A model generated the notes under the pieces. It was not told the DNA's origin. It searched no databases and was given only the letters and a program-made list of their open reading frames with translations. Made by a program: the position numbers and the translations under genes. This document shows positions 1 to 50,024 of a stretch of DNA of 50,024 bases, piece after piece; within the stretch, counting starts at the first letter, position 1, and each line of letters begins with the position of its first letter. The DNA comes from Vampirovibrio sp. (GTDB lineage Bacteria > Cyanobacteriota > Vampirovibrionia > Vampirovibrionales > Vampirovibrionaceae). The stretch is from assembly GCA_019634025.1 (NCBI GenBank), contig JAHQWC010000055.1, positions 1 to 50,024 on the forward strand, in the 5' to 3' direction.

Positions 1-19
1 ATAAGGATTTCATCCAAAT

Positions 20-892
20 ATGAATGATCAACAACAAAACAACAATAATACCGGGCTTGTTCTTGAAGCATGGAAACAAACCATTTCTGTGCAAATGCAT
101 TTTAACGACGTTGAAATGAAAATTCGAGGTGGGGCTATAACACTAACTGTTGCATTACTAAGTGTTGCTGGTGTGATCGCCAAATTGAATGCTACAGCAA
201 AAATTGAGATTTTCGGAATTGAAACACCATTAACACATCTTCTTCTTTATTTCGCTTTTTCTGGCTGGCTTTTATTCTATTTTATGGAGCGCTTTTGGTA
301 TCACAAACTTTTATATGGCGCTGTCAGGCATGGAAAAATACTAGAAAATTCTTTACAACAAGCCATACCCAATATTAGCTTGACTAAGTTAATAGGCGAT
401 GAAAGCCCGATACGAATAAGAATACCTTTTATACACTGCGATATACACTCAAAACAAAAAATTGATCTCTATTACTGGGGCATACCTTCTTATCTACTTG
501 TGATACTAAAAATTGTTTTGAGTTACGGCTTAATAGAGAGTCTTATAGCAATTTTTCTACTGGGAATAATTTGGCTCCTGCCATTCTGCTGGATGGCTCA
601 ATGGGAAAATTCCAAAAAAGACACTGTTAAAGCCAAAGTAGGTACGATTAAAAAGTTTATAACCGTTTTTTATCTTATCGCACTGGCAGTCTCTACATTT
701 GCATTTCTCAACAACCCGTTAAAACAACACGATATGGGCGTGTCAGAGAATAGTTCTAAAGAGAATTTCCATGAAAATATCTCGGGAGAACCCACACAAA
801 ATTGTAATCCGACTTTTATTTATAACGGAACTCCTAACAACCAAAATGCCAAGAAGAAGATATCTGATACCGCTCCAGATTCGAACTGGTGA
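20..892 (+). CDS. Hypothetical multi-pass membrane protein, AT-rich, probably horizontally acquired
   Basis: 290-aa ORF with about 5 hydrophobic segments; AAGGA RBS-like sequence upstream; visibly more AT-rich than the rest of the window. Confidence 0.75.
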   Translation: MNDQQQNNNNTGLVLEAWKQTISVQMHFNDVEMKIRGGAITLTVALLSVAGVIAKLNATAKIEIFGIETPLTHLLLYFAFSGWLLFYFMERFWYHKLLYGAVRHGKILENSLQQAIPNISLTKLIGDESPIRIRIPFIHCDIHSKQKIDLYYWGIPSYLLVILKIVLSYGLIESLIAIFLLGIIWLLPFCWMAQWENSKKDTVKAKVGTIKKFITVFYLIALAVSTFAFLNNPLKQHDMGVSENSSKENFHENISGEPTQNCNPTFIYNGTPNNQNAKKKISDTAPDSNW

Positions 893-907
893 CCTACGGT
901 TTACAAA
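875..907 (-). repeat. tRNA-Thr 3'-half remnant (anticodon loop to T-arm), att-site-like
   Basis: 27/33 identity to tRNA positions 1309-1341, same orientation; minus strand reads TTTGTAAACCGTAGGTCACCAGTTCGAATCTGG. Confidence 0.7.
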
Positions 908-1296
908 TTCTTACCCGGTTAATTATTTTATCGCTCAGCGTTGCATTCCCATCCAACCCAATTACAGTCCCCATTAGAACCGGAAGAGTTAAATTCCGTG
1001 CATTGGGTACTTTGAAAATTAAATAAACCTCTTGTCTAAAACCGCATCACCCGGCTCATCGGCAAAAGTGAAACCAATACCAATCCTGGATTCTAGACCA
1101 TGTCCCAAACATAGGGCATGCCAAGACCCAGTCAGGATAAGCAAAACCGCGCCTTCATGTCCCATGCCCCAAAAATGGGCGCAAACCGACAAAGCGAAAA
1201 GCCAATCCTAGCATACGTTTCACCTCACCATGCCCCAAAAACAACGTTTTTTAAACGGGACATTTTGGGCGCTCCCACAACGCTCTATATAAAAAT

Positions 1297-1372
<76 letters not shown>

Positions 1373-1796
1373 GTATGCCATGGCGAGTCATCAGGAGACA
1401 CCGAAAAAATTATACCTAAAAGAACACGCCACGGCACACCCACCTACAGGCAGACCGGCCTATAATTCACAGACCGGTCTGTCGTGTCCTCTCCCCAACC
1501 TCGAGTGGTTGCCCAAGGGATTGTTGATGTGTCGTTTCTTCAGGATCGAGAGAGGGTCGCCTTTTTCCAGGTAAAGCACAAAATAAAACGCAAACCTCAG
1601 GGGTTGATATTCTCGTGACCAATTCCTGCACGGCAAACCGAATAAAGCCCGGCATTCTTCAGGCACAACAAATCTATGGCGATGTAATCCTCGTCAGCAC
1701 TTAAAAACGGTAACACTCACAGCACTATTAGTCGTACAGAAGTACATCTCACTCATTCCCACATCCCCCAATTTTCAAACACCCTAAAACAACTTA

Positions 1797-1943
1797 GCAG
1801 AACTCACGCAGAATGTGCTCTGACGACTCAGATACGAGGAACGAGCAGCGTAAAGCAAGGAGCGTACCAGCAGTACGTGACGCTGCTGCGCAGCACAGTA
1901 ACGAAGTAGATGCGAGTCAGAGTGCATTCTGCGTAAGTTCTGC
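1797..1943. repeat. 147-bp palindromic element (MITE/RPE-like)
   Basis: 28-bp terminal inverted repeats (1797-1824 vs 1916-1943, 3 mismatches); internal GCGTAC...GTACGT hairpin; related copy at 35424-35513. Confidence 0.75.
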
Positions 1944-2252
1944 AAAAAAAAGACCTCTTTATAAATAAAGAGGCCGATCCAATTCTCAGGTTGGGTGTGA
2001 GGGGAAAACTTGTTATTTGAGGGCGGTTAGCTGTATTACTAACCGTGGTTAGTATGATACTCGACTCAGAAAATGGTGCAAGTACCTGTGTCCAAAACAC
2101 ACTAACTATTTTACAAAACTTAACTAAATGAGGCAACTCCCACAAATGTAGCGCCATTCTAGGTATTTCGGATCCCTGACCCGGTGCCGGTTTTGGGAAT
2201 ATCATTTTTGTAGTAATTTTACCCACATACCAAACAATTCAGGGGCACAATC

Positions 2253-3518
2253 ATGCGGTTTGATAACAAAACCATTGTGATCGGCATTTGCGGAGGCATC
2301 GCTGCTTATAAGGTGTGCGATCTCATTCGCGAGCTCTACCGTAAAGGAGCAGAGCGGGTCATTCCCATCTTGACCCCCAACGCCACGCAGTTTGTCACAC
2401 CCTTAACCCTGCAATCGCTGAGCCGACAAGCGGTATACACCGATGGCCTGGCTGTCACCGAAGACGGCACCCCGGTCCACATCGCCATGGCCCAGCAGGC
2501 AGACGCATTATTGATTTTACCCGCCACCGCCAACACCCTGGCCAAACTGGCCGGCGGGCTCGCCGATGAACTGGTGACCACCACGTTTATGACCTTTACC
2601 GGCAAACCCGTGGTCATTGCCCCGGCCATGAACACCCGGATGTGGGATCACCCGTTAACTCAACAACACTGCCGGACCTTAAAAAGCCTGGAAAACGTCT
2701 CTTTTGTAGACCCTACCGCCGGAGACCTGGCCTGTGGCGAAACCGGCGCGGGCCACCTGGCAGACATGGACAGTATTTTAATAGGCCTTTACCAACAACT
2801 ACACCCCCAAAAAGGCTTACTCCAAGGCATAAAAGCCACCATCACCGCCGGCGGCACCAAAGAACCCCTGGACCCCGTCCGGCTCCTCACCAATCAAAGC
2901 TCCGGCAAAATGGGCATCGCCCTGGCCGATGAGCTCTATGCCATGGGCGCCCAGGTAAACCTCGTCACCACTGTCACTAATTATCAGGATAAGCCCCTAA
3001 GCCGACCCTATACGGTACACCCCGTCAGCCGGGTCCGAGAGATGGCGGATTGCCTGGATACCCTATTTGAAGAGACCGACCTCCTGATTATGGCCGCCGC
3101 CGTCTCAGACTTTCAGCCGGAAGCCATCGCCACTGAAAAGATCAAAAAGGTACCCGGCCAACCCCTACACCTAACCTTAACCCCCACTCAAGACATCTTG
3201 GCAGGGTTAGGCCAGCGCAAGCAACCCCACCAAACCATCATCGGTTTTGCCGCAGAAACCCAGGATCTCTTAAACAACGCCGAGGCCAAACTCAAAGAAA
3301 AACACGCCGACGCCATCGTCGCCAACGACATCAGCCAACCCGACATCGGCATGAACGCCCCAGACAATGAAGTCACCATCCTCTTTGCCAATGAGCCACC
3401 CGTAAGGCTGGGAAAAGCGCCCAAAGAGATGATTGCACGTCAAATTTTGATTACCTTGGCAGAAAAGCTGGACGGACTAAATGCAAAGCGCAGCAAAGCA
3501 ACGCTATCTGTAGGATAA
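2253..3518 (+). CDS. coaBC: Bifunctional phosphopantothenoylcysteine decarboxylase/synthetase
   Basis: GGIAAYK, PATAN, PAMNTRMW, GDLACGETGAG, TAGGTKEPLDPVR, SSGKMG, GFAAET motifs. Confidence 0.97.
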   Translation: MRFDNKTIVIGICGGIAAYKVCDLIRELYRKGAERVIPILTPNATQFVTPLTLQSLSRQAVYTDGLAVTEDGTPVHIAMAQQADALLILPATANTLAKLAGGLADELVTTTFMTFTGKPVVIAPAMNTRMWDHPLTQQHCRTLKSLENVSFVDPTAGDLACGETGAGHLADMDSILIGLYQQLHPQKGLLQGIKATITAGGTKEPLDPVRLLTNQSSGKMGIALADELYAMGAQVNLVTTVTNYQDKPLSRPYTVHPVSRVREMADCLDTLFEETDLLIMAAAVSDFQPEAIATEKIKKVPGQPLHLTLTPTQDILAGLGQRKQPHQTIIGFAAETQDLLNNAEAKLKEKHADAIVANDISQPDIGMNAPDNEVTILFANEPPVRLGKAPKEMIARQILITLAEKLDGLNAKRSKATLSVG

Positions 3519-3562
3519 AACTTCTTGTGAAGTCCAGTTGGTAACCTCACCATTCACTGATA

Positions 3563-3611
3563 GTGTGTCATTCCCGCGAAGGCGGGAATCCATTGCCAGT
3601 ACTTGAGAATA
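3563..3611. repeat. REP/dRS3-like short palindromic repeat, copy 1
   Basis: GTCATTCCCGCGAAGGCGGGAATCC hairpin; 46/49 identical to 18472-18520. Confidence 0.8.
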
Positions 3612-3726
3612 AGTGTTGTCACCGGTTTTTAGGCTAAGGCAAAAAGTTCATTGTCAATTGGCCCTAGCCATTCAAGTTTATCAGCAGCAAACAGATGCCC
3701 GTCAGATGCATTTCCCAAGCAGCTTT

Positions 3727-4590
3727 TTAGGCCGTAGCACCTGCTGGCGTCTCTACCCGAATAAACTCGGGAATAATTTTTTCTTTCAAAACACCGGCGC
3801 CTTGGCCCATCCACAGCATCAGCTTGATGGCCTTTTTAATCTCATCATCCATGTTCAAGGTCATGTCATTCACATACATACCCACAAACTTATCGGCTTT
3901 TTTCCGGTCCAGATCCCGGGCAAACTGCATGGCGTAATCTAAGGCTTCTTCGCGGTGGGCTAAGCCGTATTCAACACTCCGTTTCAGGACACGGCCAATT
4001 TTCTGAATCATCTCCGGCCCCAAATCCTTGCGGATGGCGTTCCCACCCAGGGGCAGGGTCAAATTAGTGGTCTCAAACCACCATTCACCTAGGTCTACCA
4101 CTTTAAACAGATTCTCTTCAGCGTAGGTGAGCTGGCCTTCGTGGATAATCAAACCGGCTTCATATTCGCCAGCATGGACCTTTTCCATAATCTCATCAAA
4201 AGGCACCACTTCGGTTTTGACGTTAGGCTCCCAAATTTTCAGGGCCAGATAGGCAGAGGTCATCTCACCCGGCACCGCCACGGTTACCTCAGCTATATCG
4301 TCTTTGGTCATGGGTTTTTTGGAAATCAGCACCGGGCCATATTTATCGCCAATACTAGAGCCGCAGGTCAAAATGGCGTATTTGTCTTTCAGGTGCGCAT
4401 AGGCGTGAAAGGAGATGGCCGTCAGTTCATAGGTACCTTTCAACGCCTCCTGGTTCAGGGTTTCAATATCAGTGAGGTGATGACTAAACGTCAGACCCTC
4501 GGTATCCACCTTGTCGTTGGCCAAGGCATAAAACATAAAAGCATCATCAGAATCCGGGCTGTGCGCCACACGAATAACAGGGGTCGTCAT
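3727..4590 (-). CDS. mqnD: 1,4-dihydroxy-6-naphthoate synthase (MqnA/MqnD family), futalosine pathway
   Basis: HSPDSDDAFMFYAL, DIETLN, GLIIHEGQLTY, DLGEWW, LPLGGN, MYVN motifs. Confidence 0.9.
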   Translation of the reverse strand: MTTPVIRVAHSPDSDDAFMFYALANDKVDTEGLTFSHHLTDIETLNQEALKGTYELTAISFHAYAHLKDKYAILTCGSSIGDKYGPVLISKKPMTKDDIAEVTVAVPGEMTSAYLALKIWEPNVKTEVVPFDEIMEKVHAGEYEAGLIIHEGQLTYAEENLFKVVDLGEWWFETTNLTLPLGGNAIRKDLGPEMIQKIGRVLKRSVEYGLAHREEALDYAMQFARDLDRKKADKFVGMYVNDMTLNMDDEIKKAIKLMLWMGQGAGVLKEKIIPEFIRVETPAGATA

Positions 4591-4694
4591 AAAACCAATC
4601 TCCTCAATGACAGGGGCCGATATTTCTAGGATACTCCATCACCCCCGGCAACGAAAGCCAATGTGACAAGATTTTACCGGAATGGACGCAAACC

Positions 4695-5378
4695 TTAAGA
4701 ATTCGGCGGCAAATCGCCTACAGGATCAGACGGTACTTCAGGCGCGGTATCAGTCCCGTTGTAGCGGGTCATAGCCGTTTCCAAGTCGGTACTAACCAAC
4801 GCCTCAACGGCGCCCACTGCATTGTCCAGAGCCTTATCCAAAATAGGCTGCTCGTCTTTTGAAAATTTGGACAACACATGGCCCACCATGGCCCGACGAT
4901 CCCCGGGGTGACCAATGCCAATACGAAGCCGGGCAAATTCTTGATTACCTCGCAAATGCTGGATAATGGATTTCATCCCATTCTGCCCCCCGGCGCTCCC
5001 CTGCCCCCGTAATCGAAGCTTACCCAACGGCAAAGCGGCATCGTCATAGATGACCAAGAGACGCTCGGGAGAAACCTTATAAAAATGCATCAATTTCCCT
5101 ACGGCTTCACCAGAAAGGTTCATATAAGTCAGGGGCTGGGCCAAAATCACCGGTAATCGCCCCGCAGGATAAGTAGACGTATCCAAATACTGCCCTTTCC
5201 CCACCATGGCCTTAAATTTATTTTCCTGCTTCCCATCAATCTGCCAGCGCTCACTCAGGCGTTGAATCAGGTGAAATCCCACATTGTGACGGGTTTCTGC
5301 ATATTCTGACCCAGGATTCCCTAGCCCAACAATAAGCCAGGGCCCAGAAGCAGGTGAAATAGGGGAAGTTTGAGACAT
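4695..5378 (-). CDS. pth: Peptidyl-tRNA hydrolase
   Basis: LIVGLGNPG..Y..TRHNVGF, TYMNLSG, GSAGGQNG, RLRIGIG. Confidence 0.97.
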   Translation of the reverse strand: MSQTSPISPASGPWLIVGLGNPGSEYAETRHNVGFHLIQRLSERWQIDGKQENKFKAMVGKGQYLDTSTYPAGRLPVILAQPLTYMNLSGEAVGKLMHFYKVSPERLLVIYDDAALPLGKLRLRGQGSAGGQNGMKSIIQHLRGNQEFARLRIGIGHPGDRRAMVGHVLSKFSKDEQPILDKALDNAVGAVEALVSTDLETAMTRYNGTDTAPEVPSDPVGDLPPNS

Positions 5379-5441
5379 AAGTGAAAGAGAAGCCTTTTAT
5401 GCGTATGATTCATTATTGTACTCGTTTCAAGGACATAACCG

Positions 5442-6296
5442 GTGAGTAAGAAAGAACGGCTAGATCAAATCCTGGTGAGCCAAGGGCTATGTGACTCCAG
5501 AGCCAAAGCTCAGGGCTTAATTATGGGCGGCAAGGTAAAAATAGATGGCGTTCGAGTGGATAAACCCGGCGCCTCGGTTGATCTGGAAAAAGTCCTCTCT
5601 GGAAAACTGACCCTTGAAGTAGACAGTGGCCCAGCCTATGTAAGCCGGGGTGGTCTAAAACTGAAAAAGGCCCTGGAAACCTTTGACTTAACCGTTACAA
5701 ATCGAATCTGTATGGATGTTGGGGCTTCTACGGGTGGATTTACAGATTGTTTGCTTCAACACGGCGCTACCAGAGTCATTTCTGTTGATGTAGGACATGG
5801 ACAACTAGACTGGAAGCTCCGCCAAGACCAGCGCGTAAGGGTTCTGGAAAAAACCAACATCCGCCATTTAACCCCAGAAGACTTAAACCAACCGGATATT
5901 TCCCTAACGGTGATGGATGTGTCGTTTATCTCCCTGAAAAAAACCCTTCCCACAGCAGCCATGCTGATGAATCTGACAGATGAGACCCCCAGTACAGAGA
6001 TTATCGCGCTGATAAAACCTCAATTTGAGTACAAGGACTATATAAAGCCTGGAGGCGGGAAAAAATTTGATGGCGTGGTGAAAGACACCGAAGAACACCG
6101 GCAAATATTAACGGGGCTGTTAAATGATCTGACTGAGCTAATGCCGGGTTGGAATTGGCTGGGATTAGTGGATTCTGAGACACCAGGCCCCAAAGGCAAC
6201 CGAGAGTTCTTGTTATACGGAGTGTTTGGCGAAAAAAACCAAGATATTCCAACCATTGAAGACCTAATCCGCCAGGCACTCCCCAAAGCTCTTTAG
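5442..6296 (+). CDS. tlyA: TlyA family rRNA 2'-O-methyltransferase
   Basis: S4-like KERLD N-terminus, YVSRGGLKL, DVGASTGGFTDCLLQ, DVSFISL, LIKPQFE, GPKGNREF. Confidence 0.95.
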   Translation: MSKKERLDQILVSQGLCDSRAKAQGLIMGGKVKIDGVRVDKPGASVDLEKVLSGKLTLEVDSGPAYVSRGGLKLKKALETFDLTVTNRICMDVGASTGGFTDCLLQHGATRVISVDVGHGQLDWKLRQDQRVRVLEKTNIRHLTPEDLNQPDISLTVMDVSFISLKKTLPTAAMLMNLTDETPSTEIIALIKPQFEYKDYIKPGGGKKFDGVVKDTEEHRQILTGLLNDLTELMPGWNWLGLVDSETPGPKGNREFLLYGVFGEKNQDIPTIEDLIRQALPKAL

Positions 6297-6338
6297 CAGC
6301 ATAGGCTTTCAAATATAAAGATTTATGAATAAGCCACC

Positions 6339-6365
6339 TAAAGTTTCCTGTTGAGATGTCGATAT
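6339..6365 (+). promoter_or_regulatory. Putative sigma-28 (FliA/SigD) promoter
   Basis: TAAAGTTT-N11-GTCGATAT, i.e. TAAA-N15-GTCGATAT vs consensus TAAA-N15-GCCGATA(A/T). Confidence 0.65.
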
Positions 6366-6409
6366 TCTAATTATTGGTGAGATTACAAACGGAATTGGAA
6401 CATCGTCTT

Positions 6410-6547
6410 ATGCGACCAAACAGACAAACCCAACCAAAAGTCTTGGTAAAAGCAGCCGTCTTGAAAAAAGACGCCGCCCAAACAAAGTTTTTACTCGGCG
6501 CCGCCCTCACTCTTGGGCTCTACTACGCCGCTCTCCTAGTCATCTAG
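6410..6547 (+). CDS. Small 45-aa protein with C-terminal transmembrane helix (not in ORF track)
   Basis: Manual translation MRPNRQTQPKVLVKAAVLKKDAAQTKFLLGAALTLGLYYAALLVI*; lies between a sigma-28-like promoter and a terminator. Confidence 0.55.
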   Translation: MRPNRQTQPKVLVKAAVLKKDAAQTKFLLGAALTLGLYYAALLVI

Positions 6548-6593
6548 GAACTTAAGTTTCTCTCATCTTCTCTTATTTCTCTACTTCAAACAC

Positions 6594-6618
6594 ATCGGCA
6601 ACTTGTTTGCCGATTTTT
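6594..6618 (+). terminator. Intrinsic terminator
   Basis: ATCGGCAA-CTTGT-TTGCCGAT hairpin followed by T tract. Confidence 0.7.
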
Positions 6619-6733
6619 CATTTGGAAAATACTGGGGAATTAAAGGACGGTTTGTTCCAACAAGAGCTTCTAATGGATAGGTATTGATAAAGTACATTGA
6701 CATTAACTTCCCGGTGAGAAACAATCGGTGATT

Positions 6734-7888
6734 ATGTCATCCGTTCTTGCACAAAAACAGACGCCGCTTCACGGCAACCACGTGAACCGCCAAGCCAAAA
6801 TGGTGGATTTTTCCGGGTGGGATATGCCGCTGCAATTCGGCAAAGTCATTGAAGAGCACCATGCCGTACGAAATGCTGCCGGGCTGTTCGATATTTCCCA
6901 TATGGGGCTGGTCACCGTAACCGGACCTGACCGAGACACAGTCCGTCAGTTCTTGGACACCCTGGTGCCACAAAATTTGCAAAAGCTGGTGCCGGGCAAA
7001 GCCATTTACACCCAGTTTTTAAATGAAGCCGGCGGCATTATTGATGACTTGATTGTGTACGAACTCCCAGAACAAAGCCCGTTTGACGAATTTGAGCAGT
7101 TTATGGTGATCTGCAATGCCGGAAATACCGACACAGACATTGCTTGGATGAAGCGCCATGCACCCGATAATGTTTCAGTTCATTTTGTCTCGAATAGATA
7201 CTCCCTGGTGGCCCTTCAAGGACCAAAGTTTCAACAGGTCCTGGCAGAGTGCGGCCTGAATGCTGAACAATTACCGAAGCGATTTTGGATCAACGCTGCA
7301 GAGCTTGCCTTACCTGGTTCAAATACTCCTGAATCAGTGTTACTCGCCCGAACCGGGTATACCGGAGAAGACGGGGTGGAGATCATTGTAAAATCCCAGG
7401 CAGTAAACCACCTTTGGGACGGACTTTTAAACGCCGGACAAGCATTGGGGATTTACCCTGTAGGCTTAGCCGCACGAGATACCTTACGTTTAGAAGCAGC
7501 CTTACCCCTTCACGGACACGACATTTCAGAAAACGACTCTCCATTAGAAGCAGACCTCGCCTGGTCGGTCAAAATGGAAAAGCCCACACCCTTTATCGGC
7601 CAAGAGGCGTTGAGAACTCAATTAGACAAAGGGTTGGCCAAAAAACTAGTGTGCTTCCAGTTGGTCAAAAAAACCATCCCGCGCCAACACGACACCATCT
7701 TATTGAACGGCGAACCCGTGGGAGAAGTGACCAGCGGGTCTATTTCACCCATTTTAAATTTACCCATTGGTATGGGGTACATCAACGCCTCAGTATCAGC
7801 CAAGCCCGGTGATATAATACAAATCGACATCCGCAATAAACCGGTAGATGCGGAGATAGTAGAGAAGCCTTTTTACAAAAAAGCGTGA
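6734..7888 (+). CDS. gcvT: Glycine cleavage system aminomethyltransferase T
   Basis: FSGWDMP, EHHAVR..AGLFDISHMG, RTGYTGEDG, GLAARDTLRLEA; ATG 6734 chosen over GTG 6728. Confidence 0.97.
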   Translation: MSSVLAQKQTPLHGNHVNRQAKMVDFSGWDMPLQFGKVIEEHHAVRNAAGLFDISHMGLVTVTGPDRDTVRQFLDTLVPQNLQKLVPGKAIYTQFLNEAGGIIDDLIVYELPEQSPFDEFEQFMVICNAGNTDTDIAWMKRHAPDNVSVHFVSNRYSLVALQGPKFQQVLAECGLNAEQLPKRFWINAAELALPGSNTPESVLLARTGYTGEDGVEIIVKSQAVNHLWDGLLNAGQALGIYPVGLAARDTLRLEAALPLHGHDISENDSPLEADLAWSVKMEKPTPFIGQEALRTQLDKGLAKKLVCFQLVKKTIPRQHDTILLNGEPVGEVTSGSISPILNLPIGMGYINASVSAKPGDIIQIDIRNKPVDAEIVEKPFYKKA

Positions 7889-7909
7889 GGAATAGAGGAA
7901 GCAGCAGCC

Positions 7910-8317
7910 ATGGCCACGGTGGACACAGCAGTCATCCCATCAGACGTAAAACTGATTGAAACCCACGAATACATTTTGCCCGACGAAGACCGAGCCCGCA
8001 TTGGCATTAGCCATTTTGCAGCCGAACAGCTCGGCGACATTGTCTATGTAGACTTGCCTGAACTGGGACAAGAGCTGGACAAAGGGGAAACCTTCGGCTC
8101 CATTGAATCTGTGAAGGCAGCCTCTGATTTATATTTACCCGTAGGCGGCAAAATTATGGCCGTAAACACCCGACTAGAAGATGAACCTGATTTGGTGAAT
8201 GACGACCCTTATGGGGACGGGTGGATCATTGAAATTTCTGTGGCCAAGCCGGAGGAAATGCAAACCTTGATGGCGCCTGCAGATTACACCAAGTTTGTCG
8301 AAGAATCTGATTCCTAA
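7910..8317 (+). CDS. gcvH: Glycine cleavage system H protein
   Basis: LGDIVYVDLP, lipoyl-Lys motif IESVKAASD, VNDDPYGDGW. Confidence 0.97.
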   Translation: MATVDTAVIPSDVKLIETHEYILPDEDRARIGISHFAAEQLGDIVYVDLPELGQELDKGETFGSIESVKAASDLYLPVGGKIMAVNTRLEDEPDLVNDDPYGDGWIIEISVAKPEEMQTLMAPADYTKFVEESDS

Positions 8318-8432
8318 ATACTGCTAGTCGCGCTGGCCTGTTTAGGCCATAATATTGCCTGCCTGCAACAGATTGCTGTTATCAAGGTTGTGGGTGATGC
8401 TGTACTACAGAGAAGAATGAGACGACACACCC

Positions 8433-9839
8433 ATGAGTCAGCCATCCCATCATAACTTTTTACCCCACACCGCCGAAGACCGGCTTGAAATGCTAAAAGC
8501 CATTGGTGTCAAAACCACCGCTGAACTATTTAATGATATTCCAGAAAGCTTACGGCAACCTAAAACCTACACTGCGCTGCCTGCCCAAGGGCAAAGTGAG
8601 CTGGAACTTCAGCAAACCATGCAAACGTATGCTGAAGGCAATACCGGCCACCAAATGGCCAGCTTTTTAGGCGGCGGGGCCTATCATCGTTTCATTCCCT
8701 CTGCAGTAAACACCATTGCAAGCCGCTCTGAGTTTTACACTGCTTATACCCCGTACCAACCGGAAGTTAGCCAGGGAACCCTACAAACCATTTATGAATT
8801 TCAGACCATGATTGCTGAACTGGCCGGGCTGGATGTTGCCAATGCCTCTGTGTATGACGGCGGCAACGCCGTAGCCGAAGCCGCCTTTATGGCAGTGCGC
8901 ATCACCAAACGCAAACAAATCTGGATTACCCACAGCGTAAACCCAGAGTACGGACAAATCTTAAACACATACGCCAAAGGCTTAGGTGAGGTGACTGTTA
9001 AGGATGTATGGGCAGACAAGCTGCCTACGGATGGCACCGACGACCTGGCCTGTGTCATTGTCCAATACCCCAATTACTTTGGGAATATTTTGGATCTTCA
9101 AGCCCTGTCGGCTTTTTGCCAACAACACGGCGCGCTCTTAATCGTCTCCGCAGATCCAGTAAGTTTGGGATTACTGGAAGCCCCCGGCAACCTGGGCGCC
9201 GATATTGTGGTGGGAGACATTCAACCTCTGGGAAACAACCTCTCATTTGGAGGCCCCTACGGAGGCTATATGGCCACCCGACAAAAATACACCCGCCAGC
9301 TCCCCGGCAGAGTCGTGGGCCGGGCCAAGGATAAATCGGGCAAAACCTGCTATACCTTAACCCTGCAAACCCGCGAGCAACATATTCGCCGGGAAAAAGC
9401 CACCAGCAACATTTGCACCAATCAGGCGTTAAATGTCCTGAAGTCAACAGTTTACCTCACGTTAATGGGCCCAGGCGGGCTCAAACAAGTAGCCAACATC
9501 TCGTTACAACGCGCCCATGCCTTAGCCAAAGGCTTAACCGATATTGAAGGGGTGTCTTTCACCTTCCCTGAGCAACCTTTTTGTTCTGAATTTGCCGTAA
9601 CCCTGCCCGTACCGGCGCACGAAGTGTTGGTTCACTTGGAAACCCAAGGCATTCTTGGTGGCATTCCGTTGGGTGTGGCGTATCCAGAATTACAAAACAG
9701 CCTGCTGATTTCTGTCACCGAAATGAATTCACCCGAAGAAATTCAACGTTATATGGAGGCCGTAGACCGTTTTTTGTCCTTTCGGATGCAACCTGCAGTA
9801 AAAAAGATGGAAGCTGAGTTGGAGGTATGTGAACGATGA
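8433..9839 (+). CDS. gcvPA: Glycine dehydrogenase subunit 1
   Basis: SFLGGGAY, EFYTAYTPYQPEVSQG, LQTREQHIRREKATSNICTNQAL. Confidence 0.97.
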   Translation: MSQPSHHNFLPHTAEDRLEMLKAIGVKTTAELFNDIPESLRQPKTYTALPAQGQSELELQQTMQTYAEGNTGHQMASFLGGGAYHRFIPSAVNTIASRSEFYTAYTPYQPEVSQGTLQTIYEFQTMIAELAGLDVANASVYDGGNAVAEAAFMAVRITKRKQIWITHSVNPEYGQILNTYAKGLGEVTVKDVWADKLPTDGTDDLACVIVQYPNYFGNILDLQALSAFCQQHGALLIVSADPVSLGLLEAPGNLGADIVVGDIQPLGNNLSFGGPYGGYMATRQKYTRQLPGRVVGRAKDKSGKTCYTLTLQTREQHIRREKATSNICTNQALNVLKSTVYLTLMGPGGLKQVANISLQRAHALAKGLTDIEGVSFTFPEQPFCSEFAVTLPVPAHEVLVHLETQGILGGIPLGVAYPELQNSLLISVTEMNSPEEIQRYMEAVDRFLSFRMQPAVKKMEAELEVCER

Positions 9840-11350
9840 GTGCCCAACAAACCCAATCGATTGAACATACCGACGTTTTAGAACGGTCTATTTTCCATAA
9901 GTCCAGCCCCGGAAGATGGGGTGTGACACTGCCGGAAGTCGGTGTGGCTGAATCTGACGTACAAACCCTCTTACCAGAGGCCTTTGTCCGCAAGCAATCC
10001 CCTCGCTTACCGGAAGTCTCTCAACTAGAAGCCGTCCGGCATTTTGTACGGCTGTCGCAACTCAACCATTGTATTGATACCGGATTTTATCCCCTGGGCT
10101 CTTGCACCATGAAGTACAACCCCAAGGTCTGCGACCTGTACGGGCAACTTCAAGGGTTTACCAACTTGCACCCCAAAACCCCGGCTCACCTTAGCCAGGG
10201 ATCTTTAAAGCTGGTTTATACTCTCCAACAGCTTTTAGCAGACATTACCGGATTTGATCAGGTCAGCCTGCAGCCTGCAGCCGGCGCTCAGGGCGAGCTG
10301 GTAGGCATGATGATGATCAAGGCCTATTTTGAAAAAACTGGTCAGACCCAACGCACTGAGGTGATTATTCCGGATTCCGCCCACGGCACCAACCCGGCCT
10401 CTGCTGCCATGTGCGGGTTTAAAGTGGTGGAGCTAAGAACCTCACAAACCGGTGGATTGGTCAGCGCAGAAAAAATTAAAAGCCTGCTGTCAGACAAAAC
10501 CGCAGCAGTAATGCTGACTAACCCCAATACTGCTGGGCTGTTTGAAACCGAAATTTTAGAAATCACCCAGGCCGTCCACGATGCAGGGGGGCTCATGTAC
10601 TATGATGGCGCCAACCTCAACGCTGTTGTGGGCCAGGTTCGCCCGGCAGAGATGGGCTTCGATGTCATGCACATCAACACCCACAAAACCTTTGCCACCC
10701 CCCACGGCGGCGGCGGCCCCGGTAGCGGCCCGGTAGCCGTAAATAAAATTTTGGAGCCGTTTTTACCGACACCTATCGTGGCCTTTGATGACGACCGTTA
10801 TTATCTCCAGACCGATCGGCCGGATTCCATCGGCCGGGTAAAAGTATTTAACGGCAACTTTGAAATGATGGCCCGATCCCTGACCTATATCTTGGCGTAT
10901 GGGGCTGAAGGCCTGGAGCAACTCAGTAAAGACGCCGTCCTCAACGCCAACTACCTGAAAGAAAAACTTCGGGACGACTATCATCTGGCCTACGATCGGG
11001 TATGTAAGCACGAGTTTGTCCTCACCAGCCATAAGCAAAAAGAGCAACACCCGGAACTCAACCAGATGAACACCATGTCCATCGTCAAACGGCTCATGGA
11101 TTATGGCTTCCACCCCCCAACGGTTTACTTCCCTCTCATCGTCCACGAGGCCATGATGATTGAGCCCACGGAAACCGAATCCAAAGAAACCCTGGACCGG
11201 TTTATTGAGGCCATGAAAACCATTGCCAAAGAATGCCAGGACACCCCGGAGATGATTTTAAATGCGCCGCATACCACCCCAATTCAACGGGTAGATGAAA
11301 CCACCGCCGCCCGGAATCCTGACTTGAACTACTTTTCAGCAAATAATTAA
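9836..11350 (+). CDS. gcvPB: Glycine dehydrogenase subunit 2
   Basis: YPLGSCTMKYNP, QPAAGAQGE, PLP-Lys motif HINTHKTFATPHGGGGPG, IEPTETES. Confidence 0.97.
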   Translation: MSAQQTQSIEHTDVLERSIFHKSSPGRWGVTLPEVGVAESDVQTLLPEAFVRKQSPRLPEVSQLEAVRHFVRLSQLNHCIDTGFYPLGSCTMKYNPKVCDLYGQLQGFTNLHPKTPAHLSQGSLKLVYTLQQLLADITGFDQVSLQPAAGAQGELVGMMMIKAYFEKTGQTQRTEVIIPDSAHGTNPASAAMCGFKVVELRTSQTGGLVSAEKIKSLLSDKTAAVMLTNPNTAGLFETEILEITQAVHDAGGLMYYDGANLNAVVGQVRPAEMGFDVMHINTHKTFATPHGGGGPGSGPVAVNKILEPFLPTPIVAFDDDRYYLQTDRPDSIGRVKVFNGNFEMMARSLTYILAYGAEGLEQLSKDAVLNANYLKEKLRDDYHLAYDRVCKHEFVLTSHKQKEQHPELNQMNTMSIVKRLMDYGFHPPTVYFPLIVHEAMMIEPTETESKETLDRFIEAMKTIAKECQDTPEMILNAPHTTPIQRVDETTAARNPDLNYFSANN

Positions 11351-11433
11351 CCGCATTTTTTGGCATTTTTACGGGATTTCCTCTACAATCCAGATATATT
11401 CTGTTGCCGAATGACACAAATCTGGGGAGGTTC

Positions 11434-13611
11434 ATGGGATCGATGCCAAACGGATCTAACTTTCTACACACACAAGACTCAACATGGTTCACCCGGTTCA
11501 ATAAGATGTTTGTCTACGGAATCAGTTTTGTACTGCTTGCAAACACAGTGCCTGTCTCCGATACCCATGCTGCTGTCCCTGCATCCGTGGATCATTTTCG
11601 GATGGCGGACACCCTACAGCAACAAGGACACACTGAAAAAGCCTTAGCCGAACTCCGTAAAGCCACCACCACGGATCCAGATGATTATTTAAACTACGTC
11701 AAAATGGCCGGGGTCCTGGCAGAACTGGGCCGCTACCGTGAGGCCATCAGCGCCTATGAAACCTCTATTCGCCTGGACTCTCAAGATCCCATGATTTTCT
11801 TCAGTATTGGCGCACTGGCGGAACAGTTGGGTAACTTTGAAAAAGCAGAATCTGCTTATTTAGCTGGCCTGCGGAAAAACCCACAGTATGTTTATGGCCA
11901 TAAAAACCTGGCTCGGGTCCAAACCCAACTGGGCAAGGTGAATGAAGCCATCCCCAACTATCAAAAATTTCTGGCCAACTACACCAAGCAATATGACGCC
12001 CGCAGAGATTTAGCAAATCTGCTACTCTACGCTAACCGCGAAGAAGAAGCGGCTCGGGAATATCGGCGGTTAAAGCATGAAGATCCCAAACGGTTCTCTG
12101 AACATCTAAACTTCGCCCGGGCCCTTACCCGATCTAACTCTGCAGAGTTAGCCCTACAAGAGCTACAACAAGCAATGTTAAAAGAAGGCGACAACGCCGA
12201 TCTGCTGGAAGCTTCGGCCAACGCCCACGAAGCGCTAGGACAAACGTCATCCGCCGTTCAAAAATACCGTCAGGCATTGTCTCAAAACCCGGAAAAAGTT
12301 GAAATTCACCTGAAGCTTGCCGATTTACACCTGCAAAAAAAGCAGCCGGATCAGGCTATTGAAGCCTACCAGGCATACTTAAACAAAAAGCCAGATGATA
12401 CTCAGGTTCGCCACGCACTGGCAAATACTTACCTGGCGCAAAAGCAGTATCCAAAAGCCATTACAACTTACAAACAGGTTCTACAACAGTTGGCAACCGT
12501 TCCCTCTCCTCAAGCTGGTATGGCGGATCCGGTTCAGCAAGCCAAAACCCAGGAAAAAGTGGTGGAAGTCACCAAACAGCTGGCCTATGCCTACCAAGTA
12601 AATGGCTCTTTAGATGACGCGATTCAACTGTATGAAGCGCTGCTGAAAGACACCGCCTCCAAAGGCCAAACCCCGGATCCACAAATCAAAAACAACTTGG
12701 CCATCGCGTATCATAAGGCCGGCAAACTCGATAAAGCCGTGGCCCTTTACCAGCAAACCTTACAGGCCAAGCCCAATGACCCGGCATTGCGCAATGATCT
12801 GACCAGCGCCCTGATGGCCTTGGGAGATAAGTATTACACCGAAAAGGAATACCTTCAGGCCGAAAAATACTACCTCCACGCCCTTTCCATTGCCCCAGAC
12901 TCTAATGTGGCTCCCCGATTGGGTCTAGCCAATGTGTATTATATTTTGCAGAAGGCGGACTCGGCCTATACCCCACGGGCAGTTGAAGCCTATGAACGCG
13001 TCCTGGTACAGGATCCGCAAAACGTGTTGGCCCGGTTGTACCGCGCCCGGTTAAACCTGCTGCACCGCGAATACCAGTCAGCCCTGCCACAGCTCCAACA
13101 GTTGGCAGTCAACCACCCCAAAAACCTGGAAGTTCAACTCTCTTTGGGCGAAGCCTACGCCTCCCTGGGCGATCCAGCCCTGGCCGCCCTCACCTATGAA
13201 AAAGCTTTAAAACTCGATCCCAAAAACATCCGCCTGCACTTGGCGGCAGGGGATGCCTGGCAACAGTTAGGCGACTTTGCCAAAGCCCAAAAATCTTATG
13301 AACAGGCGCGTCTGCTGGCTCCAAAAAATCACATCGTCCTCTACAACCTGGGCGTCGTCTACCAACGCCAGGAAAAACTAAAAGAAGCCGAACAAGCCTA
13401 CCAGCAAGCCTTTGCCCAAAACAACACCTTCCTGGAAGCTTTGTTTGCACTGGCGACGGTTCAAGAAAAACAACAACGATTTCAAGAAGCACTGGGGACG
13501 TATCAGCAATACGCCCAAAAAGCAGCCGGACAATCTTCCTCTTCATCCAATGCAGACTATCTCAAGCAAGCAGAAAGTCGGATTTCCTTATTGAAGCAGA
13601 AAATGCCCTAG
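11434..13611 (+). CDS. Long tetratricopeptide-repeat protein, probably exported
   Basis: Many TPR-like units (e.g. LAIAYHKAGKLDKAVALYQQTLQAKP); hydrophobic signal-like segment near the N-terminus; start uncertain (11404/11434/11443/11506). Confidence 0.88.
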   Translation: MGSMPNGSNFLHTQDSTWFTRFNKMFVYGISFVLLANTVPVSDTHAAVPASVDHFRMADTLQQQGHTEKALAELRKATTTDPDDYLNYVKMAGVLAELGRYREAISAYETSIRLDSQDPMIFFSIGALAEQLGNFEKAESAYLAGLRKNPQYVYGHKNLARVQTQLGKVNEAIPNYQKFLANYTKQYDARRDLANLLLYANREEEAAREYRRLKHEDPKRFSEHLNFARALTRSNSAELALQELQQAMLKEGDNADLLEASANAHEALGQTSSAVQKYRQALSQNPEKVEIHLKLADLHLQKKQPDQAIEAYQAYLNKKPDDTQVRHALANTYLAQKQYPKAITTYKQVLQQLATVPSPQAGMADPVQQAKTQEKVVEVTKQLAYAYQVNGSLDDAIQLYEALLKDTASKGQTPDPQIKNNLAIAYHKAGKLDKAVALYQQTLQAKPNDPALRNDLTSALMALGDKYYTEKEYLQAEKYYLHALSIAPDSNVAPRLGLANVYYILQKADSAYTPRAVEAYERVLVQDPQNVLARLYRARLNLLHREYQSALPQLQQLAVNHPKNLEVQLSLGEAYASLGDPALAALTYEKALKLDPKNIRLHLAAGDAWQQLGDFAKAQKSYEQARLLAPKNHIVLYNLGVVYQRQEKLKEAEQAYQQAFAQNNTFLEALFALATVQEKQQRFQEALGTYQQYAQKAAGQSSSSSNADYLKQAESRISLLKQKMP

Positions 13612-13620
13612 GAACGCTGG

Positions 13621-14067
13621 TTAAATAACTCTAAGCGTAATAATCGCCGTTACTGCCCCCAAAATCCCCCCAACCACCACTTCGGTGGGCGTATGACCCA
13701 ACAGCTCTCGCAACCGTTCCGGCAGTTTCTCGGGGTGGTGCGTATAAAAATCTTCCGAGATCTGATTCAAGATCCCCGCCATTCGACCCGCTGCCCGGCG
13801 AACGCCGGCAGCATCATACATCACCACCACCGCAACAGACAGCGCCACGGCAAACATCACAGACTCATACCCTTTCAATTCCCCCACACTAATGGCCATA
13901 GCCATCATAAAGGCGCTGTGGCTGCTGGGCATCCCCCCTGTCTCTACCATCAGCTTATAGTTCAGGGTTTTGTGAAAAATATAATGGGTCACCACCTTAA
14001 AGGCCTGAGCAATAAACATCGCGATTCCGGCGGAGATGAGAACCTCAATACCATTTCCTTCAACCAT
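13621..14067 (-). CDS. Divergent PAP2 family protein (DUF212)
   Basis: TGGMPSSHSA, VMYDAAGVRRAAG, LRELLGHTP. Confidence 0.93.
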   Translation of the reverse strand: MVEGNGIEVLISAGIAMFIAQAFKVVTHYIFHKTLNYKLMVETGGMPSSHSAFMMAMAISVGELKGYESVMFAVALSVAVVVMYDAAGVRRAAGRMAGILNQISEDFYTHHPEKLPERLRELLGHTPTEVVVGGILGAVTAIITLRVI

Positions 14068-14069
14068 GA

Positions 14070-15047
14070 CTAGTGAATCCGCCTTTGAATAAACCGTGCC
14101 AGATCATTTAAGGCGCTGGTGTCTTCTAAACCAAGTTGATCTAACGTCGCCATAGCTTCCTGCACCAGATCTTCGGCCAGCGTCACTGTTTTAGACACCC
14201 CATAAAAATCGGGATACGTGGCCTTTTTCTGAATCAAATCCTTCCCGGCGGTCTTCCCCAAGGTGTCTGAGGTAGATTGAACATCCAACAGATCATCCAC
14301 AATCTGGAACGCCAGCCCCAAGGTCTTTCCAAAGCGTTGGAACCCCTCCACCACAGCTGCATCCGCCCCGGCCAACCTGACGCCAGCCACGGCAGAAAAA
14401 GTGAAGAGAGCGCCGGTCTTATAGGTGTGAATATATTCCAGCACCGCCTCATCGTACGGCTGGCCTTCATACAAAATATCCACCAACTGCCCGTTCACCA
14501 AACCATGGATTCCAGCCACATCGGAGAGATCGCTCACTAAATCCAACAAGCTCTGGGCGGTCACCTGATCTGACAGCGGCGTGTGTTTGGTCATCAGCCC
14601 AAACGCCATCCCCAACAATGCATCACCTGTCAGCAACGCCGTGGCTTCATCAAACGCTTTATGCAAGGTGGGCTGGCCTCGACGCAAATCATCATTGTCC
14701 ATACAGGGCAAATCATCATGGATCAGGCTAAAAGCATGGATAATCTCTACAGCACAGGCTGTGGGCAAAGCGGTTTCCATGTTTCCCCCACAGGCGCGGC
14801 AGCTTTCCAAAATCAACACCGGCCGCATGCGTTTACCACCCTTCAAGGTGCTATACCGGATGGCTTCCCACAACCGTTCTGTCCCTTTTACAGGGGCTTC
14901 ACCGTGTTTGCGGCTGGATTCTGTTTCCAACAACCGAGCTAAGCCCGCCTGAAAATAAGCCAGGGTTTCAGAGAATCTTGTGTCATAGGGAACAGCCTCT
15001 GCTGTGTGATATCCCTTACTATGTTCTATCATCGGTTGGGCGTTCAT
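14070..15047 (-). CDS. crtE: Geranylgeranyl/farnesyl diphosphate synthase
   Basis: GGKRMRP, SLIHDDLPCMDNDDLRRG, KTGALF, FQIVDDLLD, GKTAGKD; next to DUF212; start uncertain (track gives 15083). Confidence 0.92.
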   Translation of the reverse strand: MNAQPMIEHSKGYHTAEAVPYDTRFSETLAYFQAGLARLLETESSRKHGEAPVKGTERLWEAIRYSTLKGGKRMRPVLILESCRACGGNMETALPTACAVEIIHAFSLIHDDLPCMDNDDLRRGQPTLHKAFDEATALLTGDALLGMAFGLMTKHTPLSDQVTAQSLLDLVSDLSDVAGIHGLVNGQLVDILYEGQPYDEAVLEYIHTYKTGALFTFSAVAGVRLAGADAAVVEGFQRFGKTLGLAFQIVDDLLDVQSTSDTLGKTAGKDLIQKKATYPDFYGVSKTVTLAEDLVQEAMATLDQLGLEDTSALNDLARFIQRRIH

Positions 15048-15054
15048 TGGGGCA

Positions 15055-16185
15055 TTATAGCGAGTCCGGCGGCTCTTCAGCAAGAACCTGGTCCATATCG
15101 GCAGAAACCTGCTGCCTACGGGTACGGCGCGAAGCCTCCCGGTCCTTGCCTTTTAACCGCAAAATCTCTACAGGCGTTTGGCCCCGACGGTGCAGGGTCT
15201 TAGATCCATAATCTTCTTTTTGGCTAGTCTGCTGAACAGTCCGTTTATAACTGCGGGCCTCCTCAATCATCGCCAGGTAGCTTTGGTACCGGCTCTCATC
15301 CAAGGCTTCTATATTTGCCAACACCGCACAACCCGATTCATCGATATGTAAGCAATCTGAAAACTCACAGGCTTCACGGTACGGAGCAAACTCTCGGTAA
15401 GCTGCTTCAATAGCATTAGGCAGAACCGTATCAAACTTTAGCTGGCTAAACCCCGGCGTATCGGCAATCACCGTATCTGTGGCCACTGTTAAAAGCTCTA
15501 CATGACGGGTGGTGTGTTGCCCTCGACCCAGGGCTTCAGACACCGGTTTTATTTTCAGATCTAGCGACGGATTCACGGCATTCAGTAAAGAGGACTTCCC
15601 CGCCCCACTTAACCCAGCCAGCACGGACATTTTGCCCTTAATTTCAGACAGAAGAGGAGCAAAGGATTCCGGTTGGTAAACAGAGGTGTTGAAGACACGG
15701 TAACCTAAATGATCACTGTAGCACTGGTGAATAGGGTTCAATTGCTCAGGAGAAGCCGCCAAGTCAGTTTTGCTAAGGCAAATAACCGGTTCAATTCCGG
15801 CAATGGCAACCTGAGTCAGATACCGGTCCAGCTGCGCACCGTCAAAGTCCGGCTCTTGAAATGGGTGTACAATAACTACCCGGTCTACATTGGCAATTTT
15901 AGGGCGCTCCAGCCGATTTTGCCGGGGCAGTACCGATTGAATCCGGCCGGTGTTGTTTTGCGGATCCAACGCATCCAACGTCACCCGGTCCCCGACCAAT
16001 ACTTCGGTTCGCTCTTTTTTTAAGAGGCCCCGCAAAGAACATTCATAAAGAGGGCACTCATCCAAAACGTCACCCTGTTGATTACCCGCAGCGTCCTTGT
16101 CCAGATCCAGCGCAACGTAGTAAAAATTAGAATGGGATCGCTGAACTCGTCCTTGAGAAGGTGTAGGAATCACGTTCTGATCCAT
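15055..16185 (-). CDS. rsgA: Ribosome small subunit-dependent GTPase A
   Basis: Circularly permuted GTPase: SKTD, GLSGAGKSSLLN, GRGQHTTRH, DTPGF, Zn finger CEFSDCLHIDESGCAV. Confidence 0.95.
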   Translation of the reverse strand: MDQNVIPTPSQGRVQRSHSNFYYVALDLDKDAAGNQQGDVLDECPLYECSLRGLLKKERTEVLVGDRVTLDALDPQNNTGRIQSVLPRQNRLERPKIANVDRVVIVHPFQEPDFDGAQLDRYLTQVAIAGIEPVICLSKTDLAASPEQLNPIHQCYSDHLGYRVFNTSVYQPESFAPLLSEIKGKMSVLAGLSGAGKSSLLNAVNPSLDLKIKPVSEALGRGQHTTRHVELLTVATDTVIADTPGFSQLKFDTVLPNAIEAAYREFAPYREACEFSDCLHIDESGCAVLANIEALDESRYQSYLAMIEEARSYKRTVQQTSQKEDYGSKTLHRRGQTPVEILRLKGKDREASRRTRRQQVSADMDQVLAEEPPDSL

Positions 16186-17005
16186 TAGACAAGGTATCCA
16201 ATTGTTGTATCACTTGAGAAAATAGGGTGAGTGAGCTTTGATGCGCTTGGGTCCAGCCAAAATCCAGAGAGCGCGTGAAATAGCGTCGAAGTGTCGCCGG
16301 TGATATTTTACACCGATCCTCCGCCAGCCGCACCGCTTCTTCTAGGTGAGTACCGTCTGCAAAGAAAGCTTCGCGACTCTCACACAAGCGCTGGGTAACC
16401 TGTTGCAGGGTTTCAGCATTTGTCTGTGCCCAATCTTTTTGAGCCACCCACACCGCAAACACAAAAGGCAAACCGGTTTGCCGGAACCACAGGTCCGCTA
16501 AATCATAACAGTAATACCCTTCCTCCGGCAAAACATCCGCCATCATCAAAGCATGATCCCCAATAATTAAAGCATTTCCGGAAGATTCCAGTGCTGCCGC
16601 ATAATCGCCGGCAACATAGGATTTAAACCAAGGCCGAAAATCCACTTTCACAGACTGCTGTAGAAGGTGGGCCAGCAAAGCAATAGAGGTTTCTGAATCA
16701 TCCGGCACCATAATGGCAGGTAAGTCCAACAGGGTATGATTCATGGGATTTTTAGAGACAAACAACACACTTTCCACCGCCCCAGGAGAACTCACCGACA
16801 ACCCCGGCACCAAGAGGAGTTGGCGTTGGTGCCGCAAATAATGGGCGCTGGAGACGGGCGAGATTTCCAATTTACCCGCCGCCACAAACTGATTCAACGA
16901 TGCCGGAGATGCATACACTAAAGATTCCAGTTCGTTCGGCTGAAACAAATGATAAATGGGCAGGGTATTAATAAAAGAAATGGCGCCAATAGAAACCGGT
17001 CTCAC
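16127..17005 (-). CDS. mqnA: Chorismate dehydratase, futalosine pathway
   Basis: IGAISFINTLP, GAVESVL, SETS..L, LIIGDHAL, DLADLW...TGLPFVFAVW. Confidence 0.9.
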   Translation of the reverse strand: MRPVSIGAISFINTLPIYHLFQPNELESLVYASPASLNQFVAAGKLEISPVSSAHYLRHQRQLLLVPGLSVSSPGAVESVLFVSKNPMNHTLLDLPAIMVPDDSETSIALLAHLLQQSVKVDFRPWFKSYVAGDYAAALESSGNALIIGDHALMMADVLPEEGYYCYDLADLWFRQTGLPFVFAVWVAQKDWAQTNAETLQQVTQRLCESREAFFADGTHLEEAVRLAEDRCKISPATLRRYFTRSLDFGWTQAHQSSLTLFSQVIQQLDTLSNGSERDSYTFSRTSSAIPF

Positions 17006-17044
17006 GTTTTCAGGCTCCTCTCACCTCAGAATGTATAGGACCTG

Positions 17045-17142
17045 CGTCGTCCTGAACGGAGTGAAGGATCCCCTGCGGGACAGAGGTCCAACGTGATCCC
17101 GCAGGGGGTCCTTCGTTTCGCTCCGCTACACTCAGGACGACG
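17045..17142. repeat. REP-like long hairpin element
   Basis: CGTCGTCCTGA..GAAGGATCCCCTGCGGGA pairs with TCCCGCAGGGGGTCCTTC..TCAGGACGACG. Confidence 0.75.
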
Positions 17143-17169
17143 ATGGCTTCAAGCACTCGCGGCATTTCT

Positions 17170-18342
17170 TCAATCAATCTTATCTGGGCGTGGGTATACG
17201 TTTAAAATCTGGTACGTCGTATCCCGTTCTACTGGGGTTTTCCCAGCCTTCCAAATCATGGTCAGCAGATCCTGCTTAGTCATATGCTCGGCGCTTTCGG
17301 TGCCGGCCGCATGGGCAATTTTTTCTTCTACCACCGTTCCGTCCACATCATCCACCCCAAAGTTCAGCCCGACTTGGGACAGTTTCTCACCAATGTGAAT
17401 CCAGAATGCTTTGAGGTGAGGCACGTTATCTAAAATTAATCGGCTCACGGCAAAGTTCTTCAGATTCTCCACACCAGTCTGGGCATGAGCCGGATCAATT
17501 TTATTGCCTTCGTAATAGCAGTTCAGGGGAATAAAGCACATAAACCCACCGGTTAAATCCTGCTGATCCCGAAGGGCCAAGGCATGATCAATCCGCTCCT
17601 GATAAGTTTCTCCCAGGCCAGCAAGTAAGGTGGCATTGCTTTTCAGACCCAATTTGTGGGCTTTTCCGTGGATATCCAGCCACTGTTCTCCGGTAATTTT
17701 GCTGGGGCAAACCTCTTCACGCACTCTTGGCGCAAACACCTCAGCCCCACCACCGGGCAGAGATTGCAGACCGGCATCTTTGAGGGTCAAAATGGTTTCT
17801 TCCACCGTAATGCCCGCCAGTTTTGCAAAATAATCCAGCTCCACTGCCGTCAGCCCTTTAATGTGGACATGGGGAAAGTGCTTTTTCAGGGCTTTAAACA
17901 GATCCACGTAATACTCCAAACCTTGCTCAGGATACAGGCCCGACACAATGTGGAATTCCGACAAGGTGTCCTTGGCAGAATACTGATTCACGTGATCCAC
18001 CACGTCATCCACCGACATGGCATAGGCAAATGGGGATTTCTCTCCTTTTTTGTAGGAGCAAAACTTGCAGTTCAGTTCGCAAATATTGGTGGGGTTAATG
18101 TGGAAGTTATGCACCCAATACACATAATCCCGGTTTTCCACAGGCGTCCTTAAAATTCTGGCGGTATCCGCCAAAATACCCACAGACAATAGATCATCAC
18201 ACTCATACACCTCAATAGCCTCATCCCGGCTAATCCGTTGACCTTCCAACACCTTGGCGTAAATGTGCTTTAACGGGTTTGAGGGGCGCGTAATATACTG
18301 CTCTTTTAACCCATCCAACCGATCTACCACTGTGGCTGCCAT
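17170..18342 (-). CDS. mqnE: Aminofutalosine synthase (CofH/MqnE radical SAM family)
   Basis: CELNCKFC radical SAM motif, SLPGGGAE, HLKAFW..GEKLSQVGLNFGVDDVDGTVVEEKIAHAAG (more MqnE-like than MqnC-like); AGGAGG RBS before ATG 18342. Confidence 0.82.
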   Translation of the reverse strand: MAATVVDRLDGLKEQYITRPSNPLKHIYAKVLEGQRISRDEAIEVYECDDLLSVGILADTARILRTPVENRDYVYWVHNFHINPTNICELNCKFCSYKKGEKSPFAYAMSVDDVVDHVNQYSAKDTLSEFHIVSGLYPEQGLEYYVDLFKALKKHFPHVHIKGLTAVELDYFAKLAGITVEETILTLKDAGLQSLPGGGAEVFAPRVREEVCPSKITGEQWLDIHGKAHKLGLKSNATLLAGLGETYQERIDHALALRDQQDLTGGFMCFIPLNCYYEGNKIDPAHAQTGVENLKNFAVSRLILDNVPHLKAFWIHIGEKLSQVGLNFGVDDVDGTVVEEKIAHAAGTESAEHMTKQDLLTMIWKAGKTPVERDTTYQILNVYPRPDKID

Positions 18343-18471
18343 CGCCGTGCCTCCTACATGTATTATCATTCTCCAGCTATCTGCTTATACTGTCGTACAA
18401 ACAGACCCCGCCAGCAAGAAGGGCCTTTTTATTAGGGGGATATGCACATTTAGATCTCAAAAGTTTTGCCC

Positions 18472-18520
18472 GTGTGTCATTCCCGCGAAGGCGGGAATCC
18501 ATTGACAGCACTTGATAATA
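18472..18520. repeat. REP/dRS3-like short palindromic repeat, copy 2
   Basis: Near-identical to 3563-3611. Confidence 0.8.
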
Positions 18521-18629
18521 GCTGACCCTGTACGAGCACAGGAATACTACCCAACCTCCTTGACATCCACCCAAAGCCGGTTACCCTCTCTACAAAGATA
18601 CGCAACACCATTCGACATCCACAAAAAAA

Positions 18630-18681
18630 GATCCCAATGATCCCAAATTAAATTTTCTAAGGGGATCTCAAAGATCCCAAA
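18630..18681 (-). repeat. Two doublets of the TTTGGGATC 9-mer, in reverse orientation
   Basis: GATCCCAATGATCCCAAA (18630) and GATCTCAAAGATCCCAAA (18664); reverse complement of the array at 48336-48417. Confidence 0.7.
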
Positions 18682-18896
18682 TAAAAAATGAACAAACAGG
18701 AACTTCCCACCATCATTCACCGTCTAAACGGATACGGCATCAGTACGGCATTGGAAAGACGAAGACCCGGTCATCGTGTTAAAATTCATTAAGGAATTCA
18801 GAGGTTGTTGCACCTCTCTTCTCGGTTTTGTTTTTAACTGAATAACTTACCGAGATTAAAAGGTCAGGCATTTACCCAGGGAAGGACCCAACATCC

Positions 18897-19937
18897 GTGA
18901 CATTCACTGTTTTAAACAGGAACAAGTCTCACCAAGCCAGACACATATTAATGGCGGGTAGTTTAACCGTTGCTTTGGCCTTAAGTGGCTTGACACCAAT
19001 GGCCTTTGCCAAAACGCCCCGGCTTGCCACTAAAGACTTTCTACCCCCAATCGCCTCTATTAACGGCAAGGTAGAAGCCATCATTCCAGAAGTCGGCGAA
19101 GCGTCAGACCCGGAATCTTTATTAGAACCTGTATCCCTGGCTGCTGTGAGTTCCCCGGTGCTGAAAACTACCCCCAAGGTAGAAACCCTCAAAAACGATC
19201 TTAGCGCCCGGATGAACAGCGACGAATTCCAGACCATCCTCAGCCTACAACACGCTCAGGATGCCGAAGACCTGAAAAACCTGTGGGACGCCACCGTAGA
19301 ACGTAACCCAGTCATCCGGTTTTCGCTGGAAAAATTGGCCACCCCCCCGGATCTCCATACGTCTAAGTCCAGCATGTTCTTAAAAAAGACGCTGAACATG
19401 ATGATTATGAGTGCCGCCATGGGATCCTCACTTCTACCCGGTGCCGGTGGGGCATACCGCCAGATGGGCGTGATGGCTGGTGGGGACGCCGTGCAAAACC
19501 TGGTCAGTGGTAAAACCCGACCTCAAGGTGATTTTCTAACCACTACTGAGCAAATCCAGCTGGCTGGCCTCATCGATGAACTGCAAGGCAAGCTGTACCA
19601 GAGCTACCATGACTATAAAAACTCTTTACAGCTCATTACCGCCGCTCACCAAAAGACGGTGGAGAGCAATAAACTGTATTCCAAAGCCTTGGCCAGTAAA
19701 AACGAAACTGCCTGTGTCGCCGCCGGATCCGCTTATTATAAAGCCCTCCTAAACGAAACCCGTCTGCGCCAAGAAGCGATGAAGCAACGTATCCAATTAG
19801 AACGCCTGGCAGGTATCGAGCCCGTCCAGCAACTCGCACTGGCTGTGGATGTCCCGGACCAGACTGCCGATAGCTCAACACCCGATACAGCAGGCTTACT
19901 CCTAGATAAGGCCATTACCGATGAAACAGATGAGTAA
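18897..19937 (+). CDS. Exported alpha-helical hypothetical protein, paralogue A
   Basis: Signal peptide ending AFA; shares motifs with the downstream ORF. Confidence 0.8.
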   Translation: MTFTVLNRNKSHQARHILMAGSLTVALALSGLTPMAFAKTPRLATKDFLPPIASINGKVEAIIPEVGEASDPESLLEPVSLAAVSSPVLKTTPKVETLKNDLSARMNSDEFQTILSLQHAQDAEDLKNLWDATVERNPVIRFSLEKLATPPDLHTSKSSMFLKKTLNMMIMSAAMGSSLLPGAGGAYRQMGVMAGGDAVQNLVSGKTRPQGDFLTTTEQIQLAGLIDELQGKLYQSYHDYKNSLQLITAAHQKTVESNKLYSKALASKNETACVAAGSAYYKALLNETRLRQEAMKQRIQLERLAGIEPVQQLALAVDVPDQTADSSTPDTAGLLLDKAITDETDE

Positions 19938-20898
19938 ATTTTCTAAACAATTCGCCGTAGGCCTTTTTATGCTGGCATTCTCTGTAACAGTCATCCCGTC
20001 TGCAGGCGCCTTTGGCCTGTTCGGCAAAAAACAGCCAGATGACTCTGCTAAAGTGGAAGAGGCCATCGAAGAATCCTCCGAAAGCTTTACCCTGGAAGAC
20101 GATAACGCGGCACAAACTGAAACCCAGACCACCGCTGTTGAAACCCCGGATCTCGATACCCTCTCGCCAGAGGCGCGCCAAGAACTGGTTAAGCTTTCAG
20201 AAGCCATCCAACAAGAACACCACACCATCGCCAATGAACTGCGAGATGGGGAAGACGACACCGTAAAAGACATTGCCCTGCTGTGGCAAGCCGCTGTAGA
20301 AAAAAGCGGCACCATCCGCTATGCCATTGAGAACTTATCACGCCGCGATGGAACCGCCCAAGGAATGCAAGGGGAAAGCTTCAGCAAGCGTCTGCTTAAA
20401 AGCGCCGCCAAAGTTGGTGGGATGGGTGCCTCCATTTGGACCCAAACACCCACAGGCCTGTTTGGCAGCAGTATGGTAGATGAAATGCTGCGGGGAGACC
20501 CTAATGTTTCAGCCATGACCCGAGTCACCGACGCTGATATGGTCATCTTGGCCAAAGAGGTAGAATCCCTCCAAGCCCAAGTCATTGAAAGCTATTACGA
20601 TTACCGTCACGCCCGCGAACGGTGGGAATTGGCCCAACAGGCAGAACAATCCATCACCGGCTTTTATGACAATCTCACTAAAAAGGTGGATTCTGGAGAC
20701 GTCGCTGCTGTTGCCATGCAACCCGTCGTAGACTCTTTATACGAAAACATTGTCCTAGAAGCCCTGACGGAAAAACAGGCATTTATCAGCAGCCGTAACG
20801 CGCTTGGCGTTTTGGTGGGCGTTGATGCGCTTCAGGCTTTGGAAGAAATCCACGAAAAAGAAAAAACCGCCTTCATGTCGGCTGAATCTGCTTCTTAA
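19921..20898 (+). CDS. Exported alpha-helical hypothetical protein, paralogue B
   Basis: Signal peptide; LWQAAVEKSGTIRYAIENL aligns with LWDATVERNPVIRFSLEKL of the upstream ORF. Confidence 0.8.
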   Translation: MKQMSKFSKQFAVGLFMLAFSVTVIPSAGAFGLFGKKQPDDSAKVEEAIEESSESFTLEDDNAAQTETQTTAVETPDLDTLSPEARQELVKLSEAIQQEHHTIANELRDGEDDTVKDIALLWQAAVEKSGTIRYAIENLSRRDGTAQGMQGESFSKRLLKSAAKVGGMGASIWTQTPTGLFGSSMVDEMLRGDPNVSAMTRVTDADMVILAKEVESLQAQVIESYYDYRHARERWELAQQAEQSITGFYDNLTKKVDSGDVAAVAMQPVVDSLYENIVLEALTEKQAFISSRNALGVLVGVDALQALEEIHEKEKTAFMSAESAS

Positions 20899-20935
20899 GT
20901 CTTAAATATATTATTCCAGTCTGAATATCAAAACC

Positions 20936-20965
20936 TAAAAGACGACGGTTACCCGTCGTCTTTTA
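20936..20965. terminator. Bidirectional intrinsic terminator
   Basis: TAAAAGACGACGG-TTAC-CCGTCGTCTTTTA between convergent genes. Confidence 0.85.
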
Positions 20966-20987
20966 AAAAGATTCATATGAACCTAGC

Positions 20988-21407
20988 CTATTCGGCAGGG
21001 GCTTCCTCAGCTTCAGCAGCAGGGGCTGCTGCTTCTACTGCGGCAGGCTCTTCAGTTTTAGGTTCTTCGGCAGCTGCAGGAGCAGCTTCCTCAGCAGGTT
21101 TATCTTCATCTGCTTTGGCTTTGGCCTTTTTAGACAAACGTTCCTTGCGAACCAGCTCCAGGCGAATCAATTCACCGGATTCTGGGGCTTTATCGATGAG
21201 CCATTTCACTTTATCTGAAGGCTGAGCGCCTTTAGAGACCCAATCCAGGGCCTGAGTCTTGTTCAGTTTCAAATCTTTTGTCAGGGGATTGTAGTACCCC
21301 AGTTCTTCAATAGGCGCACAATCCCGGCGAGCGCGGATATCCGTCACCACAATCCGGTAAAATGGACGCTTTTTCCGTCCCAGGCGCTTCAAGCGAATCT
21401 TAACCAT
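20988..21407 (-). CDS. rpsP: 30S ribosomal protein S16 with acidic Ala/Glu-rich tail
   Basis: [38 protein letters not shown]. Confidence 0.97.
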
Positions 21408-21510
21408 AAAAGACTTTATCTCCACATTGTCAAAGGGTTGGCTATTCTTTGTATCACAAAGCCAACTACCATGACAAGATTGATATTATTAAGAAATGAC
21501 GCAGGTGCGT

Positions 21511-21885
21511 CTATTTATTTTTTTGAACCAAATATATCGTACCCAGCAAGGCGGTTCCCAACAACAGTACCGTCAAAGTGGGACCTACTGATATAGCCGA
21601 AGGATTAGCTATATAGATGAGAGCCACTGCTGCAACAATATAAATACCGATAAATCGAGGCACTAAAAACGTCACGGCCAAAGCACCCAAAAAAGCCAAG
21701 ATAATGGCAAGTCCAAATATAGGTAGCTCTACCACACCGCTTAATACTAACGGCAATGACACCATAACCACAAACAAAGACCCAAAGAGGATAACCCCCC
21801 AAAATTCATGGAAAAACCACTTGGCTGTCGCCTCAGGGTCGCGGACGCCTTCTTCTTCACTTTCGTGGTGGGCCATCATCATCAT
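21511..21885 (-). CDS. Hypothetical membrane protein (about 4 TM)
   Basis: Hydrophobic ORF with AAGGAG RBS upstream. Confidence 0.7.
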   Translation of the reverse strand: MMMMAHHESEEEGVRDPEATAKWFFHEFWGVILFGSLFVVMVSLPLVLSGVVELPIFGLAIILAFLGALAVTFLVPRFIGIYIVAAVALIYIANPSAISVGPTLTVLLLGTALLGTIYLVQKNK

Positions 21886-22064
21886 CAGTCGCTCTGAACT
21901 CCTTAGTTAATAGCTGTTACGCCTCAGCTACCATACCAAACGAGGCAATGGTCAGTAACAGTAAAAAATAAATCAGAAAAAACCACAGGTTTTTAAAAAA
22001 CATCTCAACTTCATATTGCTTCTTAACCGGCTTTTGACGAACCATAATCTATCTCCTTCCGGCC

Positions 22065-22514
22065 TTAGCTAGATGCTTCTACAGCTTGACTTGCGGAACC
22101 AGTGGCGGCATCCGACGAATCAATGGTTTTTAAGTATTCCTGAAAATCGCCCACCATTTCCTGCAGCTTCTCGTATTCCAGCACAGATAGCCAATAGGCT
22201 TGAATACGTCGCTGATCGGTACTGGGTTTTATTTTCGGCATCCGGGTGCCCAGCAGGCGTTCCCGCAAAAACTTGTTGCCTTCCCGGTAATGGCAGTCTC
22301 CAATCCGGCAGCCACAGGCAAAGGTCCCGTCTGCACCATTTTTCAAGGCCGTTTCCAGCATAATGGGCTGAATCATCCCACTACAAGGCACCTTGATAAT
22401 CTGAACATTGGGATCATCTTTCAAGCAACCTTTTTCATCCAACTGATCCTTCAGCTCGACGCTCCGTTCACAGACCAGTCCGATGATTTTCTCTTTGTTT
22501 TCTGTTGAAGTCAT
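22065..22514 (-). CDS. MvhD/FlpD-like hydrogenase iron-sulfur subunit
   Basis: IIGLVC, VPCSG, GADG...GC..GDCHYREGN pattern of the MvhD/FlpD [2Fe-2S] family. Confidence 0.88.
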   Translation of the reverse strand: MTSTENKEKIIGLVCERSVELKDQLDEKGCLKDDPNVQIIKVPCSGMIQPIMLETALKNGADGTFACGCRIGDCHYREGNKFLRERLLGTRMPKIKPSTDQRRIQAYWLSVLEYEKLQEMVGDFQEYLKTIDSSDAATGSASQAVEASS

Positions 22515-22549
22515 ATGCTTGTCTTCCTTAAATGCGTCTTGGCTGAAGT

Positions 22550-23674
22550 TTATGAGGACGTCGTCGCCAGCGCGACTTTAATTTCTTCCAATACATCCGC
22601 TGATTCTCGACGGGGAATTTCAATGGCCTTAAAAGCACAGGCGCCTACACATAAACCGCAGTTAGAACACCGTCCGGCATCCACCACGGCTAAACGTTTA
22701 AAGCGAGTGTCATCATCCCGGTCCACCATCTCAATAGCTTCATAAGGGCAGTCATGGTAGCACAGGGAACATCCGGTACAGTTCTCAAACTTCACATGGG
22801 CAAACTGACCGCGCAAGGTCTTTTTATGCAGATAGGGTAGCCACAGCAGGGCGACAATCACACCCAAGGTCAACGCCCATACCCAACCGGCATCCCATCC
22901 TTTTACCGCTAGCCATTGGGGCCACATATACAACAGATCAAAGGAAATGGATTGAGAGAAAGCAGCCCTGTTCGGATCAGCGCCCAACTCTACCGGGAAG
23001 AACCCGCAAATCATAAATAAACCGCCCAGCAACAGCAGGTATAACGGCGCCGGAGCATCGGTGACCGGGCGGGTAATCCGCAGGTAATGCATCCATAAAA
23101 AGAACATCAACAACCCAGGAATCGCCAAGTGCAAAAACAGCAACCGGGTCAGGGTAAAGTCCACCATCTTGCCGCCGGGCATAAAAAACTCGGCCAATCC
23201 GGCCCCCACTAAGGGCAAGGCTCCCAGCAGGTTCACCGTCATGCTGGTCAGGTTCACCGCTTCCTGGTCCCAAATCAACAGGTAGCCGGTTAAACCCACC
23301 AGAAAGGTGATGGTTAACAAAATCACGCCGGTGAGCCACGGAATAATCCGGTATTCTCGATACCGATCCGTAAACCACACGCGCAACATGTGCAGCAACA
23401 CAAAAATCATCATGCCATCCGCTGCATAACGGTGGATACTACGAAATGCGTTTCCAAACGGAATCTGCTCGGTAATATATTTTACCGACGGATACGCCTT
23501 TGTCATGGTGGGCACGTAGTAGGCAAACAGGAGCAAGCCGGAAATAAACAGCGTCCAGATGAAAAAGTTCGGCAAGGCGCCATGGTAATAGAACGGATTG
23601 TATTTTTGAGAAAAGACCTTGTTCAAGCCTTTCTCAATCCACAGGGTAAAGGTTTGTAGCCGTTCCGTATACAT
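22550..23674 (-). CDS. Cytochrome b fused to a C-terminal 2x[4Fe-4S] ferredoxin domain
   Basis: Four heme His (H81, H95, H182, H196), GLTGYLLIWDQ; CTGCSLCYHDCP and CSNCGLCVGACA. Confidence 0.9.
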   Translation of the reverse strand: MYTERLQTFTLWIEKGLNKVFSQKYNPFYYHGALPNFFIWTLFISGLLLFAYYVPTMTKAYPSVKYITEQIPFGNAFRSIHRYAADGMMIFVLLHMLRVWFTDRYREYRIIPWLTGVILLTITFLVGLTGYLLIWDQEAVNLTSMTVNLLGALPLVGAGLAEFFMPGGKMVDFTLTRLLFLHLAIPGLLMFFLWMHYLRITRPVTDAPAPLYLLLLGGLFMICGFFPVELGADPNRAAFSQSISFDLLYMWPQWLAVKGWDAGWVWALTLGVIVALLWLPYLHKKTLRGQFAHVKFENCTGCSLCYHDCPYEAIEMVDRDDDTRFKRLAVVDAGRCSNCGLCVGACAFKAIEIPRRESADVLEEIKVALATTSS

Positions 23675-23706
23675 ATCTTACCGTTCCTCGTTTATAACTA
23701 TTGGGC

Positions 23707-24321
23707 TTACGATTTTTTCTGCCGGTCTGGCGCACGAGTCGCCAGCTCTTCTTCATGCCCCAGACTGATATAGGCAATGGCTGTCACCACAAAGATCAGA
23801 CCAATTCCCAAAAAGTAAGGCTTCAGCCCGGTAGAGATCATTTGCCGAACCGCTTCGGCATTATTCATCTGCTCAAGGGTCAGGTTAATGTTCCCTTCAC
23901 CACAGATCATCACCAGCATACCAAATAAGCCGGAGGCGAACACCAGGATTAACAGGACAACTTCTTTCATGGCAGATCCTTTTGCGGCAGATTCTAAGCG
24001 GGAAACCTCAACCTTAGTGGTCTTCCCCTCAACATCGCCATTCAGTTTCCGGTAAAGCGCCTCAAAGGGACCAAACTCCCGCTGAATCTTCCCTTTAATC
24101 TTCTCTTTAACATACCCGTCAAACATCAACACCAAAAACGTCACTGCTAAAAAGGCAATGGCACCTAACAAAGCCAACCCGTTCATATCTGTTGGCGTCA
24201 CGGTAAACGTTTTAAACGTCTGAAAGAAAAGCGACAGACCATAGGTAGAGAGTCCAAAGACCACCCACCATAAAAGGCTGTTCATGCCAGAGAAAGATTT
24301 TTTGTCCATCATACTCTTCAT
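23707..24321 (-). CDS. Hypothetical 4-TM protein inside the respiratory operon
   Basis: Two pairs of TM segments; 4-nt overlap with the upstream cytochrome b. Confidence 0.75.
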   Translation of the reverse strand: MKSMMDKKSFSGMNSLLWWVVFGLSTYGLSLFFQTFKTFTVTPTDMNGLALLGAIAFLAVTFLVLMFDGYVKEKIKGKIQREFGPFEALYRKLNGDVEGKTTKVEVSRLESAAKGSAMKEVVLLILVFASGLFGMLVMICGEGNINLTLEQMNNAEAVRQMISTGLKPYFLGIGLIFVVTAIAYISLGHEEELATRAPDRQKKS

Positions 24322-25778
24322 GCGCCAGCCTCCGCCATTTCCTGACGGGTTTTGCGCCGAGAGTCAACCATAATTAAGATTTCAGCAAGCACTACCTGAC
24401 CAATAGAGAAGGCCGCCCACAGCATACTCCAATATAGGTTCGCCGGGTTCCAACCTTCTGGCAGAGCACCACCACTAAAGCTATTAAACCAAACCATAAG
24501 CCAGTCTGCTGCAAAGACATGCCAGAAAAAGAGGTACCAAACCCCAAACAAGGCACAACCATACACCCAGGCACGTAGTGGAAGCTGCTGCTGGTATTGG
24601 CCCCAATGCCAGAACTGACCAATCCCCATAAAGAGGATCATATGGCCAAACCAAAACGGCGGATCTGTCTCAATATTGGATTTATTCATCACAATCATGG
24701 CCGAGAACACCAAAAACTCAACGGCGGCGGCAATCCCCACCATGGTAAAAATAGGCCGTTTCCACATGTTCCGCTCTTCGCCCCAATCCAGAAAAGCCAA
24801 ACCAATGGTAATTACCGGAATCCCTACGGTCCAAATTGTAGCCCAATAGGGATCCATATACCGAAGCATCTGATACAACGCCAGGAAGTACCAATCCGAC
24901 AGAATCGGCAACGGTGTCACCTCAGGGTTTGCCCGAGACCCTGTCTCCGCCGGAATCATAATGGCGGTAATCAATACCATGCCCAACATAATCAAAATGG
25001 CAGGCATCCGCAGGTTCAACCGCTTAAACCGGTTTTTGTAGAAGTACAATTCCGTCACTACCAGCAGGATCAGCGAAATCGTAAAGTGCAACGAATAAAA
25101 CCGGGTCATCGTCGCCTGCCCAATAGAGCTGCCCCCCAGTAAAATCTGAGAGGTGGTCATCCCCTGGTGGGTATAATCGCCAATCATTTTTGTTACCGCG
25201 CCAATGGCGTTGGGTAAAAACCAGGTGTTTTCCACCACAATACCTTCCCACGGCCAGTACCAGTATTTCGGGGTAATATCCAGGTACATCGGGAAGGTGG
25301 CAAAAATCTTGGTGGCCCAAAATGCCCGCTGGTTCCAGATCAACAGATAGCCCGTTAACCCGGAGTACATCGCTGCAAGTAGCAGAATAATAGACAATAC
25401 AAAGGTAAACTCACCTTTGTTCTTGTATTCGGCGTTAAAGTACATCCGATACACCCTTAACGTGGCGGCAATAATCATGCCGTCCCCCGCATATTTATGC
25501 AACCCTCTGAGGATCATTCCCAGTTTGTTTTCTGAAAAGCTGATAATGGAGTCAAAAGCTTGAGAGGTAGTCGGCAAATAAATGGCTACCAGAATCACAC
25601 CGCTGATAATGACCACCATCCAATACAGATAGTAAATACCCCCTAATTGGTACCAGGGAGACTCTTTTTGCAGGTCTGCCTTGGTCTCGTCAAAAAAATC
25701 AATCTTCGCCAACCGGTCCTGGACAAATTTCCAGCCGTCGGCAGGCGCTTGCTTTAATTGAGAAATGACACCTGCCAT
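24318..25778 (-). CDS. Cytochrome b (b6 plus subunit IV-like, unsplit) lacking the bH ligands
   Basis: RGLHKY, GLTGYLLIWNQRAFWA, TRFYSLH, ANPEVTPLPILSDWYF (PEWY equivalent). Confidence 0.9.
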   Translation of the reverse strand: MAGVISQLKQAPADGWKFVQDRLAKIDFFDETKADLQKESPWYQLGGIYYLYWMVVIISGVILVAIYLPTTSQAFDSIISFSENKLGMILRGLHKYAGDGMIIAATLRVYRMYFNAEYKNKGEFTFVLSIILLLAAMYSGLTGYLLIWNQRAFWATKIFATFPMYLDITPKYWYWPWEGIVVENTWFLPNAIGAVTKMIGDYTHQGMTTSQILLGGSSIGQATMTRFYSLHFTISLILLVVTELYFYKNRFKRLNLRMPAILIMLGMVLITAIMIPAETGSRANPEVTPLPILSDWYFLALYQMLRYMDPYWATIWTVGIPVITIGLAFLDWGEERNMWKRPIFTMVGIAAAVEFLVFSAMIVMNKSNIETDPPFWFGHMILFMGIGQFWHWGQYQQQLPLRAWVYGCALFGVWYLFFWHVFAADWLMVWFNSFSGGALPEGWNPANLYWSMLWAAFSIGQVVLAEILIMVDSRRKTRQEMAEAGA

Positions 25779-26444
25779 CTAGGAAATCCCTCCTGCCTCA
25801 ACTTTGGTCACCACCAGCTTATTTGCAGCGGTGTCCACATCCATTTCAAAAATCCGAGGTGGCCGTGGCGCAGGGCCACTAACAACAGCGCCACGAATGT
25901 CACCGAGATCCGTTCCGGTTGCGCCTTCCTGCAGAGGATCAAACACACTGAAGTGGCACGGACATGCAAACAGCGGGTTTTTGGCTAACGGATAGTTATA
26001 ATCCACCGCTTTCGCCGGATCCGTTAAAAAGTTGAACACACAGCCCATGTGTGGACAAATGCGACTCACAGCATGAAAGACTTTTTCGCCACCCTCATCT
26101 GGCAGCCGAACCACGAACCCTGGAATATTAATAGCTTGGAAGCCTTTAAACGTATACTCTCTGCTTTTCTGGCCAAAGGTAAACGTTTGGTAAGACCACG
26201 GTGTCGGAAAATCATCCAGCGAGAACACAATGTCCCGTTCCCGAACCGGTAAATCCGGATTACTAAAGAGGCCACCGCCCCCTTTCCATTCTAAAGGACT
26301 GCCTTTAAAGCTAAATTTGGTCAACGTCTCGCCAATAGGCCCGGCACTGGGCCGCAGATAGCGTACCAGCGGAGAGATAAACAGGCCAATGGCGCCCAAC
26401 AACGGCAGGCCAAACAATATTTTCAAAAACGCTCGGCGATCCAT
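25779..26444 (-). CDS. Rieske [2Fe-2S] subunit of a cytochrome bc-type complex
   Basis: Tat-like RRAFLK anchor; CPHMGC and CPCHFS boxes; GPAPRP. Confidence 0.93.
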   Translation of the reverse strand: MDRRAFLKILFGLPLLGAIGLFISPLVRYLRPSAGPIGETLTKFSFKGSPLEWKGGGGLFSNPDLPVRERDIVFSLDDFPTPWSYQTFTFGQKSREYTFKGFQAINIPGFVVRLPDEGGEKVFHAVSRICPHMGCVFNFLTDPAKAVDYNYPLAKNPLFACPCHFSVFDPLQEGATGTDLGDIRGAVVSGPAPRPPRIFEMDVDTAANKLVVTKVEAGGIS

Positions 26445-26447
26445 GGC

Positions 26448-27551
26448 TTAGTGTCCTCCCTCGCTGACTTCTTCAGAAGGTGCAGCTGGTTTTGGAGCCG
26501 CACCAGCGTTCCGAGGTGTTACCGGCGGAATCAAAGGATGTACGCCTTCAGGCCTGGGCAATGCCACTCCGGCAGGGATTTCATCATCCGGCGACAAGTC
26601 GTTGTTGTAGGATAACGACCGTACATGCCGAATCAACATCCAGATCATTTTATCGTCATATTTAAAGTTTTTCTGCTTATCTTCATTTCCCAGCCATGCC
26701 GGCATGCCAGAAGGGTAAATCCCTTCACTCACATATTTGAATAACTGGGCATCCGTCCGGTTATACATCCGGGCATAATGATCCTTCAGGTTCGCTGGCG
26801 GCGGCTTAAAGATACCTCCGTGAACTTTAATAGACTCTGCGCCTTCATGTTTAGGCATACCCGTATGCAACGGGCCATCCGCAAAACCACGTTTTCCATG
26901 GCACACGGCACAGTTCTGACCAAACACTGCCGCCACATCTACAGGTTCACCAGCCAAATTGTCATACTTCATATCCCCGTTACCGGCTAAGTGACGTGCA
27001 TAAAAAGCTGCTTCCCACCGCTGGTCTCGGGTCAATTTATCCCGTAAAGGACCAGCAGGGTGAACCTGCGCCAACAGATCCAAACGGCCATTCTTTTCAG
27101 AAACAACCATCTCTTCCGGTTTTTTACCCGTGGTCAAAAACAGATACACATCAATCGGCGTGGTATAGGCCAATACTTTTTGCTTATCTTGCTGCTGCCA
27201 GTAGCCAGCAGCGTGACAGGAAAGACAGTTATTCTCATAGACACTCTTCCCATTCGTCAAAGACGGTGGGGCAGACGGAAAGGCAAAATCTTCTTCAGAA
27301 ATCCGCTCATCAAACACCGGCTCGGACAGAAGACTCGTATTGTCTTTAATTTCTTCTTTAGCACAACCCGTCACTGTTAGTGCAACAGCAGCAGATAACA
27401 ACCCTAATGAAAAAACGCGTCTGGCCGACTTCAAAACAGACAAAACGCCGGAAAAACGAGAGAATCCCTTTTCCTCAATATTTGCGTTTGTTTTGTTGTT
27501 GGCGTCCATATCCATAGAAATCATTGTCCCTGTTGAATCATTAGTAACCAT
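26448..27551 (-). CDS. Diheme cytochrome c, probable lipoprotein
   Basis: CLSCH and CAVCH heme motifs, GMPAW distal Met, lipobox-like VTGC; start uncertain. Confidence 0.88.
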   Translation of the reverse strand: MVTNDSTGTMISMDMDANNKTNANIEEKGFSRFSGVLSVLKSARRVFSLGLLSAAVALTVTGCAKEEIKDNTSLLSEPVFDERISEEDFAFPSAPPSLTNGKSVYENNCLSCHAAGYWQQQDKQKVLAYTTPIDVYLFLTTGKKPEEMVVSEKNGRLDLLAQVHPAGPLRDKLTRDQRWEAAFYARHLAGNGDMKYDNLAGEPVDVAAVFGQNCAVCHGKRGFADGPLHTGMPKHEGAESIKVHGGIFKPPPANLKDHYARMYNRTDAQLFKYVSEGIYPSGMPAWLGNEDKQKNFKYDDKMIWMLIRHVRSLSYNNDLSPDDEIPAGVALPRPEGVHPLIPPVTPRNAGAAPKPAAPSEEVSEGGH

Positions 27552-27753
27552 AAAACTTAATCCAAGACACCGAGGCCCACAGAATAATCAGGGTAAAGAA
27601 CAACCACAAGAACCAAGGTACCTGGTGCTCTCCGACTTCAAATTCGGCATATTCGTCTCCATCAGGTCGATCAGTCGCCGAACTTTCTGAAGCAGCATTT
27701 TCCGAAGTTACAGACTCCGACTGAGGCGTTGTGGTTTCTTCAGCGTCTACCAT
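27541..27753 (-). CDS. Small single-TM protein resembling the CcoP/FixP N-terminal membrane segment
   Basis: EVGEHQVPWFLWLFFTLIILWASVSW; position within the cco operon. Confidence 0.6.
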   Translation of the reverse strand: MVDAEETTTPQSESVTSENAASESSATDRPDGDEYAEFEVGEHQVPWFLWLFFTLIILWASVSWIKFYGY

Positions 27754-27756
27754 AAT

Positions 27757-27927
27757 CTAGTCTTCATCCTTTAGCATTGCATACTTTGCCTGTTCCAAGT
27801 TCTCCAACCGGCCCGTGCCGGACGCCCAAAACAGAGCGATTACCGCCATCAGAAAAAACAATCCGCAGATAAAGAAGGCGGCAATGTAGCCGGGACCAAT
27901 TCCACCAGAAAGACAACTCGGGCACAT
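27757..27927 (-). CDS. ccoS: cbb3-type oxidase assembly protein CcoS/FixS (not in ORF track)
   Basis: Manual translation MCPSCLSGGIGPGYIAAFFICGLFFLMAVIALFWASGTGRLENLEQAKYAMLKDED*; ATG overlaps the ccoO stop (TAATG). Confidence 0.78.
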   Translation of the reverse strand: MCPSCLSGGIGPGYIAAFFICGLFFLMAVIALFWASGTGRLENLEQAKYAMLKDED

Positions 27928-28895
27928 TAGTGAGGTCGTCCTCCGCCGTATTGATACGCGCCATGATCGGCGCCCAGGTTTTCAATATATTTGTAGTTAT
28001 CATCCAGCTTATTGGGATCATCCAATTGGCTAAATTCCGTCACCTCTACCTCACCGGCAGCAGCGCTACCGTCGTTTGGCAAGGTTTTCAAGAAAGCGAC
28101 CAGATACAACATATCTTCATCGCTCAACGATTTTTTCCACCGGGGCATGCGAGTCCCAGCCACACCTTCAGCAACCCGCCAATACCACATATCGTTGGAA
28201 TAGGCGGCATAGTAAGGCCGGGTAAAATTGGCCGGTTTTTTCGCCATGGTAGCGCTTACAGGACCATTACCTTTGCCCTGCACCCCGTGGCACACAGCAC
28301 AATTTTGCATATAGATCCCGCGACCCGCATTGGCGGCGGCAGAAGAATCCACATCCACCAATTCACTAATCACGTGATATTTATCGCGATATTCTTGCGG
28401 CCCGTTAATCCAGTGCGGTTGTTTCCGTTTTGCACCCAGAGTTTGCAGATAGGCAATCAAGTCACTCATATCATCATGACTCAGATAACTAAAGGAGGGC
28501 ATAATGGATCCCGGCTTCACGGCGCGAGGGTTCACATGGTGCGCCCAATGCCAAGAATCGGGGTACTTACCACCGATGTTAGACAAATCCGGACCCGTCC
28601 GCTCCGTGCCTAAAACGTGAGGCGTTTCATGTACATAATCCCCAGCAGCCACCATCTCGCCGGTTTCACGATCTTGATACCGGACAAACTGGGTGTGGCA
28701 GTAAAAGCAACCTTCCCGCCGATAAACATTCCGCCCCCGCAACACGGCAGGATCTTCCTGCTCGTAGTTGGTAGCCACCTCACTGGCTTCGGGCTGAAAC
28801 TTCAGGTAGGGCAAGTACACCGTCACCACAATAATGGTTACAAATACCAGGGCGATATAGGCGCCGGCCACTAAATAATTAAGTCGTTTTTCCAT
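27927..28895 (-). CDS. ccoO: cbb3-type cytochrome c oxidase subunit II with an extra heme c domain
   Basis: GRNVYRREGCFYCHTQFVR, GTERTGPDL, PGSIMP; second CAVCH domain. Confidence 0.92.
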   Translation of the reverse strand: MEKRLNYLVAGAYIALVFVTIIVVTVYLPYLKFQPEASEVATNYEQEDPAVLRGRNVYRREGCFYCHTQFVRYQDRETGEMVAAGDYVHETPHVLGTERTGPDLSNIGGKYPDSWHWAHHVNPRAVKPGSIMPSFSYLSHDDMSDLIAYLQTLGAKRKQPHWINGPQEYRDKYHVISELVDVDSSAAANAGRGIYMQNCAVCHGVQGKGNGPVSATMAKKPANFTRPYYAAYSNDMWYWRVAEGVAGTRMPRWKKSLSDEDMLYLVAFLKTLPNDGSAAAGEVEVTEFSQLDDPNKLDDNYKYIENLGADHGAYQYGGGRPH

Positions 28896-28927
28896 AAGCC
28901 GCTAACTCAGAGGTGCTCCCTACTCTT

Positions 28928-30325
28928 CTATACGTAAGCCATCCCGGTGGGGGAAGCTGGGATCGGTTCATAATTTTTGGAGAATACCGTTTTGTAGATG
29001 TTGAACATAAACAAGATTTGACCCAGGACAATCATCACACCGGATAAAAACCGAACAAACATGTAAGGCTCTAATTCCATGCCCCACTGATCCACCGGCA
29101 AGGCAAAGTGCCATCCGGCAGCCTGTACCAGCCCGGCAATGGTCAAGGCCAGCATCATGATGATCCATCCCAAGAAACTCAGCCAGAAGTGCCACACCGC
29201 CAGCTGCTTACTAAAGACCTTGCGTCCGGTGACCTTGGGAATAATGTAGTAAACCGCCGCAAAAACAATAAAGGAGAACGTCGCCAACAACGCCATGTGC
29301 GCGTGCCCCACCACCCAGTTACTGAAGTGAATATACCAGTTGATTCCCCGCGTTGCCTGAAACGGACCCTGAATACAGGTGAGCAAATACCCCAGCCCTG
29401 AGGCCATGACAAAGCGAAGCGGCACATGATCGGCCGCCAAAGACCATTTACCCTTCATGGTCATAAAAAAGTTGGTCAATACGGTAAACACCGGCACCAA
29501 CAAAAACACACTAGAAATAACCGCGATGGCTTTCAACCATTCCGGCACGGGTGATTGCAAAATATGGTGCGTTCCGGTCGGCGCATAAAACATTCCAATG
29601 GTCCAAAATCCAATCATAGACAAGGTATGACTGTACAACGGATTTCCAGTAAATCGAGGGATCAGGTAGTACAGAATCCCAACGCCACCCACGGTAAACC
29701 ACATACCCAAAATATTGTGACCATAAAACCAACCGGCAATGGCATCATTCAACCCGTCAAACTGCACAAACGCCCGGTTCCCAACCACATACACAATAGG
29801 AAACCAAAATAACGCGCCCAAAATGTACCACAGGGTCACGTACCATTTTTTCTCAGGGCCGGACAACACGGTTTTATAAACGTTAATCCCAGTCAAAATT
29901 AACCCGGCTAACACCATCCAGTCAAAAATGCCTTGTAGCTCTGCGTACTCTCTGGCTTCGGTGTAACCATTCATAATAGAGAGCGCGCCCAGACCCACCA
30001 GCAGGTTCCACACCACCATGGTCACATTGCCTAAGCGTTCAGACCAAAGCCGCTTACTACCGGACAGCACTGTTCCCAAAAAGAACATACAGCCCACATA
30101 ACCCATGGACAGCCAACCAATAAGAACCCCATGAGTATGGACCGGCCGTAACCGGCCAAAGGATAACTGCGGCACTTCATGGATCAAATCCGGCCAGGTC
30201 ATTAACGCGCCGGCGGTTAGACCAATCGTGGTTCCAAACACCAACCAGAAAATCGCAGAAATTAAAAAGTTCCGACTCGCACTAAATGGCTCGTCACTAA
30301 AAACAGCGTTCAAAAATCTATTCAT
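28928..30325 (-). CDS. ccoN: cbb3-type (C-family) heme-copper oxidase subunit I
   Basis: SFGRLRPVHT, REYAE, WFYGHN, GTHH, WVVGHAH. Confidence 0.93.
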   Translation of the reverse strand: MNRFLNAVFSDEPFSASRNFLISAIFWLVFGTTIGLTAGALMTWPDLIHEVPQLSFGRLRPVHTHGVLIGWLSMGYVGCMFFLGTVLSGSKRLWSERLGNVTMVVWNLLVGLGALSIMNGYTEAREYAELQGIFDWMVLAGLILTGINVYKTVLSGPEKKWYVTLWYILGALFWFPIVYVVGNRAFVQFDGLNDAIAGWFYGHNILGMWFTVGGVGILYYLIPRFTGNPLYSHTLSMIGFWTIGMFYAPTGTHHILQSPVPEWLKAIAVISSVFLLVPVFTVLTNFFMTMKGKWSLAADHVPLRFVMASGLGYLLTCIQGPFQATRGINWYIHFSNWVVGHAHMALLATFSFIVFAAVYYIIPKVTGRKVFSKQLAVWHFWLSFLGWIIMMLALTIAGLVQAAGWHFALPVDQWGMELEPYMFVRFLSGVMIVLGQILFMFNIYKTVFSKNYEPIPASPTGMAYV

Positions 30326-30600
30326 TAGCGGTGAAAATGCCCTGCCCGTTCAAAACCAACAAACCAAACTTGCACTCTCCATGGTAGATGGCCGTATAAA
30401 ATGCGCTATCCGAAAAAAGAAAAACTGTATCCACAGAATAACACAATTTCTGCAAGTCTCTCCTCAGTATAGCGATGATGGAAACAGATGGAAAATGTGA
30501 AATCGCAACTCTGAATGTAAACTTCCCTAGCAATAATTTTTAACTCCCGGTTTTATTAGGTCGTAAGGAATTCTAGCCGGTTAGTTTTAGGGATAGGTTT

Positions 30601-31329
30601 ATGCAAATTATCGCGCCATCAAAAATTACAGTATCCAATCCATTAACCCTTCACACCTTCAAACCCCTGGTTCGTTTCTCTCAACAAACTGAACCGCCTG
30701 CTTCTAATAAAAAGCCTGAGTTTGCAGATTTACTGGAAGAAAAATGGGCCGTCTTCAAACAAATTCTTGACGCCAAAGATGCCTTCCTCGCCGGGGGCAA
30801 AATTCTGTGGGCCTACCCCCAGTGGCATCAAACCTTTATTCAAGCAGAAAAAGCAATTCACATAAAACCCACAAACAAGCCGGACGGGATTGAAGACTCT
30901 CCCTCCACTGCCTCCCTACAAAACAGCCTGGATCTGATTCATTTTGACCATTTTATGGATACTTTCTCTTTGGCTGCTGCCAGAACCTTGGAAATCCTCC
31001 ATAACATTCGGATTCGAAAAGCGGCTCCACATCCAGCTCCCATCCTCTCTGGCGGATCTCAACCTGTTCCCCCAGCCAGCCACACTTTATACACCACCCT
31101 CCTTACCGAATATCCTGGCCTCCTCACCATCATCCATTCTCCAGGCAACCTGAGCATTTCTCAAAAGGTTCTCGAAACCCATCCTACTTTAACCGGCGAA
31201 GAAAAAGCCCGCCACCTCACCCAACTCCAAACTGCCCAACCCCAGCTCCTTGGTTTGCCGCCGGAAAATCTAATCCAGATTGCAGACCGATTGATCAACG
31301 GTCAAGAGTGGTCCGACATTCTAAACTAG
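30601..31329 (+). CDS. Hypothetical protein
   Basis: 242-aa ORF divergent from ccoN; no recognisable motif. Confidence 0.6.
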   Translation: MQIIAPSKITVSNPLTLHTFKPLVRFSQQTEPPASNKKPEFADLLEEKWAVFKQILDAKDAFLAGGKILWAYPQWHQTFIQAEKAIHIKPTNKPDGIEDSPSTASLQNSLDLIHFDHFMDTFSLAAARTLEILHNIRIRKAAPHPAPILSGGSQPVPPASHTLYTTLLTEYPGLLTIIHSPGNLSISQKVLETHPTLTGEEKARHLTQLQTAQPQLLGLPPENLIQIADRLINGQEWSDILN

Positions 31330-31387
31330 CAGCCCTATTGTGAAAATAGGGACACCCTCAAAGCCTGCCATCCCTTATAATGGAGTG

Positions 31388-32350
31388 ATGGCAGAACCTC
31401 TGATCCAAATTAAAAACCTTACCGTCCGGTTTCCCACCGAACAAGGCGACGCATTTGCCGTCAACCACCTGTCTCTTAACATCCCTCAGGGCAATGTGCT
31501 GGGCTTGGTGGGTGAATCTGGGTGCGGCAAAAGTCTCACCGGCCTCTCCATTCTGCGCTTGGTTCCGCCACCCGGCATGGTGGATGCAGAGACTTTAAAG
31601 TTTAAGGATCAAAACCTTTTGGATCTGGCGCCGGACGAGATGCGAAAGATCCGCGGCTCCCAAATCGCCCTCATCCCTCAAGATCCTCTCACATCTTTAA
31701 ACCCCGTCTACACCATTGGCGATCAGATTATTGAAGTCCTGCAACTTCACAAAGGCCTCAATAAAGAAGACGCAACGAAAAGAACCATCGAGCTTCTGGA
31801 TAGGGTCCGCATCCCCAACGCCAAAGACCGCATTCACGAATATCCTCACCAGTTTTCCGGCGGCATGCGTCAACGGGTCATGATCGCCATGGCCCTCAGT
31901 TGCGAACCTCAGTTGCTCATTGCCGATGAACCCACCACGGCTCTGGATGTTACCGTTCAAGCTCAAATCCTGGCGTTGATGCGAGAAATTCAACAAGAAA
32001 ATGGCACGGCAATCATGCTCATTACTCACGATCTGGGAGTCGTGGCCGAAATGTGCGATCACGTTGCGGTGATGTACGCCGGCCGCATTGTAGAAGAAGC
32101 CCCGGTTCGAGATCTATTTAAAGATCCCAAACACCCTTACACCCAGGGACTATTAAACTCTCTCCCCACTATGACTCGCACCCGACTGGAGCCCATCGAC
32201 GGCCAGCCACCCATGATCACTGAAATTCCTCAAGGCTGCTCTTTTGAACCTCGTTGCAAAGACCGTCTCGCCACGTGTACAGAAAGTTTTCCCACTCCCG
32301 TCAAAATCACTCCGGATCATCCGGTAAGCTGCTATTTATACAACAAATAG
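31388..32350 (+). CDS. oppD: Oligopeptide/dipeptide ABC transporter ATP-binding protein (OppD/DppD family)
   Basis: GESGCGKS, YPHQFSGGMRQR, ADEPTTALD, HPYTQGL, C-terminal Cys cluster; GGAG RBS before ATG 31388. Confidence 0.9.
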   Translation: MAEPLIQIKNLTVRFPTEQGDAFAVNHLSLNIPQGNVLGLVGESGCGKSLTGLSILRLVPPPGMVDAETLKFKDQNLLDLAPDEMRKIRGSQIALIPQDPLTSLNPVYTIGDQIIEVLQLHKGLNKEDATKRTIELLDRVRIPNAKDRIHEYPHQFSGGMRQRVMIAMALSCEPQLLIADEPTTALDVTVQAQILALMREIQQENGTAIMLITHDLGVVAEMCDHVAVMYAGRIVEEAPVRDLFKDPKHPYTQGLLNSLPTMTRTRLEPIDGQPPMITEIPQGCSFEPRCKDRLATCTESFPTPVKITPDHPVSCYLYNK

Positions 32351-32417
32351 CCCTCAAGAGTTTCTTCTATTCCGCAAGAAGTATTGTCACTGCGAAGCAA
32401 ACTCCGTGATCATTTCT

Positions 32418-32840
32418 TCACGATGAAAGAGAAAACGCTCCAGGCAGTAAATCTTTAACCGGAACAATCTTCAGTTCCCCTGGTTTTTCAGAGCAGAAAT
32501 GAACAACTGCAGCATTCGGGTGCATCAACTCCACCATCACCTGTCGACAGGCGCCACATGGGGTCACTGCATGATTTGTTGGCTTCGCTGCCCAAACCGC
32601 CAGAGCGGTAATGTCCTGCTTGGCAGCATTCCCGGCCATCATAGCATTCATCAACGCAACTCGCTCAGCACACACTGTTAACCCGTAGCTGGCATTCTCT
32701 ATGTTGGCGCCCATATGCAACCTACCCGATTTACTCATCACAGCTGCCCCCACCGGAAAATTACTGTAAGGCGCATACGACTGTCTTGCTACAGTCTCCG
32801 CTTCCTTTATCAGCAGTTCAGCTTGCTCTGTAGACAACAA
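32418..32840 (-). CDS. cdd: Cytidine deaminase
   Basis: YAPYSNFPVGAA, NIENASYGLTVCAER, PCGACRQ. Confidence 0.95.
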   Translation of the reverse strand: MLSTEQAELLIKEAETVARQSYAPYSNFPVGAAVMSKSGRLHMGANIENASYGLTVCAERVALMNAMMAGNAAKQDITALAVWAAKPTNHAVTPCGACRQVMVELMHPNAAVVHFCSEKPGELKIVPVKDLLPGAFSLSS

Positions 32841-32844
32841 CGCC

Positions 32845-34155
32845 TCAAGCCCCCGGTTTTGCCAGCATCCTAGACTGCGAAGATAAAACCTCTATCGCCT
32901 TATCCAATTGTAGATCCCTATTTTTCAACACATCCTGACGCTTAAGTTTCACCGCATAGTCTGGGCGTATCCCTTTTTTATCAATATCTGTGCCTTTTGG
33001 TGTGTAGTATTTAGAAATGGTGATATTAATCCCAGAGCCATCAGACAGGTGATTAATTTTCTGCACCAGGCCTTTACCAAACGTTTTAGCCCCCACCAAC
33101 TTGGCTCGGCGATTATCTTTCAAGGCCCCACTTAAAATCTCGCTGGCGCTGGCGCTACTGCCGTCAATTAAAACGATCATCGGTTTTAAATACCGAGGAG
33201 GGTTCTCCGATTGAAACGCACGGGTTTCAGCTTTGCGATCCACAATAGACACTATTTTTTGACCCGGCTGCAAAAACAGATCGGCAATATCCACCGCATT
33301 ATTCAATAGTCCTCCATAGTTCCCGCGCAAATCCAGAATCAACGCTTTTTTGCTTTTTTCTTTTTCCAACGCCTCTACCATTTCCTTAAACGCATTCTCA
33401 CTAATAAAGCTGTTTAAGCGAATATAGCCAATCTGCGGATTTTTTAGCTTTTGGGTAAATACCGATTGAATCTTAATTTCGGCTCGGCGAATAGTCACCG
33501 GAAACATTTTTTCTTCCCGCTTAATGGTCAATGCCACCGGCGTTCCCTCTGGCCCTCGTATTTTATCTGCAGCCTCTTCTACCGTCATTCCGGCCGTGGG
33601 TTCATTATCAATATGGGTGATCATATCACCAGGCTCCAAGCCGGCTTCCTCAGCCGGGGATCCTTTTAAAGGGGTCACCACAATCAGTTTGTTATCTCGT
33701 ACAAAAATCTGAATGCCCACCCCGAACAATCGAGAATCAATACTCAAGGTCTGCTCACTCATATCTCGAGGCTTTAAAAACCGGGTATAATCATCGTCCA
33801 AGCTCGCCAACATAGACTGGATACCAACATAAGCATCATCTTTGTCACGAAGATCACCCTTATACGCTTCTTTCCACCGGTACCAATCCTGCCCGTTAAA
33901 CGTCGTATCGACATATTCTTCCAACACCACCCGCCAAGCTTCTTCATAAAGACCGTGGGCTTGTCCGCTCTCCATCGTTTGTTGCTGCCCTTGCCCAGAC
34001 AGCTCATCGCGACCACCACCAAACAAGCCACAACCCGACAGCACAGCACCTGCTATAAAAACAAGCAACAGTGCTATTGCGCCGACTCTAATCCTGGAGC
34101 AAACATCGGCAAATTGAAGTTGAAAAGGCATAATATGGCGTTGTAAAAATAACAA
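32845..34155 (-). CDS. ctpA: Carboxyl-terminal processing protease (S41), lipoprotein-like
   Basis: PDZ domain GVGI, DLRGNYGG, SASASEI, GKGLVQ; lipobox LSGC; start uncertain. Confidence 0.92.
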   Translation of the reverse strand: MLFLQRHIMPFQLQFADVCSRIRVGAIALLLVFIAGAVLSGCGLFGGGRDELSGQGQQQTMESGQAHGLYEEAWRVVLEEYVDTTFNGQDWYRWKEAYKGDLRDKDDAYVGIQSMLASLDDDYTRFLKPRDMSEQTLSIDSRLFGVGIQIFVRDNKLIVVTPLKGSPAEEAGLEPGDMITHIDNEPTAGMTVEEAADKIRGPEGTPVALTIKREEKMFPVTIRRAEIKIQSVFTQKLKNPQIGYIRLNSFISENAFKEMVEALEKEKSKKALILDLRGNYGGLLNNAVDIADLFLQPGQKIVSIVDRKAETRAFQSENPPRYLKPMIVLIDGSSASASEILSGALKDNRRAKLVGAKTFGKGLVQKINHLSDGSGINITISKYYTPKGTDIDKKGIRPDYAVKLKRQDVLKNRDLQLDKAIEVLSSQSRMLAKPGA

Positions 34156-34166
34156 CTGCTTATAAG

Positions 34167-35333
34167 CTAGTCATCTAAATCGTCAACACCAGGTGTTTTA
34201 GAAGAGGTGTTGGACAGGATAAACAGATCGATAATTTCCGACAACTCGTTGGCTTTGCCTTGGTAGTATTTAATGTCGGATTCTAGTTTCCGGATGACGG
34301 TTTTATATTCTTCAATCTTCTTGATGTTTGCCCGCACAGCATCCAGCATTTCAGACTGAGCAGACTGAGCTTCGGACAATACATCCTCCATGGAAATACC
34401 CATGGCTTCCATGGTTAGCCGGATAATCTGGGCGCCGGTTTGCTTGGTCACGCCTTCCGGCAGGTCCATCACCAACCGAATCAAAGTTTGAACGTTGGTG
34501 GTAAACTCGGTTTCCAGTTCGGGGTTTTTATCCACTAATGCTTCTACTGGTGGCAAAGCGGCACTTCTGCCGGCATCCGATCCACCCAAACTTGCATAGG
34601 GAGACTGTCCAAGGGCTACACCTGAAGCAGCGCCCGATTCTCTGCGATCATCATCACCCACCGACGGGGGTTTTGAGAGATCTTTATACCCGGTTAAATC
34701 TTCCATGGTTCCTCCCGATGTAATTTCAAACGTACTTTCATCTATATCTTTGGCATCTAACTTTTCTGCATCAAACGTATTTGCAAATGTATTTAAGCTA
34801 TTTTGATGTTCAACCGTAACCGTCTCTATACCCAAGGATTCTTGACCGACGGACGGGTAATATCCTGCCGACGGATCCCGATCCGTATGTGCAGTAAACA
34901 CTGGAGCCACCTCTTGGCCCTGGGATTGACCCACCGGTAGTGTATCACCAAAAGTTGATTTTGTCTCACCATTCTTTGAAAAATCCAACGAATGGAGAAC
35001 CGATCCAGGATCGGGCAATGGTTCATCTAAAGCAGATGAAGGGTTCAACGCCATGGGAGTTGGCTGAGAATCATCCATACCTTCTGTTTTTGAGGGCTGG
35101 CTATATTTTTGAAGATCAGATAGGCCCTCCCCCAGATCAACGCTATCATCATGCGTTCTGCTAGATTTGGGTATGGAAAACTCGACAGGTTCAGGAGAGA
35201 GTAAATAAGCTTCCCGATCCTTAACCTTTTTGGCGTTCACAGAAAGTTTCAAGACCTGAGCCATTTTCTTTTGCAAGCGGTCCTGCTGATTATTTCCAGC
35301 ATCCGTTTCGGCATTTGTATAATTACGCGTCAA
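34167..35333 (-). CDS. Hypothetical protein: acidic disordered N-terminus and C-terminal coiled coil
   Basis: 388-aa ORF; heptad-like C-terminal ~100 aa. Confidence 0.75.
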   Translation of the reverse strand: MTRNYTNAETDAGNNQQDRLQKKMAQVLKLSVNAKKVKDREAYLLSPEPVEFSIPKSSRTHDDSVDLGEGLSDLQKYSQPSKTEGMDDSQPTPMALNPSSALDEPLPDPGSVLHSLDFSKNGETKSTFGDTLPVGQSQGQEVAPVFTAHTDRDPSAGYYPSVGQESLGIETVTVEHQNSLNTFANTFDAEKLDAKDIDESTFEITSGGTMEDLTGYKDLSKPPSVGDDDRRESGAASGVALGQSPYASLGGSDAGRSAALPPVEALVDKNPELETEFTTNVQTLIRLVMDLPEGVTKQTGAQIIRLTMEAMGISMEDVLSEAQSAQSEMLDAVRANIKKIEEYKTVIRKLESDIKYYQGKANELSEIIDLFILSNTSSKTPGVDDLDD

Positions 35334-35423
35334 AAACCCTATAATCCTTCACCAAACAACATTTCTATTTTACCATCAACCGAATCTGCAACAGAGCAAC
35401 AGAATAGATTTCAAGGCGTCACT

Positions 35424-35513
35424 CGATAGGACCTACGCAGAATATGCCCTGGCAACATAGATACGACAAACGAGCAGATATGAGTCAGGGTGCATTCTGC
35501 GTAGGTCCTATCG
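35424..35513. repeat. 90-bp internally deleted copy of the 1797-1943 palindromic element
   Basis: Perfect 20-bp IR CGATAGGACCTACGCAGAAT; shares both arms with 1797-1943. Confidence 0.75.
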
Positions 35514-35576
35514 CTATAAATCTGATAAAATGGCCTTAACCATTGGAAATTTCGGTTACAGGACTGATTAAAATTC

Positions 35577-36794
35577 ATGACAACCTCGTCTCAAAAAGTC
35601 ATCCGGGACGTCACCCTTATTCTTCCAAACTGCAAGCTAACCCAGCAGTCTGTGTTAATTGAAAACGATCAAATTCTGGATATCGTCGATGATCCGGCAG
35701 CCAGTGCTCCCACGCACTGGGAAACACCCGAGGTCATCTCTGGGAAGGGTGGGTATCTAACGCCTGGATTGATTGATTTACAGATCAACGGCGGCTTTGG
35801 CATCAATTTTGGCAACGCCGGTCTCAAAGAAATCCAAACCGTCCTGCAAAAATTACCCAAGCATGGCGTCACCCGAATTCTCCCCACCCTCATTACTGCT
35901 CCTGTGCTGGATATGGCAAAAGCCGTCAGTAACCTGGAACAGCTGATCCATATGCACAAGCCGACCCATGCTCAAATTATGGGCTTACATTTGGAAGGCC
36001 CCATGCTCAATCCCCAACTTCATGGTGCGCATCCTATCGAGCATATTTTAAAAGATAGCTCTATGGAAAATGACCTGCAGGTTTTACTTTCCCCCAATCT
36101 AAAGCTTGTGACGCTTGCACCAGAGACGGATCCCCAAGGCAGTATGATTCGATCCTTAACCCAACGGAAAGTAAAAGTCCTGGCCGGGCATAGCAATGCG
36201 ACTGAATCAGATATTACCGACGCCATAAAATCCGGCTTATGCGGGGTCACTCATCTGTATAACGCCATGCGCCCTTTCCACCACCGAGATCCCGGCATCA
36301 TCGGCGCAACCCTGACCCAGGATTCTTTATATGCAAACATCATTGCTGATGGTGTCCACGTACACCCAACCGCTTTGGAAATCCTGCTGCGATGTAAGCA
36401 TTTCAGCAAAATCAATCTGGTCAGCGACGCCATGCCCCTAGCCGGACTGGAAACTGGAAGCGAACAATTTTTTGGCGGCAAACAGGTCATTCATCAAGGT
36501 CATCAAGCCATCAATAGCCAAGGCGCCATGGCAGGTAGCACCTGCTTTTTAGATGACTGCATTCGCAACATAGTGAACTGGAAGCTACTTCCTTTTGAAA
36601 AAGCTGTGGCGCTGGCCGGCATGAACCCCGCAGAATTTTTAGGACAGGGAAACACCTTGGGGAAAATTGCCAAAGGCCACATTGCGGACTTGGTCCTGTG
36701 GGACAAAGACGCTTTGACGGTCCAGGCCACCTGGATCGGCGGTCACCTCGCTTATGCCGATCAAACTGTTGACGCCAAAATTCCCGTAAGCTAA
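35577..36794 (+). CDS. nagA: N-acetylglucosamine-6-phosphate deacetylase
   Basis: PGLIDLQINGG, HLEGP, TLAPE, GHSNA, THLYNAM, IADGVHVHP, LVSDA. Confidence 0.95.
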   Translation: MTTSSQKVIRDVTLILPNCKLTQQSVLIENDQILDIVDDPAASAPTHWETPEVISGKGGYLTPGLIDLQINGGFGINFGNAGLKEIQTVLQKLPKHGVTRILPTLITAPVLDMAKAVSNLEQLIHMHKPTHAQIMGLHLEGPMLNPQLHGAHPIEHILKDSSMENDLQVLLSPNLKLVTLAPETDPQGSMIRSLTQRKVKVLAGHSNATESDITDAIKSGLCGVTHLYNAMRPFHHRDPGIIGATLTQDSLYANIIADGVHVHPTALEILLRCKHFSKINLVSDAMPLAGLETGSEQFFGGKQVIHQGHQAINSQGAMAGSTCFLDDCIRNIVNWKLLPFEKAVALAGMNPAEFLGQGNTLGKIAKGHIADLVLWDKDALTVQATWIGGHLAYADQTVDAKIPVS

Positions 36795-36806
36795 CTCGAC
36801 AAGCCT

Positions 36807-37541
36807 TTAATCGTTTCCAAAAGCGATAGACACTGGCTTATCACATGACGCCAGTGCTGTTTTCAACAGTTTGCAAGAAGGACATACCCCACACTGAATC
36901 TCGGATCCTTCGTAGCAACTCCAGATTTTTTCCAACGGCACCCCAAGCCGCACGCCTTCTTGAATAATTTCGGCTTTCGTTAACTCCCCCACTGGTGTTT
37001 CAACCTGTACATTAACCAGCGTTGAATAAGACAACGATTGATTCACATAGTCTCGGTACTCCTGAGTGTTATCCGGAAACCCTTGCGCCTCATCCACATT
37101 AGCCCCAAACAAAATGATCTTGGCGCTATAGGCCTCTGCAATGGCAGCCCCAATATTTAAAAAAACGCCATTACGGTTCGGCACCCATACTTTGGCTGTT
37201 TCTGTATAAGCAGGATCAATGTTATGACTTGAGGGTAAACCCAGCAAACTCGAATCTTCCAATAGTTCAGATTGTGGAAAGGCCGATTGTTTAGGCTTTA
37301 ATGCCTTCGGCAATAGTTCTGCCAGCCAAGGTAAATGTATCACTCGCTGGGAAATCGCGTAATGCGAGGCAACAGCTTGTGAGGCTTTCAATTCTTGTGG
37401 CCAGGCCCGCTGACCATAATGAAACGTCAGCATCAATTTCACATCATAAATTTCAAGGCCTTTGGCCAACGCCACCACAGAATCCAGCCCACCGGATACC
37501 AACGCTATGGCCGTTTCCATTGATGTTTCATTGCCTCCCAT
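36807..37541 (-). CDS. queC: 7-cyano-7-deazaguanine synthase
   Basis: SGGLDS, YGQR, VPNRN, WSCY...CGVCPSC. Confidence 0.93.
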   Translation of the reverse strand: MGGNETSMETAIALVSGGLDSVVALAKGLEIYDVKLMLTFHYGQRAWPQELKASQAVASHYAISQRVIHLPWLAELLPKALKPKQSAFPQSELLEDSSLLGLPSSHNIDPAYTETAKVWVPNRNGVFLNIGAAIAEAYSAKIILFGANVDEAQGFPDNTQEYRDYVNQSLSYSTLVNVQVETPVGELTKAEIIQEGVRLGVPLEKIWSCYEGSEIQCGVCPSCKLLKTALASCDKPVSIAFGND

Positions 37542-37553
37542 TAAAACACCCTG

Positions 37554-38624
37554 TTACGGAATATAAGATTCCAACTCATCCCGAACGAACTTCGGCAAAT
37601 TTTCAAGCTTTAACAAATCCCGGATGGCCTCTTCACCGCCCAACCGAAACACAGCATCCACCGCCGCCAAAGCAACATCATCCGCCGTATCAAAAACGGA
37701 TTCCCGCACATAGGGCAAGCACTCTTCTTCACCAGATTGTGCCAACGCATGCACTGCCGTTAATCGAATAGACGGCGCTTCATCCGAAAGTGCAGCAATT
37801 AAACTATCCGTAGCCTTGCGGCTCCCGGCACTGCCAATGCGGCCAATGGCTTCAATAATGTATTCCTTAAACACGTTAAATTTATCCCGAATCCCCCGCT
37901 TAGATTCCAAGGCGTCAATCAACGGCTCCAACGCTCGAATATCCCCTAACATGCCCAGAGCTTTGGCAGCAGATTCTTTTATATAAAGTGATTTTTCCCA
38001 CTCATCGTTTAACAGATTCACCAGCGGCGCTACAGCATGGTCGTCTCCCAGTTGGCCCAAACTTTCCGTGGCGGCCAGGCGCAGCCGGTAATTTTCAGAT
38101 TTGTCATTCAACAACGTCATCAAGGGCTCCATCGCCCGGTTATCTCCAATGCGGCCCAAGGAACGAACCGCTGATATTCGAAGCCTTAACACCTCATCAG
38201 AACTCGGAGGCTCAATATTAGAAGCATCAGAACCAGAAGAATCTACACCCTCAAAAAATCGAACCTCGTTGGTCTTCCCTTTTGAAGGGATGGCAATGTC
38301 CAAAATCTGAGGAACAGCTCCGTACGCCCGAATTCGTCCCAATACCCCCACACAGTGGCCCAACACTTTAGGGTGAGTCTCATTCTTCAAGCATTCACTT
38401 AAACAGTGTATCCAACGTAAGTTCATTTCACCGTCAGACGCCTCTTGAATAAAATCACCCAGCCGACTAATGGCATGAATTTTGGCATCCACCACTTCCT
38501 GCGTGTCAGTCGTCAACGCAATACACGCCATTAATTCTTCAGGGCTATGAGACTGTTCAACCATATGAAGTGGGGTTGAGAGAGTGTCTGACTTTTGAAG
38601 TGACATGCTCGTCGTACCTCTCAC
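37554..38624 (-). CDS. HEAT-repeat (PBS lyase-like) protein
   Basis: Repeated R..A..ALG.IGD.RA..PL units. Confidence 0.88.
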   Translation of the reverse strand: MRGTTSMSLQKSDTLSTPLHMVEQSHSPEELMACIALTTDTQEVVDAKIHAISRLGDFIQEASDGEMNLRWIHCLSECLKNETHPKVLGHCVGVLGRIRAYGAVPQILDIAIPSKGKTNEVRFFEGVDSSGSDASNIEPPSSDEVLRLRISAVRSLGRIGDNRAMEPLMTLLNDKSENYRLRLAATESLGQLGDDHAVAPLVNLLNDEWEKSLYIKESAAKALGMLGDIRALEPLIDALESKRGIRDKFNVFKEYIIEAIGRIGSAGSRKATDSLIAALSDEAPSIRLTAVHALAQSGEEECLPYVRESVFDTADDVALAAVDAVFRLGGEEAIRDLLKLENLPKFVRDELESYIP

Positions 38625-39028
38625 ACCTAATCATTCTGTCGGCAGCAATCGCTTTGCCGGGAGGGCCACATAGATTCTATTATCCAACAAAAACGCAAAG
38701 CAATATTTCTTAAACATTGCTAAAAAGCTAAAAAGTTCGGCGTTTACAAATTGCAGCCATTCATCACTCGCGGTTGGAACCTGAATTGGATTAGCTTTAG
38801 TATACAAAAATAGTTATAAATATGAAACTACATTTAACTACTGTAAACCAATGTTAAGCTTTTCTGTTTTTTCCCGAATCCGCTGTTTTAGTAGGGATCC
38901 CTGGCAAAAAAGCATTAACAAATTGTTACAAACCCCCTTGACTCTCGCGCCATTCTATAGAAACCTACTATCTATCAGGCGTGAACATTGATAGTTTGTG
39001 GGTATTTCATAGAGGAGTTAGAGTACAA

Positions 39029-39250
39029 ATGAATGAACTCGCGGAAGTCGACAACTTAGTTGTCGGAACCTTTAAACGCTGGAGCGCGTCCGCCGTCGAG
39101 TGCTACCTGAGAGAGGCAAACTGCGACGGTTGTTACTATAAAAACTTTTTCTCAGATCGTCCTTATGACTGCAAAATGTACTTGGCCGTGGATCAGCTAC
39201 GCCAAACCATTGGCGAGCCAAGCAACAATCTAATTTCCAAGCACTCATAA
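39029..39250 (+). CDS. Small four-cysteine protein (73 aa)
   Basis: AGGAG RBS; C-x6-C-x2-C-x12-C; followed by a hairpin. Confidence 0.7.
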   Translation: MNELAEVDNLVVGTFKRWSASAVECYLREANCDGCYYKNFFSDRPYDCKMYLAVDQLRQTIGEPSNNLISKHS

Positions 39251-39281
39251 GACAGCTGTTACTGAGACAACAACATACTCT

Positions 39282-39329
39282 TAAATATCCCTGCCAGCTC
39301 CTACAAAGGTTTTGAGGCAGGGATATTTA
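39282..39329. terminator. Terminator-like hairpin
   Basis: TAAATATCCCTGCC ... GGCAGGGATATTTA, 14-bp inverted repeat. Confidence 0.6.
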
Positions 39330-39470
39330 TATGTGGCAAATAATTAGAACATCATCAACACAAAATAAACCGTCTGGAAAAACCGCTTCCCAACGTAAGC
39401 CATAAACGTGCTAACATCATCCCATTACGAGCCATAAATATGAAAAAAAGCTGTAAGGGAGTCTATTATT

Positions 39471-39974
39471 ATGATGCGCTTAGCATTGGTAGTCTTTATT
39501 TTTGCACTGTTGTTCGTGCTTCCCATCCGTCTTGCCTCTAAAAACCTCATGAAAGTAGCCTTTCTTCTATGGTTTGCTGGCGGATTATCCCTACTAACTC
39601 TGGGAGTCACCCGGCTGCTGGATGTTGCCGCACCCGGTGAAATGGGGCTTCTGCCAATGGCCGCCATGATTGTTGGCGCCGTTATCATTGGTTACGGCAA
39701 AGGCAAGTTTGTGTTGTCCAAAACCTCATCCAAAAACATTGAGCGGCTCCAAGAATTTTCGGAGCCTCAAAAGCTTTCCAATGTATACAGCACTCGTAGC
39801 TGGGTCATCATCGCTATTATGTTTGCTCTCAGCGCCTCTTTAACCCTGTTTGGCGTCGATACTTTCTGGCGTGGCGGCGTAAATCTGGCCATCGGCTTAG
39901 CGCTTCTTATCAGCAGCCTTCGCTATTTGTCGGCTATTACGGCAGACCCTATGAAATCTTTTCAAGCCTTGTAG
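39471..39974 (+). CDS. Hypothetical membrane protein
   Basis: About 5 TM segments; AAGGGAG RBS. Confidence 0.75.
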   Translation: MMRLALVVFIFALLFVLPIRLASKNLMKVAFLLWFAGGLSLLTLGVTRLLDVAAPGEMGLLPMAAMIVGAVIIGYGKGKFVLSKTSSKNIERLQEFSEPQKLSNVYSTRSWVIIAIMFALSASLTLFGVDTFWRGGVNLAIGLALLISSLRYLSAITADPMKSFQAL

Positions 39975-39975
39975 G

Positions 39976-40659
39976 CTAGGAAAATAGTTTGAGCTGTAAC
40001 CGTTCTAAGACTGAAGGGGTCGAACTTTTGGGTAGCTTTGGCGTTTCAACTAAAGTTGGGTTCGCTGCTTTTACCTGAGCGTCTTCATCCACCTTCATCC
40101 GGTGGAACGCCTTAATGATCTTAGACTGCTGCTGATAGTTCGGCACAAACTGCGCCACCAAACCCCAAAAATGGCTGTCATGACTGGGTTCGTAAAAATG
40201 GGCCAGCTCATGGATAACCAAATACCGGAGCGCAGCCTCTGGTACGTCTGACAGACAGTATTTGGAAATCGTCATCACCCCCGTTTTTAAATTGACTTGG
40301 GCCAACCGAGTATAACGAGCCCGGCCAATCCGCACCCTTTTTAAAGGCGCCTTAAAGGTTTCTGCGTTGAGAGACGCAACATAATCCGATATTAGAGCAG
40401 GTGTGTTCAGCGTAACGGTTGATGCCTCGGGTAGATCCGACAACACGCTGGCCTCTTTTTCCACGTGTGCCCATACTCGTTGCACCAAGGTCTTGGTGGC
40501 ATCCACTTTCTCGGTTACCGGCCAACGCAGGGGAATACTGACATGGATTTCGCCATGTTTATGCCGGGCATTAGCCCGTCGCAGTTTGGGCTTCTCGGTA
40601 ATTTTAACCGCGAGAGGCCTTAGTTGCTCTTCCAGAGAGGTTCGCCAGTTCTTTTTCAA
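39976..40659 (-). CDS. YgjP/DUF45-like (M48-type) metallopeptidase
   Basis: YLVIHELAH...HDSHFWGLV..FVPNY. Confidence 0.85.
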   Translation of the reverse strand: MKKNWRTSLEEQLRPLAVKITEKPKLRRANARHKHGEIHVSIPLRWPVTEKVDATKTLVQRVWAHVEKEASVLSDLPEASTVTLNTPALISDYVASLNAETFKAPLKRVRIGRARYTRLAQVNLKTGVMTISKYCLSDVPEAALRYLVIHELAHFYEPSHDSHFWGLVAQFVPNYQQQSKIIKAFHRMKVDEDAQVKAANPTLVETPKLPKSSTPSVLERLQLKLFS

Positions 40660-41587
40660 AGTGTTGTTCCCTTACCACTGCAATATCCTGATGAATTTGC
40701 GCCACCAGGTCATCCACAGATGAAAATGTCTGCTCGTCACGGATTCGTTGGCAAAACCAAAATCGTAACGGCTCACCGTAAAAAGATTGTCCATGATAAT
40801 CCAGCACATGCACCTCTACCCTCGGAGACATCATCTCCCCAAAGGTCGGCGCCAGCCCTACATTGCACACGGCAGGATACACCGTGCCTTCCACCTCGGC
40901 AGCTCCACCGTAAGTGCCTTCACCGGGTAGCAGGCGTTGAGTATCCATTGCCAAGTTTGCTGTAGGAAACCCAATGGTTTGACCCCGCTGGGTTCCTTTT
41001 TCAACAATTCCTGAAACAGAATATGGCCTGCCCAGCAGTTGATTTGCCTGATCCAAATCTCCATACGCCAACAGTTTTCGAATAACGGTACTGCTCACAA
41101 TCTGCTCGTCTGCCCGCACCGGATCTATTACCTGAACATCTATCCCATGATCCTCACCAAAAGCCTTGAGAAGGCTTACATCTCCCTGACGGCCTTGGCC
41201 AAACCGATAATCATAGCCAACAGATACGCCTTTCACATGCAAGTAATCCTGCAAAATCCGAGTCATAAAATCCGCAGCAGGCAGCGTCATCAACGCTTCG
41301 TTAAATTCCAGAATCAACGCCTCATCAAACCCCATGGTTTTAAAGGTCTCTAAGCGCTCTTCCAACGTAGAAAGCAACCGGGTTGGCGTTTGAGATAGCA
41401 GGGTTTGGGGATGATTGGCAAACCCAAACACCACGCTCTTGGCATTCAACTCCTTGCTCTGGCGCAAAGCACCTTCCAAAATAATCCGGTGGCCCAGATG
41501 AATCCCGTCAAACATCCCCATGGCACATACAGACGGCTCGGATTGGGAATTCGGTAAAAATGGGTAAGCGGCTCGGATAATTTTCAT
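40604..41587 (-). CDS. ribF: Riboflavin kinase/FAD synthetase
   Basis: GMFDGIHLGH, VGYDYRFG, SSTVIR, GFPTAN, VEVHVLD, IRDE. Confidence 0.96.
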   Translation of the reverse strand: MKIIRAAYPFLPNSQSEPSVCAMGMFDGIHLGHRIILEGALRQSKELNAKSVVFGFANHPQTLLSQTPTRLLSTLEERLETFKTMGFDEALILEFNEALMTLPAADFMTRILQDYLHVKGVSVGYDYRFGQGRQGDVSLLKAFGEDHGIDVQVIDPVRADEQIVSSTVIRKLLAYGDLDQANQLLGRPYSVSGIVEKGTQRGQTIGFPTANLAMDTQRLLPGEGTYGGAAEVEGTVYPAVCNVGLAPTFGEMMSPRVEVHVLDYHGQSFYGEPLRFWFCQRIRDEQTFSSVDDLVAQIHQDIAVVREQHFEKELANLSGRATKASRG

Positions 41588-41726
41588 GATGATTTCAAAA
41601 CTAGATACAGATCAAAGCGTGGATTTGGTACCTATTATACTCTCAACCGCTGACTGTTCCAGTAAAAAGCCAAAATACATTACACAAGGGAAGTGGTCAG
41701 GCTCAAACGCCGTCTATGATGCAGTC

Positions 41727-42608
41727 ATGAGCAAATCACCTAAGAAAAACCAGCCTGCTAACGCCCCACAGAAACCGCCTAAAACCCTTCCCTATAGTGA
41801 TATTGAGTTAAGTAACTGGCGGGATTACCCCGACGTAGAGACGGGATCCTTGTGGATGTTCAATAGTCGGGATCGCCAAAACGGTCACCAGTTGGATTAC
41901 CACGGCAATTGTGTGCCTCAAATACTTACCCAGCTGTTAACGCGCTACACCAAAAAAGACGACGTTGTTCTGGACCTGTTTTTAGGCTCCGGCACCTCAG
42001 CCATTGAAGCCGCCAATATGGGGCGTCGGGAGATTGGGGTAGAGCTGAAGCCTGAAATGGCAGAATATGTCAGAGAAAAGCTAAAAGAGCAGGGTAAAGA
42101 TGACTTGGTAGAAGTCATTAACGGGGATAGCGCCAATCACGGGTGGACCGGTAAGGCGATTCGGCGAAGTTTAAAAAAGTTCACACAAGATCAAGCCCAG
42201 TTTCTATTTTTACATCCACCCTACGCAGATATCATCAAATTCTCCGAAGCCGAAGCCGATCTGTCCAACACCGGATCGACTGAAGCCTTTTTAGACCAGT
42301 TTGAAGAGGTCTGCCGTCTGGGCTATGAATTTTTGGAACCAGGCCGCTACGCCGCCTTAGTGATTGGGGATAAATACACCGATGGAGAGTGGATTCCCTT
42401 GGGATTCTACTGCATGGATCGGATGAACCGGGCCGGATTCACCACCAAGTCCATTATCGTCAAAAACGTCTCCGGCAACGAAAAAGCCAAAGGCCGCACC
42501 AGTAACCTATGGCGCTACCGTGCCTTAGCCGGCGGGTTTTATATCTTTAAACATGAATACGTGATGATCTTTGAAAAACGTCCGAGTAAGCGGAAGTCTT
42601 CAAAGTAA
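41727..42608 (+). CDS. SAM-dependent amino-methyltransferase (DNA N4/N6 or Trm11-like), orphan
   Basis: Motif I DLFLGSGT, GVEL, motif IV HPPY; ATG 41727 preferred over 41586. Confidence 0.82.
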   Translation: MSKSPKKNQPANAPQKPPKTLPYSDIELSNWRDYPDVETGSLWMFNSRDRQNGHQLDYHGNCVPQILTQLLTRYTKKDDVVLDLFLGSGTSAIEAANMGRREIGVELKPEMAEYVREKLKEQGKDDLVEVINGDSANHGWTGKAIRRSLKKFTQDQAQFLFLHPPYADIIKFSEAEADLSNTGSTEAFLDQFEEVCRLGYEFLEPGRYAALVIGDKYTDGEWIPLGFYCMDRMNRAGFTTKSIIVKNVSGNEKAKGRTSNLWRYRALAGGFYIFKHEYVMIFEKRPSKRKSSK

Positions 42609-42610
42609 AT

Positions 42611-42738
42611 CGTCATTGCGAGGACCAACGGGACGTGGCAATCTTGCTCCGGGACAAAGACAAGCTTTGCTCCCTTTGCACTAACGTGATCCCGCTACAA
42701 GATTGCCACGACTCGCTGCCACTCGTCTCGCAATGACG
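42611..42738. repeat. REP-like long hairpin element between convergent genes
   Basis: CGTCATTGCGAG...CGTGGCAATCTTG pairs with CAAGATTGCCACG...CTCGCAATGACG. Confidence 0.78.
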
Positions 42739-42963
42739 TTACTCCGTTGGCTGTACATCCGGCCCACTCACCGATGGCCCAATAGCCCTGGGGTTATCTG
42801 CACGCTTGAACGTGGGATCAAACATCACCACGCAGGTCACGGCAATGGCGCACAGGGTAACAAAGGTTAAAAACACCCCGGCATAGGTAATAATGGCAAA
42901 CCGGTTGGCGCGCTTGATCTCTGATTCCTTGTGGAATAATGCCGTATCGGAAGGGGCCGTCAT
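42739..42963 (-). CDS. Small single-TM protein
   Basis: 74-aa ORF with one hydrophobic helix. Confidence 0.6.
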   Translation of the reverse strand: MTAPSDTALFHKESEIKRANRFAIITYAGVFLTFVTLCAIAVTCVVMFDPTFKRADNPRAIGPSVSGPDVQPTE

Positions 42964-43046
42964 ATAAACCTGTCTCTCTGGTTAGCCTAGGTAACAATGA
43001 CAAGATTATACCAAAACCCGAGTTCCAAAAGGATGGCAGAAATAGG

Positions 43047-43883
43047 TCATAACACATTCAGCATTTTGTGCGTCTGCGGAATCACCCGAACATCTTGAAA
43101 TACCTTTGTTAACAGGGTTTCAATCTCAACCATCCGACGATGATCCAGGGTAACGGTGTTATCCGTCAGGCAGGTTTCAGGCTGCAAAATAATCGGCGTC
43201 TTTCGATTGGTCACAATATCGGCCACCGTGTGAATTTCTTCATCAGTAGTGGTGGCGTTAAACACCAGTTTGATAAACACCTGTGTTTCGAGGCGGCTAG
43301 CCGCCAATTGATAGAACCGGCGGTGATCTTCTAGCCGTTGCGGCTCGCCGGTGGTGGAGGGAAGCTTAATATCCATTGCAATCATATCGGTATGATTCAG
43401 CACTGAGACTAGGTTTTCGGGTTGAGTTCCGCTAGTTTCGAGGTAGGTTTGGGTAAATCGCCGGACCTGGGGAAAGAGCTCTTTTAAAAACAGGTGATAC
43501 AACAGTGGTTCGCCGCCGGTAAAGCTAATGCTGTGGTGAGGGGCGGTTTGATATAAGTCGTTTAGAACCGTCAACAAGCTGTCTATTGAAAGTGGGTTTT
43601 CCAGATGCTTAAACTCAGAAGATCCAGGGTTTGTTTCAACCTGGCACTGTCCACTGGGAGTCGTCATGGGGGTATCGCAGTAGTGACACTTAAGGTGGCA
43701 ATGGGCAAACCGGATAAAGATTTGCCGTTTCCCCACGTACACGCCTTCTCCCTGGATAGAGGAGAACACTTCCTGCACCGGAGCTTCCAAAGGACGAAGG
43801 GCTTCAGGAGGGAGAGCAGAAGATGTGGGATCAGAGGAAACCATCAAACGGTACCAGAGTTGAGGGGTAGGGTGAGTATGCAT
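43047..43883 (-). CDS. queE: 7-carboxy-7-deazaguanine synthase (radical SAM)
   Basis: EVFSSIQGEG, RFAHCHLKCHYCDT, SFTGGEPLL, ETSG, IPQTHK. Confidence 0.92.
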   Translation of the reverse strand: MHTHPTPQLWYRLMVSSDPTSSALPPEALRPLEAPVQEVFSSIQGEGVYVGKRQIFIRFAHCHLKCHYCDTPMTTPSGQCQVETNPGSSEFKHLENPLSIDSLLTVLNDLYQTAPHHSISFTGGEPLLYHLFLKELFPQVRRFTQTYLETSGTQPENLVSVLNHTDMIAMDIKLPSTTGEPQRLEDHRRFYQLAASRLETQVFIKLVFNATTTDEEIHTVADIVTNRKTPIILQPETCLTDNTVTLDHRRMVEIETLLTKVFQDVRVIPQTHKMLNVL

Positions 43884-44004
43884 ATGTTGCGAAGCAGGGG
43901 AATCCCACTACATTCATAATCGTATACCACAGTTCATGGGTGAAAGCATGCTCGGATGTTGAAGTCACCGGGTTTGTGGACAGGACCCTTTTTATACGAA
44001 GCAC

Positions 44005-44031
44005 TAAAGGTTCTAGATTCTGTGCCGATAA
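44005..44031 (+). promoter_or_regulatory. Sigma-28 (FliA) consensus promoter
   Basis: Exact TAAA-N15-GCCGATAA, ending 80 bp before the ATG at 44112. Confidence 0.78.
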
Positions 44032-44111
44032 CTTGATTAATGGATTTTTTTCCAACTGCTGTGAGGAAGAAGCTTAATTAGGCTTTTCAATTAGACAAGC
44101 GAGACGATACG

Positions 44112-44441
44112 ATGGGTTTAGCTGCCAGCCAGGCAAGATTTTTACTGCTGACCGCCAGAAAAAGCGATTTGGAGCTTACCGGACAGCAAATTAACCAATC
44201 GCGGTTACAGATTGCCAACATTACCAACCAGTTGTTTACCGTTGCCTCTAACCTGGAGCCGGATTCGGCGGAGTCCATCCAGATTCAGCTCCGGATCAAC
44301 GCCCTGCAAAGTCTGGATCAAGGCTTGGAGCTACAACTCCGGCGGGTAGACTCTCAGCAGGAAGCGGTGCAGACCGAAATTGATGCGGTCCAAAAGGTTA
44401 TCAACAAAAACATCGATCTGACGTTTAAGACCTTCGCCTAA
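44112..44441 (+). CDS. Small coiled-coil protein of the MGLAASQAR...TFKTFA type
   Basis: 109-aa Gln/Leu-rich helical ORF with no Cys, Trp, His or Tyr; I recall these termini from Melainabacteria hypothetical proteins. Confidence 0.85.
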   Translation: MGLAASQARFLLLTARKSDLELTGQQINQSRLQIANITNQLFTVASNLEPDSAESIQIQLRINALQSLDQGLELQLRRVDSQQEAVQTEIDAVQKVINKNIDLTFKTFA

Positions 44442-44562
44442 CACGCACCTGCGTGTTCATCGAGGGGCTCTGCCCCTTCGGCAATAAGGGATCTTCTCAT
44501 TCTAATTACTATTTCTCAGCTGTTTCCTTCTTGCCTACCCCGGTTTCACCATGGCAATCAAT

Positions 44563-45003
44563 TTATGAGGCAGGCAAGAGCCTTGGCAGTTGTGACCATT
44601 CCCGATCTACCCAGGCAGCGGTGGACTGTGCCCATGACGTATGTCCGGCTTGCTGGAGAAACTCTTCTTCTTCCTCAATGAGTAAAAGCGCTCGGGTCAC
44701 TTTCACATACTCGGGGGATTCCAGCCGTTCCATGGTCACGGCCACATCCCCACAGTGGGTACAACACCGTGATGCCGGAACCACCCGACGCAAAAAATAC
44801 TGACCGTCCCGGATTTGATGACACCCACTGCACCGCAACCGCACCCAGGTCAACACCACCCCACGGCCACAATCCGGGCAAAATGCCTTGCCTTCGCATA
44901 AAGGGGTTTTAAAATGCCCGCACCCAAACAGGGGTTTTAAAACCTTTAAGGTATGGTCCAGCACCTGGGTAAACCTTTCTGTTTTGTAGACTACGTCGAA
45001 CAT
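44563..45003 (-). CDS. Zinc-ribbon hypothetical protein
   Basis: CGH, CPDC, CSGC, CTHC motifs. Confidence 0.7.
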   Translation of the reverse strand: MFDVVYKTERFTQVLDHTLKVLKPLFGCGHFKTPLCEGKAFCPDCGRGVVLTWVRLRCSGCHQIRDGQYFLRRVVPASRCCTHCGDVAVTMERLESPEYVKVTRALLLIEEEEEFLQQAGHTSWAQSTAAWVDREWSQLPRLLPAS

Positions 45004-45107
45004 GAAAAAACGCTTTTCCTCTACTCACCGCTAAATCACTCTGTTTTTTCTCTATTCATACCGTATTGATGTTTGGGACGAAAACAACATTTTGTTAAGA
45101 TTAAGCA

Positions 45108-45821
45108 ATGATTGTTCTCTCAGGTGTTGTTGAAAAACTCAAACGTTCCCTGCAAAACGAAATGTGCAGCGGGTGCGGCGTTGCACTAAAGCCTCCGGCG
45201 CTATATTGCCCGCCATGCACCCAACGGTTTGGCATCCGAAAACCGGAGCCGTTATGTATATTGGGAGAAAGCCCAGTGTATACGGCCTGCCAATTTAACC
45301 TGCCCCTCAAAAAATGGCTGTATCCCTATAAGTTTGAACACCAAACCCACTATAAAGGGCCTTTGGCGGATTTATGGATTCAGTATTGGCAGAGCCTCTT
45401 GGAAAAACAGCCGACCCTCATAAAGCCACCGGTGTATGTCGTGCCCATTCCACCCCGTCAGAACAATCCACACCATCGTCCCCACTTAGGCCCTTTGGCC
45501 AAAACGTTTGCTGCCATGTTCGGGTACCCTTATGTACCCCACGGTTTAGACTGGCAGCGGGAAACCGAAGCCCAACACACCTTAGCCCATAAACGGCAAC
45601 GGTGGCAAAATATGGCCGGCAGCTTGGCTACTGGGTATCCGGCAGGATTTAAACAAGATGAATTCTCGCCTACTATTTTGCTATTGGATGATATTAAGAC
45701 CACTGGCGCCACGTTGTTTGAGGCCACCCAAGCCTTTCAACGAAACCAAAGGTTCCAAGAGACAGGCGGAAAGTGTGTTGGCCTCACGCTATGTCATTTA
45801 CCCTTAGCGTTCCATAAATAA
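45108..45821 (+). CDS. comF: ComF family protein (zinc ribbon plus PRTase-like domain)
   Basis: CSGC...CPPC, YKF, VVPIP, LLDDIKTTGATL. Confidence 0.85.
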   Translation: MIVLSGVVEKLKRSLQNEMCSGCGVALKPPALYCPPCTQRFGIRKPEPLCILGESPVYTACQFNLPLKKWLYPYKFEHQTHYKGPLADLWIQYWQSLLEKQPTLIKPPVYVVPIPPRQNNPHHRPHLGPLAKTFAAMFGYPYVPHGLDWQRETEAQHTLAHKRQRWQNMAGSLATGYPAGFKQDEFSPTILLLDDIKTTGATLFEATQAFQRNQRFQETGGKCVGLTLCHLPLAFHK

Positions 45822-45931
45822 TTCATATTTAGTTAATAACTCAAATTATTTCTCTCCTGGTTGTGTTATAACAATGAGACCTCCTCCGAGGTCTATTCCT
45901 CACCTGGTAAGAAAGCGATATAGGCGCGTCT

Positions 45932-47245
45932 ATGGAAACGATGCTCGATAAAAGCAACACAACCCCAACCACCGGTGTAAACACAGTTCACCTAGGCATG
46001 GTGGGTTTTGGCACCGTGGGAACCGGTGTGTACAAAGTATTGGAACGCCACCCGGAATTGGTGTTTGAGAAGATTGCCGTGCGCGATACTCAAAAAGCCC
46101 GGCAGGTTGAGGGATTGAATGCTGATTTGATTACCGCCGATCCCTTTGAGGTGGTGCGGGACGCTTCTGTTCAGGTGGTGATTGAGGTGATGGGCGGGGT
46201 GGATATCGCTAAGAATCTGATTACCGAAGCCTTACAAAACGGCAAGCATGTGATTACCGCCAACAAAGAATTGATTGCCAAGCACGGCGCAGAGTTGTTG
46301 GCATTGGCCAACAAAAAGAACGTCCGGCTGTTGTTTGAAGGCGCTGTGGCTGGGGGTATCCCCATTATTATGCCGCTGAAACTCTCTTTGGCCGCCAACC
46401 AGGTGGAAGTGATGGCCGGTATTTTGAACGGCACCACTAACTATATTTTGACCAAGATGAGCCAGGAAGGCTGGGATTTTGAAACCGCGCTAAAAACCGC
46501 CCAGGAAAAAGGGTTTGCTGAAGCCGATCCCACCAATGATGTGGATGGGTTTGATGCTGCGTACAAAATCGCCATTCTCTCTTCCATCGCCTTCAACCAA
46601 TCGGTAAACCCAGAGGATGTACATTGTGAAGGTATCCGCAGCATTACTGCTGAAGATATTCAAACCGCAGATAAGTTAGGGTACGTGATTAAGCTCATCG
46701 CCCTTGCGAAAAAGAGTGCTGACTCTAACCCAGATATCCGGGTGCATCCCATGTTGGTTTCCAAACATCATCCGTTGGCCAATGTGGAAAACGAATATAA
46801 CGCCCTGTGGGTGTTGGGCGATGCTGTGGGAGATGTGATGTTTTACGGCAAGGGCGCCGGAGAACTGCCCACCGCCAGCGCCGTATGCGCCGATATTTTG
46901 GCGGTATGCCGAGGCTTGCTAAAAGGCAACGATCCCATTCCTTCGATGACCTTTGAATACCAGGGATCCACCCCCCTTTCTTCTATTGAGAATACCACCA
47001 ACCGGTATTACATTCAGGTGAATACTGCCGATACCCCAGGGGTCATTGGGAACTTGGGCCAGGCCTGCGGCAAGCATGGCGTGAGTTTGGATTCGGTGAT
47101 GCAGCAGGGAACCCATGCAGATGGCAATGCCTGCATTGTACTGCTGACCCACGAGGTGACTGAAGGAGAGATGCAGGCCGCCTTAAAAGACATTGAAGCC
47201 CAGCCAACGACTCAGTCTATTGGCGCCATGATCCGGGTGCTGTAA
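45932..47245 (+). CDS. hom: Homoserine dehydrogenase with C-terminal ACT domain
   Basis: GFGTVG, HVITANK, FEGAVAGGIP, GILNGTTNYIL, GFAEADP, GKGAG. Confidence 0.97.
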   Translation: METMLDKSNTTPTTGVNTVHLGMVGFGTVGTGVYKVLERHPELVFEKIAVRDTQKARQVEGLNADLITADPFEVVRDASVQVVIEVMGGVDIAKNLITEALQNGKHVITANKELIAKHGAELLALANKKNVRLLFEGAVAGGIPIIMPLKLSLAANQVEVMAGILNGTTNYILTKMSQEGWDFETALKTAQEKGFAEADPTNDVDGFDAAYKIAILSSIAFNQSVNPEDVHCEGIRSITAEDIQTADKLGYVIKLIALAKKSADSNPDIRVHPMLVSKHHPLANVENEYNALWVLGDAVGDVMFYGKGAGELPTASAVCADILAVCRGLLKGNDPIPSMTFEYQGSTPLSSIENTTNRYYIQVNTADTPGVIGNLGQACGKHGVSLDSVMQQGTHADGNACIVLLTHEVTEGEMQAALKDIEAQPTTQSIGAMIRVL

Positions 47246-47260
47246 GGGGTAACATAAGAT

Positions 47261-48328
47261 ATGGCAGGCATTCTGGAACGGTATCAAGATTTTTACCCCT
47301 TTGGGTCAGATTACCCTTTTGTCAGCCTGGAAGAAGGCAACACGCCGTTGATTCCGGCACCGGCGGTGGCGTGGCATTTGGGGGAAGCTTACAATTTGCC
47401 CGACGTGAAAGTCTTTTTGAAGTATGAAGGCTTAAATCCCACCGGTAGCTTTAAGGATCGGGGGATGACCTATGCGGTGAGCCAAGCCAAGGTAGACGGG
47501 GCCAAAGCCATTATCTGCGCCAGCACCGGCAACACCAGCGCAGCCGCAGCAGCCTACGGCACCCGGGCTGGGCTGAAAACCCTGGTAATTTTGCCGGAAG
47601 GCAAGGTGGCATTGGGCAAGATGTCGCAGGCTATTTTGTATGGCGCGGCCATTGTAGAGATTGCAGGTAACTTTGATCAGGCGCTGGATATTGTGCGGGC
47701 CCTTGGAGAGAGTGGGAAAGCCACCATTGTGAACTCTATTAACCCGTACCGTATTGACGGCCAGAAGACCGGGGCCTTTGAGATTTGTGACGTGCTGGGT
47801 AAAGCACCTGATTATCACTTTATACCTGTGGGCAACGCCGGAAACATTACCGCATACTGGAAAGGCTACAAAGAGTATGCTGAGCGCGGCATTGTGAGCA
47901 ACCGGCCTAAGATGTTTGGCTATGAAGCCGAAGGTTCGGCGGCCATTGTACAGGGCAAGAAGATTGAGAACCCGGAAACTCTGGCCACGGCTATTCGCAT
48001 TGGCAACCCGGCAAGCTGGGGTCCTGCCGAAGCGGCCCGGGATGAGTCTGGCGGGAAGATTGATTTTGTGACGGATGAAGACACTGTAAGCGCCTACCGG
48101 TTTTTGGCCGGACGCGAAGGCGTGTTTTGCGAGCCTGCCAGCGCGGCCAGTGTGGCCGGGTTGTTTAAGGCTGCCAGCCAGGGATTGGTGGAAGCAGGAT
48201 CGACGGTGGCCTGTGTGTTGACGGGGAACGGATTGAAGGATCCGGACAATGCCATTAAGCACGGCAACGCCCAGTTGGCCAAGCTGCCCGCAGATGCCGG
48301 ACAGGTGGCCGAGTTTTTTGAGCTATAA
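47261..48328 (+). CDS. thrC: Threonine synthase
   Basis: EGNTPL, NPTGSFKDRG, CASTGNTSA, PVGNAGN, EPASA, LTGNGLKDP. Confidence 0.97.
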   Translation: MAGILERYQDFYPFGSDYPFVSLEEGNTPLIPAPAVAWHLGEAYNLPDVKVFLKYEGLNPTGSFKDRGMTYAVSQAKVDGAKAIICASTGNTSAAAAAYGTRAGLKTLVILPEGKVALGKMSQAILYGAAIVEIAGNFDQALDIVRALGESGKATIVNSINPYRIDGQKTGAFEICDVLGKAPDYHFIPVGNAGNITAYWKGYKEYAERGIVSNRPKMFGYEAEGSAAIVQGKKIENPETLATAIRIGNPASWGPAEAARDESGGKIDFVTDEDTVSAYRFLAGREGVFCEPASAASVAGLFKAASQGLVEAGSTVACVLTGNGLKDPDNAIKHGNAQLAKLPADAGQVAEFFEL

Positions 48329-48335
48329 AAATTTA

Positions 48336-48417
48336 TTTGGGATCTTTGGGATCTGATTTAAATCTATTTTGGGATCTTTGGGATCCGATTTAAACCTTTT
48401 TTGGGATCTTTGGGATC
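48336..48417 (+). repeat. Three TTTGGGATCTTTGGGATC units with an exact 32-bp period
   Basis: Units start at 48336, 48368 and 48400; linkers are similar (GATTTAAA). Confidence 0.85.
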
Positions 48418-48576
48418 TTTTTGAGTGTTCTGTTGATGTTCCCTCCCTATCATTTTATTGGGCTTTTTATTTTAAAGGTAATGCGGTTGGGAAGGCTGTC
48501 AACGCATGGTATTCCTTTAATACGGTTGTTGTAGTATTAGGAGATCTGACTTCTCAAAGGTATTGAATTTTTCCTG

Positions 48577-49983
48577 ATGCAATCTTTGCAATCCATACAG
48601 GGCATGGCCCCAGTCTCTCATCCAACACCTGAAACCCGGTTTGGGGTGGGAGGTCCTGTTTCATCTTCGGTGATGCCGTTTTCGGTAAAGATCAACGAGA
48701 ACCAGCTACTAAACCGGTTTGTTATCGATACATTGGGGTACTCGTCATGGTCGGTGATTATTGCCCGGAATAACTTTGAGCGGCTGGAAAATGCATTGGA
48801 CTGGGCAGGGTGGTTGTCGGCGGGGTTGGTGATTCCGTATGTGGTGGAGCGGGGGGTGAACCGGTTTTACCATTCCAAGTATCTGGCGAAAAAATACGGG
48901 AACGCCGGGATTATCAAGAATGCGGCCAACCGTAATACGCTGCTGTCGATGCCCTTTGAATGGTTAGATAAGGCGAAGCACAGCAACACATTAGCCAGAT
49001 TGACCCAAGGAAAAAGCCGGAAAAAGGCAGAACAGTTTGGGTTGACTCACTTTAAACATTTAACCCCAGACCTGGCCAAGAGCATTTTGTGGGGGAAGTT
49101 GTTGATTGTTTGGATTGACTTACTGTTGTTGGCCAGCAAGAACCAAGGGTATGCCTGGATTAAGAACTGGGTAACGGAAGAATTGTCTGGGCAGAAAGGG
49201 TTTTCAGGCGAGTTTAAGTATGCCAACAAAGAATATTTGGAAAGTCAGAGCGCCGGATACGAAAAAACCAAGGATTTGCGAAAAATTGCGTCGTTAAGTA
49301 TCGGGTTTGGCGGGGCATTGTTGTTTCCGTTGGCGCTGCTAGGCGTGTTGCGGAGCAAGAAAACAAAAGGGGCTATGGGATGGTTAAAAGAGCGGGTGAA
49401 GGCGTTTAATTACACCGACGCCATTTTTATGAGTAAGTGGGTGTTGTTGTCGTCGAACCTGACCAACTGGGCGCCGGCGACGATTTTATCGTCGCGGGAT
49501 AAGCATGAGATGCGGGAGAAGATTACCAGGATGCTGGCGTTTGATTTCTTCTTCTTTTTTGGAGATGACCTGATTTCTGGGGTGGCGGCCAAGGTATTGC
49601 AGCGCAAGCACAAGTTAGACGCGGCGATTGTGCGGAAGGGCAAATGGACCGGCTTGCCGAGGGCTATACCGCTACACGAAGTGTATGCCCAGGTGGAGGA
49701 TAAGACGAGCATGGCTTATAAGCTTGCCCGGCGGAGTTTTTGGATTGGATTGTTGGGCACGGCGGCGGCGTTGGGGGTGACCATGCCGTTGTTGAATTTT
49801 TGGTTTACGAAGAAGAAGGTGATGGCGGAACAGGGGCAGATGAAAGGCGTTTCATCTGCTACTGGCTTTGCCAGAAACCCCATGGGCAAGTATCAGCCGT
49901 TGGTTCGGCGAAGACCTTTAATGATTGAAAACACCGTTTATTTACAAGGTCAAAATATTTCCTATGCGTCATCTGGTAGATAG
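48577..49983 (+). CDS. Hypothetical basic multi-pass membrane protein
   Basis: 468-aa ORF with several hydrophobic segments; N-terminal low-complexity stretch ending in RFG. Confidence 0.75.
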   Translation: MQSLQSIQGMAPVSHPTPETRFGVGGPVSSSVMPFSVKINENQLLNRFVIDTLGYSSWSVIIARNNFERLENALDWAGWLSAGLVIPYVVERGVNRFYHSKYLAKKYGNAGIIKNAANRNTLLSMPFEWLDKAKHSNTLARLTQGKSRKKAEQFGLTHFKHLTPDLAKSILWGKLLIVWIDLLLLASKNQGYAWIKNWVTEELSGQKGFSGEFKYANKEYLESQSAGYEKTKDLRKIASLSIGFGGALLFPLALLGVLRSKKTKGAMGWLKERVKAFNYTDAIFMSKWVLLSSNLTNWAPATILSSRDKHEMREKITRMLAFDFFFFFGDDLISGVAAKVLQRKHKLDAAIVRKGKWTGLPRAIPLHEVYAQVEDKTSMAYKLARRSFWIGLLGTAAALGVTMPLLNFWFTKKKVMAEQGQMKGVSSATGFARNPMGKYQPLVRRRPLMIENTVYLQGQNISYASSGR

Positions 49984-50024
49984 CCAGCAGAGCTGGCATG
50001 GGGGGGGGGGGGGGGGGGGGGGGG

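Follow-up and report, generated by a model that had tools for sequence, protein, structure and literature searches.

The ten-gene run at 22065-30325 is the respiratory 'complex III-IV' operon that aerobic Vampirovibrionia (Melainabacteria), non-photosynthetic relatives of cyanobacteria, carry class-wide; its unusual parts are a cytochrome b (b-1) devoid of the bH histidines, a second cytochrome b (b-2) joined to an Fe-S domain and an MvhD-like protein, and the absence of CcoP. This main oddity, b-1 without bH next to b-2 with the sole bH and the Fe-S module, was missed by an earlier sequence-only reading, which had drawn a link to Melainabacteria and taken the layout as probably known. On the latter points it was right: according to the accessible sections of the literature, a 'complex III-IV' with two petB genes in Melainabacteria is already in print, and the layout is not new. 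We give an even chance to the proposal that the operon encodes one menaquinol:O2 electron-transfer machine having a split cytochrome b core and a cytoplasmic Fe-S port.

Operon layout and conservation

The window (the whole stretch of DNA analysed, 50,024 nucleotides) comes from a Vampirovibrionales (Melainabacteria) assembly that is 79% complete. Gene content, ligand patterns, conservation and distribution were established at the sequence level. The ten closely packed, co-oriented genes described earlier were all confirmed in place as predicted minus-strand ORFs, spaced by -11 to +35 bases (from ccoN to the MvhD-like gene: 32, -1, 3, -11, 3, 0, -4, 32 and 35). Their assigned content and order were correct; as to the labels, 'ccoS' is only marginal and 'cyt b-1' lacks both bH ligands. 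The features of the region are listed below.

28928-30325, minus strand: ccoN, 465 aa, catalytic subunit of a C-family (cbb3-type) haem-copper oxidase
27927-28895, minus strand: ccoO with a second, CcoP-like cytochrome c domain, 322 aa, two CxxCH
27757-27927, minus strand: FixS/CcoS-like single-TM protein, 56 aa, marginal assignment
27541-27753, minus strand: 70-aa protein with one C-terminal TM helix, no family
26448-27551, minus strand: dihaem cytochrome c with lipoprotein-type signal, CxxCH at 109 and 214, start codon uncertain
25779-26444, minus strand: Rieske [2Fe-2S] protein with twin-arginine signal, Pfam Rieske 25.2 bits
24318-25778, minus strand: cytochrome b-1, full-length, Pfam Cytochrome_B and Cytochrom_B_C
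23707-24321, minus strand: 204-aa protein with about four TM helices, no family
22550-23674, minus strand: cytochrome b-2 with 2x[4Fe-4S] ferredoxin domain, six-TM, dihaem (H81, H95, H182, H196)
22065-22514, minus strand: MvhD/FlpD-like [2Fe-2S] protein, 149 aa, FlpD 87.2 bits
21917-22045, minus strand: 42-aa single-TM protein, read from sequence, conserved 3' of the MvhD-like gene
21511-21885, minus strand: 124-aa membrane protein with WFFxEFW motif, no family, conserved within the order only
20934-20967, minus strand: terminator-like hairpin after rpsP, 15-pair stem followed by a T run, strongest of the region

Two further small membrane-protein genes, encoding the 42-aa and 124-aa proteins, lie between the MvhD-like gene and rpsP (20988-21425, downstream of the operon), and the transcription unit probably extends through both. 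A weaker, 5-pair hairpin (21511-21498) directly follows the 124-aa gene, and the sole strong terminator-like hairpin of the region stands after rpsP. Futalosine-type menaquinone genes are also present within the window.

A synteny survey, as suggested in the sequence-only reading, showed that 18 of the 22 order-level loci, and all ten loci from other families, have the full gene order; contig ends interrupt two of the remaining order-level loci. Among 301 sampled class genomes, b-2, which marks the operon, occurs in 158 and b-1 in 150; comparison of the two tables by hand gives 146 genomes with both, 12 with b-2 only and 4 with b-1 only at the thresholds used, the single occurrences being mostly in fragmented assemblies. 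Seventeen order-level loci and 9 of the 10 other-family loci have a blastp match to the 42-aa protein at the corresponding position. The 204-aa protein gave no Pfam match even at E 5, and its atlas matches were all below 0.9; many relatives have two separate genes in its place, its N and C halves matching separate ORFs. For the 124-aa protein, a weak Pfam hint of a cytochrome b C-terminus (E 0.12) gained no support from hhalign.

The genome's single COX1 match is CcoN (Pfam, 265.6 bits). CcoN scores 254 bits against TIGR00780, under the equivalog cut-off of 583, and aligns over residues 13-449 with PDB 3mk7_A (E 5.9e-60), where the His and Tyr of the haem/CuB site correspond to identical residues. 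The CcoO fusion combines FixO (114.7 bits, residues 6-142) and Cytochrome_CBB3 (60.3 bits, 186-269), matches NF011054 'subunit II/cytochrome c' at 138 bits and carries its CxxCH motifs at residues 63 and 199; two such motifs occur in 30/30 complete orthologues. The reported lack of a canonical ccoP holds across the 79%-complete assembly, whose sole TIGR00782 match is the C-terminal domain of this fusion (27.9 bits, cut-off 179.95), and the operon likewise has no soluble electron carrier. The 56-aa protein just exceeds the Pfam FixS cut-off (23.5 against 23.1 bits; FixQ sub-threshold at 15 bits) and is kept in relatives. The 70-aa protein, with neither a Pfam nor an NCBIfam match, retains the C-terminal stretch VPWFLW...SWI.FFGY across 20 relatives.

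The dihaem cytochrome c contains Cytochrome_CBB3 and Cytochrom_C domains; two CxxCH are present in 31 of 31 orthologues, and a Cys closes the hydrophobic signal segment in about 29 of the 31 (sequences read by eye). The Rieske protein shows the RR signal MDRRAFLK and the boxes CPHMGC and CPCHFS. Its signature residues are S-F in the window, and S-Y (23) or S-F (8) in 31 relatives; the accessible text of PMC4122944 quotes a rule by which both signatures correspond to Mid+ to high potential. Since the genome holds a second, canonical Rieske/cytochrome b locus (C88), adjoining a bd-like/cytochrome c fusion protein, the earlier description of the respiratory complex as 'obligate' is unsupported.

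The two cytochromes b and the Fe-S module

HMMER alignment of b-1 to cytochrome b6 chains identified the bL ligands H94 and H231, and placed R108 and Y245 at the bH positions. In orthologues the helix B position is R or K (His in 0/31) and the helix D position is Y (His in 0/32); the outer-haem (bL) ligands and the SDWY Qo motif are invariant. Judged from these alignments, b-1 is an abnormal cytochrome b in which both haem bH ligands are absent, and it cannot bind bH in the usual mode.

Cytochrome b-2 matches Cytochrome_B (106.3 bits, residues 20-200), b6 in the PDB (E 5e-31) and, on residues 298-350, Fer4_7; its four His and eight ferredoxin Cys are invariant in 29/29 sequences. Hydropathy gives six TM helices, with helices G-H absent, which together with the known cytochrome b topology puts the domain following helix F in the cytoplasm. 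The Qo-motif position reads DLLY within the order of the window, other families of the class having xDWF, and this decay counts against quinol oxidation by b-2 alone in that order. The MvhD-like protein, the genome's single FlpD match, best matches MvhD of PDB 5odc (5odc_D, E 6.1e-19) with four aligned Cys; C15, C44, C69 and C74 are conserved in all alignment rows, and no partner of the protein was found. The class-wide invariance of the eight ferredoxin and four MvhD Cys argues for functional clusters. In the HdrA2 model, positions 571-642 correspond to the ferredoxin domain and the next part, 645-774, to the MvhD-like protein. The two cytochromes b are not redundant, b-2 holding the only bH as well as the Fe-S module.

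A fold model of b-1 with b-2(1-290) reached a score of 0.68, the best of three controls reaching 0.00; of 157 solved complexes 116 attain the score mark, as do 2 of 215 mismatched pairs, counts that apply only roughly because custom alignments were used here. Runs agreed in 100% of contacts, the partner pLDDT was at least 81, and the predicted interface, to which both chains contribute helix D and the end of helix A, corresponds to a pseudo-symmetric dimer. Multimer modelling, also suggested earlier, thus favoured the pair over its controls but cannot separate one heterodimer from two homodimers, and since cytochrome b homodimers have been solved many times the pass may reflect only that likeness.

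Proposed electron path and its alternatives

The assembly, the electron path and the direction of flow are what we infer from these data. By family roles, the Qo site of b-1 and the Rieske protein would oxidise quinol, and the electron would pass from the Rieske protein through the membrane-tethered dihaem cytochrome c and then the additional cytochrome c domain of CcoO to CcoN, where O2 would be reduced. The modelled core would be a b-1/b-2 heterodimer instead of the usual homodimer, to which b-1 would supply the sole Qo site and an outer haem bL, and b-2 the second bL and the sole inner haem bH. With bH on b-2 only, the second quinol electron would have to move from the bL of b-1 to the bL of b-2 and on to bH, and could then reach the cytoplasm through the two [4Fe-4S] clusters of b-2 and the [2Fe-2S] cluster of the MvhD-like protein. 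A physical III-IV supercomplex is plausible in view of the conserved operon, the lipoprotein-type dihaem cytochrome c, the CcoO-cytochrome c fusion and the lack of a soluble carrier or CcoP. We slightly favour a joint complex of b-1 and b-2.

Outward-to-inward flow would be the most likely direction: bifurcation at Qo, pulled by a mid- to high-potential Rieske protein and O2, would push the second electron via the b haems and Fe-S clusters to a cytoplasmic acceptor, or alternatively to a quinone-reducing site at bH. Inward electron movement costs membrane potential, and ferredoxin-type clusters are typically more negative than b haems, so that cytoplasmic exit would be feasible only if the Rieske branch pulled strongly. 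Such an exit is possible, somewhat short of an even chance; electron entry from the cytoplasm is fairly unlikely, and the remaining probability falls to a plain Q cycle with an auxiliary Fe-S module or to something else.

A different arrangement, which we regard as improbable, is that one operon encodes two machines, a Rieske/b-1 homodimer and a separate b-2-ferredoxin/MvhD module. Both quinol electrons would then go successively to the Rieske protein with no Q cycle, bL being idle or protective, and the module, sharing regulation with the oxidase, would be a quinol:X or X:quinone oxidoreductase of the NarI-NarH, HdrE-HdrD or QmoC kind. The module does stand alone: in two loci (L017, L018) b-2 and the MvhD-like gene are separate from the remaining operon genes, which for one of them sit on another contig (L057). 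The b-2 family comprises 295 representative clusters at E <= 1e-30, and b-2 shares, over its full length, 30-38% identity with cytochrome b-FeS-MvhD fusions; outside the phylum the family is seen beside other haem-copper enzymes with the Rieske protein absent, as in the single-chain b-ferredoxin-MvhD fusions of one Nitrospinaceae and one Rhodospirillales assembly, so the module is able to work without b-1. Clusters of the PDWF-FeS clade also lack a Rieske protein, according to the accessible part of PMC4122944. However, bH is lost from every b-1 orthologue seen and retained by b-2, both occurring in the same families; the Qo motif of b-2 has decayed in the window's order; and the model pairs b-1 with b-2, although this may echo solved dimers.

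The Fe-S port could instead serve as an entry, a reading we consider unlikely, in which a reduced cytoplasmic carrier (ferredoxin-like or a dehydrogenase) would feed the MvhD-like protein, the two [4Fe-4S] clusters and bH, and the electrons would reduce quinone or continue outward to the oxidase. It would resemble the ferredoxin input to b6f proposed for cyclic electron flow. Established redox ranges suggest that transfer from low-potential Fe-S clusters to b haems would be downhill with no need of special coupling. In some long relatives MvhD is followed by an extra TM helix and then a periplasmic domain, and in 2 of 9 examined this extension ends in a CxxCH cytochrome c domain, which is consistent with a wire that leads from the cytoplasm to the periplasm and supplies a haem-copper enzyme. 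Against entry, the loss of b-1's own bH is left unexplained, the operon contains no conserved donor gene, outward flow would dissipate membrane potential, and in known dihaem-b/Fe-S anchors electrons mostly pass from quinol to an acceptor in the cytoplasm.

An ordinary III-IV supercomplex with two normal complex III cytochromes b and accessory or regulatory Fe-S proteins agrees with the published annotation (simply petB, petB, petC beside ccoNO, in the sections available) and with the bc1-cbb3 supercomplexes reported for other bacteria, but is very unlikely given the bH site of b-1, the lack in b-2 of helices G-H and, in the window's order, of the Qo motif, and the twelve invariant cluster Cys.

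Comparison with known systems

The Melainabacteria complex III-IV has the same lineage and layout as the window operon, as far as the available accounts go. A 'complex III-IV' operon or fusion of these organisms was reportedly described by Soo and colleagues in 2017. In its accessible part, bioRxiv 10.1101/531145 cites Soo et al. 2017 for this complex, and Matheus Carnevali et al. 2019 (PMC6349859) place a type C oxygen reductase of Melainabacteria next to petB, petB, petC. The available sections of these accounts call the genes b6f/complex III subunits and say nothing of bH loss, of a fusion to ferredoxin or of an MvhD-like protein; they also describe another cytochrome b6 set, adjoining a cydA-like gene, and this set matches the C88 locus.

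The available text on the PDWF-FeS clade (Kao and Hunte, 2014, PMC4122944) describes a cytochrome b, including the ef-loop region, with 4Fe-4S and MvhD domains, an association shared by b-2; the window operon differs in having MvhD as its own gene, a Rieske protein in the cluster and, in the window's order, the DLLY motif. The bc1-cbb3 supercomplexes of Rhodobacter capsulatus and Pseudomonas aeruginosa (PMC7876108, PMC10556555; PDB 6xkw, 8smr) also couple a Rieske/cytochrome b complex to a cbb3 oxidase, and their CcoN match that of the window (E 3e-50 and 1.2e-55); in the portions consulted, they differ in that their operons are separate, their cytochrome b homodimer is canonical and CcoP is present.

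The dihaem cytochrome c of the operon is likened to QcrC in its bcc-aa3 role, with a weak NCBIfam match to bc1_QcrC_actin (24.3 bits, cut-off 200). In the actinobacterial bcc-aa3 (PDB 6adq, 7rh5), membrane-bound dihaem QcrC replaces cytochrome c1 and the soluble carrier; that complex has an A-type oxidase, a homodimer of normal two-haem QcrB and no Fe-S module. The b-2 module would act like NarI-NarH, HdrE-HdrD, DsrM-DsrK and QmoC, with the MvhD-like domain of QmoB, in which two b haems conduct electrons through the membrane to cytoplasmic Fe-S clusters. NarI-type anchors belong to a different cytochrome b family from b-2, and none is known to pair with a Rieske protein or with a second cytochrome b deficient in haem. 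With MvhD of Mvh-Hdr (5odc_D) the module shares the ferredoxin-then-MvhD order of the HdrA2 C-terminus; in contrast to that system, HdrA was not found in any of five genomes searched, and the domain in the window is attached to a respiratory cytochrome b.

The operon and its oxidase side

The ten-gene layout proposed in the sequence-only reading is borne out by ten open reading frames on the minus strand, running from 30325 to 22065, most of which could be assigned by Pfam or NCBIfam. Starting from the ccoN end, the distances between successive frames are 32, -1, 3, -11, 3, 0, -4, 32 and 35 bases.

Features of the operon and its downstream flank
22065-30325, minus strand: operon of ccoN, ccoO fusion, FixS-like gene, gene for a 70-aa protein, dihaem cytochrome c, Rieske protein, b-1, four-TM protein, b-2 and MvhD-like protein
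24318-25778, minus strand: b-1, a full-length cytochrome b
23707-24321, minus strand: 204-aa protein with about four TM helices
22550-23674, minus strand: b-2, a cytochrome b with two predicted [4Fe-4S] clusters
21917-22045, minus strand: small membrane-protein gene after the MvhD-like gene, read from the sequence
21511-21885, minus strand: second small membrane-protein gene, read from the sequence
20967-20934, minus strand: the sole strong terminator-like hairpin, after rpsP, from the terminator scan

Terminator-like sites are enriched overall (28 vs a shuffle mean of 13.2); those within the operon are short, lie inside coding sequence and do not help to delimit transcripts, and neither do promoter-like sites, which are not enriched (11 vs a shuffle mean of 11.7). 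The window corresponds to contig 44 of an assembly of 2.48 Mb with a completeness of 79%. Ribosomal protein S16 (20988-21425) has a roughly 60-residue tail enriched in Ala, Glu, Pro and Lys; its listed frame begins with GTG, and the true start may be further downstream. Elsewhere in the window, a menaquinone-related cluster on the minus strand (14070-18369) comprises a polyprenyl synthetase, an RsgA GTPase, a VitK2_biosynth protein of the futalosine pathway and a radical-SAM protein with a CofH/MqnC C-terminal region, and 37554-38624 encodes a 356-aa protein composed of HEAT repeats of the PBS-lyase type (HEAT_PBS, 87 bits), the lineage being one for which photosynthetic machinery is reported to be absent.

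Two operon products have no recognizable family: the 70-aa single-TM protein gave no family match, and the 204-aa protein gave no Pfam match at E 5, every Atlas feature match being below 0.9 and every structure TM-score below 0.5. The latter is a single frame in the window and is represented by two adjacent frames of about 90-125 aa in many relatives (e.g., loci L015, L019, L020, L023 and L058). In five loci of the large-genome family f5 (L048, L049, L051, L053 and L054), b-1 is 596-673 aa long against 486 aa in the window and no separate four-TM gene was detected by blastp, so the added length may be a fusion with the four-TM protein. The 124-aa protein encoded at 21511-21885 was considered as a PetD-like piece on a Pfam Cytochrom_B_C match at E 0.12, yet hhalign against the b-1 family gave a probability of 0.1 and the candidate was rejected.

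CcoN is a catalytic subunit of the C-family (cbb3-type) of haem-copper oxidases (COX1, 265.6 bits). It aligns with 3mk7_A over residues 13-449 at E 5.9e-60, and the active-site histidine and helix-VII tyrosine positions, among which we take the haem and CuB ligands to lie, are identical. Its score of 254 vs an NCBIfam equivalog cut-off of 583 marks it as a divergent member. CcoO is the monohaem subunit (FixO, 114.7 bits; CxxCH at 63), fused to a second cytochrome c domain (Cytochrome_CBB3, 60.3 bits; CxxCH at 199), and the 56-aa FixS-like protein is a marginal match (23.5 bits vs a cut-off of 23.1). A canonical ccoP, already noted as absent from the operon in the sequence-only reading, was not found in the 79% complete genome either: the top TIGR00782 match reaches 27.9 bits vs a cut-off of 179.95 and falls within the C-terminal part of the CcoO fusion.

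The dihaem cytochrome c has CxxCH motifs at 109 and 214, and two such motifs occur in all 31 orthologues; in about 29 of the 31, as read by eye, a cysteine closes the hydrophobic signal segment in the manner of a lipoprotein. Actinobacterial bcc-aa3 supercomplexes contain a tethered dihaem QcrC, which this protein resembles, although the NCBIfam match is just 24.3 bits. The tethered dihaem cytochrome c is the best sequence-level argument for direct wiring of complex III to complex IV; together with gene linkage, it suggests that the two may associate physically.

The respiratory supercomplex had also been described as obligate, a term that finds no support, since a canonical Rieske/cytochrome b set lies on contig 88 of this genome:

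L045 1841-6025 (contig 88): 372-aa protein of no family, Rieske protein, cytochrome b, bd-like/cytochrome c fusion

This second Rieske protein has the boxes CTHLGC...CACHGGQY and the signature G-Y, its cytochrome b (362 aa) is canonical with PEWY and four histidines, and the 480-aa protein joins an N-terminal half like cytochrome bd subunit I to a cytochrome c domain.

The two cytochromes b and their iron-sulfur partners

The operon's Rieske protein has the CPHMGC and CPCHFS boxes and a twin-arginine signal, as in the Rieske proteins of bc1/b6f complexes. Of the four histidines that hold the outer haem bL and the inner haem bH in the cytochromes b of such complexes, b-1 (486 aa) retains two. 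In HMMER alignments to cytochrome b6 chains, it keeps H94 and H231, the first histidines of helices B and D respectively, and the second positions are occupied by R108 in helix B and Y245/F246 in helix D. By the standard assignment, which we adopt, the second histidine of these helices binds the inner, high-potential haem bH. The loss is general among orthologues: R or K stands at the helix-B position in 31/31 and Y at the helix-D position in 32/32, with no histidine at either. At the quinol-oxidising (Qo) site b-1 retains the motif as a variant with serine first, an invariant SDWY within PLPILSDWYFL.

All four histidines are present in b-2 (374 aa), where H81, H95, H182 and H196 are kept in the 29 sequences aligned. 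Where the Qo motif would stand, b-2 reads DLLY in members of the window's order, and xDWF in fused relatives and in the remaining families of the class. Six TM helices are predicted, and with the known topology of cytochrome b these place the following domain in the cytoplasm; it contains eight invariant cysteines in two CxxCxxCxxxC(P) boxes, as expected for two [4Fe-4S] clusters. The cysteine of b6 that binds haem ci is replaced in b-1, in b-2 and in the contig 88 cytochrome b.

The last protein of the operon belongs to the MvhD/FlpD family (FlpD, 87.2 bits), with C15, C44, C69 and C74 kept in all rows of the alignment and MvhD itself as the best solved match (5odc_D, E 6.1e-19); judging from the family, its cluster would be [2Fe-2S]. 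It is the sole FlpD match in its genome. The ferredoxin domain of b-2 and the MvhD-like protein match adjoining stretches of the HdrA2 model (571-642 and 645-774). A partnership with HdrA is not indicated: the HdrA body was found in none of the five genomes searched, which include a single-contig one, and NF040770 matches there only ferredoxin and MvhD parts and generic dinucleotide-binding motifs.

When b-1 was folded with residues 1-290 of b-2, with alignments as input, the pair scored 0.68 and the highest of three controls 0.00; in calibration, 116 of 157 solved complexes and 2 of 215 mismatched pairs come up to the mark that it passed, rough figures here since our own alignments were the input. 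Three runs share 100% of contacts, with partner pLDDT of at least 81. The modelled interface (b-1 61-73 and 221-247; b-2 43-63 and 172-197) is pseudo-symmetric and consists of the end of helix A and helix D on both chains. Such a pass may stem from likeness to the many solved cytochrome b homodimers; the model is compatible with a b-1/b-2 heterodimer and does not by itself establish that one forms.

Conservation of the operon and the wider b-2 family

The near relatives of b-2 are found in Vampirovibrionales, Vampirovibrio chlorellavorus and Candidatus Melainabacteria. A synteny survey by blastp with the window's proteins bore out the gene order, which is complete from ccoN to the MvhD-like gene in 18 of 22 loci of the order and identical in 10/10 loci from other families of the class. 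Two further loci of the order are collinear but cut by contig ends, and the remaining two (L017 and L018) contain nothing of the operon but b-2 and the MvhD-like gene, apart from the small genes in L017. In one genome (G040) the operon is split exactly before b-2: one contig (L057) carries ccoN through the first half of the four-TM gene, and the other (L017) carries b-2, the MvhD-like gene and the two small genes downstream of rpoC.

Among 301 genomes sampled across the class, b-2 was detected in 158 (E <= 1e-40) and b-1 in 150 (E <= 1e-60); by the b-2 count the design is common. Comparison of the two tables by hand gave 146 genomes with both genes, 12 with b-2 only and 4 with b-1 only, and those with just one are mostly fragmented assemblies.

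Genomes with b-2 and b-1 in the families (f1-f11) of class Vampirovibrionia
f1: b-2 22/24, b-1 23/24
f2: b-2 4/5, b-1 4/5
f3: b-2 3/19, b-1 3/19
f4: both absent, 0/2
f5: b-2 85/96, b-1 77/96
f6: b-2 28/30, b-1 28/30
f7: both absent, 0/99
f8: both absent, 0/9
f9: b-2 11/12, b-1 10/12
f10: b-2 3/3, b-1 3/3
f11: b-2 1/1, b-1 1/1

In a search of 1.84 billion representatives, the b-2 family comprised 295 clusters at E <= 1e-30, most of them spanning b-2 residues from about 10 to 370, with lengths near 375, 500-550 and 650-790. Cytochrome b, Fer4 and FlpD lie on a single chain in 15 of the 16 longer relatives sampled, and the remaining one combines SCO1, cytochrome b and Fer4. In all nine long forms examined, FlpD is followed by a TM helix and 130-200 more residues, which end with CxxCH in two. 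Relatives of 650-790 aa (P0133-P0193) have a domain of about 150 aa after MvhD and the TM helix, predicted by topology to be periplasmic, and one (P0187) starts with a SCO1/SenC domain. In one Nitrospinaceae and one Rhodospirillales assembly, the fused cytochrome b-ferredoxin-MvhD genes stand beside COX1, COX2-like and SCO1 genes, with no Rieske gene. The two loci (L036 2920-8244 and L037 10-7368) share the order COX2-like, COX1, SCO1 and fused gene, after which comes a 175-188-aa gene without family assignment; in L037, CtaA lies upstream and a pair of Crp-type regulators downstream.

Proposed wiring and comparison with known complexes

Whether these proteins form one complex, a split cytochrome b core with an iron-sulfur port to the cytoplasm made of the b-2 clusters and the MvhD-like protein, we regard as about evenly poised, tilting if anything towards a single assembly. 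It is favoured by the loss of bH in the sole Qo chain, its retention in the partner, the strict linkage of the two genes and the structural model. A serious rival is that b-1 with the Rieske protein and b-2 with the MvhD-like protein are two machines; the four lines just named argue for a shared complex instead, the model among them with the reservation that it may echo solved homodimers. With Qo on one chain and the sole bH on the other, the single-complex design would seem workable only with electron crossing between monomers.

The direction of electron flow through the port would depend on potentials. After CxCH the Rieske protein has the signature residues S-F, and its relatives have S-Y in 23/31 and S-F in 8/31; PMC4122944 associates S-F with about 260 mV and S-Y with more than 260 mV, and gives a menaquinol potential near -80 mV. 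Futalosine-type menaquinone genes are present in the window. If menaquinol lies at about -80 mV and the Rieske centre at about +260 mV, a potential of about -400 mV on the outer side would in principle be within reach of the second electron, which would stay markedly negative after crossing the membrane field; its reduction of moderate-potential cytoplasmic clusters is conceivable. Entry of electrons into the port from a cytoplasmic donor is a serious rival, as transfer from iron-sulfur clusters to b haems would run downhill without any coupling. We nevertheless lean towards exit to the cytoplasm, by analogy with dihaem-b anchors, in which electrons from quinol are handed on to iron-sulfur subunits in the cytoplasm, and because every form of the b-2 family adjoins a high-potential sink.

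Taken furthest, exit through the port would amount to quinol-based electron bifurcation at an obligately heterodimeric cytochrome b core, replacing or supplementing the Q cycle in the sister lineage of the photosynthetic cyanobacteria, which we consider unlikely. One electron would pass to O2 via the cbb3 oxidase, and the other would cross the membrane by way of three b haems and three iron-sulfur clusters and generate cytoplasmic reductant. If so, the operon and the Rieske-less fusions beside other haem-copper enzymes would represent a class of bifurcating membrane modules, widespread and so far uncharacterised, that depend on a high-potential sink, with bearing on the origin of bc/b6f complexes and on ferredoxin-linked cyclic flow. 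The assembly, if true, would provide a natural test case for electron transfer between monomers, for quinol-based bifurcation towards cytoplasmic acceptors and for b6f ancestry in the cyanobacterial lineage. The culture-collection isolate Vampirovibrio chlorellavorus NCIMB 11383 offers a starting point for biochemistry.

The layout is already known, and the internal wiring represents a variant Rieske/cytochrome b complex that is so far uncharacterised. To our knowledge, all cytochrome bc1/b6f structures are homodimers of two-haem cytochromes b. Electron crossing between their monomers has been argued over for years, and the wiring would surprise a bioenergeticist if heterodimer and iron-sulfur port were confirmed. 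The complex III-IV arrangement attributed to Melainabacteria in the sequence-only reading is indeed in print: bioRxiv 10.1101/531145, which cites Soo et al., describes in Supplementary Note 6 type C reductase genes next to 'petB, petB, petC' and a further cytochrome b6 set adjoining a cydA. For V. chlorellavorus, PMC4451040 reports Complexes I-IV together with cbb3 and bd oxidases. No literature was found linking Melainabacteria or Vampirovibrio with MvhD, with cbb3 and cytochrome b, or with Rieske and cbb3, and no mention of bH ligand loss was found in the literature on Melainabacteria, Rieske and cytochrome b, including the part of the PMC6349859 supplements that was covered.

A published counterpart of b-2 is the PDWF-FeS clade, which according to Kao and Hunte (2014; PMC4122944) has 4Fe-4S and MvhD domains and no Rieske protein. 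The 4Fe-4S fusion is common to this clade and b-2, whereas in the window MvhD is the next gene rather than fused. The window also departs from the clade in having DLLY instead of PDWF and a Rieske gene three genes upstream of b-2. Given the match to the clade, b-2 and the MvhD-like protein constitute a split form of a published, uncharacterised sequence clade.

Follow-up and report, generated by a model that had tools for sequence, protein, structure and literature searches.

What does a FlpD/MvhD-family protein do within an operon for O2 reduction, and with which electron carriers does it deal? The question is raised by a locus of Vampirovibrio sp. (Vampirovibrionales) that we analysed in a window of 50,024 nucleotides (contig JAHQWC010000055.1), taken from a genome of 2.48 Mb in 161 contigs that is 78.7% complete. 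The genes for FlpD and for a cytochrome b fused to a ferredoxin domain sit here within a cbb3 oxidase/Rieske/cytochrome b operon (Table 1). The initial annotation had pointed to positions 22065-22800, a span that comprises FlpD and the ferredoxin domain, and had seen in it an MvhD/FlpD-like protein beside a cytochrome b with two [4Fe-4S] clusters in an O2-reducing operon. The profile matches bear this out: FlpD covers positions 1-122 of the 123 of Pfam FlpD (PF02662, E 1.1e-24, 87.2 bits against a curated cut-off of 22.3), the adjoining domain matches Fer4 families and cbb3 genes lie in the same operon. The genes for the Rieske [2Fe-2S] subunit and for a c-type cytochrome adjoin a cytochrome b; as read from the translations, the Rieske protein has the motifs CPHMGC and CPCH and the N-terminal sequence RRAFLK, and the cytochrome c has two CxxCH motifs. 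The quinone is probably menaquinone, given that MqnE is encoded in the window. A second, canonical Rieske/cytochrome b pair is found on another contig of the same genome, so that a complex with both cytochromes b of the window is not the sole route in this organism.

Table 1. Genes and domains of the operon, by position in the window.
Feature	Position	Strand	Basis or prediction
124-aa conserved membrane protein, last gene of the operon	21511..21885	-	tblastn relatives
42-aa single-helix peptide ORF, immediately 3' of FlpD	21917..22045	-	translation
FlpD/MvhD-family protein, 149 aa	22065..22514	-	predicted [2Fe-2S], soluble, cytoplasmic
2x[4Fe-4S] ferredoxin domain, C-terminus of second cytochrome b, residues about 290-374	22550..22807	-	Fer4 families
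Two-haem cytochrome b body of the fusion protein, helices A-F	22808..23674	-	PF00033 E 2e-30
204-aa membrane protein, between both cytochromes b	23707..24321	-	conserved; no known family
486-aa cytochrome b, Qo-type motif, predicted haem bL only	24318..25778	-	PF00033 + PF00032
Rieske iron-sulfur protein, twin-arginine N-terminus	25779..26444	-	PF00355
Dihaem cytochrome c, membrane-anchored	26448..27551	-	cytochrome c families
CcoO (cbb3 oxidase) fused to a cytochrome c domain	27927..28895	-	FixO E 5.5e-33 + Cytochrom_C; NF011054
CcoN, cbb3 oxidase catalytic subunit	28928..30325	-	COX1 E 1e-78; TIGR00780 ccoN (E 2e-75, short of that model's cut-off)

By its sequence, FlpD is a true MvhD-family protein. 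It aligns with the solved MvhD chain of a methanogen (PDB 5odc chain D, E 6e-19), and its Cys15, Cys44, Cys69 and Cys74, which are invariant in 24 of 24 aligned sequences, fall on MvhD Cys13, Cys42, Cys67 and Cys72, with Asp73 at the position of MvhD Asp71. The protein differs from methanogen MvhD in having Arg70 for His68 and Ser18 for Cys16, the 'additional' cysteine that a passage of PMC13580544 places between the cluster and the HdrA flavin. It is encoded by a separate ORF, 35 nt from the cytochrome b-ferredoxin ORF, and the ATG of flpD is preceded by a Shine-Dalgarno-like AAGGAAG; the protein contains no hydrophobic segments and occurs once in the whole genome. Its surroundings differ as well: MvhD/FlpD proteins ordinarily operate together with an HdrA-type flavoprotein and a hydrogenase or formate dehydrogenase, and the neighbour here is a membrane cytochrome b in a genome whose search returned no HdrA, HdrB or hydrogenase matches.

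The absence of hydrogenase and hdr genes from the window, remarked on in the initial annotation, is confirmed by a scan of its 35 other ORFs, none of which matched a hydrogenase or Hdr subunit (NCBIfam, E ≤ 1e-15; 13 of the 35 had no match). The genome-wide search it had suggested gave the same answer: neither NiFe hydrogenase (PF00374), FeFe hydrogenase (PF02906) nor a CCG/HdrB domain was found in the 78.7%-complete genome, and what the HdrA2 model matched was limited to the ferredoxin and FlpD parts and to generic fragments. A hydrogenase or Hdr partner encoded elsewhere was rejected, as none is found in the genome and no correlation is seen across the order, where 27 of the 30 FlpD-bearing genomes have no NiFe match and all 30 have no FeFe match. 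The same counts give no support to the link to H2 that had been proposed.

The ferredoxin domain is indeed carried by a cytochrome b, but, in correction of the initial annotation, not by the one on the Rieske side; its carrier is a second cytochrome b of 374 aa (ORF 22550-23674, minus strand). This fusion protein matches Cytochrome_B (PF00033) over residues 20-200 and 4Fe-4S dicluster families at its C-terminus (Fer4_7, E 1.5e-9, residues 298-350), with the ferredoxin domain beginning near residue 290 (about nucleotide 22807). The four haem ligands of cytochrome b6 have their counterparts in His81, His95, His182 and His196, and neither these histidines nor the eight ferredoxin cysteines (residues 299, 302, 305, 309, 336, 339, 342 and 346) vary among 29 sequences with identities as low as 35%. 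The fusion aligns with cytochrome b6 helices A-D and reads FDLLY at the PEWY position. An AlphaFold2 model (pLDDT 83) has six transmembrane helices (residues 34-52, 74-102, 110-134, 172-198, 209-225 and 262-282) followed by a ferredoxin fold, and its best Foldseek matches are bc1 cytochromes b (about 290 columns, TM about 0.6). Helices were counted from the cytochrome b6 alignment and the model, hydropathy alone having missed helix B and counted a surface helix. Coming after helix F, the ferredoxin domain is predicted to lie on the n-side; with six preceding helices that align with helices A-F, and a FlpD devoid of hydrophobic segments, the predicted topology agrees with the cytoplasmic placement given to the domain in the initial annotation. 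The two iron-sulfur pieces are also colinear with the HdrA2 model (NCBIfam NF040770), the ferredoxin domain at 571-642 (39 bits) and FlpD at 645-774 (76 bits); full-length HdrA2 with its flavin domain (cut-off 1100) is not matched by them.

In most relatives the pair is a single polypeptide. Among the 150 best family representatives, 116 carry FlpD and this cytochrome b in one chain (Pfam was concordant in 10 of 10 spot checks), and so do loci L023 and L024, which match the window fusion at E 2e-61 and 8e-61, respectively; an L024 ORF at 2308-4074 (minus strand) was set aside as being on the wrong strand, and the L022 pick as the other cytochrome b. The family numbers 295 representatives at E ≤ 1e-30, with matches over residues about 10-370, and the window fusion is 33-34% identical over nearly its full length to the single-polypeptide forms of one Nitrospinaceae and one Rhodospirillales genome. 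The fused form is already in print: a single sentence in Kao and Hunte (2014; PMC4122944), which gives no function, describes a 'PDWF-FeS clade' in which a cytochrome b continues into a 4Fe-4S domain and MvhD. The three modules and their order are the same as here, and our alignment shows the four haem histidines and eight cluster cysteines to be shared; in the window, by contrast, FlpD is a separate gene and FDLLY, not PDWF or DWFY, stands at the PEWY position. The alignments identify the window pair as a split, divergent branch of this widespread cytochrome b-4Fe4S-MvhD fusion family, one that differs from the fused forms in its partners, which are a Rieske protein, a one-haem cytochrome b and cbb3 and not COX1, COX2 and SCO1. 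When the ORFs of 31 split metagenome loci were clustered, no cytoplasmic redox partner was conserved 3' of FlpD: the commonest shared gene there encodes a polyprenyl synthase (10 of 31), and the other clusters that were annotated are RadC, MreB, MreC and a histidine kinase or belong to no family. Nor did we find a flavin or NAD(P) module near the FlpD and fusion genes.

The Rieske-side cytochrome b, of 486 aa, departs from cytochrome b6 at two haem ligands. Arg108 replaces the second helix-B histidine and Tyr245/Phe246 stand at the second helix-D histidine, so that it retains His94 and His231, two of the four haem histidines, where the fused cytochrome b has all four. Without both haem bH ligands, it is predicted to bind haem bL only. 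The order sequences that extend over helix B agree in this, 19 of 19; the haem bH ligands are likewise lost in the other families of the class (4 of 4), and the helix-B position is lost in 19 of 19 partner cytochromes b from metagenomes. The PEWY-type motif is the variant SDWY, within PILSDWYF, and is invariant in the sequences compared. We regard the loss of the haem bH ligands as the main oddity of the locus, one that the earlier reading had overlooked.

FlpD adjoins the fusion on its 3' side in 21 of 21 order loci. Of 49 order genomes, 30 encode both FlpD and the fusion; the one-haem cytochrome b occurs in all of these and in one further genome, at a contig edge, which makes 31. At least 19 of the 30 FlpD-bearing genomes encode no other cytochrome b homologue, and two genomes have the fusion/FlpD pair outside the oxidase operon. 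Across 80 metagenome loci, the one-haem cytochrome b adjoins 20 of 30 split forms as against 0 of 48 fused forms. By these distributions, FlpD and the fused and one-haem cytochromes b form a trio that is inherited as a set, along with the operon for Rieske protein, cytochrome b and cbb3. A single copy of the fusion was counted in 142 of the 301 class genomes sampled, and this, together with the invariant ferredoxin, haem and FlpD ligands, indicates selection on the cofactor sites. Given the predicted cytoplasmic placement, the conserved cysteines, the fusion of FlpD in most relatives and the co-inheritance, the idea of a cytoplasmic electron port on a bc complex, put forward in the initial annotation, reads the anatomy fairly.

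Small membrane proteins accompany the two cytochromes b. The 204-aa protein has four hydrophobic segments and no Pfam or NCBIfam match; of the order loci L001-L021, 17 of 21 have a relative at the corresponding position (tblastn; absent from L004, L005, L008 and L009), and in two split-operon genomes the gene is found 3' of the 486-aa cytochrome b on the oxidase contig. The 124-aa protein has relatives 3' of FlpD at 15 of these 21 loci (tblastn), and at L004 it stays with the cytochrome b-Fd/FlpD pair outside the operon (profile E 9e-32). Neither is a recognisable homologue of protein X, found in fused operons: E values were above 1, and no homology to X was seen among the matches listed, which were hits of X from L023 only. 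The 42-aa ORF, upstream of which GGAAGGAG is located, possibly encodes a small subunit.

Prediction of the two cytochromes b as a heterodimer gave a score of 0.62, the best control scoring 0.00; the mark applied to this score is reached by 116 of 157 solved complexes and by 2 of 215 mismatched pairs. Contacts agreed to at least 95% between runs, the partner pLDDT was at least 76 and the predicted interface is formed by helices A and D of each chain. The pass may reflect mere likeness to solved cytochrome b homodimers, and we consider it reasonably probable that the second cytochrome b and the 486-aa cytochrome b form such a pseudo-heterodimer. They would pair like the cytochromes b of the bc1 or b6f dimer, and the low-potential electron from menaquinol oxidation would move from haem bL of the 486-aa protein to bL and bH of its partner; because the 486-aa protein has no haem bH ligands, the electron must cross. 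The n-side chemistry of complex III would then be confined to the partner, where the iron-sulfur arm ends. A wire into the cytoplasm would run through haem bL, haem bH, [4Fe-4S], [4Fe-4S] and [2Fe-2S], and the arm would be a port to a soluble cytoplasmic carrier. We are largely confident that the arm belongs to this complex and lies in the cytoplasm.

As for the direction of flow, we favour input, since 2-oxoacid:ferredoxin oxidoreductases are present in these bacteria and the NADH-oxidising NuoF module is missing: NuoF is encoded in 1 of 49 order genomes, and the source genome encodes NuoD and two POR_N enzymes. Reduced ferredoxin-type donors would deliver electrons through FlpD, the two [4Fe-4S] clusters and haem bH to menaquinone at the n-side, an arrangement that would be a built-in counterpart of the ferredoxin-to-b6f route proposed for cyclic electron flow in cyanobacteria. 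The assignment of direction leans on textbook midpoint potentials. NDH-1 could already oxidise ferredoxin with energy conservation, in which case a second entry point is less obviously useful, and our preference for input as the main direction of the arm is a tentative one that stops short of even confidence. For the explanation as a whole, a heterodimeric complex III with the arm as a cytoplasmic port that most likely serves for input, which accounts best for the observations, we see the balance as even.

The arm could instead serve for output. By quinol bifurcation, one electron from the Qo site would pass to the Rieske protein, cytochrome c and cbb3, and the other through the b haems and the arm to ferredoxin or NAD(P)+; NDH-1 could then take the electrons back from the reduced carrier, which would extend the Q cycle. 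The one-haem cytochrome b would force the low-potential electron onto the arm-bearing partner, and the module is always accompanied by a high-potential haem-copper oxidase that could pull. Similar ideas exist for anammox Rieske/cytochrome b complexes. By textbook potentials, however, a low-potential electron that crosses against the membrane potential arrives on the cytoplasmic side well above -400 mV; with menaquinone we estimate roughly -200 mV, far above ferredoxin and NAD+, so that the reduction of either by menaquinol bifurcation looks energetically strained and is doubtful. In favour of output, a preprint on Ferrigenium proposes quinol:NAD+ oxidoreductase activity for related cytochrome b-FeS-FAD-NADH proteins of eNOR operons (bioRxiv 10.64898/2026.01.22.701106). 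MvhD in the solved systems, as described in passages of PMC13580544 and PMC5861303, feeds electrons into HdrA and not out of it. There is, moreover, neither a flavin or NAD(P) domain here nor a conserved partner gene nearby, and we judge output by bifurcation to be unlikely.

Quite improbable, in our estimate, is a service to the oxidase, in which the wire would carry cytoplasmic electrons to a periplasmic acceptor that builds or feeds the haem-copper oxidase, for example Cu(II), the thiols of a copper chaperone of SCO1 type or the site at which the oxidase itself takes up electrons. In the assembly of cbb3, CcoG, a membrane protein with [4Fe-4S] clusters, acts as cupric reductase, and the fused relatives keep company that would suit such a role. 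A SCO1 and/or COX1-type gene is found in the fetched stretch at 40 of 48 fused metagenome loci (22 both, 17 SCO1 only, 1 COX1 only), the gene order at L023 and L024 is COX2-COX1-SCO1-fusion-X (COX1 of L024, plus strand, being assumed from gene order), the representative P0187 is a SCO1-cytochrome b-Fd fusion and 87 long forms continue through one more helix into a homologue of the downstream protein X, a part that would then be periplasmic. In the Vampirovibrionia operons examined, however, neither SCO1 nor an X domain lies beside the pair, and an oxidase service leaves unexplained both the haem bH loss and the restriction of the split form to the one-haem partner. The CcoG/FixG cupric reductase is defined by a FixG-type ferredoxin and C-terminal domains, and no FixG/CcoG-specific family was matched by the fusion in a Pfam scan at E ≤ 0.01. 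That the arm is an evolutionary leftover of a fused ancestor, now structural only and without electron transfer, would fit the lack of an evident partner or catalytic domain and of the Cys16 of methanogen MvhD, but is highly improbable in view of the invariance of its eight ferredoxin cysteines and four haem histidines (29 sequences to 35% identity), the four cysteines of FlpD (24 of 24) and the single-copy fusion in 142 of 301 sampled class genomes.

The heterodimeric complex III with an arm as input port resembles bc1 and b6f in its Rieske protein, a cytochrome b with a Qo-type motif, a c-type cytochrome and the predicted helix A and D dimer interface. It differs from their homodimers in that two unlike cytochromes b would be combined, one without both haem bH ligands and the second without helices G and H and ending in iron-sulfur modules; the haem ci-binding cysteine of b6f is absent from both. 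A 'complex III-IV' operon of aerobic Melainabacteria has been described by Matheus Carnevali et al. (2019; PMC6349859) and Soo et al. (2015; PMC4451040), and reportedly by Soo et al. in 2017. With its cbb3-type oxidase and petB/petC-like genes, it is the operon of the window, in the same lineage. FlpD, MvhD and 4Fe-4S do not occur in the passages of PMC6349859, nor hydrogenase and ferredoxin in those of PMC4451040, and the searched passages of both contain no description of a second cytochrome b or of missing haem ligands. Our searches of the open literature brought up no paper that reports, for Melainabacteria, a split FlpD, a second cytochrome b or the loss of haem ligands. According to section 6.5.2 of the preprint cited above, cytochrome b-FeS(-FAD-NADH) proteins are encoded in the eNOR operon of Ferrigenium straubiae; there, an FeS-domain cytochrome b lies beside a haem-copper-family enzyme and sco1 in an order that resembles L023 and L024, but with neither a Rieske protein nor a one-haem cytochrome b in the context described. 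What is new here is the loss of the haem bH ligands in the Rieske-side cytochrome b, the co-inheritance of the trio and the heterodimer model.

Few respiratory enzymes are understood as well as complex III, whose symmetric dimer of two-haem cytochromes b is textbook knowledge. A bolder extension, which we rate as clearly unlikely, is that aerobic Melainabacteria have an obligately heterodimeric complex III in which one cytochrome b only oxidises menaquinol and the other works only at the inner side, the quinone-reducing half-cycle being joined to or replaced by a wire to soluble ferredoxin that couples respiration and the ferredoxin pool directly at complex III; such a complex could be a surviving relative of an ancestral ferredoxin-to-cytochrome b6f link behind cyclic electron flow in the sister lineage, in which oxygenic photosynthesis arose. 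The present comparison places in context a large family of uncharacterised proteins, which numbers 295 representative clusters at E ≤ 1e-30. A whole class of the closest non-photosynthetic relatives of cyanobacteria appears to have an asymmetric complex III, with a one-haem subunit and a partner wired to predicted cytoplasmic clusters. If the wire is active, it would newly join the quinone pool and the b haems to soluble low-potential carriers, would offer a natural system for probing bL-to-bL electron transfer and would be relevant to a possible exchange between ferredoxin and cytochrome b6f.

In the window, a single minus-strand operon runs from CcoN to a 124-aa membrane protein and is followed by the ribosomal protein S16 gene. 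It encodes two cytochromes b, one on the Rieske side and one, hereafter the fusion protein, with a C-terminal ferredoxin domain. Already in print are a Melainabacteria complex III-IV operon (PMC6349859, PMC4451040) and, from an eNOR operon, a related cytochrome b-FeS pair (preprint of 2026, bioRxiv 10.64898/2026.01.22.701106); in the freely accessible literature searched, neither the split FlpD subunit nor the second cytochrome b nor the loss of haem ligands is described. An 85-aa ORF overlapping the CcoO 3′ end in a different frame has weak same-place tblastn matches in 10 of 21 loci of the order Vampirovibrionales (E 1e-5 to 9e-9) and may be a small oxidase subunit, or else a chance frame. 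Elsewhere in the window, a 356-aa protein shows weak similarity of the HEAT-repeat type to CpcE, a phycocyanobilin lyase, and to NblB; the lineage is non-photosynthetic.

Coordinates of the operon genes and of other features discussed
Feature	Sequence	Coordinates	Strand
CcoN	window	28928-30325	-
CcoO fused to cytochrome c domain	window	27927-28895	-
85-aa ORF	window	27764-28021	-
Dihaem cytochrome c	window	26448-27551	-
Rieske protein	window	25779-26444	-
486-aa cytochrome b	window	24318-25778	-
204-aa membrane protein, no family	window	23707-24321	-
374-aa cytochrome b with C-terminal 2x[4Fe-4S] domain	window	22550-23674	-
FlpD/MvhD-family protein, 149 aa	window	22065-22514	-
42-aa one-helix ORF	window	21917-22045	-
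124-aa membrane protein	window	21511-21885	-
MqnE	window	17170-18369	-
Polyprenyl diphosphate synthase	window	14070-15083	-
356-aa protein	window	37554-38624	-
Protein X, downstream of fused cytochrome b-Fd-MvhD gene	L023 (Nitrospinaceae)	7717-8244	
Protein X, downstream of fused cytochrome b-Fd-MvhD gene	L024 (Rhodospirillales)	6802-7368	
Canonical Rieske/cytochrome b pair	L056 (window's genome G000, contig C88)	1841-6025	
Cytochrome b match with in-frame TGA codons	order genome G045, contig C24	1569-2126	

Judged by alignment, the missing haem bH ligands of the 486-aa cytochrome b are the main oddity of the operon. In a gapless alignment with cytochrome b6, this protein keeps the first histidines of helices B (His94) and D (His231), the haem bL ligands. 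The second histidines of these helices are replaced, by Arg108 in helix B and by Tyr245/Phe246 in helix D; the Qo-type stretch of the protein, PILSDWYF, is invariant. Arg or Lys occupies the helix-B position in all 19 order sequences that cover it, none has the helix-D histidine, and the ligands are also missing in 4 of 4 operons from four other families of the class. Among 20 metagenome partners, the helix-B position is Arg in 19 of 19 and the helix-D histidine is missing in 19 of 20, the exception, locus L077, having His. The fusion protein keeps all four haem ligands, and the haem ci-binding cysteine of b6f is absent from both proteins in the alignments.

In Pfam, FlpD matches PF02662 (E 1.1e-24), while several 4Fe-4S dicluster families match the ferredoxin domain. 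On the 777-position NCBIfam model HdrA2 the two fall consecutively at the C-terminal end, at 645-774 and 571-642, respectively, and no operon protein matches the flavin part. These matches bear out the MvhD/FlpD-like protein and ferredoxin domain that the initial annotation reported at 22065-22800; the ferredoxin domain, which it had placed on cytochrome b in an O2-reducing operon, is actually on the second cytochrome b, not the Rieske-side one. FlpD also matches the solved MvhD (5odc_D, E 6e-19), its Cys15, Cys44, Cys69 and Cys74 aligning with MvhD Cys13, Cys42, Cys67 and Cys72, and Ser18 standing at the position of MvhD Cys16, described as an additional conserved cysteine between the cluster and the HdrA flavin (2026, PMC13580544). 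All 24 aligned sequences, two fused forms among them, have the four retained cysteines, and conservation does not extend to Cys30 and Cys67; the fusion protein's eight ferredoxin cysteines and four haem histidines show no substitution across 29 sequences with identity down to 35%. Helices A-D of cytochrome b6 align with its cytochrome b part, its AlphaFold2 model consists of helices A-F followed by a ferredoxin fold (mean pLDDT 83, pTM 0.77), and Foldseek aligns ~290 columns with bc1 cytochrome b (TM ~0.6). In solved complexes the polypeptide emerges from helix F on the n-side, which predicts a cytoplasmic location for the ferredoxin domain; no hydrophobic segment was found in FlpD. In sequence and model alike, the iron-sulfur modules look functional and cytoplasmic.

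At L023 and L024, a single ORF spans cytochrome b, the ferredoxin domain and FlpD. A search of 1.84 billion representatives gave 295 relatives of the fusion protein at E<=1e-30; among the best 150 of these, an FlpD profile finds 116 fused to FlpD (87 of at least 600 aa and 29 of 450-600 aa), 22 that are short and lack FlpD like the window's protein, and 12 that are longer and lack it, with Pfam spot checks agreeing in 10 of 10 cases. By sequence, FlpD is assigned to the ferredoxin-bearing cytochrome b, and the window's gene pair is classed as the split form of a family whose fusions, in Magnetospirillum and Turneriella, were mentioned by Kao and Hunte (2014, PMC4122944) in a single sentence under the name 'PDWF-FeS clade'. 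Protein X, of 175-188 aa, has a single helix at its N-terminus and two conserved cysteines, belongs to no Pfam family and would lie in the periplasm; an X-type domain is fused C-terminally in forms of at least 600 aa, at least 60 of the 87 extensions matching X. The representative-library entry P0187 is a SCO1/SenC-cytochrome b-ferredoxin fusion in one polypeptide, which connects the family with a copper chaperone.

The fusion protein is most closely related (60-71% identity) to proteins of Vampirovibrionales genomes, that of Vampirovibrio chlorellavorus among them, and FlpD comes after the fusion gene in all 21 order loci. The whole operon from CcoN on is present in 18 of them, and one is cut by the contig start; in the other two (L004, L005) the pair is elsewhere, the oxidase operon lies on another contig and ends after the 204-aa protein, and each cytochrome b is single-copy. 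FlpD occurs in 30 of 49 order genomes, the fusion in the same 30, and the one-haem cytochrome b in those 30 plus one where the gene sits at a contig edge. In the class sample the fusion is found in 142 of 301 genomes, with 0 of 123 in one family and 77 of 83 in another. Eighty metagenome loci were fetched with distant short forms, neighbours being counted within the stretch fetched. FlpD is split in 30: the one-haem cytochrome b is a neighbour in 20, joined by a Rieske gene in 18 of these, and 10 have neither; it is fused in 48, with a Rieske gene or one-haem cytochrome b in none and a SCO1 and/or COX1-type gene in 40; no FlpD was seen in two. These comparisons establish the anatomy and co-inheritance of the arm and the two cytochromes b.

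The window's genome also contains a canonical Rieske/cytochrome b pair (L056), whose cytochrome b carries the four histidines as well as a PEWY motif. On its flanks lie a 372-aa membrane protein assigned to no family and a 480-aa protein in which a part resembling cytochrome bd subunit I is joined to a C-terminal cytochrome c. In order genomes that lack FlpD, cytochrome b genes are solely of this canonical type. The match in G045, with 8 in-frame TGA codons, is probably foreign DNA in the assembly, such as organellar DNA of another genetic code.

The predicted complex of the 486-aa cytochrome b and the fusion protein scores 0.62 versus 0.00 for the best control, a mark that 116 of 157 solved complexes attain, as do 2 of 215 mismatched pairs, although the prediction used custom alignments and these calibration counts are only roughly valid. 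At least 95% of contacts are common to the runs, with partner pLDDT of at least 76. The modelled interface consists of helices A and D of each chain (61-73 and 221-247 of chain 1, 43-63 and 172-197 of chain 2), as in bc1 and b6f dimers, where this contact surface lies next to the bL haems. Since cytochrome b homodimers are already solved, the score for the heterodimer is likeness rather than proof.

The absence of hydrogenase and HdrA beside FlpD, noted in the initial annotation, extends to the window's genome (2.48 Mb, 161 contigs, 78.7% complete), where FlpD is single-copy, no NiFe or FeFe hydrogenase or CCG (HdrB) domain was matched, and hits of the HdrA2 model are confined to the ferredoxin and FlpD pieces plus generic fragments. 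Across the 49 order genomes, NiFe matches occur in five (three with FlpD), confined to the first 67-75 model positions, and an FeFe match occurs in one, which lacks FlpD. A link to H2 or Hdr is not supported.

In the proposed heterodimer, the Qo-site electron would leave the bL haem of the one-haem subunit for the partner's bL and then its bH, where the chain [4Fe-4S]-[4Fe-4S]-[2Fe-2S] would start. We favour electron input, in which reduced ferredoxin-type donors would feed haem bH and then menaquinone, because of the quinone potentials, the ferredoxin-side enzymes without NuoF and the inward flow through MvhD in known complexes. The window's organism encodes NDH-1 and carries two genes of the 2-oxoacid:ferredoxin oxidoreductase type; NuoF turns up in just one of the 49 order genomes, in agreement with the published view that Melainabacteria complex I is NuoEFG-less (PMC6349859), and MvhD is described as passing electrons inward to HdrA (PMC13580544, PMC5861303). 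As MqnE, of the futalosine route to menaquinone, is encoded in the window, the quinone is probably menaquinone; its gene and one for a polyprenyl diphosphate synthase are located a few kb from the operon, and a polyprenyl synthase is downstream of FlpD in 10 of 31 split metagenome loci. Second to input stands the initially proposed bifurcation, with a low-potential electron leaving via the arm, but by textbook potentials a bifurcated electron moving against the membrane potential would arrive at ~-200 mV, too high for ferredoxin or NAD+. A role of the arm in oxidase or copper service ranks third, and a relic arm last. At least 19 of the 30 FlpD-bearing order genomes have no other cytochrome b homologue, so that there, on gene content, the pair of fusion protein and one-haem cytochrome b must serve the cytochrome-c-dependent cbb3 oxidase.

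Follow-up and report, generated by a model that had tools for sequence, protein, structure and literature searches.

Two unlike cytochromes b in a Rieske/cbb3-type oxidase operon of Vampirovibrio: a candidate for bL-to-bL electron transfer

Introduction

Whether a bc dimer in normal turnover passes electrons from one half to the other has long been argued, and so far the question has been tested only in engineered enzymes. A natural enzyme that worked in no other way would settle the principle of inter-monomer transfer and allow its measurement. The locus described here lies in a 50,024-nucleotide stretch of Vampirovibrio sp. DNA, analysed as a whole and called the window below, and it raises the question of whether such an enzyme may exist. 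It encodes two cytochromes b, b-1 and b-2, with complementary heme ligands and quinol-oxidation (Qo) motifs, for which a preliminary description proposed a heterodimer running a split Q-cycle.

The operon

The operon runs from a cbb3 oxidase through a dihaem cytochrome c, a Rieske protein, b-1, a small membrane protein and a b-2–ferredoxin fusion to MvhD:

28928 to 30325, minus strand: CcoN-like haem-copper oxidase subunit I, 465 aa, the operon's first gene (PF00115, E 1e-78)
27927 to 28895, minus strand: fusion of CcoO (FixO) with a c-type cytochrome domain, 322 aa (PF02433, E 5.5e-33, and PF00034/PF13442)
26448 to 27551, minus strand: membrane-anchored cytochrome c, 367 aa, with two CxxCH motifs, CLSCH and CAVCH (PF13442/PF00034)
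25779 to 26444, minus strand: Rieske [2Fe-2S] protein, 221 aa, with a twin-arginine-like N-terminus (PF00355)
24318 to 25778, minus strand: cytochrome b-1, 486 aa, with a C-terminal membrane extension (PF00033 and PF00032)
23707 to 24321, minus strand: membrane protein without a family match, 204 aa, overlapping the end of b-1 by 4 nt
22550 to 23674, minus strand: cytochrome b-2, 374 aa, six-helix and b6-like, with a C-terminal 2x[4Fe-4S] ferredoxin domain at about 290-355
22065 to 22514, minus strand: MvhD/FlpD-type iron-sulfur protein, 149 aa (PF02662, E 1.1e-24)
21511 to 21885, minus strand: small hydrophobic protein, 124 aa, the last gene before rpsP, 179 nt after MvhD and of uncertain operon membership

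Genes are closely spaced from Rieske through b-1, the membrane protein and b-2 to MvhD (0, -4, 32 and 35 nt). The first two proteins are tentatively assigned to CcoN and CcoO (cbb3-type, C-family) by clear PF00115 and PF02433 matches with equivalog scores under the cut-offs: 254 bits against 583 for TIGR00780 (ccoN) and, likewise far short, 102 against 201 for the NCBIfam ccoO equivalog. The CcoN-like gene lies upstream in 28/29 genome loci. The dihaem cytochrome c weakly matches NF050122 (QcrC-like), and the Rieske boxes CPHMGC and CPCH can be read in the translation. The 204-aa membrane protein has no match in Pfam or NCBIfam and, by tblastn, separates b-1 from b-2 in most genome loci; a small ORF with hydrophobic segments occupies the same 500-970 nt gap in nine of ten divergent loci inspected. 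MvhD is the sole copy detected in the genome. The 124-aa protein, also without a Pfam or NCBIfam family match, has a tblastn match in many, but not all, genome loci.

Cytochrome b-1 and the loss of heme-bH ligands

By translation and codon look-up, b-1 carries H94 (CAT, 25497-25499), R108 (AGG, 25455-25457), H231 and Y245 (TAC), and its Qo motif is S294-D295-W296-Y297. The preliminary description had reported the same two histidines, the SDWY motif and the two substitutions at the bH positions, and translations and codons agree with it. Both cytochrome b domains are recognized by Pfam (PF00033, E 1.2e-24; PF00032, E 1.1e-8). Cytochromes b of Rieske/cytochrome b complexes ligate hemes bL and bH through four axial histidines, in two pairs spaced 14 residues apart on helices B and D; b-1 keeps the bL ligands H94 and H231 but has R108 and Y245 at the bH positions, and b-2 has all four.

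The pattern recurs. Among 120 aligned b-1 sequences from Vampirovibrionales, position 108 holds arginine in 99 and lysine in 21, and position 245 tyrosine in 119 and tryptophan in one; H231 and SDW are present in all, and H94 in 119 with one gap. A wider set comprised 110 rows, the window and 109 further loci. In the 108 rows that cover the bH position of helix B, the residue is always R or K and in no case His, and the same holds for every b-1-like representative among 152 aligned. The preliminary description had called for homologues to be aligned at this point; the helix-B loss is conserved, and none of these b-1 sequences has the histidine there. At the helix-D position, the 107 fully covered rows have Y (78+7), R (19) or H (3), and F and W are also seen in more distant representatives. 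The few lineages with a helix-D histidine read HRHH or HKHH (3/110), and SDWY is kept in 109/110 rows. This recurrence across homologues argues that the ligand pattern is not due to chance. A decaying pseudogene or an assembly error was considered and rejected, as the frame is open, the codons were confirmed, the pattern recurs in 109 other loci and many columns are invariant.

The surrounding pocket has changed as well. A comparison of 17 b-1-family with 101 four-histidine representatives indicates that the b-1 family replaces W126 (99% W in canonical proteins), G129 (100% G), R122 (94% R) and P235 (98% P), while E243 and R253 are invariant in it. The N-terminus of b-1 has an invariant D27-x-F29-D30-E31. 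Judged by these residues, b-1 retains the Qo side and heme bL, and its predicted heme-bH site has been dismantled.

Tyrosine phenolate supported by arginine is the heme ligand of catalase. It is conceivable that b-1 binds a second heme in a similar way, through the Tyr245 phenolate and Arg108, or through Lys, to give an ordinary four-heme dimer. Conservation of Y245 (119/120 within Vampirovibrionales), of R/K108 and of E243 would fit. The variation of the helix-D residue between lineages and the loss of the canonical W, G and R from the pocket make this quite improbable.

Cytochrome b-2 and its iron-sulfur branch

b-2 has H81, H95, H182 and H196, and F245-D246-L247-L248-Y249 at the position of the Qo motif. 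Pfam recognizes PF00033 (E 2.3e-30) and 4Fe-4S dicluster domains but gives no PF00032 match, and FDLL aligns to PEWY. The four histidines occur in 120/120 aligned b-2 sequences and the HHHH pattern in 78/78 complete b-2 partners. The pocket residues W113, G116, R109 and P186 are retained, the n-side is strongly conserved (N26-P35 and H196-V204 invariant or nearly so), and the eight cluster cysteines of the ferredoxin domain are invariant across 93 aligned sequences. Translation, Pfam and alignment therefore bear out the four histidines and fused ferredoxin of the preliminary description. Its degenerate Qo region holds for the FDLL found here and less so for the family: D246 is conserved in 105/120 sequences, and other lineages have xDW[FL][YF] (e.g. 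VDWFY, IDWFF) or xD[AVL][WL][YF]. As D246 is mostly kept and xDW[FL][YF] occurs elsewhere, the loss of Qo character, real in this lineage as far as the motif tells, is less complete across the family. From sequence, b-2 can be described as a cytochrome b predicted to keep both hemes, with a degraded Qo side and a cytoplasmic 2x[4Fe-4S] domain, followed by MvhD.

Taken together, the ferredoxin domain of b-2 and MvhD are collinear with HdrA2 model positions 571-774. No HdrA flavin domain was found in the genome, where the HdrA2 model matched at 571-774 and in short weak pieces; nor were CCG/HdrB, a [NiFe] hydrogenase large subunit, NuoF or menA found (genome 78.7% complete). Mvh/Hdr electron-bifurcating systems combine MvhD with an HdrA flavoprotein, HdrBC (CCG domains) or an Mvh [NiFe] hydrogenase; of these, only MvhD was found in this 78.7% complete genome. 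The genome has two 2-oxoacid:ferredoxin oxidoreductase genes. One rubredoxin was also found, as were two futalosine-pathway genes, and menaquinone synthesis genes lie within the window.

Conservation and inheritance of the pair

In 26/28 genome loci b-1 is followed by b-2-Fd and MvhD, and in both exceptions b-2 is unlinked to b-1 and encoded elsewhere in the same genome. Metagenome loci, with b-1 identities down to about 40%, have b-2-Fd in 41/41 cases and MvhD in 40/41. Loci with the operon include lineages that have Holophagaceae-named members. Among 301 genomes of the class, 154 have both proteins, 9 b-1 only, 4 b-2 only and 134 neither, as counted by comparing the two genome lists by eye. 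In the tree, b-1 forms a clade with support 0.97 and b-2 with the FeS fusions a clade with support 1.0, and the internal branching of the two is similar. A recent origin of b-1 and b-2 as paralogues was rejected, given about 27% identity (tblastn) and separate clades. These results show that the b-1 and b-2 genes have been co-inherited as a unit across distant lineages. The alignments above support conservation of the complementary pattern, in which b-1 would hold only Qo and bL, and b-2 would hold bL, bH and Fe-S, across deep lineages.

Some observations count against an assembly of b-1 with b-2, as b-2-type proteins also occur without b-1 or Rieske. On a Defluviimonas plasmid, a cytochrome b-Fd-MvhD fusion adjoins a haem-copper oxidase only, and atlas clusters of cytochrome b with Fer4 (and FlpD) are listed for Pseudomonadota, Nitrospinota, Bacteroidota and Armatimonadota. 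Together with the two unlinked loci among 28, these cases would fit two separate complexes: a b-1 homodimer working with Rieske and cytochrome c without a Q-cycle, its bL being structural or a dead end, and an independent membrane wire of b-2, Fd and MvhD joining the cytoplasm to the quinone pool or the oxidase. We regard this as unlikely, since the second electron would have no outlet in a b-1 homodimer, the two genes co-occur and keep their order almost without exception from lineage to lineage, their trees show parallel branching, and the co-fold described below passes its controls.

Predicted dimer and covariation

Residues 1-486 of b-1 and 1-290 of b-2 were co-folded with three hemes. The pair reached an ipSAE of 0.65, against 0.01 for the best control; the mark applied is reached by 58/80 solved complexes and by 2/110 mismatched pairs. 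At least 94% of contacts are common to all runs, with a partner pLDDT of at least 81. The predicted interface is that of the canonical cytochrome b dimer, helix A facing helix D of the other chain. The pairing folded is a heterodimer, and its score may reflect memory of, or likeness to, solved cytochrome b homodimers.

Of the top 500 covarying inter-protein column pairs, 19 fall in the predicted A-D' blocks (4.15 expected), in a count that is uncorrected for phylogeny and whose pairs depend on one another. The block-level enrichment is weak because wrong-pairing control blocks are enriched too (9 of the top 500 against 4.3 expected). At contact level, 15 of the 25 best-listed contacts gave usable pairs, and these have no excess covariation (mean -0.004, reached by 56% of random sets). 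A b-1/b-2 heterodimer with a bL-to-bL path is a plausible proposal.

Proposed mechanism and direction of electron flow

We see about an even chance that the nine genes encode one respiratory assembly, in which a cbb3-type oxidase is joined to an asymmetric Rieske/cytochrome b complex, a b-1/b-2 heterodimer with bL-bL transfer. The two proteins would pair at the normal cytochrome b dimer interface, and menaquinol would be oxidized at the Qo site of b-1 only. The first electron would pass from Rieske through the dihaem cytochrome c and cbb3 to O2. The second would move from bL of b-1 to bL and then bH of b-2, and from there through the [4Fe-4S] clusters and the MvhD cluster to a putative cytoplasmic partner.

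The split Q-cycle proposal is supported in part. Its heterodimer is consistent with the conserved complementarity, the shared operon, the canonical-interface co-fold and the bL-bL turnover of engineered bc1 dimers. Its name may be wrong in one respect, that of Qi recycling at b-2: b-2 gives no sign of a Qi site, so the low-potential electron may exit quinone cycling entirely. Exit to the cytoplasm, an obligate bifurcation without Qi recycling, is weakly favoured because removal of bH from b-1 shuts the only other return to the quinone pool. Against it, by our own reasoning, an electron derived from menaquinol would hardly reach ferredoxin-level acceptors inside the cell under a membrane potential. 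The search of the 78.7% complete genome, which turned up no partner for MvhD, also counts against the main reading. The full form of this reading is a natural, obligately heterodimeric bc complex in which a bL-bL "bus bar" is the sole low-potential path and export runs through bH, two [4Fe-4S] clusters and MvhD rather than Qi; it is offered tentatively, as a possibility rather than an expectation.

Entry of cytoplasmic electrons through the Fe-S/MvhD branch is the main alternative for direction. A ferredoxin-to-Qi route has been proposed for cyclic flow in cytochrome b6f. In a similar manner, the same heterodimer could use the branch as an inlet, a reduced ferredoxin-type donor feeding bH of b-2 and then menaquinone at a Qi-type site, so that a complex running a cross-dimer Q-cycle doubles as a ferredoxin:quinone reductase. 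By our reasoning such a reaction would be downhill. The two 2-oxoacid:ferredoxin oxidoreductase genes, with no NuoF found, are in keeping with it, as are the conserved n-side stretches of b-2 and the finding that, among solved chains, cyanobacterial b6 is closest to both b proteins. We nevertheless consider an inlet of this type rather unlikely: it leaves the bH loss in b-1 without a reason, b-2 has no identifiable Qi signature and no heme-cn cysteine, and the operon encodes no donor protein.

Electrons could also run outward and bypass the quinone pool, passing from a cytoplasmic donor through MvhD, the Fe-S clusters, bH and bL of b-2 and bL of b-1 to a Qo-bound quinone, Rieske and cbb3, which would make the assembly a ferredoxin- or NAD(P)H-linked oxidase. 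A terminal oxidase always accompanies the module, even in the Defluviimonas case, which has no Rieske protein and is most simply read as a donor. Such outward flow is very improbable here. The Qo-site residues of b-1 do not vary and are those usual for quinol oxidation (SDWY in 109/110), menaquinone synthesis genes share the window, and the short circuit from bL to Rieske is normally suppressed.

Significance

If the electron does leave to the cytoplasm, the complex would be a case of quinone-based bifurcation to two different end acceptors, driven by cbb3 and with an outlet beyond the Q-cycle. Proposals of non-Q-cycle outlets have until now centred on anammox complexes. Conservation of the arrangement extends through the non-photosynthetic class that is sister to the oxygenic cyanobacteria and into other phyla. 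The complex seems to serve aerobic Vampirovibrionia as their chief oxidase-linked complex III and therefore bears on the origin of respiration in the relatives of oxygenic cyanobacteria. Surveys that drop cytochromes b without four histidines miss the entire b-1 clade; one published survey, in the part available, removed all such sequences before analysis (PMC4122944).

Comparison with known systems

Canonical bc1, b6f and menaquinol bc complexes share with this locus a Rieske protein, the cytochrome b four-helix bundle and an acidic Qo motif (SDWY here, PDWY/PEWY there), and their dimer interface is the one predicted for b-1 and b-2. They differ in that here the two b subunits are unlike: b-1 lacks bH ligands and bH pocket residues, and b-2, which bears Fe-S clusters, has no helices G-H and no PF00032 match. 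Matches among solved structures are limited to canonical cytochromes b/b6 and generic ferredoxin domains. Dihaem membrane b proteins joined to cytoplasmic Fe-S clusters are known from NarI-NarH and QmoC/QmoB (MvhD), and for anammox Rieske/cytochrome b complexes a bifurcation has been proposed in which the low-potential electron from Qo goes to a cytoplasmic acceptor. These systems differ from the present one in the fold of the b protein (NarI/HdrE type) or in the set of subunits, and to our knowledge none has a bL-only partner subunit.

A literature search covering main texts found no account of a bH-less cytochrome b paired with a cytochrome b-ferredoxin fusion; the pairing is absent from the accessible portions of PMC6349859, PMC4451040, PMC4122944, PMC3578206, PMC4330944, PMC5600118 and PMC11214002. 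The "PDWF-FeS" clade of Kao and Hunte (2014), as far as the available excerpt describes it, combines cytochrome b, 4Fe-4S and MvhD, a domain set equal to b-2 plus MvhD. Here, MvhD is instead encoded separately, by the next gene, and FDLL stands in place of PDWF; pairing with Rieske and a bH-less b-1 is not described in that excerpt. In a tree built without the Kao and Hunte 2014 sequences, b-2 groups with the Defluviimonas cytochrome b-Fer4-FlpD fusion (support 1.0; 35% identity over 95%), which has LDWF at the Qo position.

"Complex III-IV" operons of aerobic Melainabacteria, with petB/petC-like genes beside a C-family oxidase, are the same kind of locus to judge from the portion of the report at hand (PMC6349859). 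Their annotation there names b6f-like subunits only, and this portion does not mention two b subunits, missing ligands, a ferredoxin fusion or MvhD. The operon is also present at two loci of Vampirovibrio chlorellavorus, L016 and L017.

A functional parallel is an engineered, cross-inactivated bc1 of fused b-b subunits, one half having lost its Qo and the other its bH, which, according to the section available, turns over through bL-bL transfer on the millisecond scale (PMC4330944). The logic is the same, one working Qo and a bH on the other half. That enzyme is described there as a laboratory construct with identical or near-identical halves, its path ending at a Qi site. In the present pair, the asymmetry is a natural one of ancient origin, and the route beyond bH would lead to Fe-S clusters.

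Complementary heme-ligand and Qo losses

The two cytochromes b, b-1 and b-2, lie in a compact row of minus-strand genes, in which the spacings from the Rieske gene to the MvhD gene are 0, -4, 32 and 35 nt.

Gene row in the window
28928-30325, minus strand: CcoN-like oxidase subunit I
27927-28895, minus strand: CcoO fused to a c-type domain
26448-27551, minus strand: membrane-anchored cytochrome c, two CxxCH motifs
25779-26444, minus strand: Rieske protein
24318-25778, minus strand: cytochrome b-1
23707-24321, minus strand: 204-aa membrane protein without a family match
22550-23674, minus strand: cytochrome b-2 fused to a 2x[4Fe-4S] domain
22065-22514, minus strand: MvhD/FlpD protein
21511-21885, minus strand: small hydrophobic protein; rpsP is next

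In b-1, the low-potential-side heme (bL) has its ligands H94 and H231, and the residues 14 positions on, at the high-potential-side (bH) site, are R108 (AGG, 25455-25457) and Y245; the Qo motif is SDWY (294-297). b-2 carries H81, H95, H182 and H196, and F245-D246-L247-L248 align at its PEWY position. The preliminary description had likewise called this Qo region degenerate, and all residues and codons that it cited were verified by translations, codon look-up and alignments.

Homologues largely keep the loss of the bH histidines. Position 108 is never histidine among 120 aligned b-1 sequences (R in 99, K in 21), and at position 245, 119 have Y and one has W; H231 and SDW are invariant, and H94 is histidine in 119 with a single gap. 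The four histidines of b-2 are invariant in 120 sequences, as are its eight ferredoxin cysteines in 93 aligned sequences. An exhaustive profile-free search with b-1 returned 2604 relatives at E <= 0.001, only 26 of them at E <= 1e-30, and the best 150 of the 2604 entered a wider alignment of 152 sequences in all. There, 102 of 152 sequences have the canonical four-histidine pattern (HHHH). At the helix-B bH position the b-1-like representatives all carry R or K, and at the helix-D position Y, R, H, F or W; their Qo motif is SDWY, or PDWY/ADWY in the most distant ones. Across the window and 109 comparison loci, the ligand patterns of b-1 are HRHY (78), HRHR (19), HKHY (7), HRHH (2) and HKHH (1), with 3 cut; b-2 is HHHH in 78 of 78 complete rows, and 10 further rows are cut by contig ends.

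The surroundings of the site differ as well. Comparison of the pockets of 17 b-1-family and 101 four-histidine representatives revealed replacement in the b-1 family of W126 (canonically 99% W), G129 (100% G), R122 (94% R) and P235 (98% P), while E243 and R253 are invariant gains. All four canonical residues are kept in b-2. These W, G and R residues line the bH site. At the cytoplasmic N-terminus of b-1, an invariant D-x-F-D-E (residues 27-31; window 25686-25700) is common to Vampirovibrionia and the distant b-1-like set, and may be where the Fe-S domain or MvhD docks. From these residues, b-1 is read here as a protein whose n-side was rebuilt without heme bH, rather than one in decay. A rival reading is a second heme in b-1 held by unusual ligands.

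An aromatic-rich insertion is also seen in the helix C-D loop of b-1 of this lineage (residues ~163-205; window 25164-25290), facing the periplasm close to the Qo and Rieske docking region. It falls in gaps in about 88% of the 17 b-1-family representatives and is thus absent from most.

Linkage and ancestry of the pair

In 28 of 29 loci from named genome assemblies (Vampirovibrionales, Vampirovibrio chlorellavorus, 'Melainabacteria'), b-1 is preceded by the genes for the oxidase, cytochrome c and Rieske protein; a contig end cuts the remaining one. Of the 28 loci with at least 3.5 kb downstream, 26 have the b-2-ferredoxin fusion and MvhD after b-1. The exceptions are two Vampirovibrionales genomes (loci L024 and L025), where the small membrane protein is the last gene of the operon; b-2 is found on a different contig of the same genome (L035, L036) at 67-68% identity, so the two genes can be separated in the genome without loss. 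Distant b-1-like proteins were aligned and used to scan metagenome contigs, which yielded 80 loci. In the 41 with enough downstream sequence, b-2-ferredoxin follows in all 41 and MvhD in 40; the upstream genes are again there, at 40-92% b-1 identity to the query set, and one lineage includes members named Holophagaceae by their sources. One b-1 and one b-2 match in the family's other genomes (G136:C3, G096:C6) each carry a single in-frame TAG, which may stem from a sequencing error, a broken gene or recoding.

In a class sample of 301 genomes, b-1 occurs in 163 and b-2 in 158; with the lists matched by eye, 154 have both, nine b-1 only, four b-2 only and 134 neither. Two of the nine b-1-only matches are weak (E ~1e-21). 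Of the other eleven discordant genomes, all but one are less than 90% complete; the exception, G271 (92%), is split into ~240 contigs. Both genes are absent throughout one family of 99 genomes.

In a FastTree phylogeny built on helices A-D (92 sequences, 200 columns, midpoint root), the b-1-like sequences all group together (support 0.97), and b-2, three four-histidine representatives and a cytochrome b-ferredoxin-MvhD fusion from Defluviimonas make up a further clade (support 1.0). The b-1 and b-2 clades have alike internal branching orders, which argues that the pairing is old. Recent duplication as the origin of the pair is ruled out by the separate clades.

Physical pairing

Co-folding of b-1 (1-486) and b-2 (1-290) with three hemes gave an ipSAE of 0.65, whereas none of three controls exceeded 0.01. 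In the calibration, which included no riding ligand, 58 of 80 solved complexes passed the mark applied, as did 2 of 110 mismatched pairs; the co-fold used own alignments. Runs shared at least 94% of contacts, with partner pLDDT of at least 81. The predicted interface sets helix A against helix D of the other chain in both directions, as in the normal cytochrome b dimer. To our knowledge, every bc complex solved so far is a homodimer with this fold, so the high score may reflect memory of such structures. The covariation signal in 68 non-redundant pairs of b-1 and b-2 is ambiguous. No enrichment is seen for the 15 usable contacts listed from the co-fold; of the top 500 covarying pairs, 19 fall in the A-D' interface blocks (4.15 expected) and 9 in the wrongly paired A-A/D-D control blocks (4.3 expected).

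Redox surroundings and electron flow

Two PF02621 (MqnA/MqnD family) genes in the window (3814-4575 and 16208-16993, both minus strand) belong to the futalosine route to menaquinone, which is thus the likely substrate; menA was not found in the organism's own genome (78.7% complete). Menaquinone also fits the Asp-type Qo motif, a correlation given in a broad Qo-motif survey (PMC4122944).

The same 78.7% complete genome holds two 2-oxoacid:ferredoxin oxidoreductase genes and a single MvhD; no CCG domain, HdrA flavin part or [NiFe] hydrogenase was found in it. At locus L001 (contig C88, 841-3536) it encodes another, canonical pair, a Rieske protein and a cytochrome b of 362 aa (four histidines, PEWY), and a gene resembling cytochrome bd oxidase subunit I follows immediately downstream, so the organism also has an ordinary complex III beside a bd-type oxidase.

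Six hydrophobic helices are assigned to b-2 from its homology to helices A-F, which would put its Fe-S domain in the cytoplasm, adjoining heme bH. In Hdr, the ferredoxin and MvhD parts form an electron-transfer pair. The ferredoxin domain of b-2 and, after it, MvhD match the C-terminal part of an HdrA2 model collinearly (positions 571-774) and so probably form such a pair.

The favoured arrangement is a b-1/b-2 heterodimer in a one-to-one assembly with the Rieske protein, dihaem c and cbb3, as a homodimer of b-1 would leave the second electron from quinol oxidation without an exit and b-2 would supply exactly that part. Engineered bc1 dimers argue for it too: with Qo inactivated in one half and bH in the other, the same complementary loss as in b-1/b-2, they still turn over through bL-bL transfer (PMC4330944). 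The electron reaching bH of b-2 would then be exported through the Fe-S chain. This export is weakly preferred, because the loss of bH from b-1 closes the electron's only return path to the quinone pool. By our own reasoning, delivery to very low-potential acceptors looks hard against the membrane potential. Rival directions would make the Fe-S/MvhD branch an inlet for cytoplasmic reductant, or the pair an outward wire to the oxidase encoded upstream.

Comparison with known systems

A Defluviimonas plasmid (NZ_CP156080, 5513-11484; locus L119) encodes a 526-aa cytochrome b-2x[4Fe-4S]-MvhD fusion with four histidines and an LDWF motif. Genes for haem-copper oxidase subunit I, haem O synthase and an SCO protein precede it and a hemerythrin gene follows. 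Neither a Rieske nor a b-1 gene lies near the fusion at this locus. This b-2-type module without b-1 keeps alive the rival in which b-1 and b-2 are two independent complexes.

'Complex III-IV' operons and b6f-like genes were noted in aerobic Melainabacteria, in papers whose available text does not mention two b subunits, missing ligands or an Fe-S fusion (PMC6349859; PMC4451040). The Qo-motif survey, in its available portion, dropped all sequences without four histidines and separately noted cytochrome b-4Fe4S-MvhD fusions (PMC4122944). A term search of the accessible text of a later cytochrome b phylogenomic paper gave neither Melainabacteria nor 4Fe-4S (PMC5600118), and no solved structure found is closer to b-1 or b-2 than ordinary b6 or cytochrome b. 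Within the limits of the literature searches, the asymmetric pairing appears undescribed.

Follow-up and report, generated by a model that had tools for sequence, protein, structure and literature searches.

Two-helix hairpin proteins behind a sigma-28-type promoter: candidate substrates of a second flagellar-type export system in Melainabacteria

A 109-amino acid protein is encoded in a 50,024-nucleotide stretch of Vampirovibrio sp. DNA (assembly GCA_019634025.1, contig JAHQWC010000055.1), referred to here as the window. The protein belongs to a real, conserved and undescribed family of helical hairpins restricted to the Melainabacteria. The regulatory link of this family to sigma-28 is well supported by sequence comparison, and export is a plausible mechanism of action. 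The explanation put forward, with a probability of about one in two, is that the hairpin proteins are late substrates, under sigma-28 control, of a flagellar-type secretion system, and that this system is probably the second, divergent one of these bacteria. The features of the locus are collected in Table 1.

Table 1. Features of the hairpin gene locus in the window
Feature	Position	Strand	Remarks
Sigma-28 (FliA)-type promoter	44005..44031	+	-35 TAAAG at 44005-44009, spacer, -10 GCCGATAA at 44024-44031; exact match, read as TAAA (44005-44008), N15, GCCGATAA
Putative 5′ leader	44032..44111	+	about 70 nt with a start a few bases past the -10; position only
109-aa helical-hairpin protein, MGLAASQAR start	44112..44441 (stop codon included)	+	ORF; AlphaFold2 mean pLDDT 94.2
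Two stable stem-loops right after the stop codon	44436..44482	+	terminator-like, without a U-tract; putative function

The sequence TAAA-N15-GCCGATAA is the late (class 3) FliA/sigma-28 consensus of E. coli and Salmonella. A preliminary description of this DNA had reported an exact copy upstream of the ORF, and the sequence bears this out, with 80 nt between the end of the motif and the ATG. The exact motif is present once in the window against 0.01 expected copies, a match being obtained in 1 of 100 shuffles, and three times in the whole 2.48-Mb genome (48% G+C). On a scale built on TAAAG-N13-15-GCCGATAA, with a maximum of 13, the window site scores 13/13 and is one of two genomic sites with that score. 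No sigma-70-type promoter was found between 43850 and 44650, where 0.9 were expected. The match to class 3 promoters (FliA/sigma-28, SigD) is accompanied by the gene for a FliA-type sigma factor, located at C118:8345-9016 and scoring 260.7 bits on TIGR02479 against a cut-off of 189.6. To judge by these letters, transcription would proceed from the site and would depend on sigma-28 in vivo.

With its own promoter motif and with stem-loops directly 3′ of its stop codon, the gene looks like a single-gene unit. The RNA between 44436 and 44500 folds at -25.3 kcal/mol (z = -3.64), and none of 200 shuffles folds as well; a consensus terminator scan did not list these stem-loops. Its neighbours are a radical-SAM QueE-like gene, encoded on the opposite strand, and a convergent Cys-rich gene. 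Downstream of the window copy lie the Cys-rich gene and ComF; the former recurs at 8 of 29 orthologous loci and the latter at 6 of 29, which is read as inherited synteny.

The motif was scored in the region from -200 to -20 of family genes. The comparison within the order covers 56 loci from relatives, whose genes are split by a protein feature into a window type (GQQINQS-like) and a sister clade (GQFINQA), the latter being the type of the copies on contigs C40 and C57. A score of at least 11/13 precedes 21 of the 32 window-type genes, mostly 69-127 nt upstream and often reading TAAAGTT, against 1.6% of random 180-nt windows from these loci. In the sister clade only 1 of 27 genes reaches it. 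In three complete gut genomes of the distant family-level group f7, 11 of 20 distinct family genes (mostly 330-490 aa long) score at least 11 and four score 13/13, the background being 1.9% of random 180-nt windows; both sets of counts come from kin genomes, so they are not independent events. Across the orthologues and the distant family members, the motif lies 61-127 nt upstream. Since it is kept at a similar distance in two deeply separated groups (48% and 37% G+C), the site at 44005-44031 appears to represent a conserved, clade-specific promoter for part of the hairpin family.

These results bear on the possibility that the promoter match is due to chance and that the ORF is spurious or of no importance. 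A consensus match is weak evidence by itself, as the genome holds two sites scoring 13, 21 scoring 12 and 307 scoring 11, many of them within ORFs. Nevertheless, a chance match is exceedingly improbable here: the motif recurs at a similar distance ahead of the orthologues, far over background, and the protein has 608 near-length relatives, the best 120 of which (its own entry excluded) share 75-87% identity with it and almost all have exactly 109 residues.

The motif does not mark the flagellin regulon. At a score of 11 or more it precedes none of the six flagellin-family genes of this genome (best score 10) and none of 13 in two relatives (0/19 in total), which excludes that role and indicates that the hairpin genes are not simply co-regulated with flagellin. 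The best intergenic sites of the genome precede GGDEF/EAL, GGDEF-CHASE2 and HD-GYP-type genes, two PilB-type ATPase genes and several genes of no assigned function. In this lineage, unlike the class 3 promoters of the model systems, the motif therefore stands ahead of hairpin, c-di-GMP and PilB-like ATPase genes and not of flagellin genes.

The AlphaFold2 model, built with 27 family members, shows one hairpin with helices at residues 2-46 and 53-108 joined by the loop NLEPDS (47-52), in agreement with the helical hairpin first proposed. Sequence searches with the 109-aa protein yield no known family. A Pfam scan at E <= 10 returns only KIF9, CdaS_N and FlxA, all far under their cut-offs; an NCBIfam scan returns sub-threshold coiled-coil noise alone; the best match in a PDB sequence-profile search is a designed coiled coil (E = 0.09); and a search of the ESM Atlas finds unnamed Melainabacteria clusters only. 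In the structural comparison that had been suggested, Foldseek against the PDB finds nothing at E <= 0.001 and lists generic hairpins such as the IpaB coiled coil, FadA, EsxA, HP0958, prefoldin and SMC arms. As the helical hairpin is a generic fold that cannot discriminate between these candidates, the function is not identifiable from the fold.

The family is large. At E <= 0.001, 2023 clusters were retrieved from 1.84 billion cluster representatives, and the named sources of the relatives are only Melainabacteria, Vampirovibrionales and Gastranaerophilales, including some bins mislabelled as “cyanobacterium”. Its lineage-specific nature, as claimed beforehand, is thereby upheld. The same is true of the claim that conserved termini bracket variable middles, and of the window protein being a minimal member, a bare hairpin. 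Most long matches (200-777 aa) align in two pieces, query residues 1-55 at the N-terminal end and 57-109 at the C-terminal end, so that the first and last 50-60 residues are the matching parts of most long members. The canonical start motif occupies residues 1-3 in 346 of 384 retrieved members, and both canonical ends are present in 166 of the 219 members of at least 190 aa. The inserts are placed between the two helices and the middles are hypervariable. In the AlphaFold2 model of a 414-aa member (mean pLDDT 57.8), the helices at 2-46 and 339-413 reach a pLDDT of 72-91 and the middle stays below 50.

Some of the inserts can be named. Among 15 long members of a first batch, five carry a confident domain: GLUG in two, one of which also has M26-N, and a trypsin-like, a caspase and a dockerin domain in the others. 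A sixth has a weak DUF4140 match alone (E = 0.008). No domain was found at E <= 1e-5 in the 73 long members of a second batch. The recognisable inserts dockerin, GLUG and M26-N are extracellular-type domains and point to a location outside the cell. The middles contain 11% Thr and 8% Tyr and are also rich in Ser, Asn and Asp. Cys and Trp account for only 0.03% and 0.01% of residues in the short members (n = 141), Cys rises to 0.31% in the long ones, and His is also nearly absent from the family. A composition so low in Cys and Trp would be typical of exported axial or surface proteins.

The N-terminus of the family is not hydrophobic. Over the first 30 residues of the 346 canonical members, the most hydrophobic 15-residue stretch has a Kyte-Doolittle mean of 0.82 on average and of 1.41 at most, which fits the earlier claim that there is no signal peptide. 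Neither a class III pilin-type nor a Sec-type leader was found in canonical members. In three rare variants (P0126, P0171 and P0177), inspection by eye reveals a hydrophobic, signal-like segment directly ahead of G-[LIF]-A-A-[SN]-Q. By the usual rules of signal-peptidase cleavage, processing of these variants would yield the same N-terminal Gly as removal of Met from the canonical form. This is a hint that the hairpin may work outside the cytoplasm. The MG-x-x-x-S start also resembles an N-myristoylation site; this was set aside as a general reading, given that the carriers are mostly gut or free-living bacteria and that signal-like variants exist.

A cytoplasmic role for the hairpin proteins is a serious rival explanation, if a rather unlikely one. 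Here, the protein would be a coiled-coil member of the FliA regulon that stays in the cell as an export chaperone or regulator, an anti-sigma-like factor or a basal-body scaffold. This would suit a plain hairpin whose best structural neighbours include the cytoplasmic HP0958, prefoldin and SMC arms. It would also suit the four of six paralogues in this genome that are not under sigma-28 and the groups f6, f8 and f9, which have type III export genes but no family member. On the other hand, 12-19 copies per 2-Mb genome with hypervariable inserts of 100-700 residues are unexpected for a chaperone or regulator, and the dockerin and GLUG inserts and the signal-like variants point outside the cell. 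The near absence of Cys, Trp and His also speaks against retention in the cytoplasm, as does the conservation of both chain ends up to the terminus, a trait of axial proteins.

The assembly consists of 161 contigs and is 78.7% complete, so the copy numbers are lower bounds: at least six family genes are present, on contigs C44 (the window copy), C145, C40, C57, C7 and C52. The C145 copy ends at a contig edge and its tail is probably a fragment on C13, and the C40 and C57 copies are almost identical. The preliminary description had envisaged the promoter ahead of the paralogues in general, and this holds in part. Two of the six copies, both of the window type, carry the motif (C44 with 13/13, C145 with 11/13); no sigma-28-like motif precedes the copies on C40, C57, C7 and C52, and 26 of the 27 sister-clade genes are likewise without it. 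The neighbourhoods of the six copies consist mostly of housekeeping genes, and no conserved operon partner or adjacent chaperone gene was found for them. Among these neighbours a FliI-type ATPase gene stands out, some 600 bp away from the C57 copy. Pilin-like genes are situated near family genes in C57 and in another genome, G153.

The fliA and flagellar export genes on which the original proposal depended are present in this genome. It encodes six Flagellin_N genes, FliS and two copies each of FlhA, FliP and FlhB. FlhA-1, located downstream of FliP-FliQ-FliR-FlhB, clears the FlhA equivalog cut-off (861.5 bits against 772.1). FlhA-2 stays under the cut-offs of both the FlhA model (677.6 bits) and the SctV model (584.5 bits). 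It ends a cluster of its own, composed of two FlgF/G-like rod genes, FlgB, FlgC, a lytic transglycosylase, FliE, FliF, an unannotated 397-aa protein and FliH. The unannotated 397-aa protein, encoded at C105:19467-20660, occupies the position of FliG, as does a 336-aa unannotated protein in G153. In the latter genome, FliE-FliF-x-FliH-FlhA-2 is preceded at a distance of about 5 kb by a long (417 aa) and a short (109 aa) family member on the same strand.

The distribution of the family was surveyed in 401 genomes of the class, sorted into family-level groups, by counting the hairpin family, FlhA and Flagellin_N (Table 2). The hairpin family occurs in 242 genomes, all of which are FlhA-positive; these are related genomes, and the counts represent few independent events. 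The FlhA-poor groups f5 and f10 hold no hairpin member.

Table 2. Genomes positive for the hairpin family, FlhA and Flagellin_N in each family-level group
Group	Hairpin family	FlhA	Flagellin_N
f1	24/24	24/24	24/24
f2	19/19	19/19	19/19
f3	5/5	5/5	5/5
f4	2/2	2/2	2/2
f5	0/104	1/104	0/104
f6	0/30	29/30	30/30
f7	189/189	189/189	49/189
f8	0/9	9/9	0/9
f9	0/12	12/12	0/12
f10	0/3	0/3	0/3
f11	0/1	1/1	1/1
f12	2/2	2/2	2/2

In group f7, 140 of the 189 genomes have the hairpin family and FlhA without Flagellin_N, those listed being 95-99% complete, and three complete f7 genomes give no flagellin match even at E <= 1. The flagellin-less f7 genomes contain 23-37 half-matches, corresponding to about 12-19 family genes per 2-Mb genome. 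Ten genomes of groups f6, f8, f9 and f11, searched for the hairpin family at E <= 1, give chance coiled-coil matches only. Group f6 has two FlhA and groups f8 and f9 a single one that resembles FlhA-2. As f6, f8 and f9 possess FlhA without the family, the link between apparatus and family is not one-to-one.

A panel of 13 genomes was compared gene by gene: seven flagellin-less f7, three flagellin-positive f7 and three from f8 and f9 (two f8, one f9). FliG_C and FlgI are each found in 0/7 of the flagellin-less and 3/3 of the flagellin-positive f7 genomes. FliP is present in one copy in all seven of the former and in two copies in all three of the latter, and a long hook protein (446-478 aa) occurs in none of the former and in 3/3 of the latter. 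Rod-type FlgEFG proteins and FliA over its cut-off are common to both sets (7/7 and 3/3). The three f8/f9 genomes have rod proteins and one FliP and are without FliG_C and FlgI; FliA is over the cut-off in the f9 genome and under it in both f8 ones. In five flagellin-less panel genomes, FliA lies 3-5 kb from rod genes. The P-ring is gone from the flagellin-less panel genomes (FlgI 0/7), and no outer-membrane conduit was identified in them.

The FlhA sequences follow the same division. Among four other genomes compared, the FlhA of the flagellin-less genomes is 64% identical to FlhA-2 of this genome and is its orthologue, and FlhA-1-type proteins, 38-39% identical to FlhA-2, are confined to flagellin-bearing genomes. 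In the one f9 FlhA that was compared, identity to FlhA-2 is 46%. Taken together, these comparisons speak more for a second, divergent flagellar-type export system than for the swimming flagellum. In Vampirovibrionales, the FlhA-2-type system is a paralogue that occurs next to a full flagellum and hence is more than the remains of a decayed one. The “partial flagellar gene set” reported for gut Melainabacteria may then be read as this second export system, which also stands beside a true flagellum in part of f7. Where the flagellum is lost, the second system, FliA and a much expanded hairpin family stay, and over half of those hairpin genes (11/20) lie behind sigma-28-type promoters.

In the original proposal, the family consists of filament or effector subunits exported through the flagellar T3SS. 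With the swimming flagellum (the FlhA-1 system) as the exporter, the hairpins would be accessory filament, sheath or cap components or secreted proteins. Sigma-28-type promoters drive late flagellar genes in model bacteria, and the canonical set is complete here, with FlhA-1 over its cut-off, FliPQR-FlhB, six Flagellin_N genes and FliS. This route is nonetheless unlikely. The family is most expanded in lineages devoid of the canonical flagellum (140/189 f7 genomes without flagellin), and the flagellin-less panel genomes are devoid of FliG, FlgI and FlhA-1. Furthermore, the flagellin genes of this genome and two relatives do not carry the motif (0/19 at 11 or more), and group f6 has flagellin in 30/30 genomes but no family member.

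It is very unlikely that the hairpins are surface or secreted proteins that leave the cell by another route (type I, type IV pilus-like or a novel one), the type III link being regulatory only. High-scoring sigma-28-like sites also precede two PilB-type ATPase genes and c-di-GMP genes, pilin-like genes are found close to family genes in C57 and G153, and some members have Sec-type signal-like segments, all of which could be accommodated by such a route. Against this, class III pilin-type and Sec-type leaders are missing from the canonical members, and none of the 401 genomes has the family without FlhA. A non-systematic look revealed no type I signal and no transporter next to the family genes.

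Returning to the preferred explanation, in which the hairpins are late substrates of the second system, the following sequence of events is proposed. The gene at 44112-44441 would be transcribed as a single-gene unit by the FliA/sigma-28 RNA polymerase. Its 109-aa product would be the bare-stalk form of a Melainabacteria-only two-helix hairpin family, in whose longer members the same terminal helices hold a hypervariable, mostly beta-rich domain at the hairpin turn. The members would be late-type cargo of a flagellar-type type III export apparatus, without a Sec signal, and removal of Met would give a conserved N-terminus starting with Gly. They would leave the cytoplasm unfolded and then polymerise beyond it into an axial structure resembling a filament or needle, with the paired helices as its core and the inserted domain, if any, facing outward at the tip. 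The apparatus is more likely to be the FlhA-2 system, with its own rod proteins, FliE, FliF and FliH, than the swimming flagellum. The FlhA-2 system and FliA persist in gut lineages that lost flagellin, FliG, the long hook and the P-ring. Several findings weigh against this explanation: four of the six paralogues here and 26 of 27 sister-clade genes are without the motif, f6, f8 and f9 have FlhA but no hairpin member, the flagellin-less panel genomes have neither a P-ring nor an identified outer-membrane conduit, the gene neighbourhoods are mostly housekeeping, and the fold is generic. The features observed are the promoter motif and its conservation, the hairpin fold, the architecture of the family and the co-occurrence patterns; sigma-28 dependence in vivo, export, the choice of apparatus and polymerisation of the hairpin proteins are predicted from them.

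The closest parallel in design is with flagellin-type axial proteins. Flagellin/FliC, FlgL and FlgK (PF00669, PF00700) share with the family paired helical conserved ends and a hypervariable domain between them. Like the family, these proteins have no Sec signal, almost no Cys, many paralogues per genome and a sigma-28-type promoter. The family nevertheless has no Pfam match to flagellin, and hhalign of its alignment against the six flagellin-family proteins of this genome gives a probability of 0.6%. The family resembles flagellin in design but not in sequence. The ends of flagellin comprise D0 plus D1, whereas those of the family are single helices of about 45 and 55 residues. In addition, the family includes a 109-aa member without an outer domain and thrives in genomes without flagellin, FliG and P-ring.

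A second parallel is offered by the needle proteins. SctF proteins (PrgI, MxiH, YscF) are helix-turn-helix hairpins of about 80 residues which polymerise on a non-rotating type III basal body. The SctF needle and the EspA filament resemble the family in size, fold and a proline-containing turn, NLEPDS in the family. There is no Pfam match between SctF and the family, however, and the apparatus here is of the flagellar type (FlgB, FlgC, FlgF/G, FliE, FliF) and not an injectisome. FlhA-2 is nearer to FlhA than to SctV and falls under the SctV equivalog cut-off.

FadA of Fusobacterium and the WXG100 protein EsxA are also helical hairpins of about 100 residues. The Foldseek TM-scores are 0.58-0.60 for FadA and 0.4-0.6 for EsxA/CFP-10. 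FadA is Sec-exported, and WXG100 proteins need a W-x-G turn. The family has no Pfam match to either; its loop NLEPDS is without W-x-G, Trp makes up 0.01% of the residues in 141 short members, and its N-terminus is not hydrophobic. The likeness to FadA is one of generic fold only.

Retention of flagellar parts without a filament has a precedent in Buchnera aphidicola, where flagellar basal bodies are kept without flagellin. Buchnera and the partial sets of Gastranaerophilales have in common that export and basal-body genes are kept without the filament gene, and that a protein exporter is suspected. The situation here differs in that the retained system is a paralogue beside a full flagellum in Vampirovibrionales, and in that a candidate substrate family with sigma-28 promoters can be named.

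In the available portions of the literature, flagellar genes are described by Di Rienzi et al. 2013 (PMC3787301), with one gut genome whose set is incomplete and two flhA entries for ACD20. Soo et al. 2014 (PMC4040986) report that six of nine Gastranaerophilales genomes have a flagellar gene subset only, taken as lost motility. Nothing on a second system or hairpin family appears in the corresponding portions of Utami et al. 2018 (PMC5877343) and Soo et al. 2015 (PMC4451040). More broadly, no description of the hairpin family or the second system was found in the accessible main texts on Melainabacteria, Vampirovibrio and Gastranaerophilales.

A bolder extension of the main reading is rather doubtful. 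In this scenario, the second machine of the Melainabacteria would be a flagellum-derived, non-rotating device without FliG, P-ring, long hook and flagellin, which arose apart from the classical injectisome and whose needle or fibre is the hairpin family. In the predatory Vampirovibrionales, bare 109-aa hairpins would build a smooth contact needle; in gut lineages, the tip domains would make a variable adhesive or immune-evasive fibre; and all would be controlled by FliA.

For the window, the annotation of 44112-44441 would become FliA-regulon hairpin protein, minimal family member. The bare 109-aa form is the dominant one in Vampirovibrionales, where it exists alongside a true flagellum. If the main explanation is true, it puts a name to what the “incomplete flagellar gene sets” of gut Melainabacteria export: a family of at least 2023 clusters that is at present unannotated. 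The incomplete sets would then be a distinct paralogous system that stands beside the true flagellum in Vampirovibrionales, and the evidence from FlhA-2 versus FlhA-1, and from one versus two FliP copies, suggests that the “leftover” machine is such a system. A flagellum would then possibly have been turned, a second time and independently, into a device for secretion or fibre building, which bears on the origin of the injectisome. The gut lineage concerned is widespread in human and animal guts. As its family members are numerous, hypervariable and probably surface-exposed, they are candidates for interaction with the host or the surrounding community.

The promoter of the window hairpin gene, which is of the sigma-28 type, is preceded by a terminator-like stem-loop with a trailing TTTTTATACG, the whole ending 17 nt upstream of it. 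The gene upstream of this stem-loop lies on the opposite strand. On the other side, the hairpin gene is followed by a convergent gene for a Cys-rich protein and then by a ComF-like gene. Both recur beside hairpin genes resembling the window copy: at 29 loci of related genomes, a Cys-rich protein is encoded nearby in eight and ComF in six.

Coordinates of the features described (G000, the Vampirovibrio sp. genome; G153, G242 and G384, other genomes of the class; C, contig; L, locus)
Feature	Location	Strand	Details
Terminator-like stem-loop, then TTTTTATACG	window 43970-43988	+	
Cys-rich protein gene	window 44563-45003	-	146 aa, multiple CxxC
ComF-like gene	window 45108-45821	+	
Second sigma-28-like site, TAAAGTTTCCTGTTGAGATGTCGATAT	window 6339-6365	+	score 11 of 13
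Other intergenic sigma-28-like sites with the genes behind them, G000	C151:1-1821; C105:2535-4776; C48:1304-4071; C89:2540-5031; C150:34473-35947		score 11 or 12 of 13
Near-identical hairpin paralogues, G000	C40:3376-3705; C57:8370-8699		
Export-gate loci, G000	C105:14012-24661; C105:44100-49235; C108:8564-9586; C108:34881-35456		outside window
Identical-scoring long family genes, G242	C1: 544636, 865042, 1219754, 1689572		n=4, 346-aa open frames
Identical-scoring long family genes, G384	C1: 180660, 1694771, 1991745		n=3, 363-aa open frames
Two unannotated genes, G153	C1:776843-778103 (L156:5842-7103)	-	272 aa and 90 aa
Third FlhA-like gene (example), G153	C1:1501926-1503008		

The C40 and C57 paralogues differ from each other at 2 of 109 residues. 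Their upstream regions are unusually A+T-rich and lack a sigma-28-like motif. A FliI-type ATPase gene lies approximately 600 bp from the C57 copy, with a pilin-like gene nearby.

Long members of the family occur as identical-scoring copies dispersed within single genomes (G242 and G384), which suggests that these genes were recently duplicated, underwent gene conversion or are carried on a repeated element. In G153, two unannotated genes are found between a long and a short hairpin gene. Neither product has a Pfam match; they could be partners, for example chaperones or junction proteins.

Two export gates of the flagellar type are encoded in G000, where FlhA, FliP and FlhB are each present twice. 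The divergent FlhA-2 is the last gene of a separate cluster containing rod, FliE, FliF and FliH genes, in which an unannotated 397-aa protein occupies the position expected for FliG; a 322-aa unknown protein is encoded after FlhA-2. G153, G384 and G382 carry a third FlhA-like gene, which is shorter (open frame of 492-498 aa) and matches FlhA-2 only within the latter's cytoplasmic C-terminal domain (residues ~330-698, 27-28% identity). Flagellin-less and flagellin-positive genomes of f7, the distant gut family-level group, are both among its carriers.

The second sigma-28-like site of the window, located in the gap between TlyA-like and GcvT-like genes some 360 nt upstream of the latter, may be a chance match. 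Behind the other intergenic sites of G000 lie two genes for PilB/GspE-type ATPases and one each for GGDEF-EAL, CHASE2-GGDEF and GAF-HD-GYP-type proteins. These sites may point to a broader FliA regulon that takes in pili and c-di-GMP signalling.
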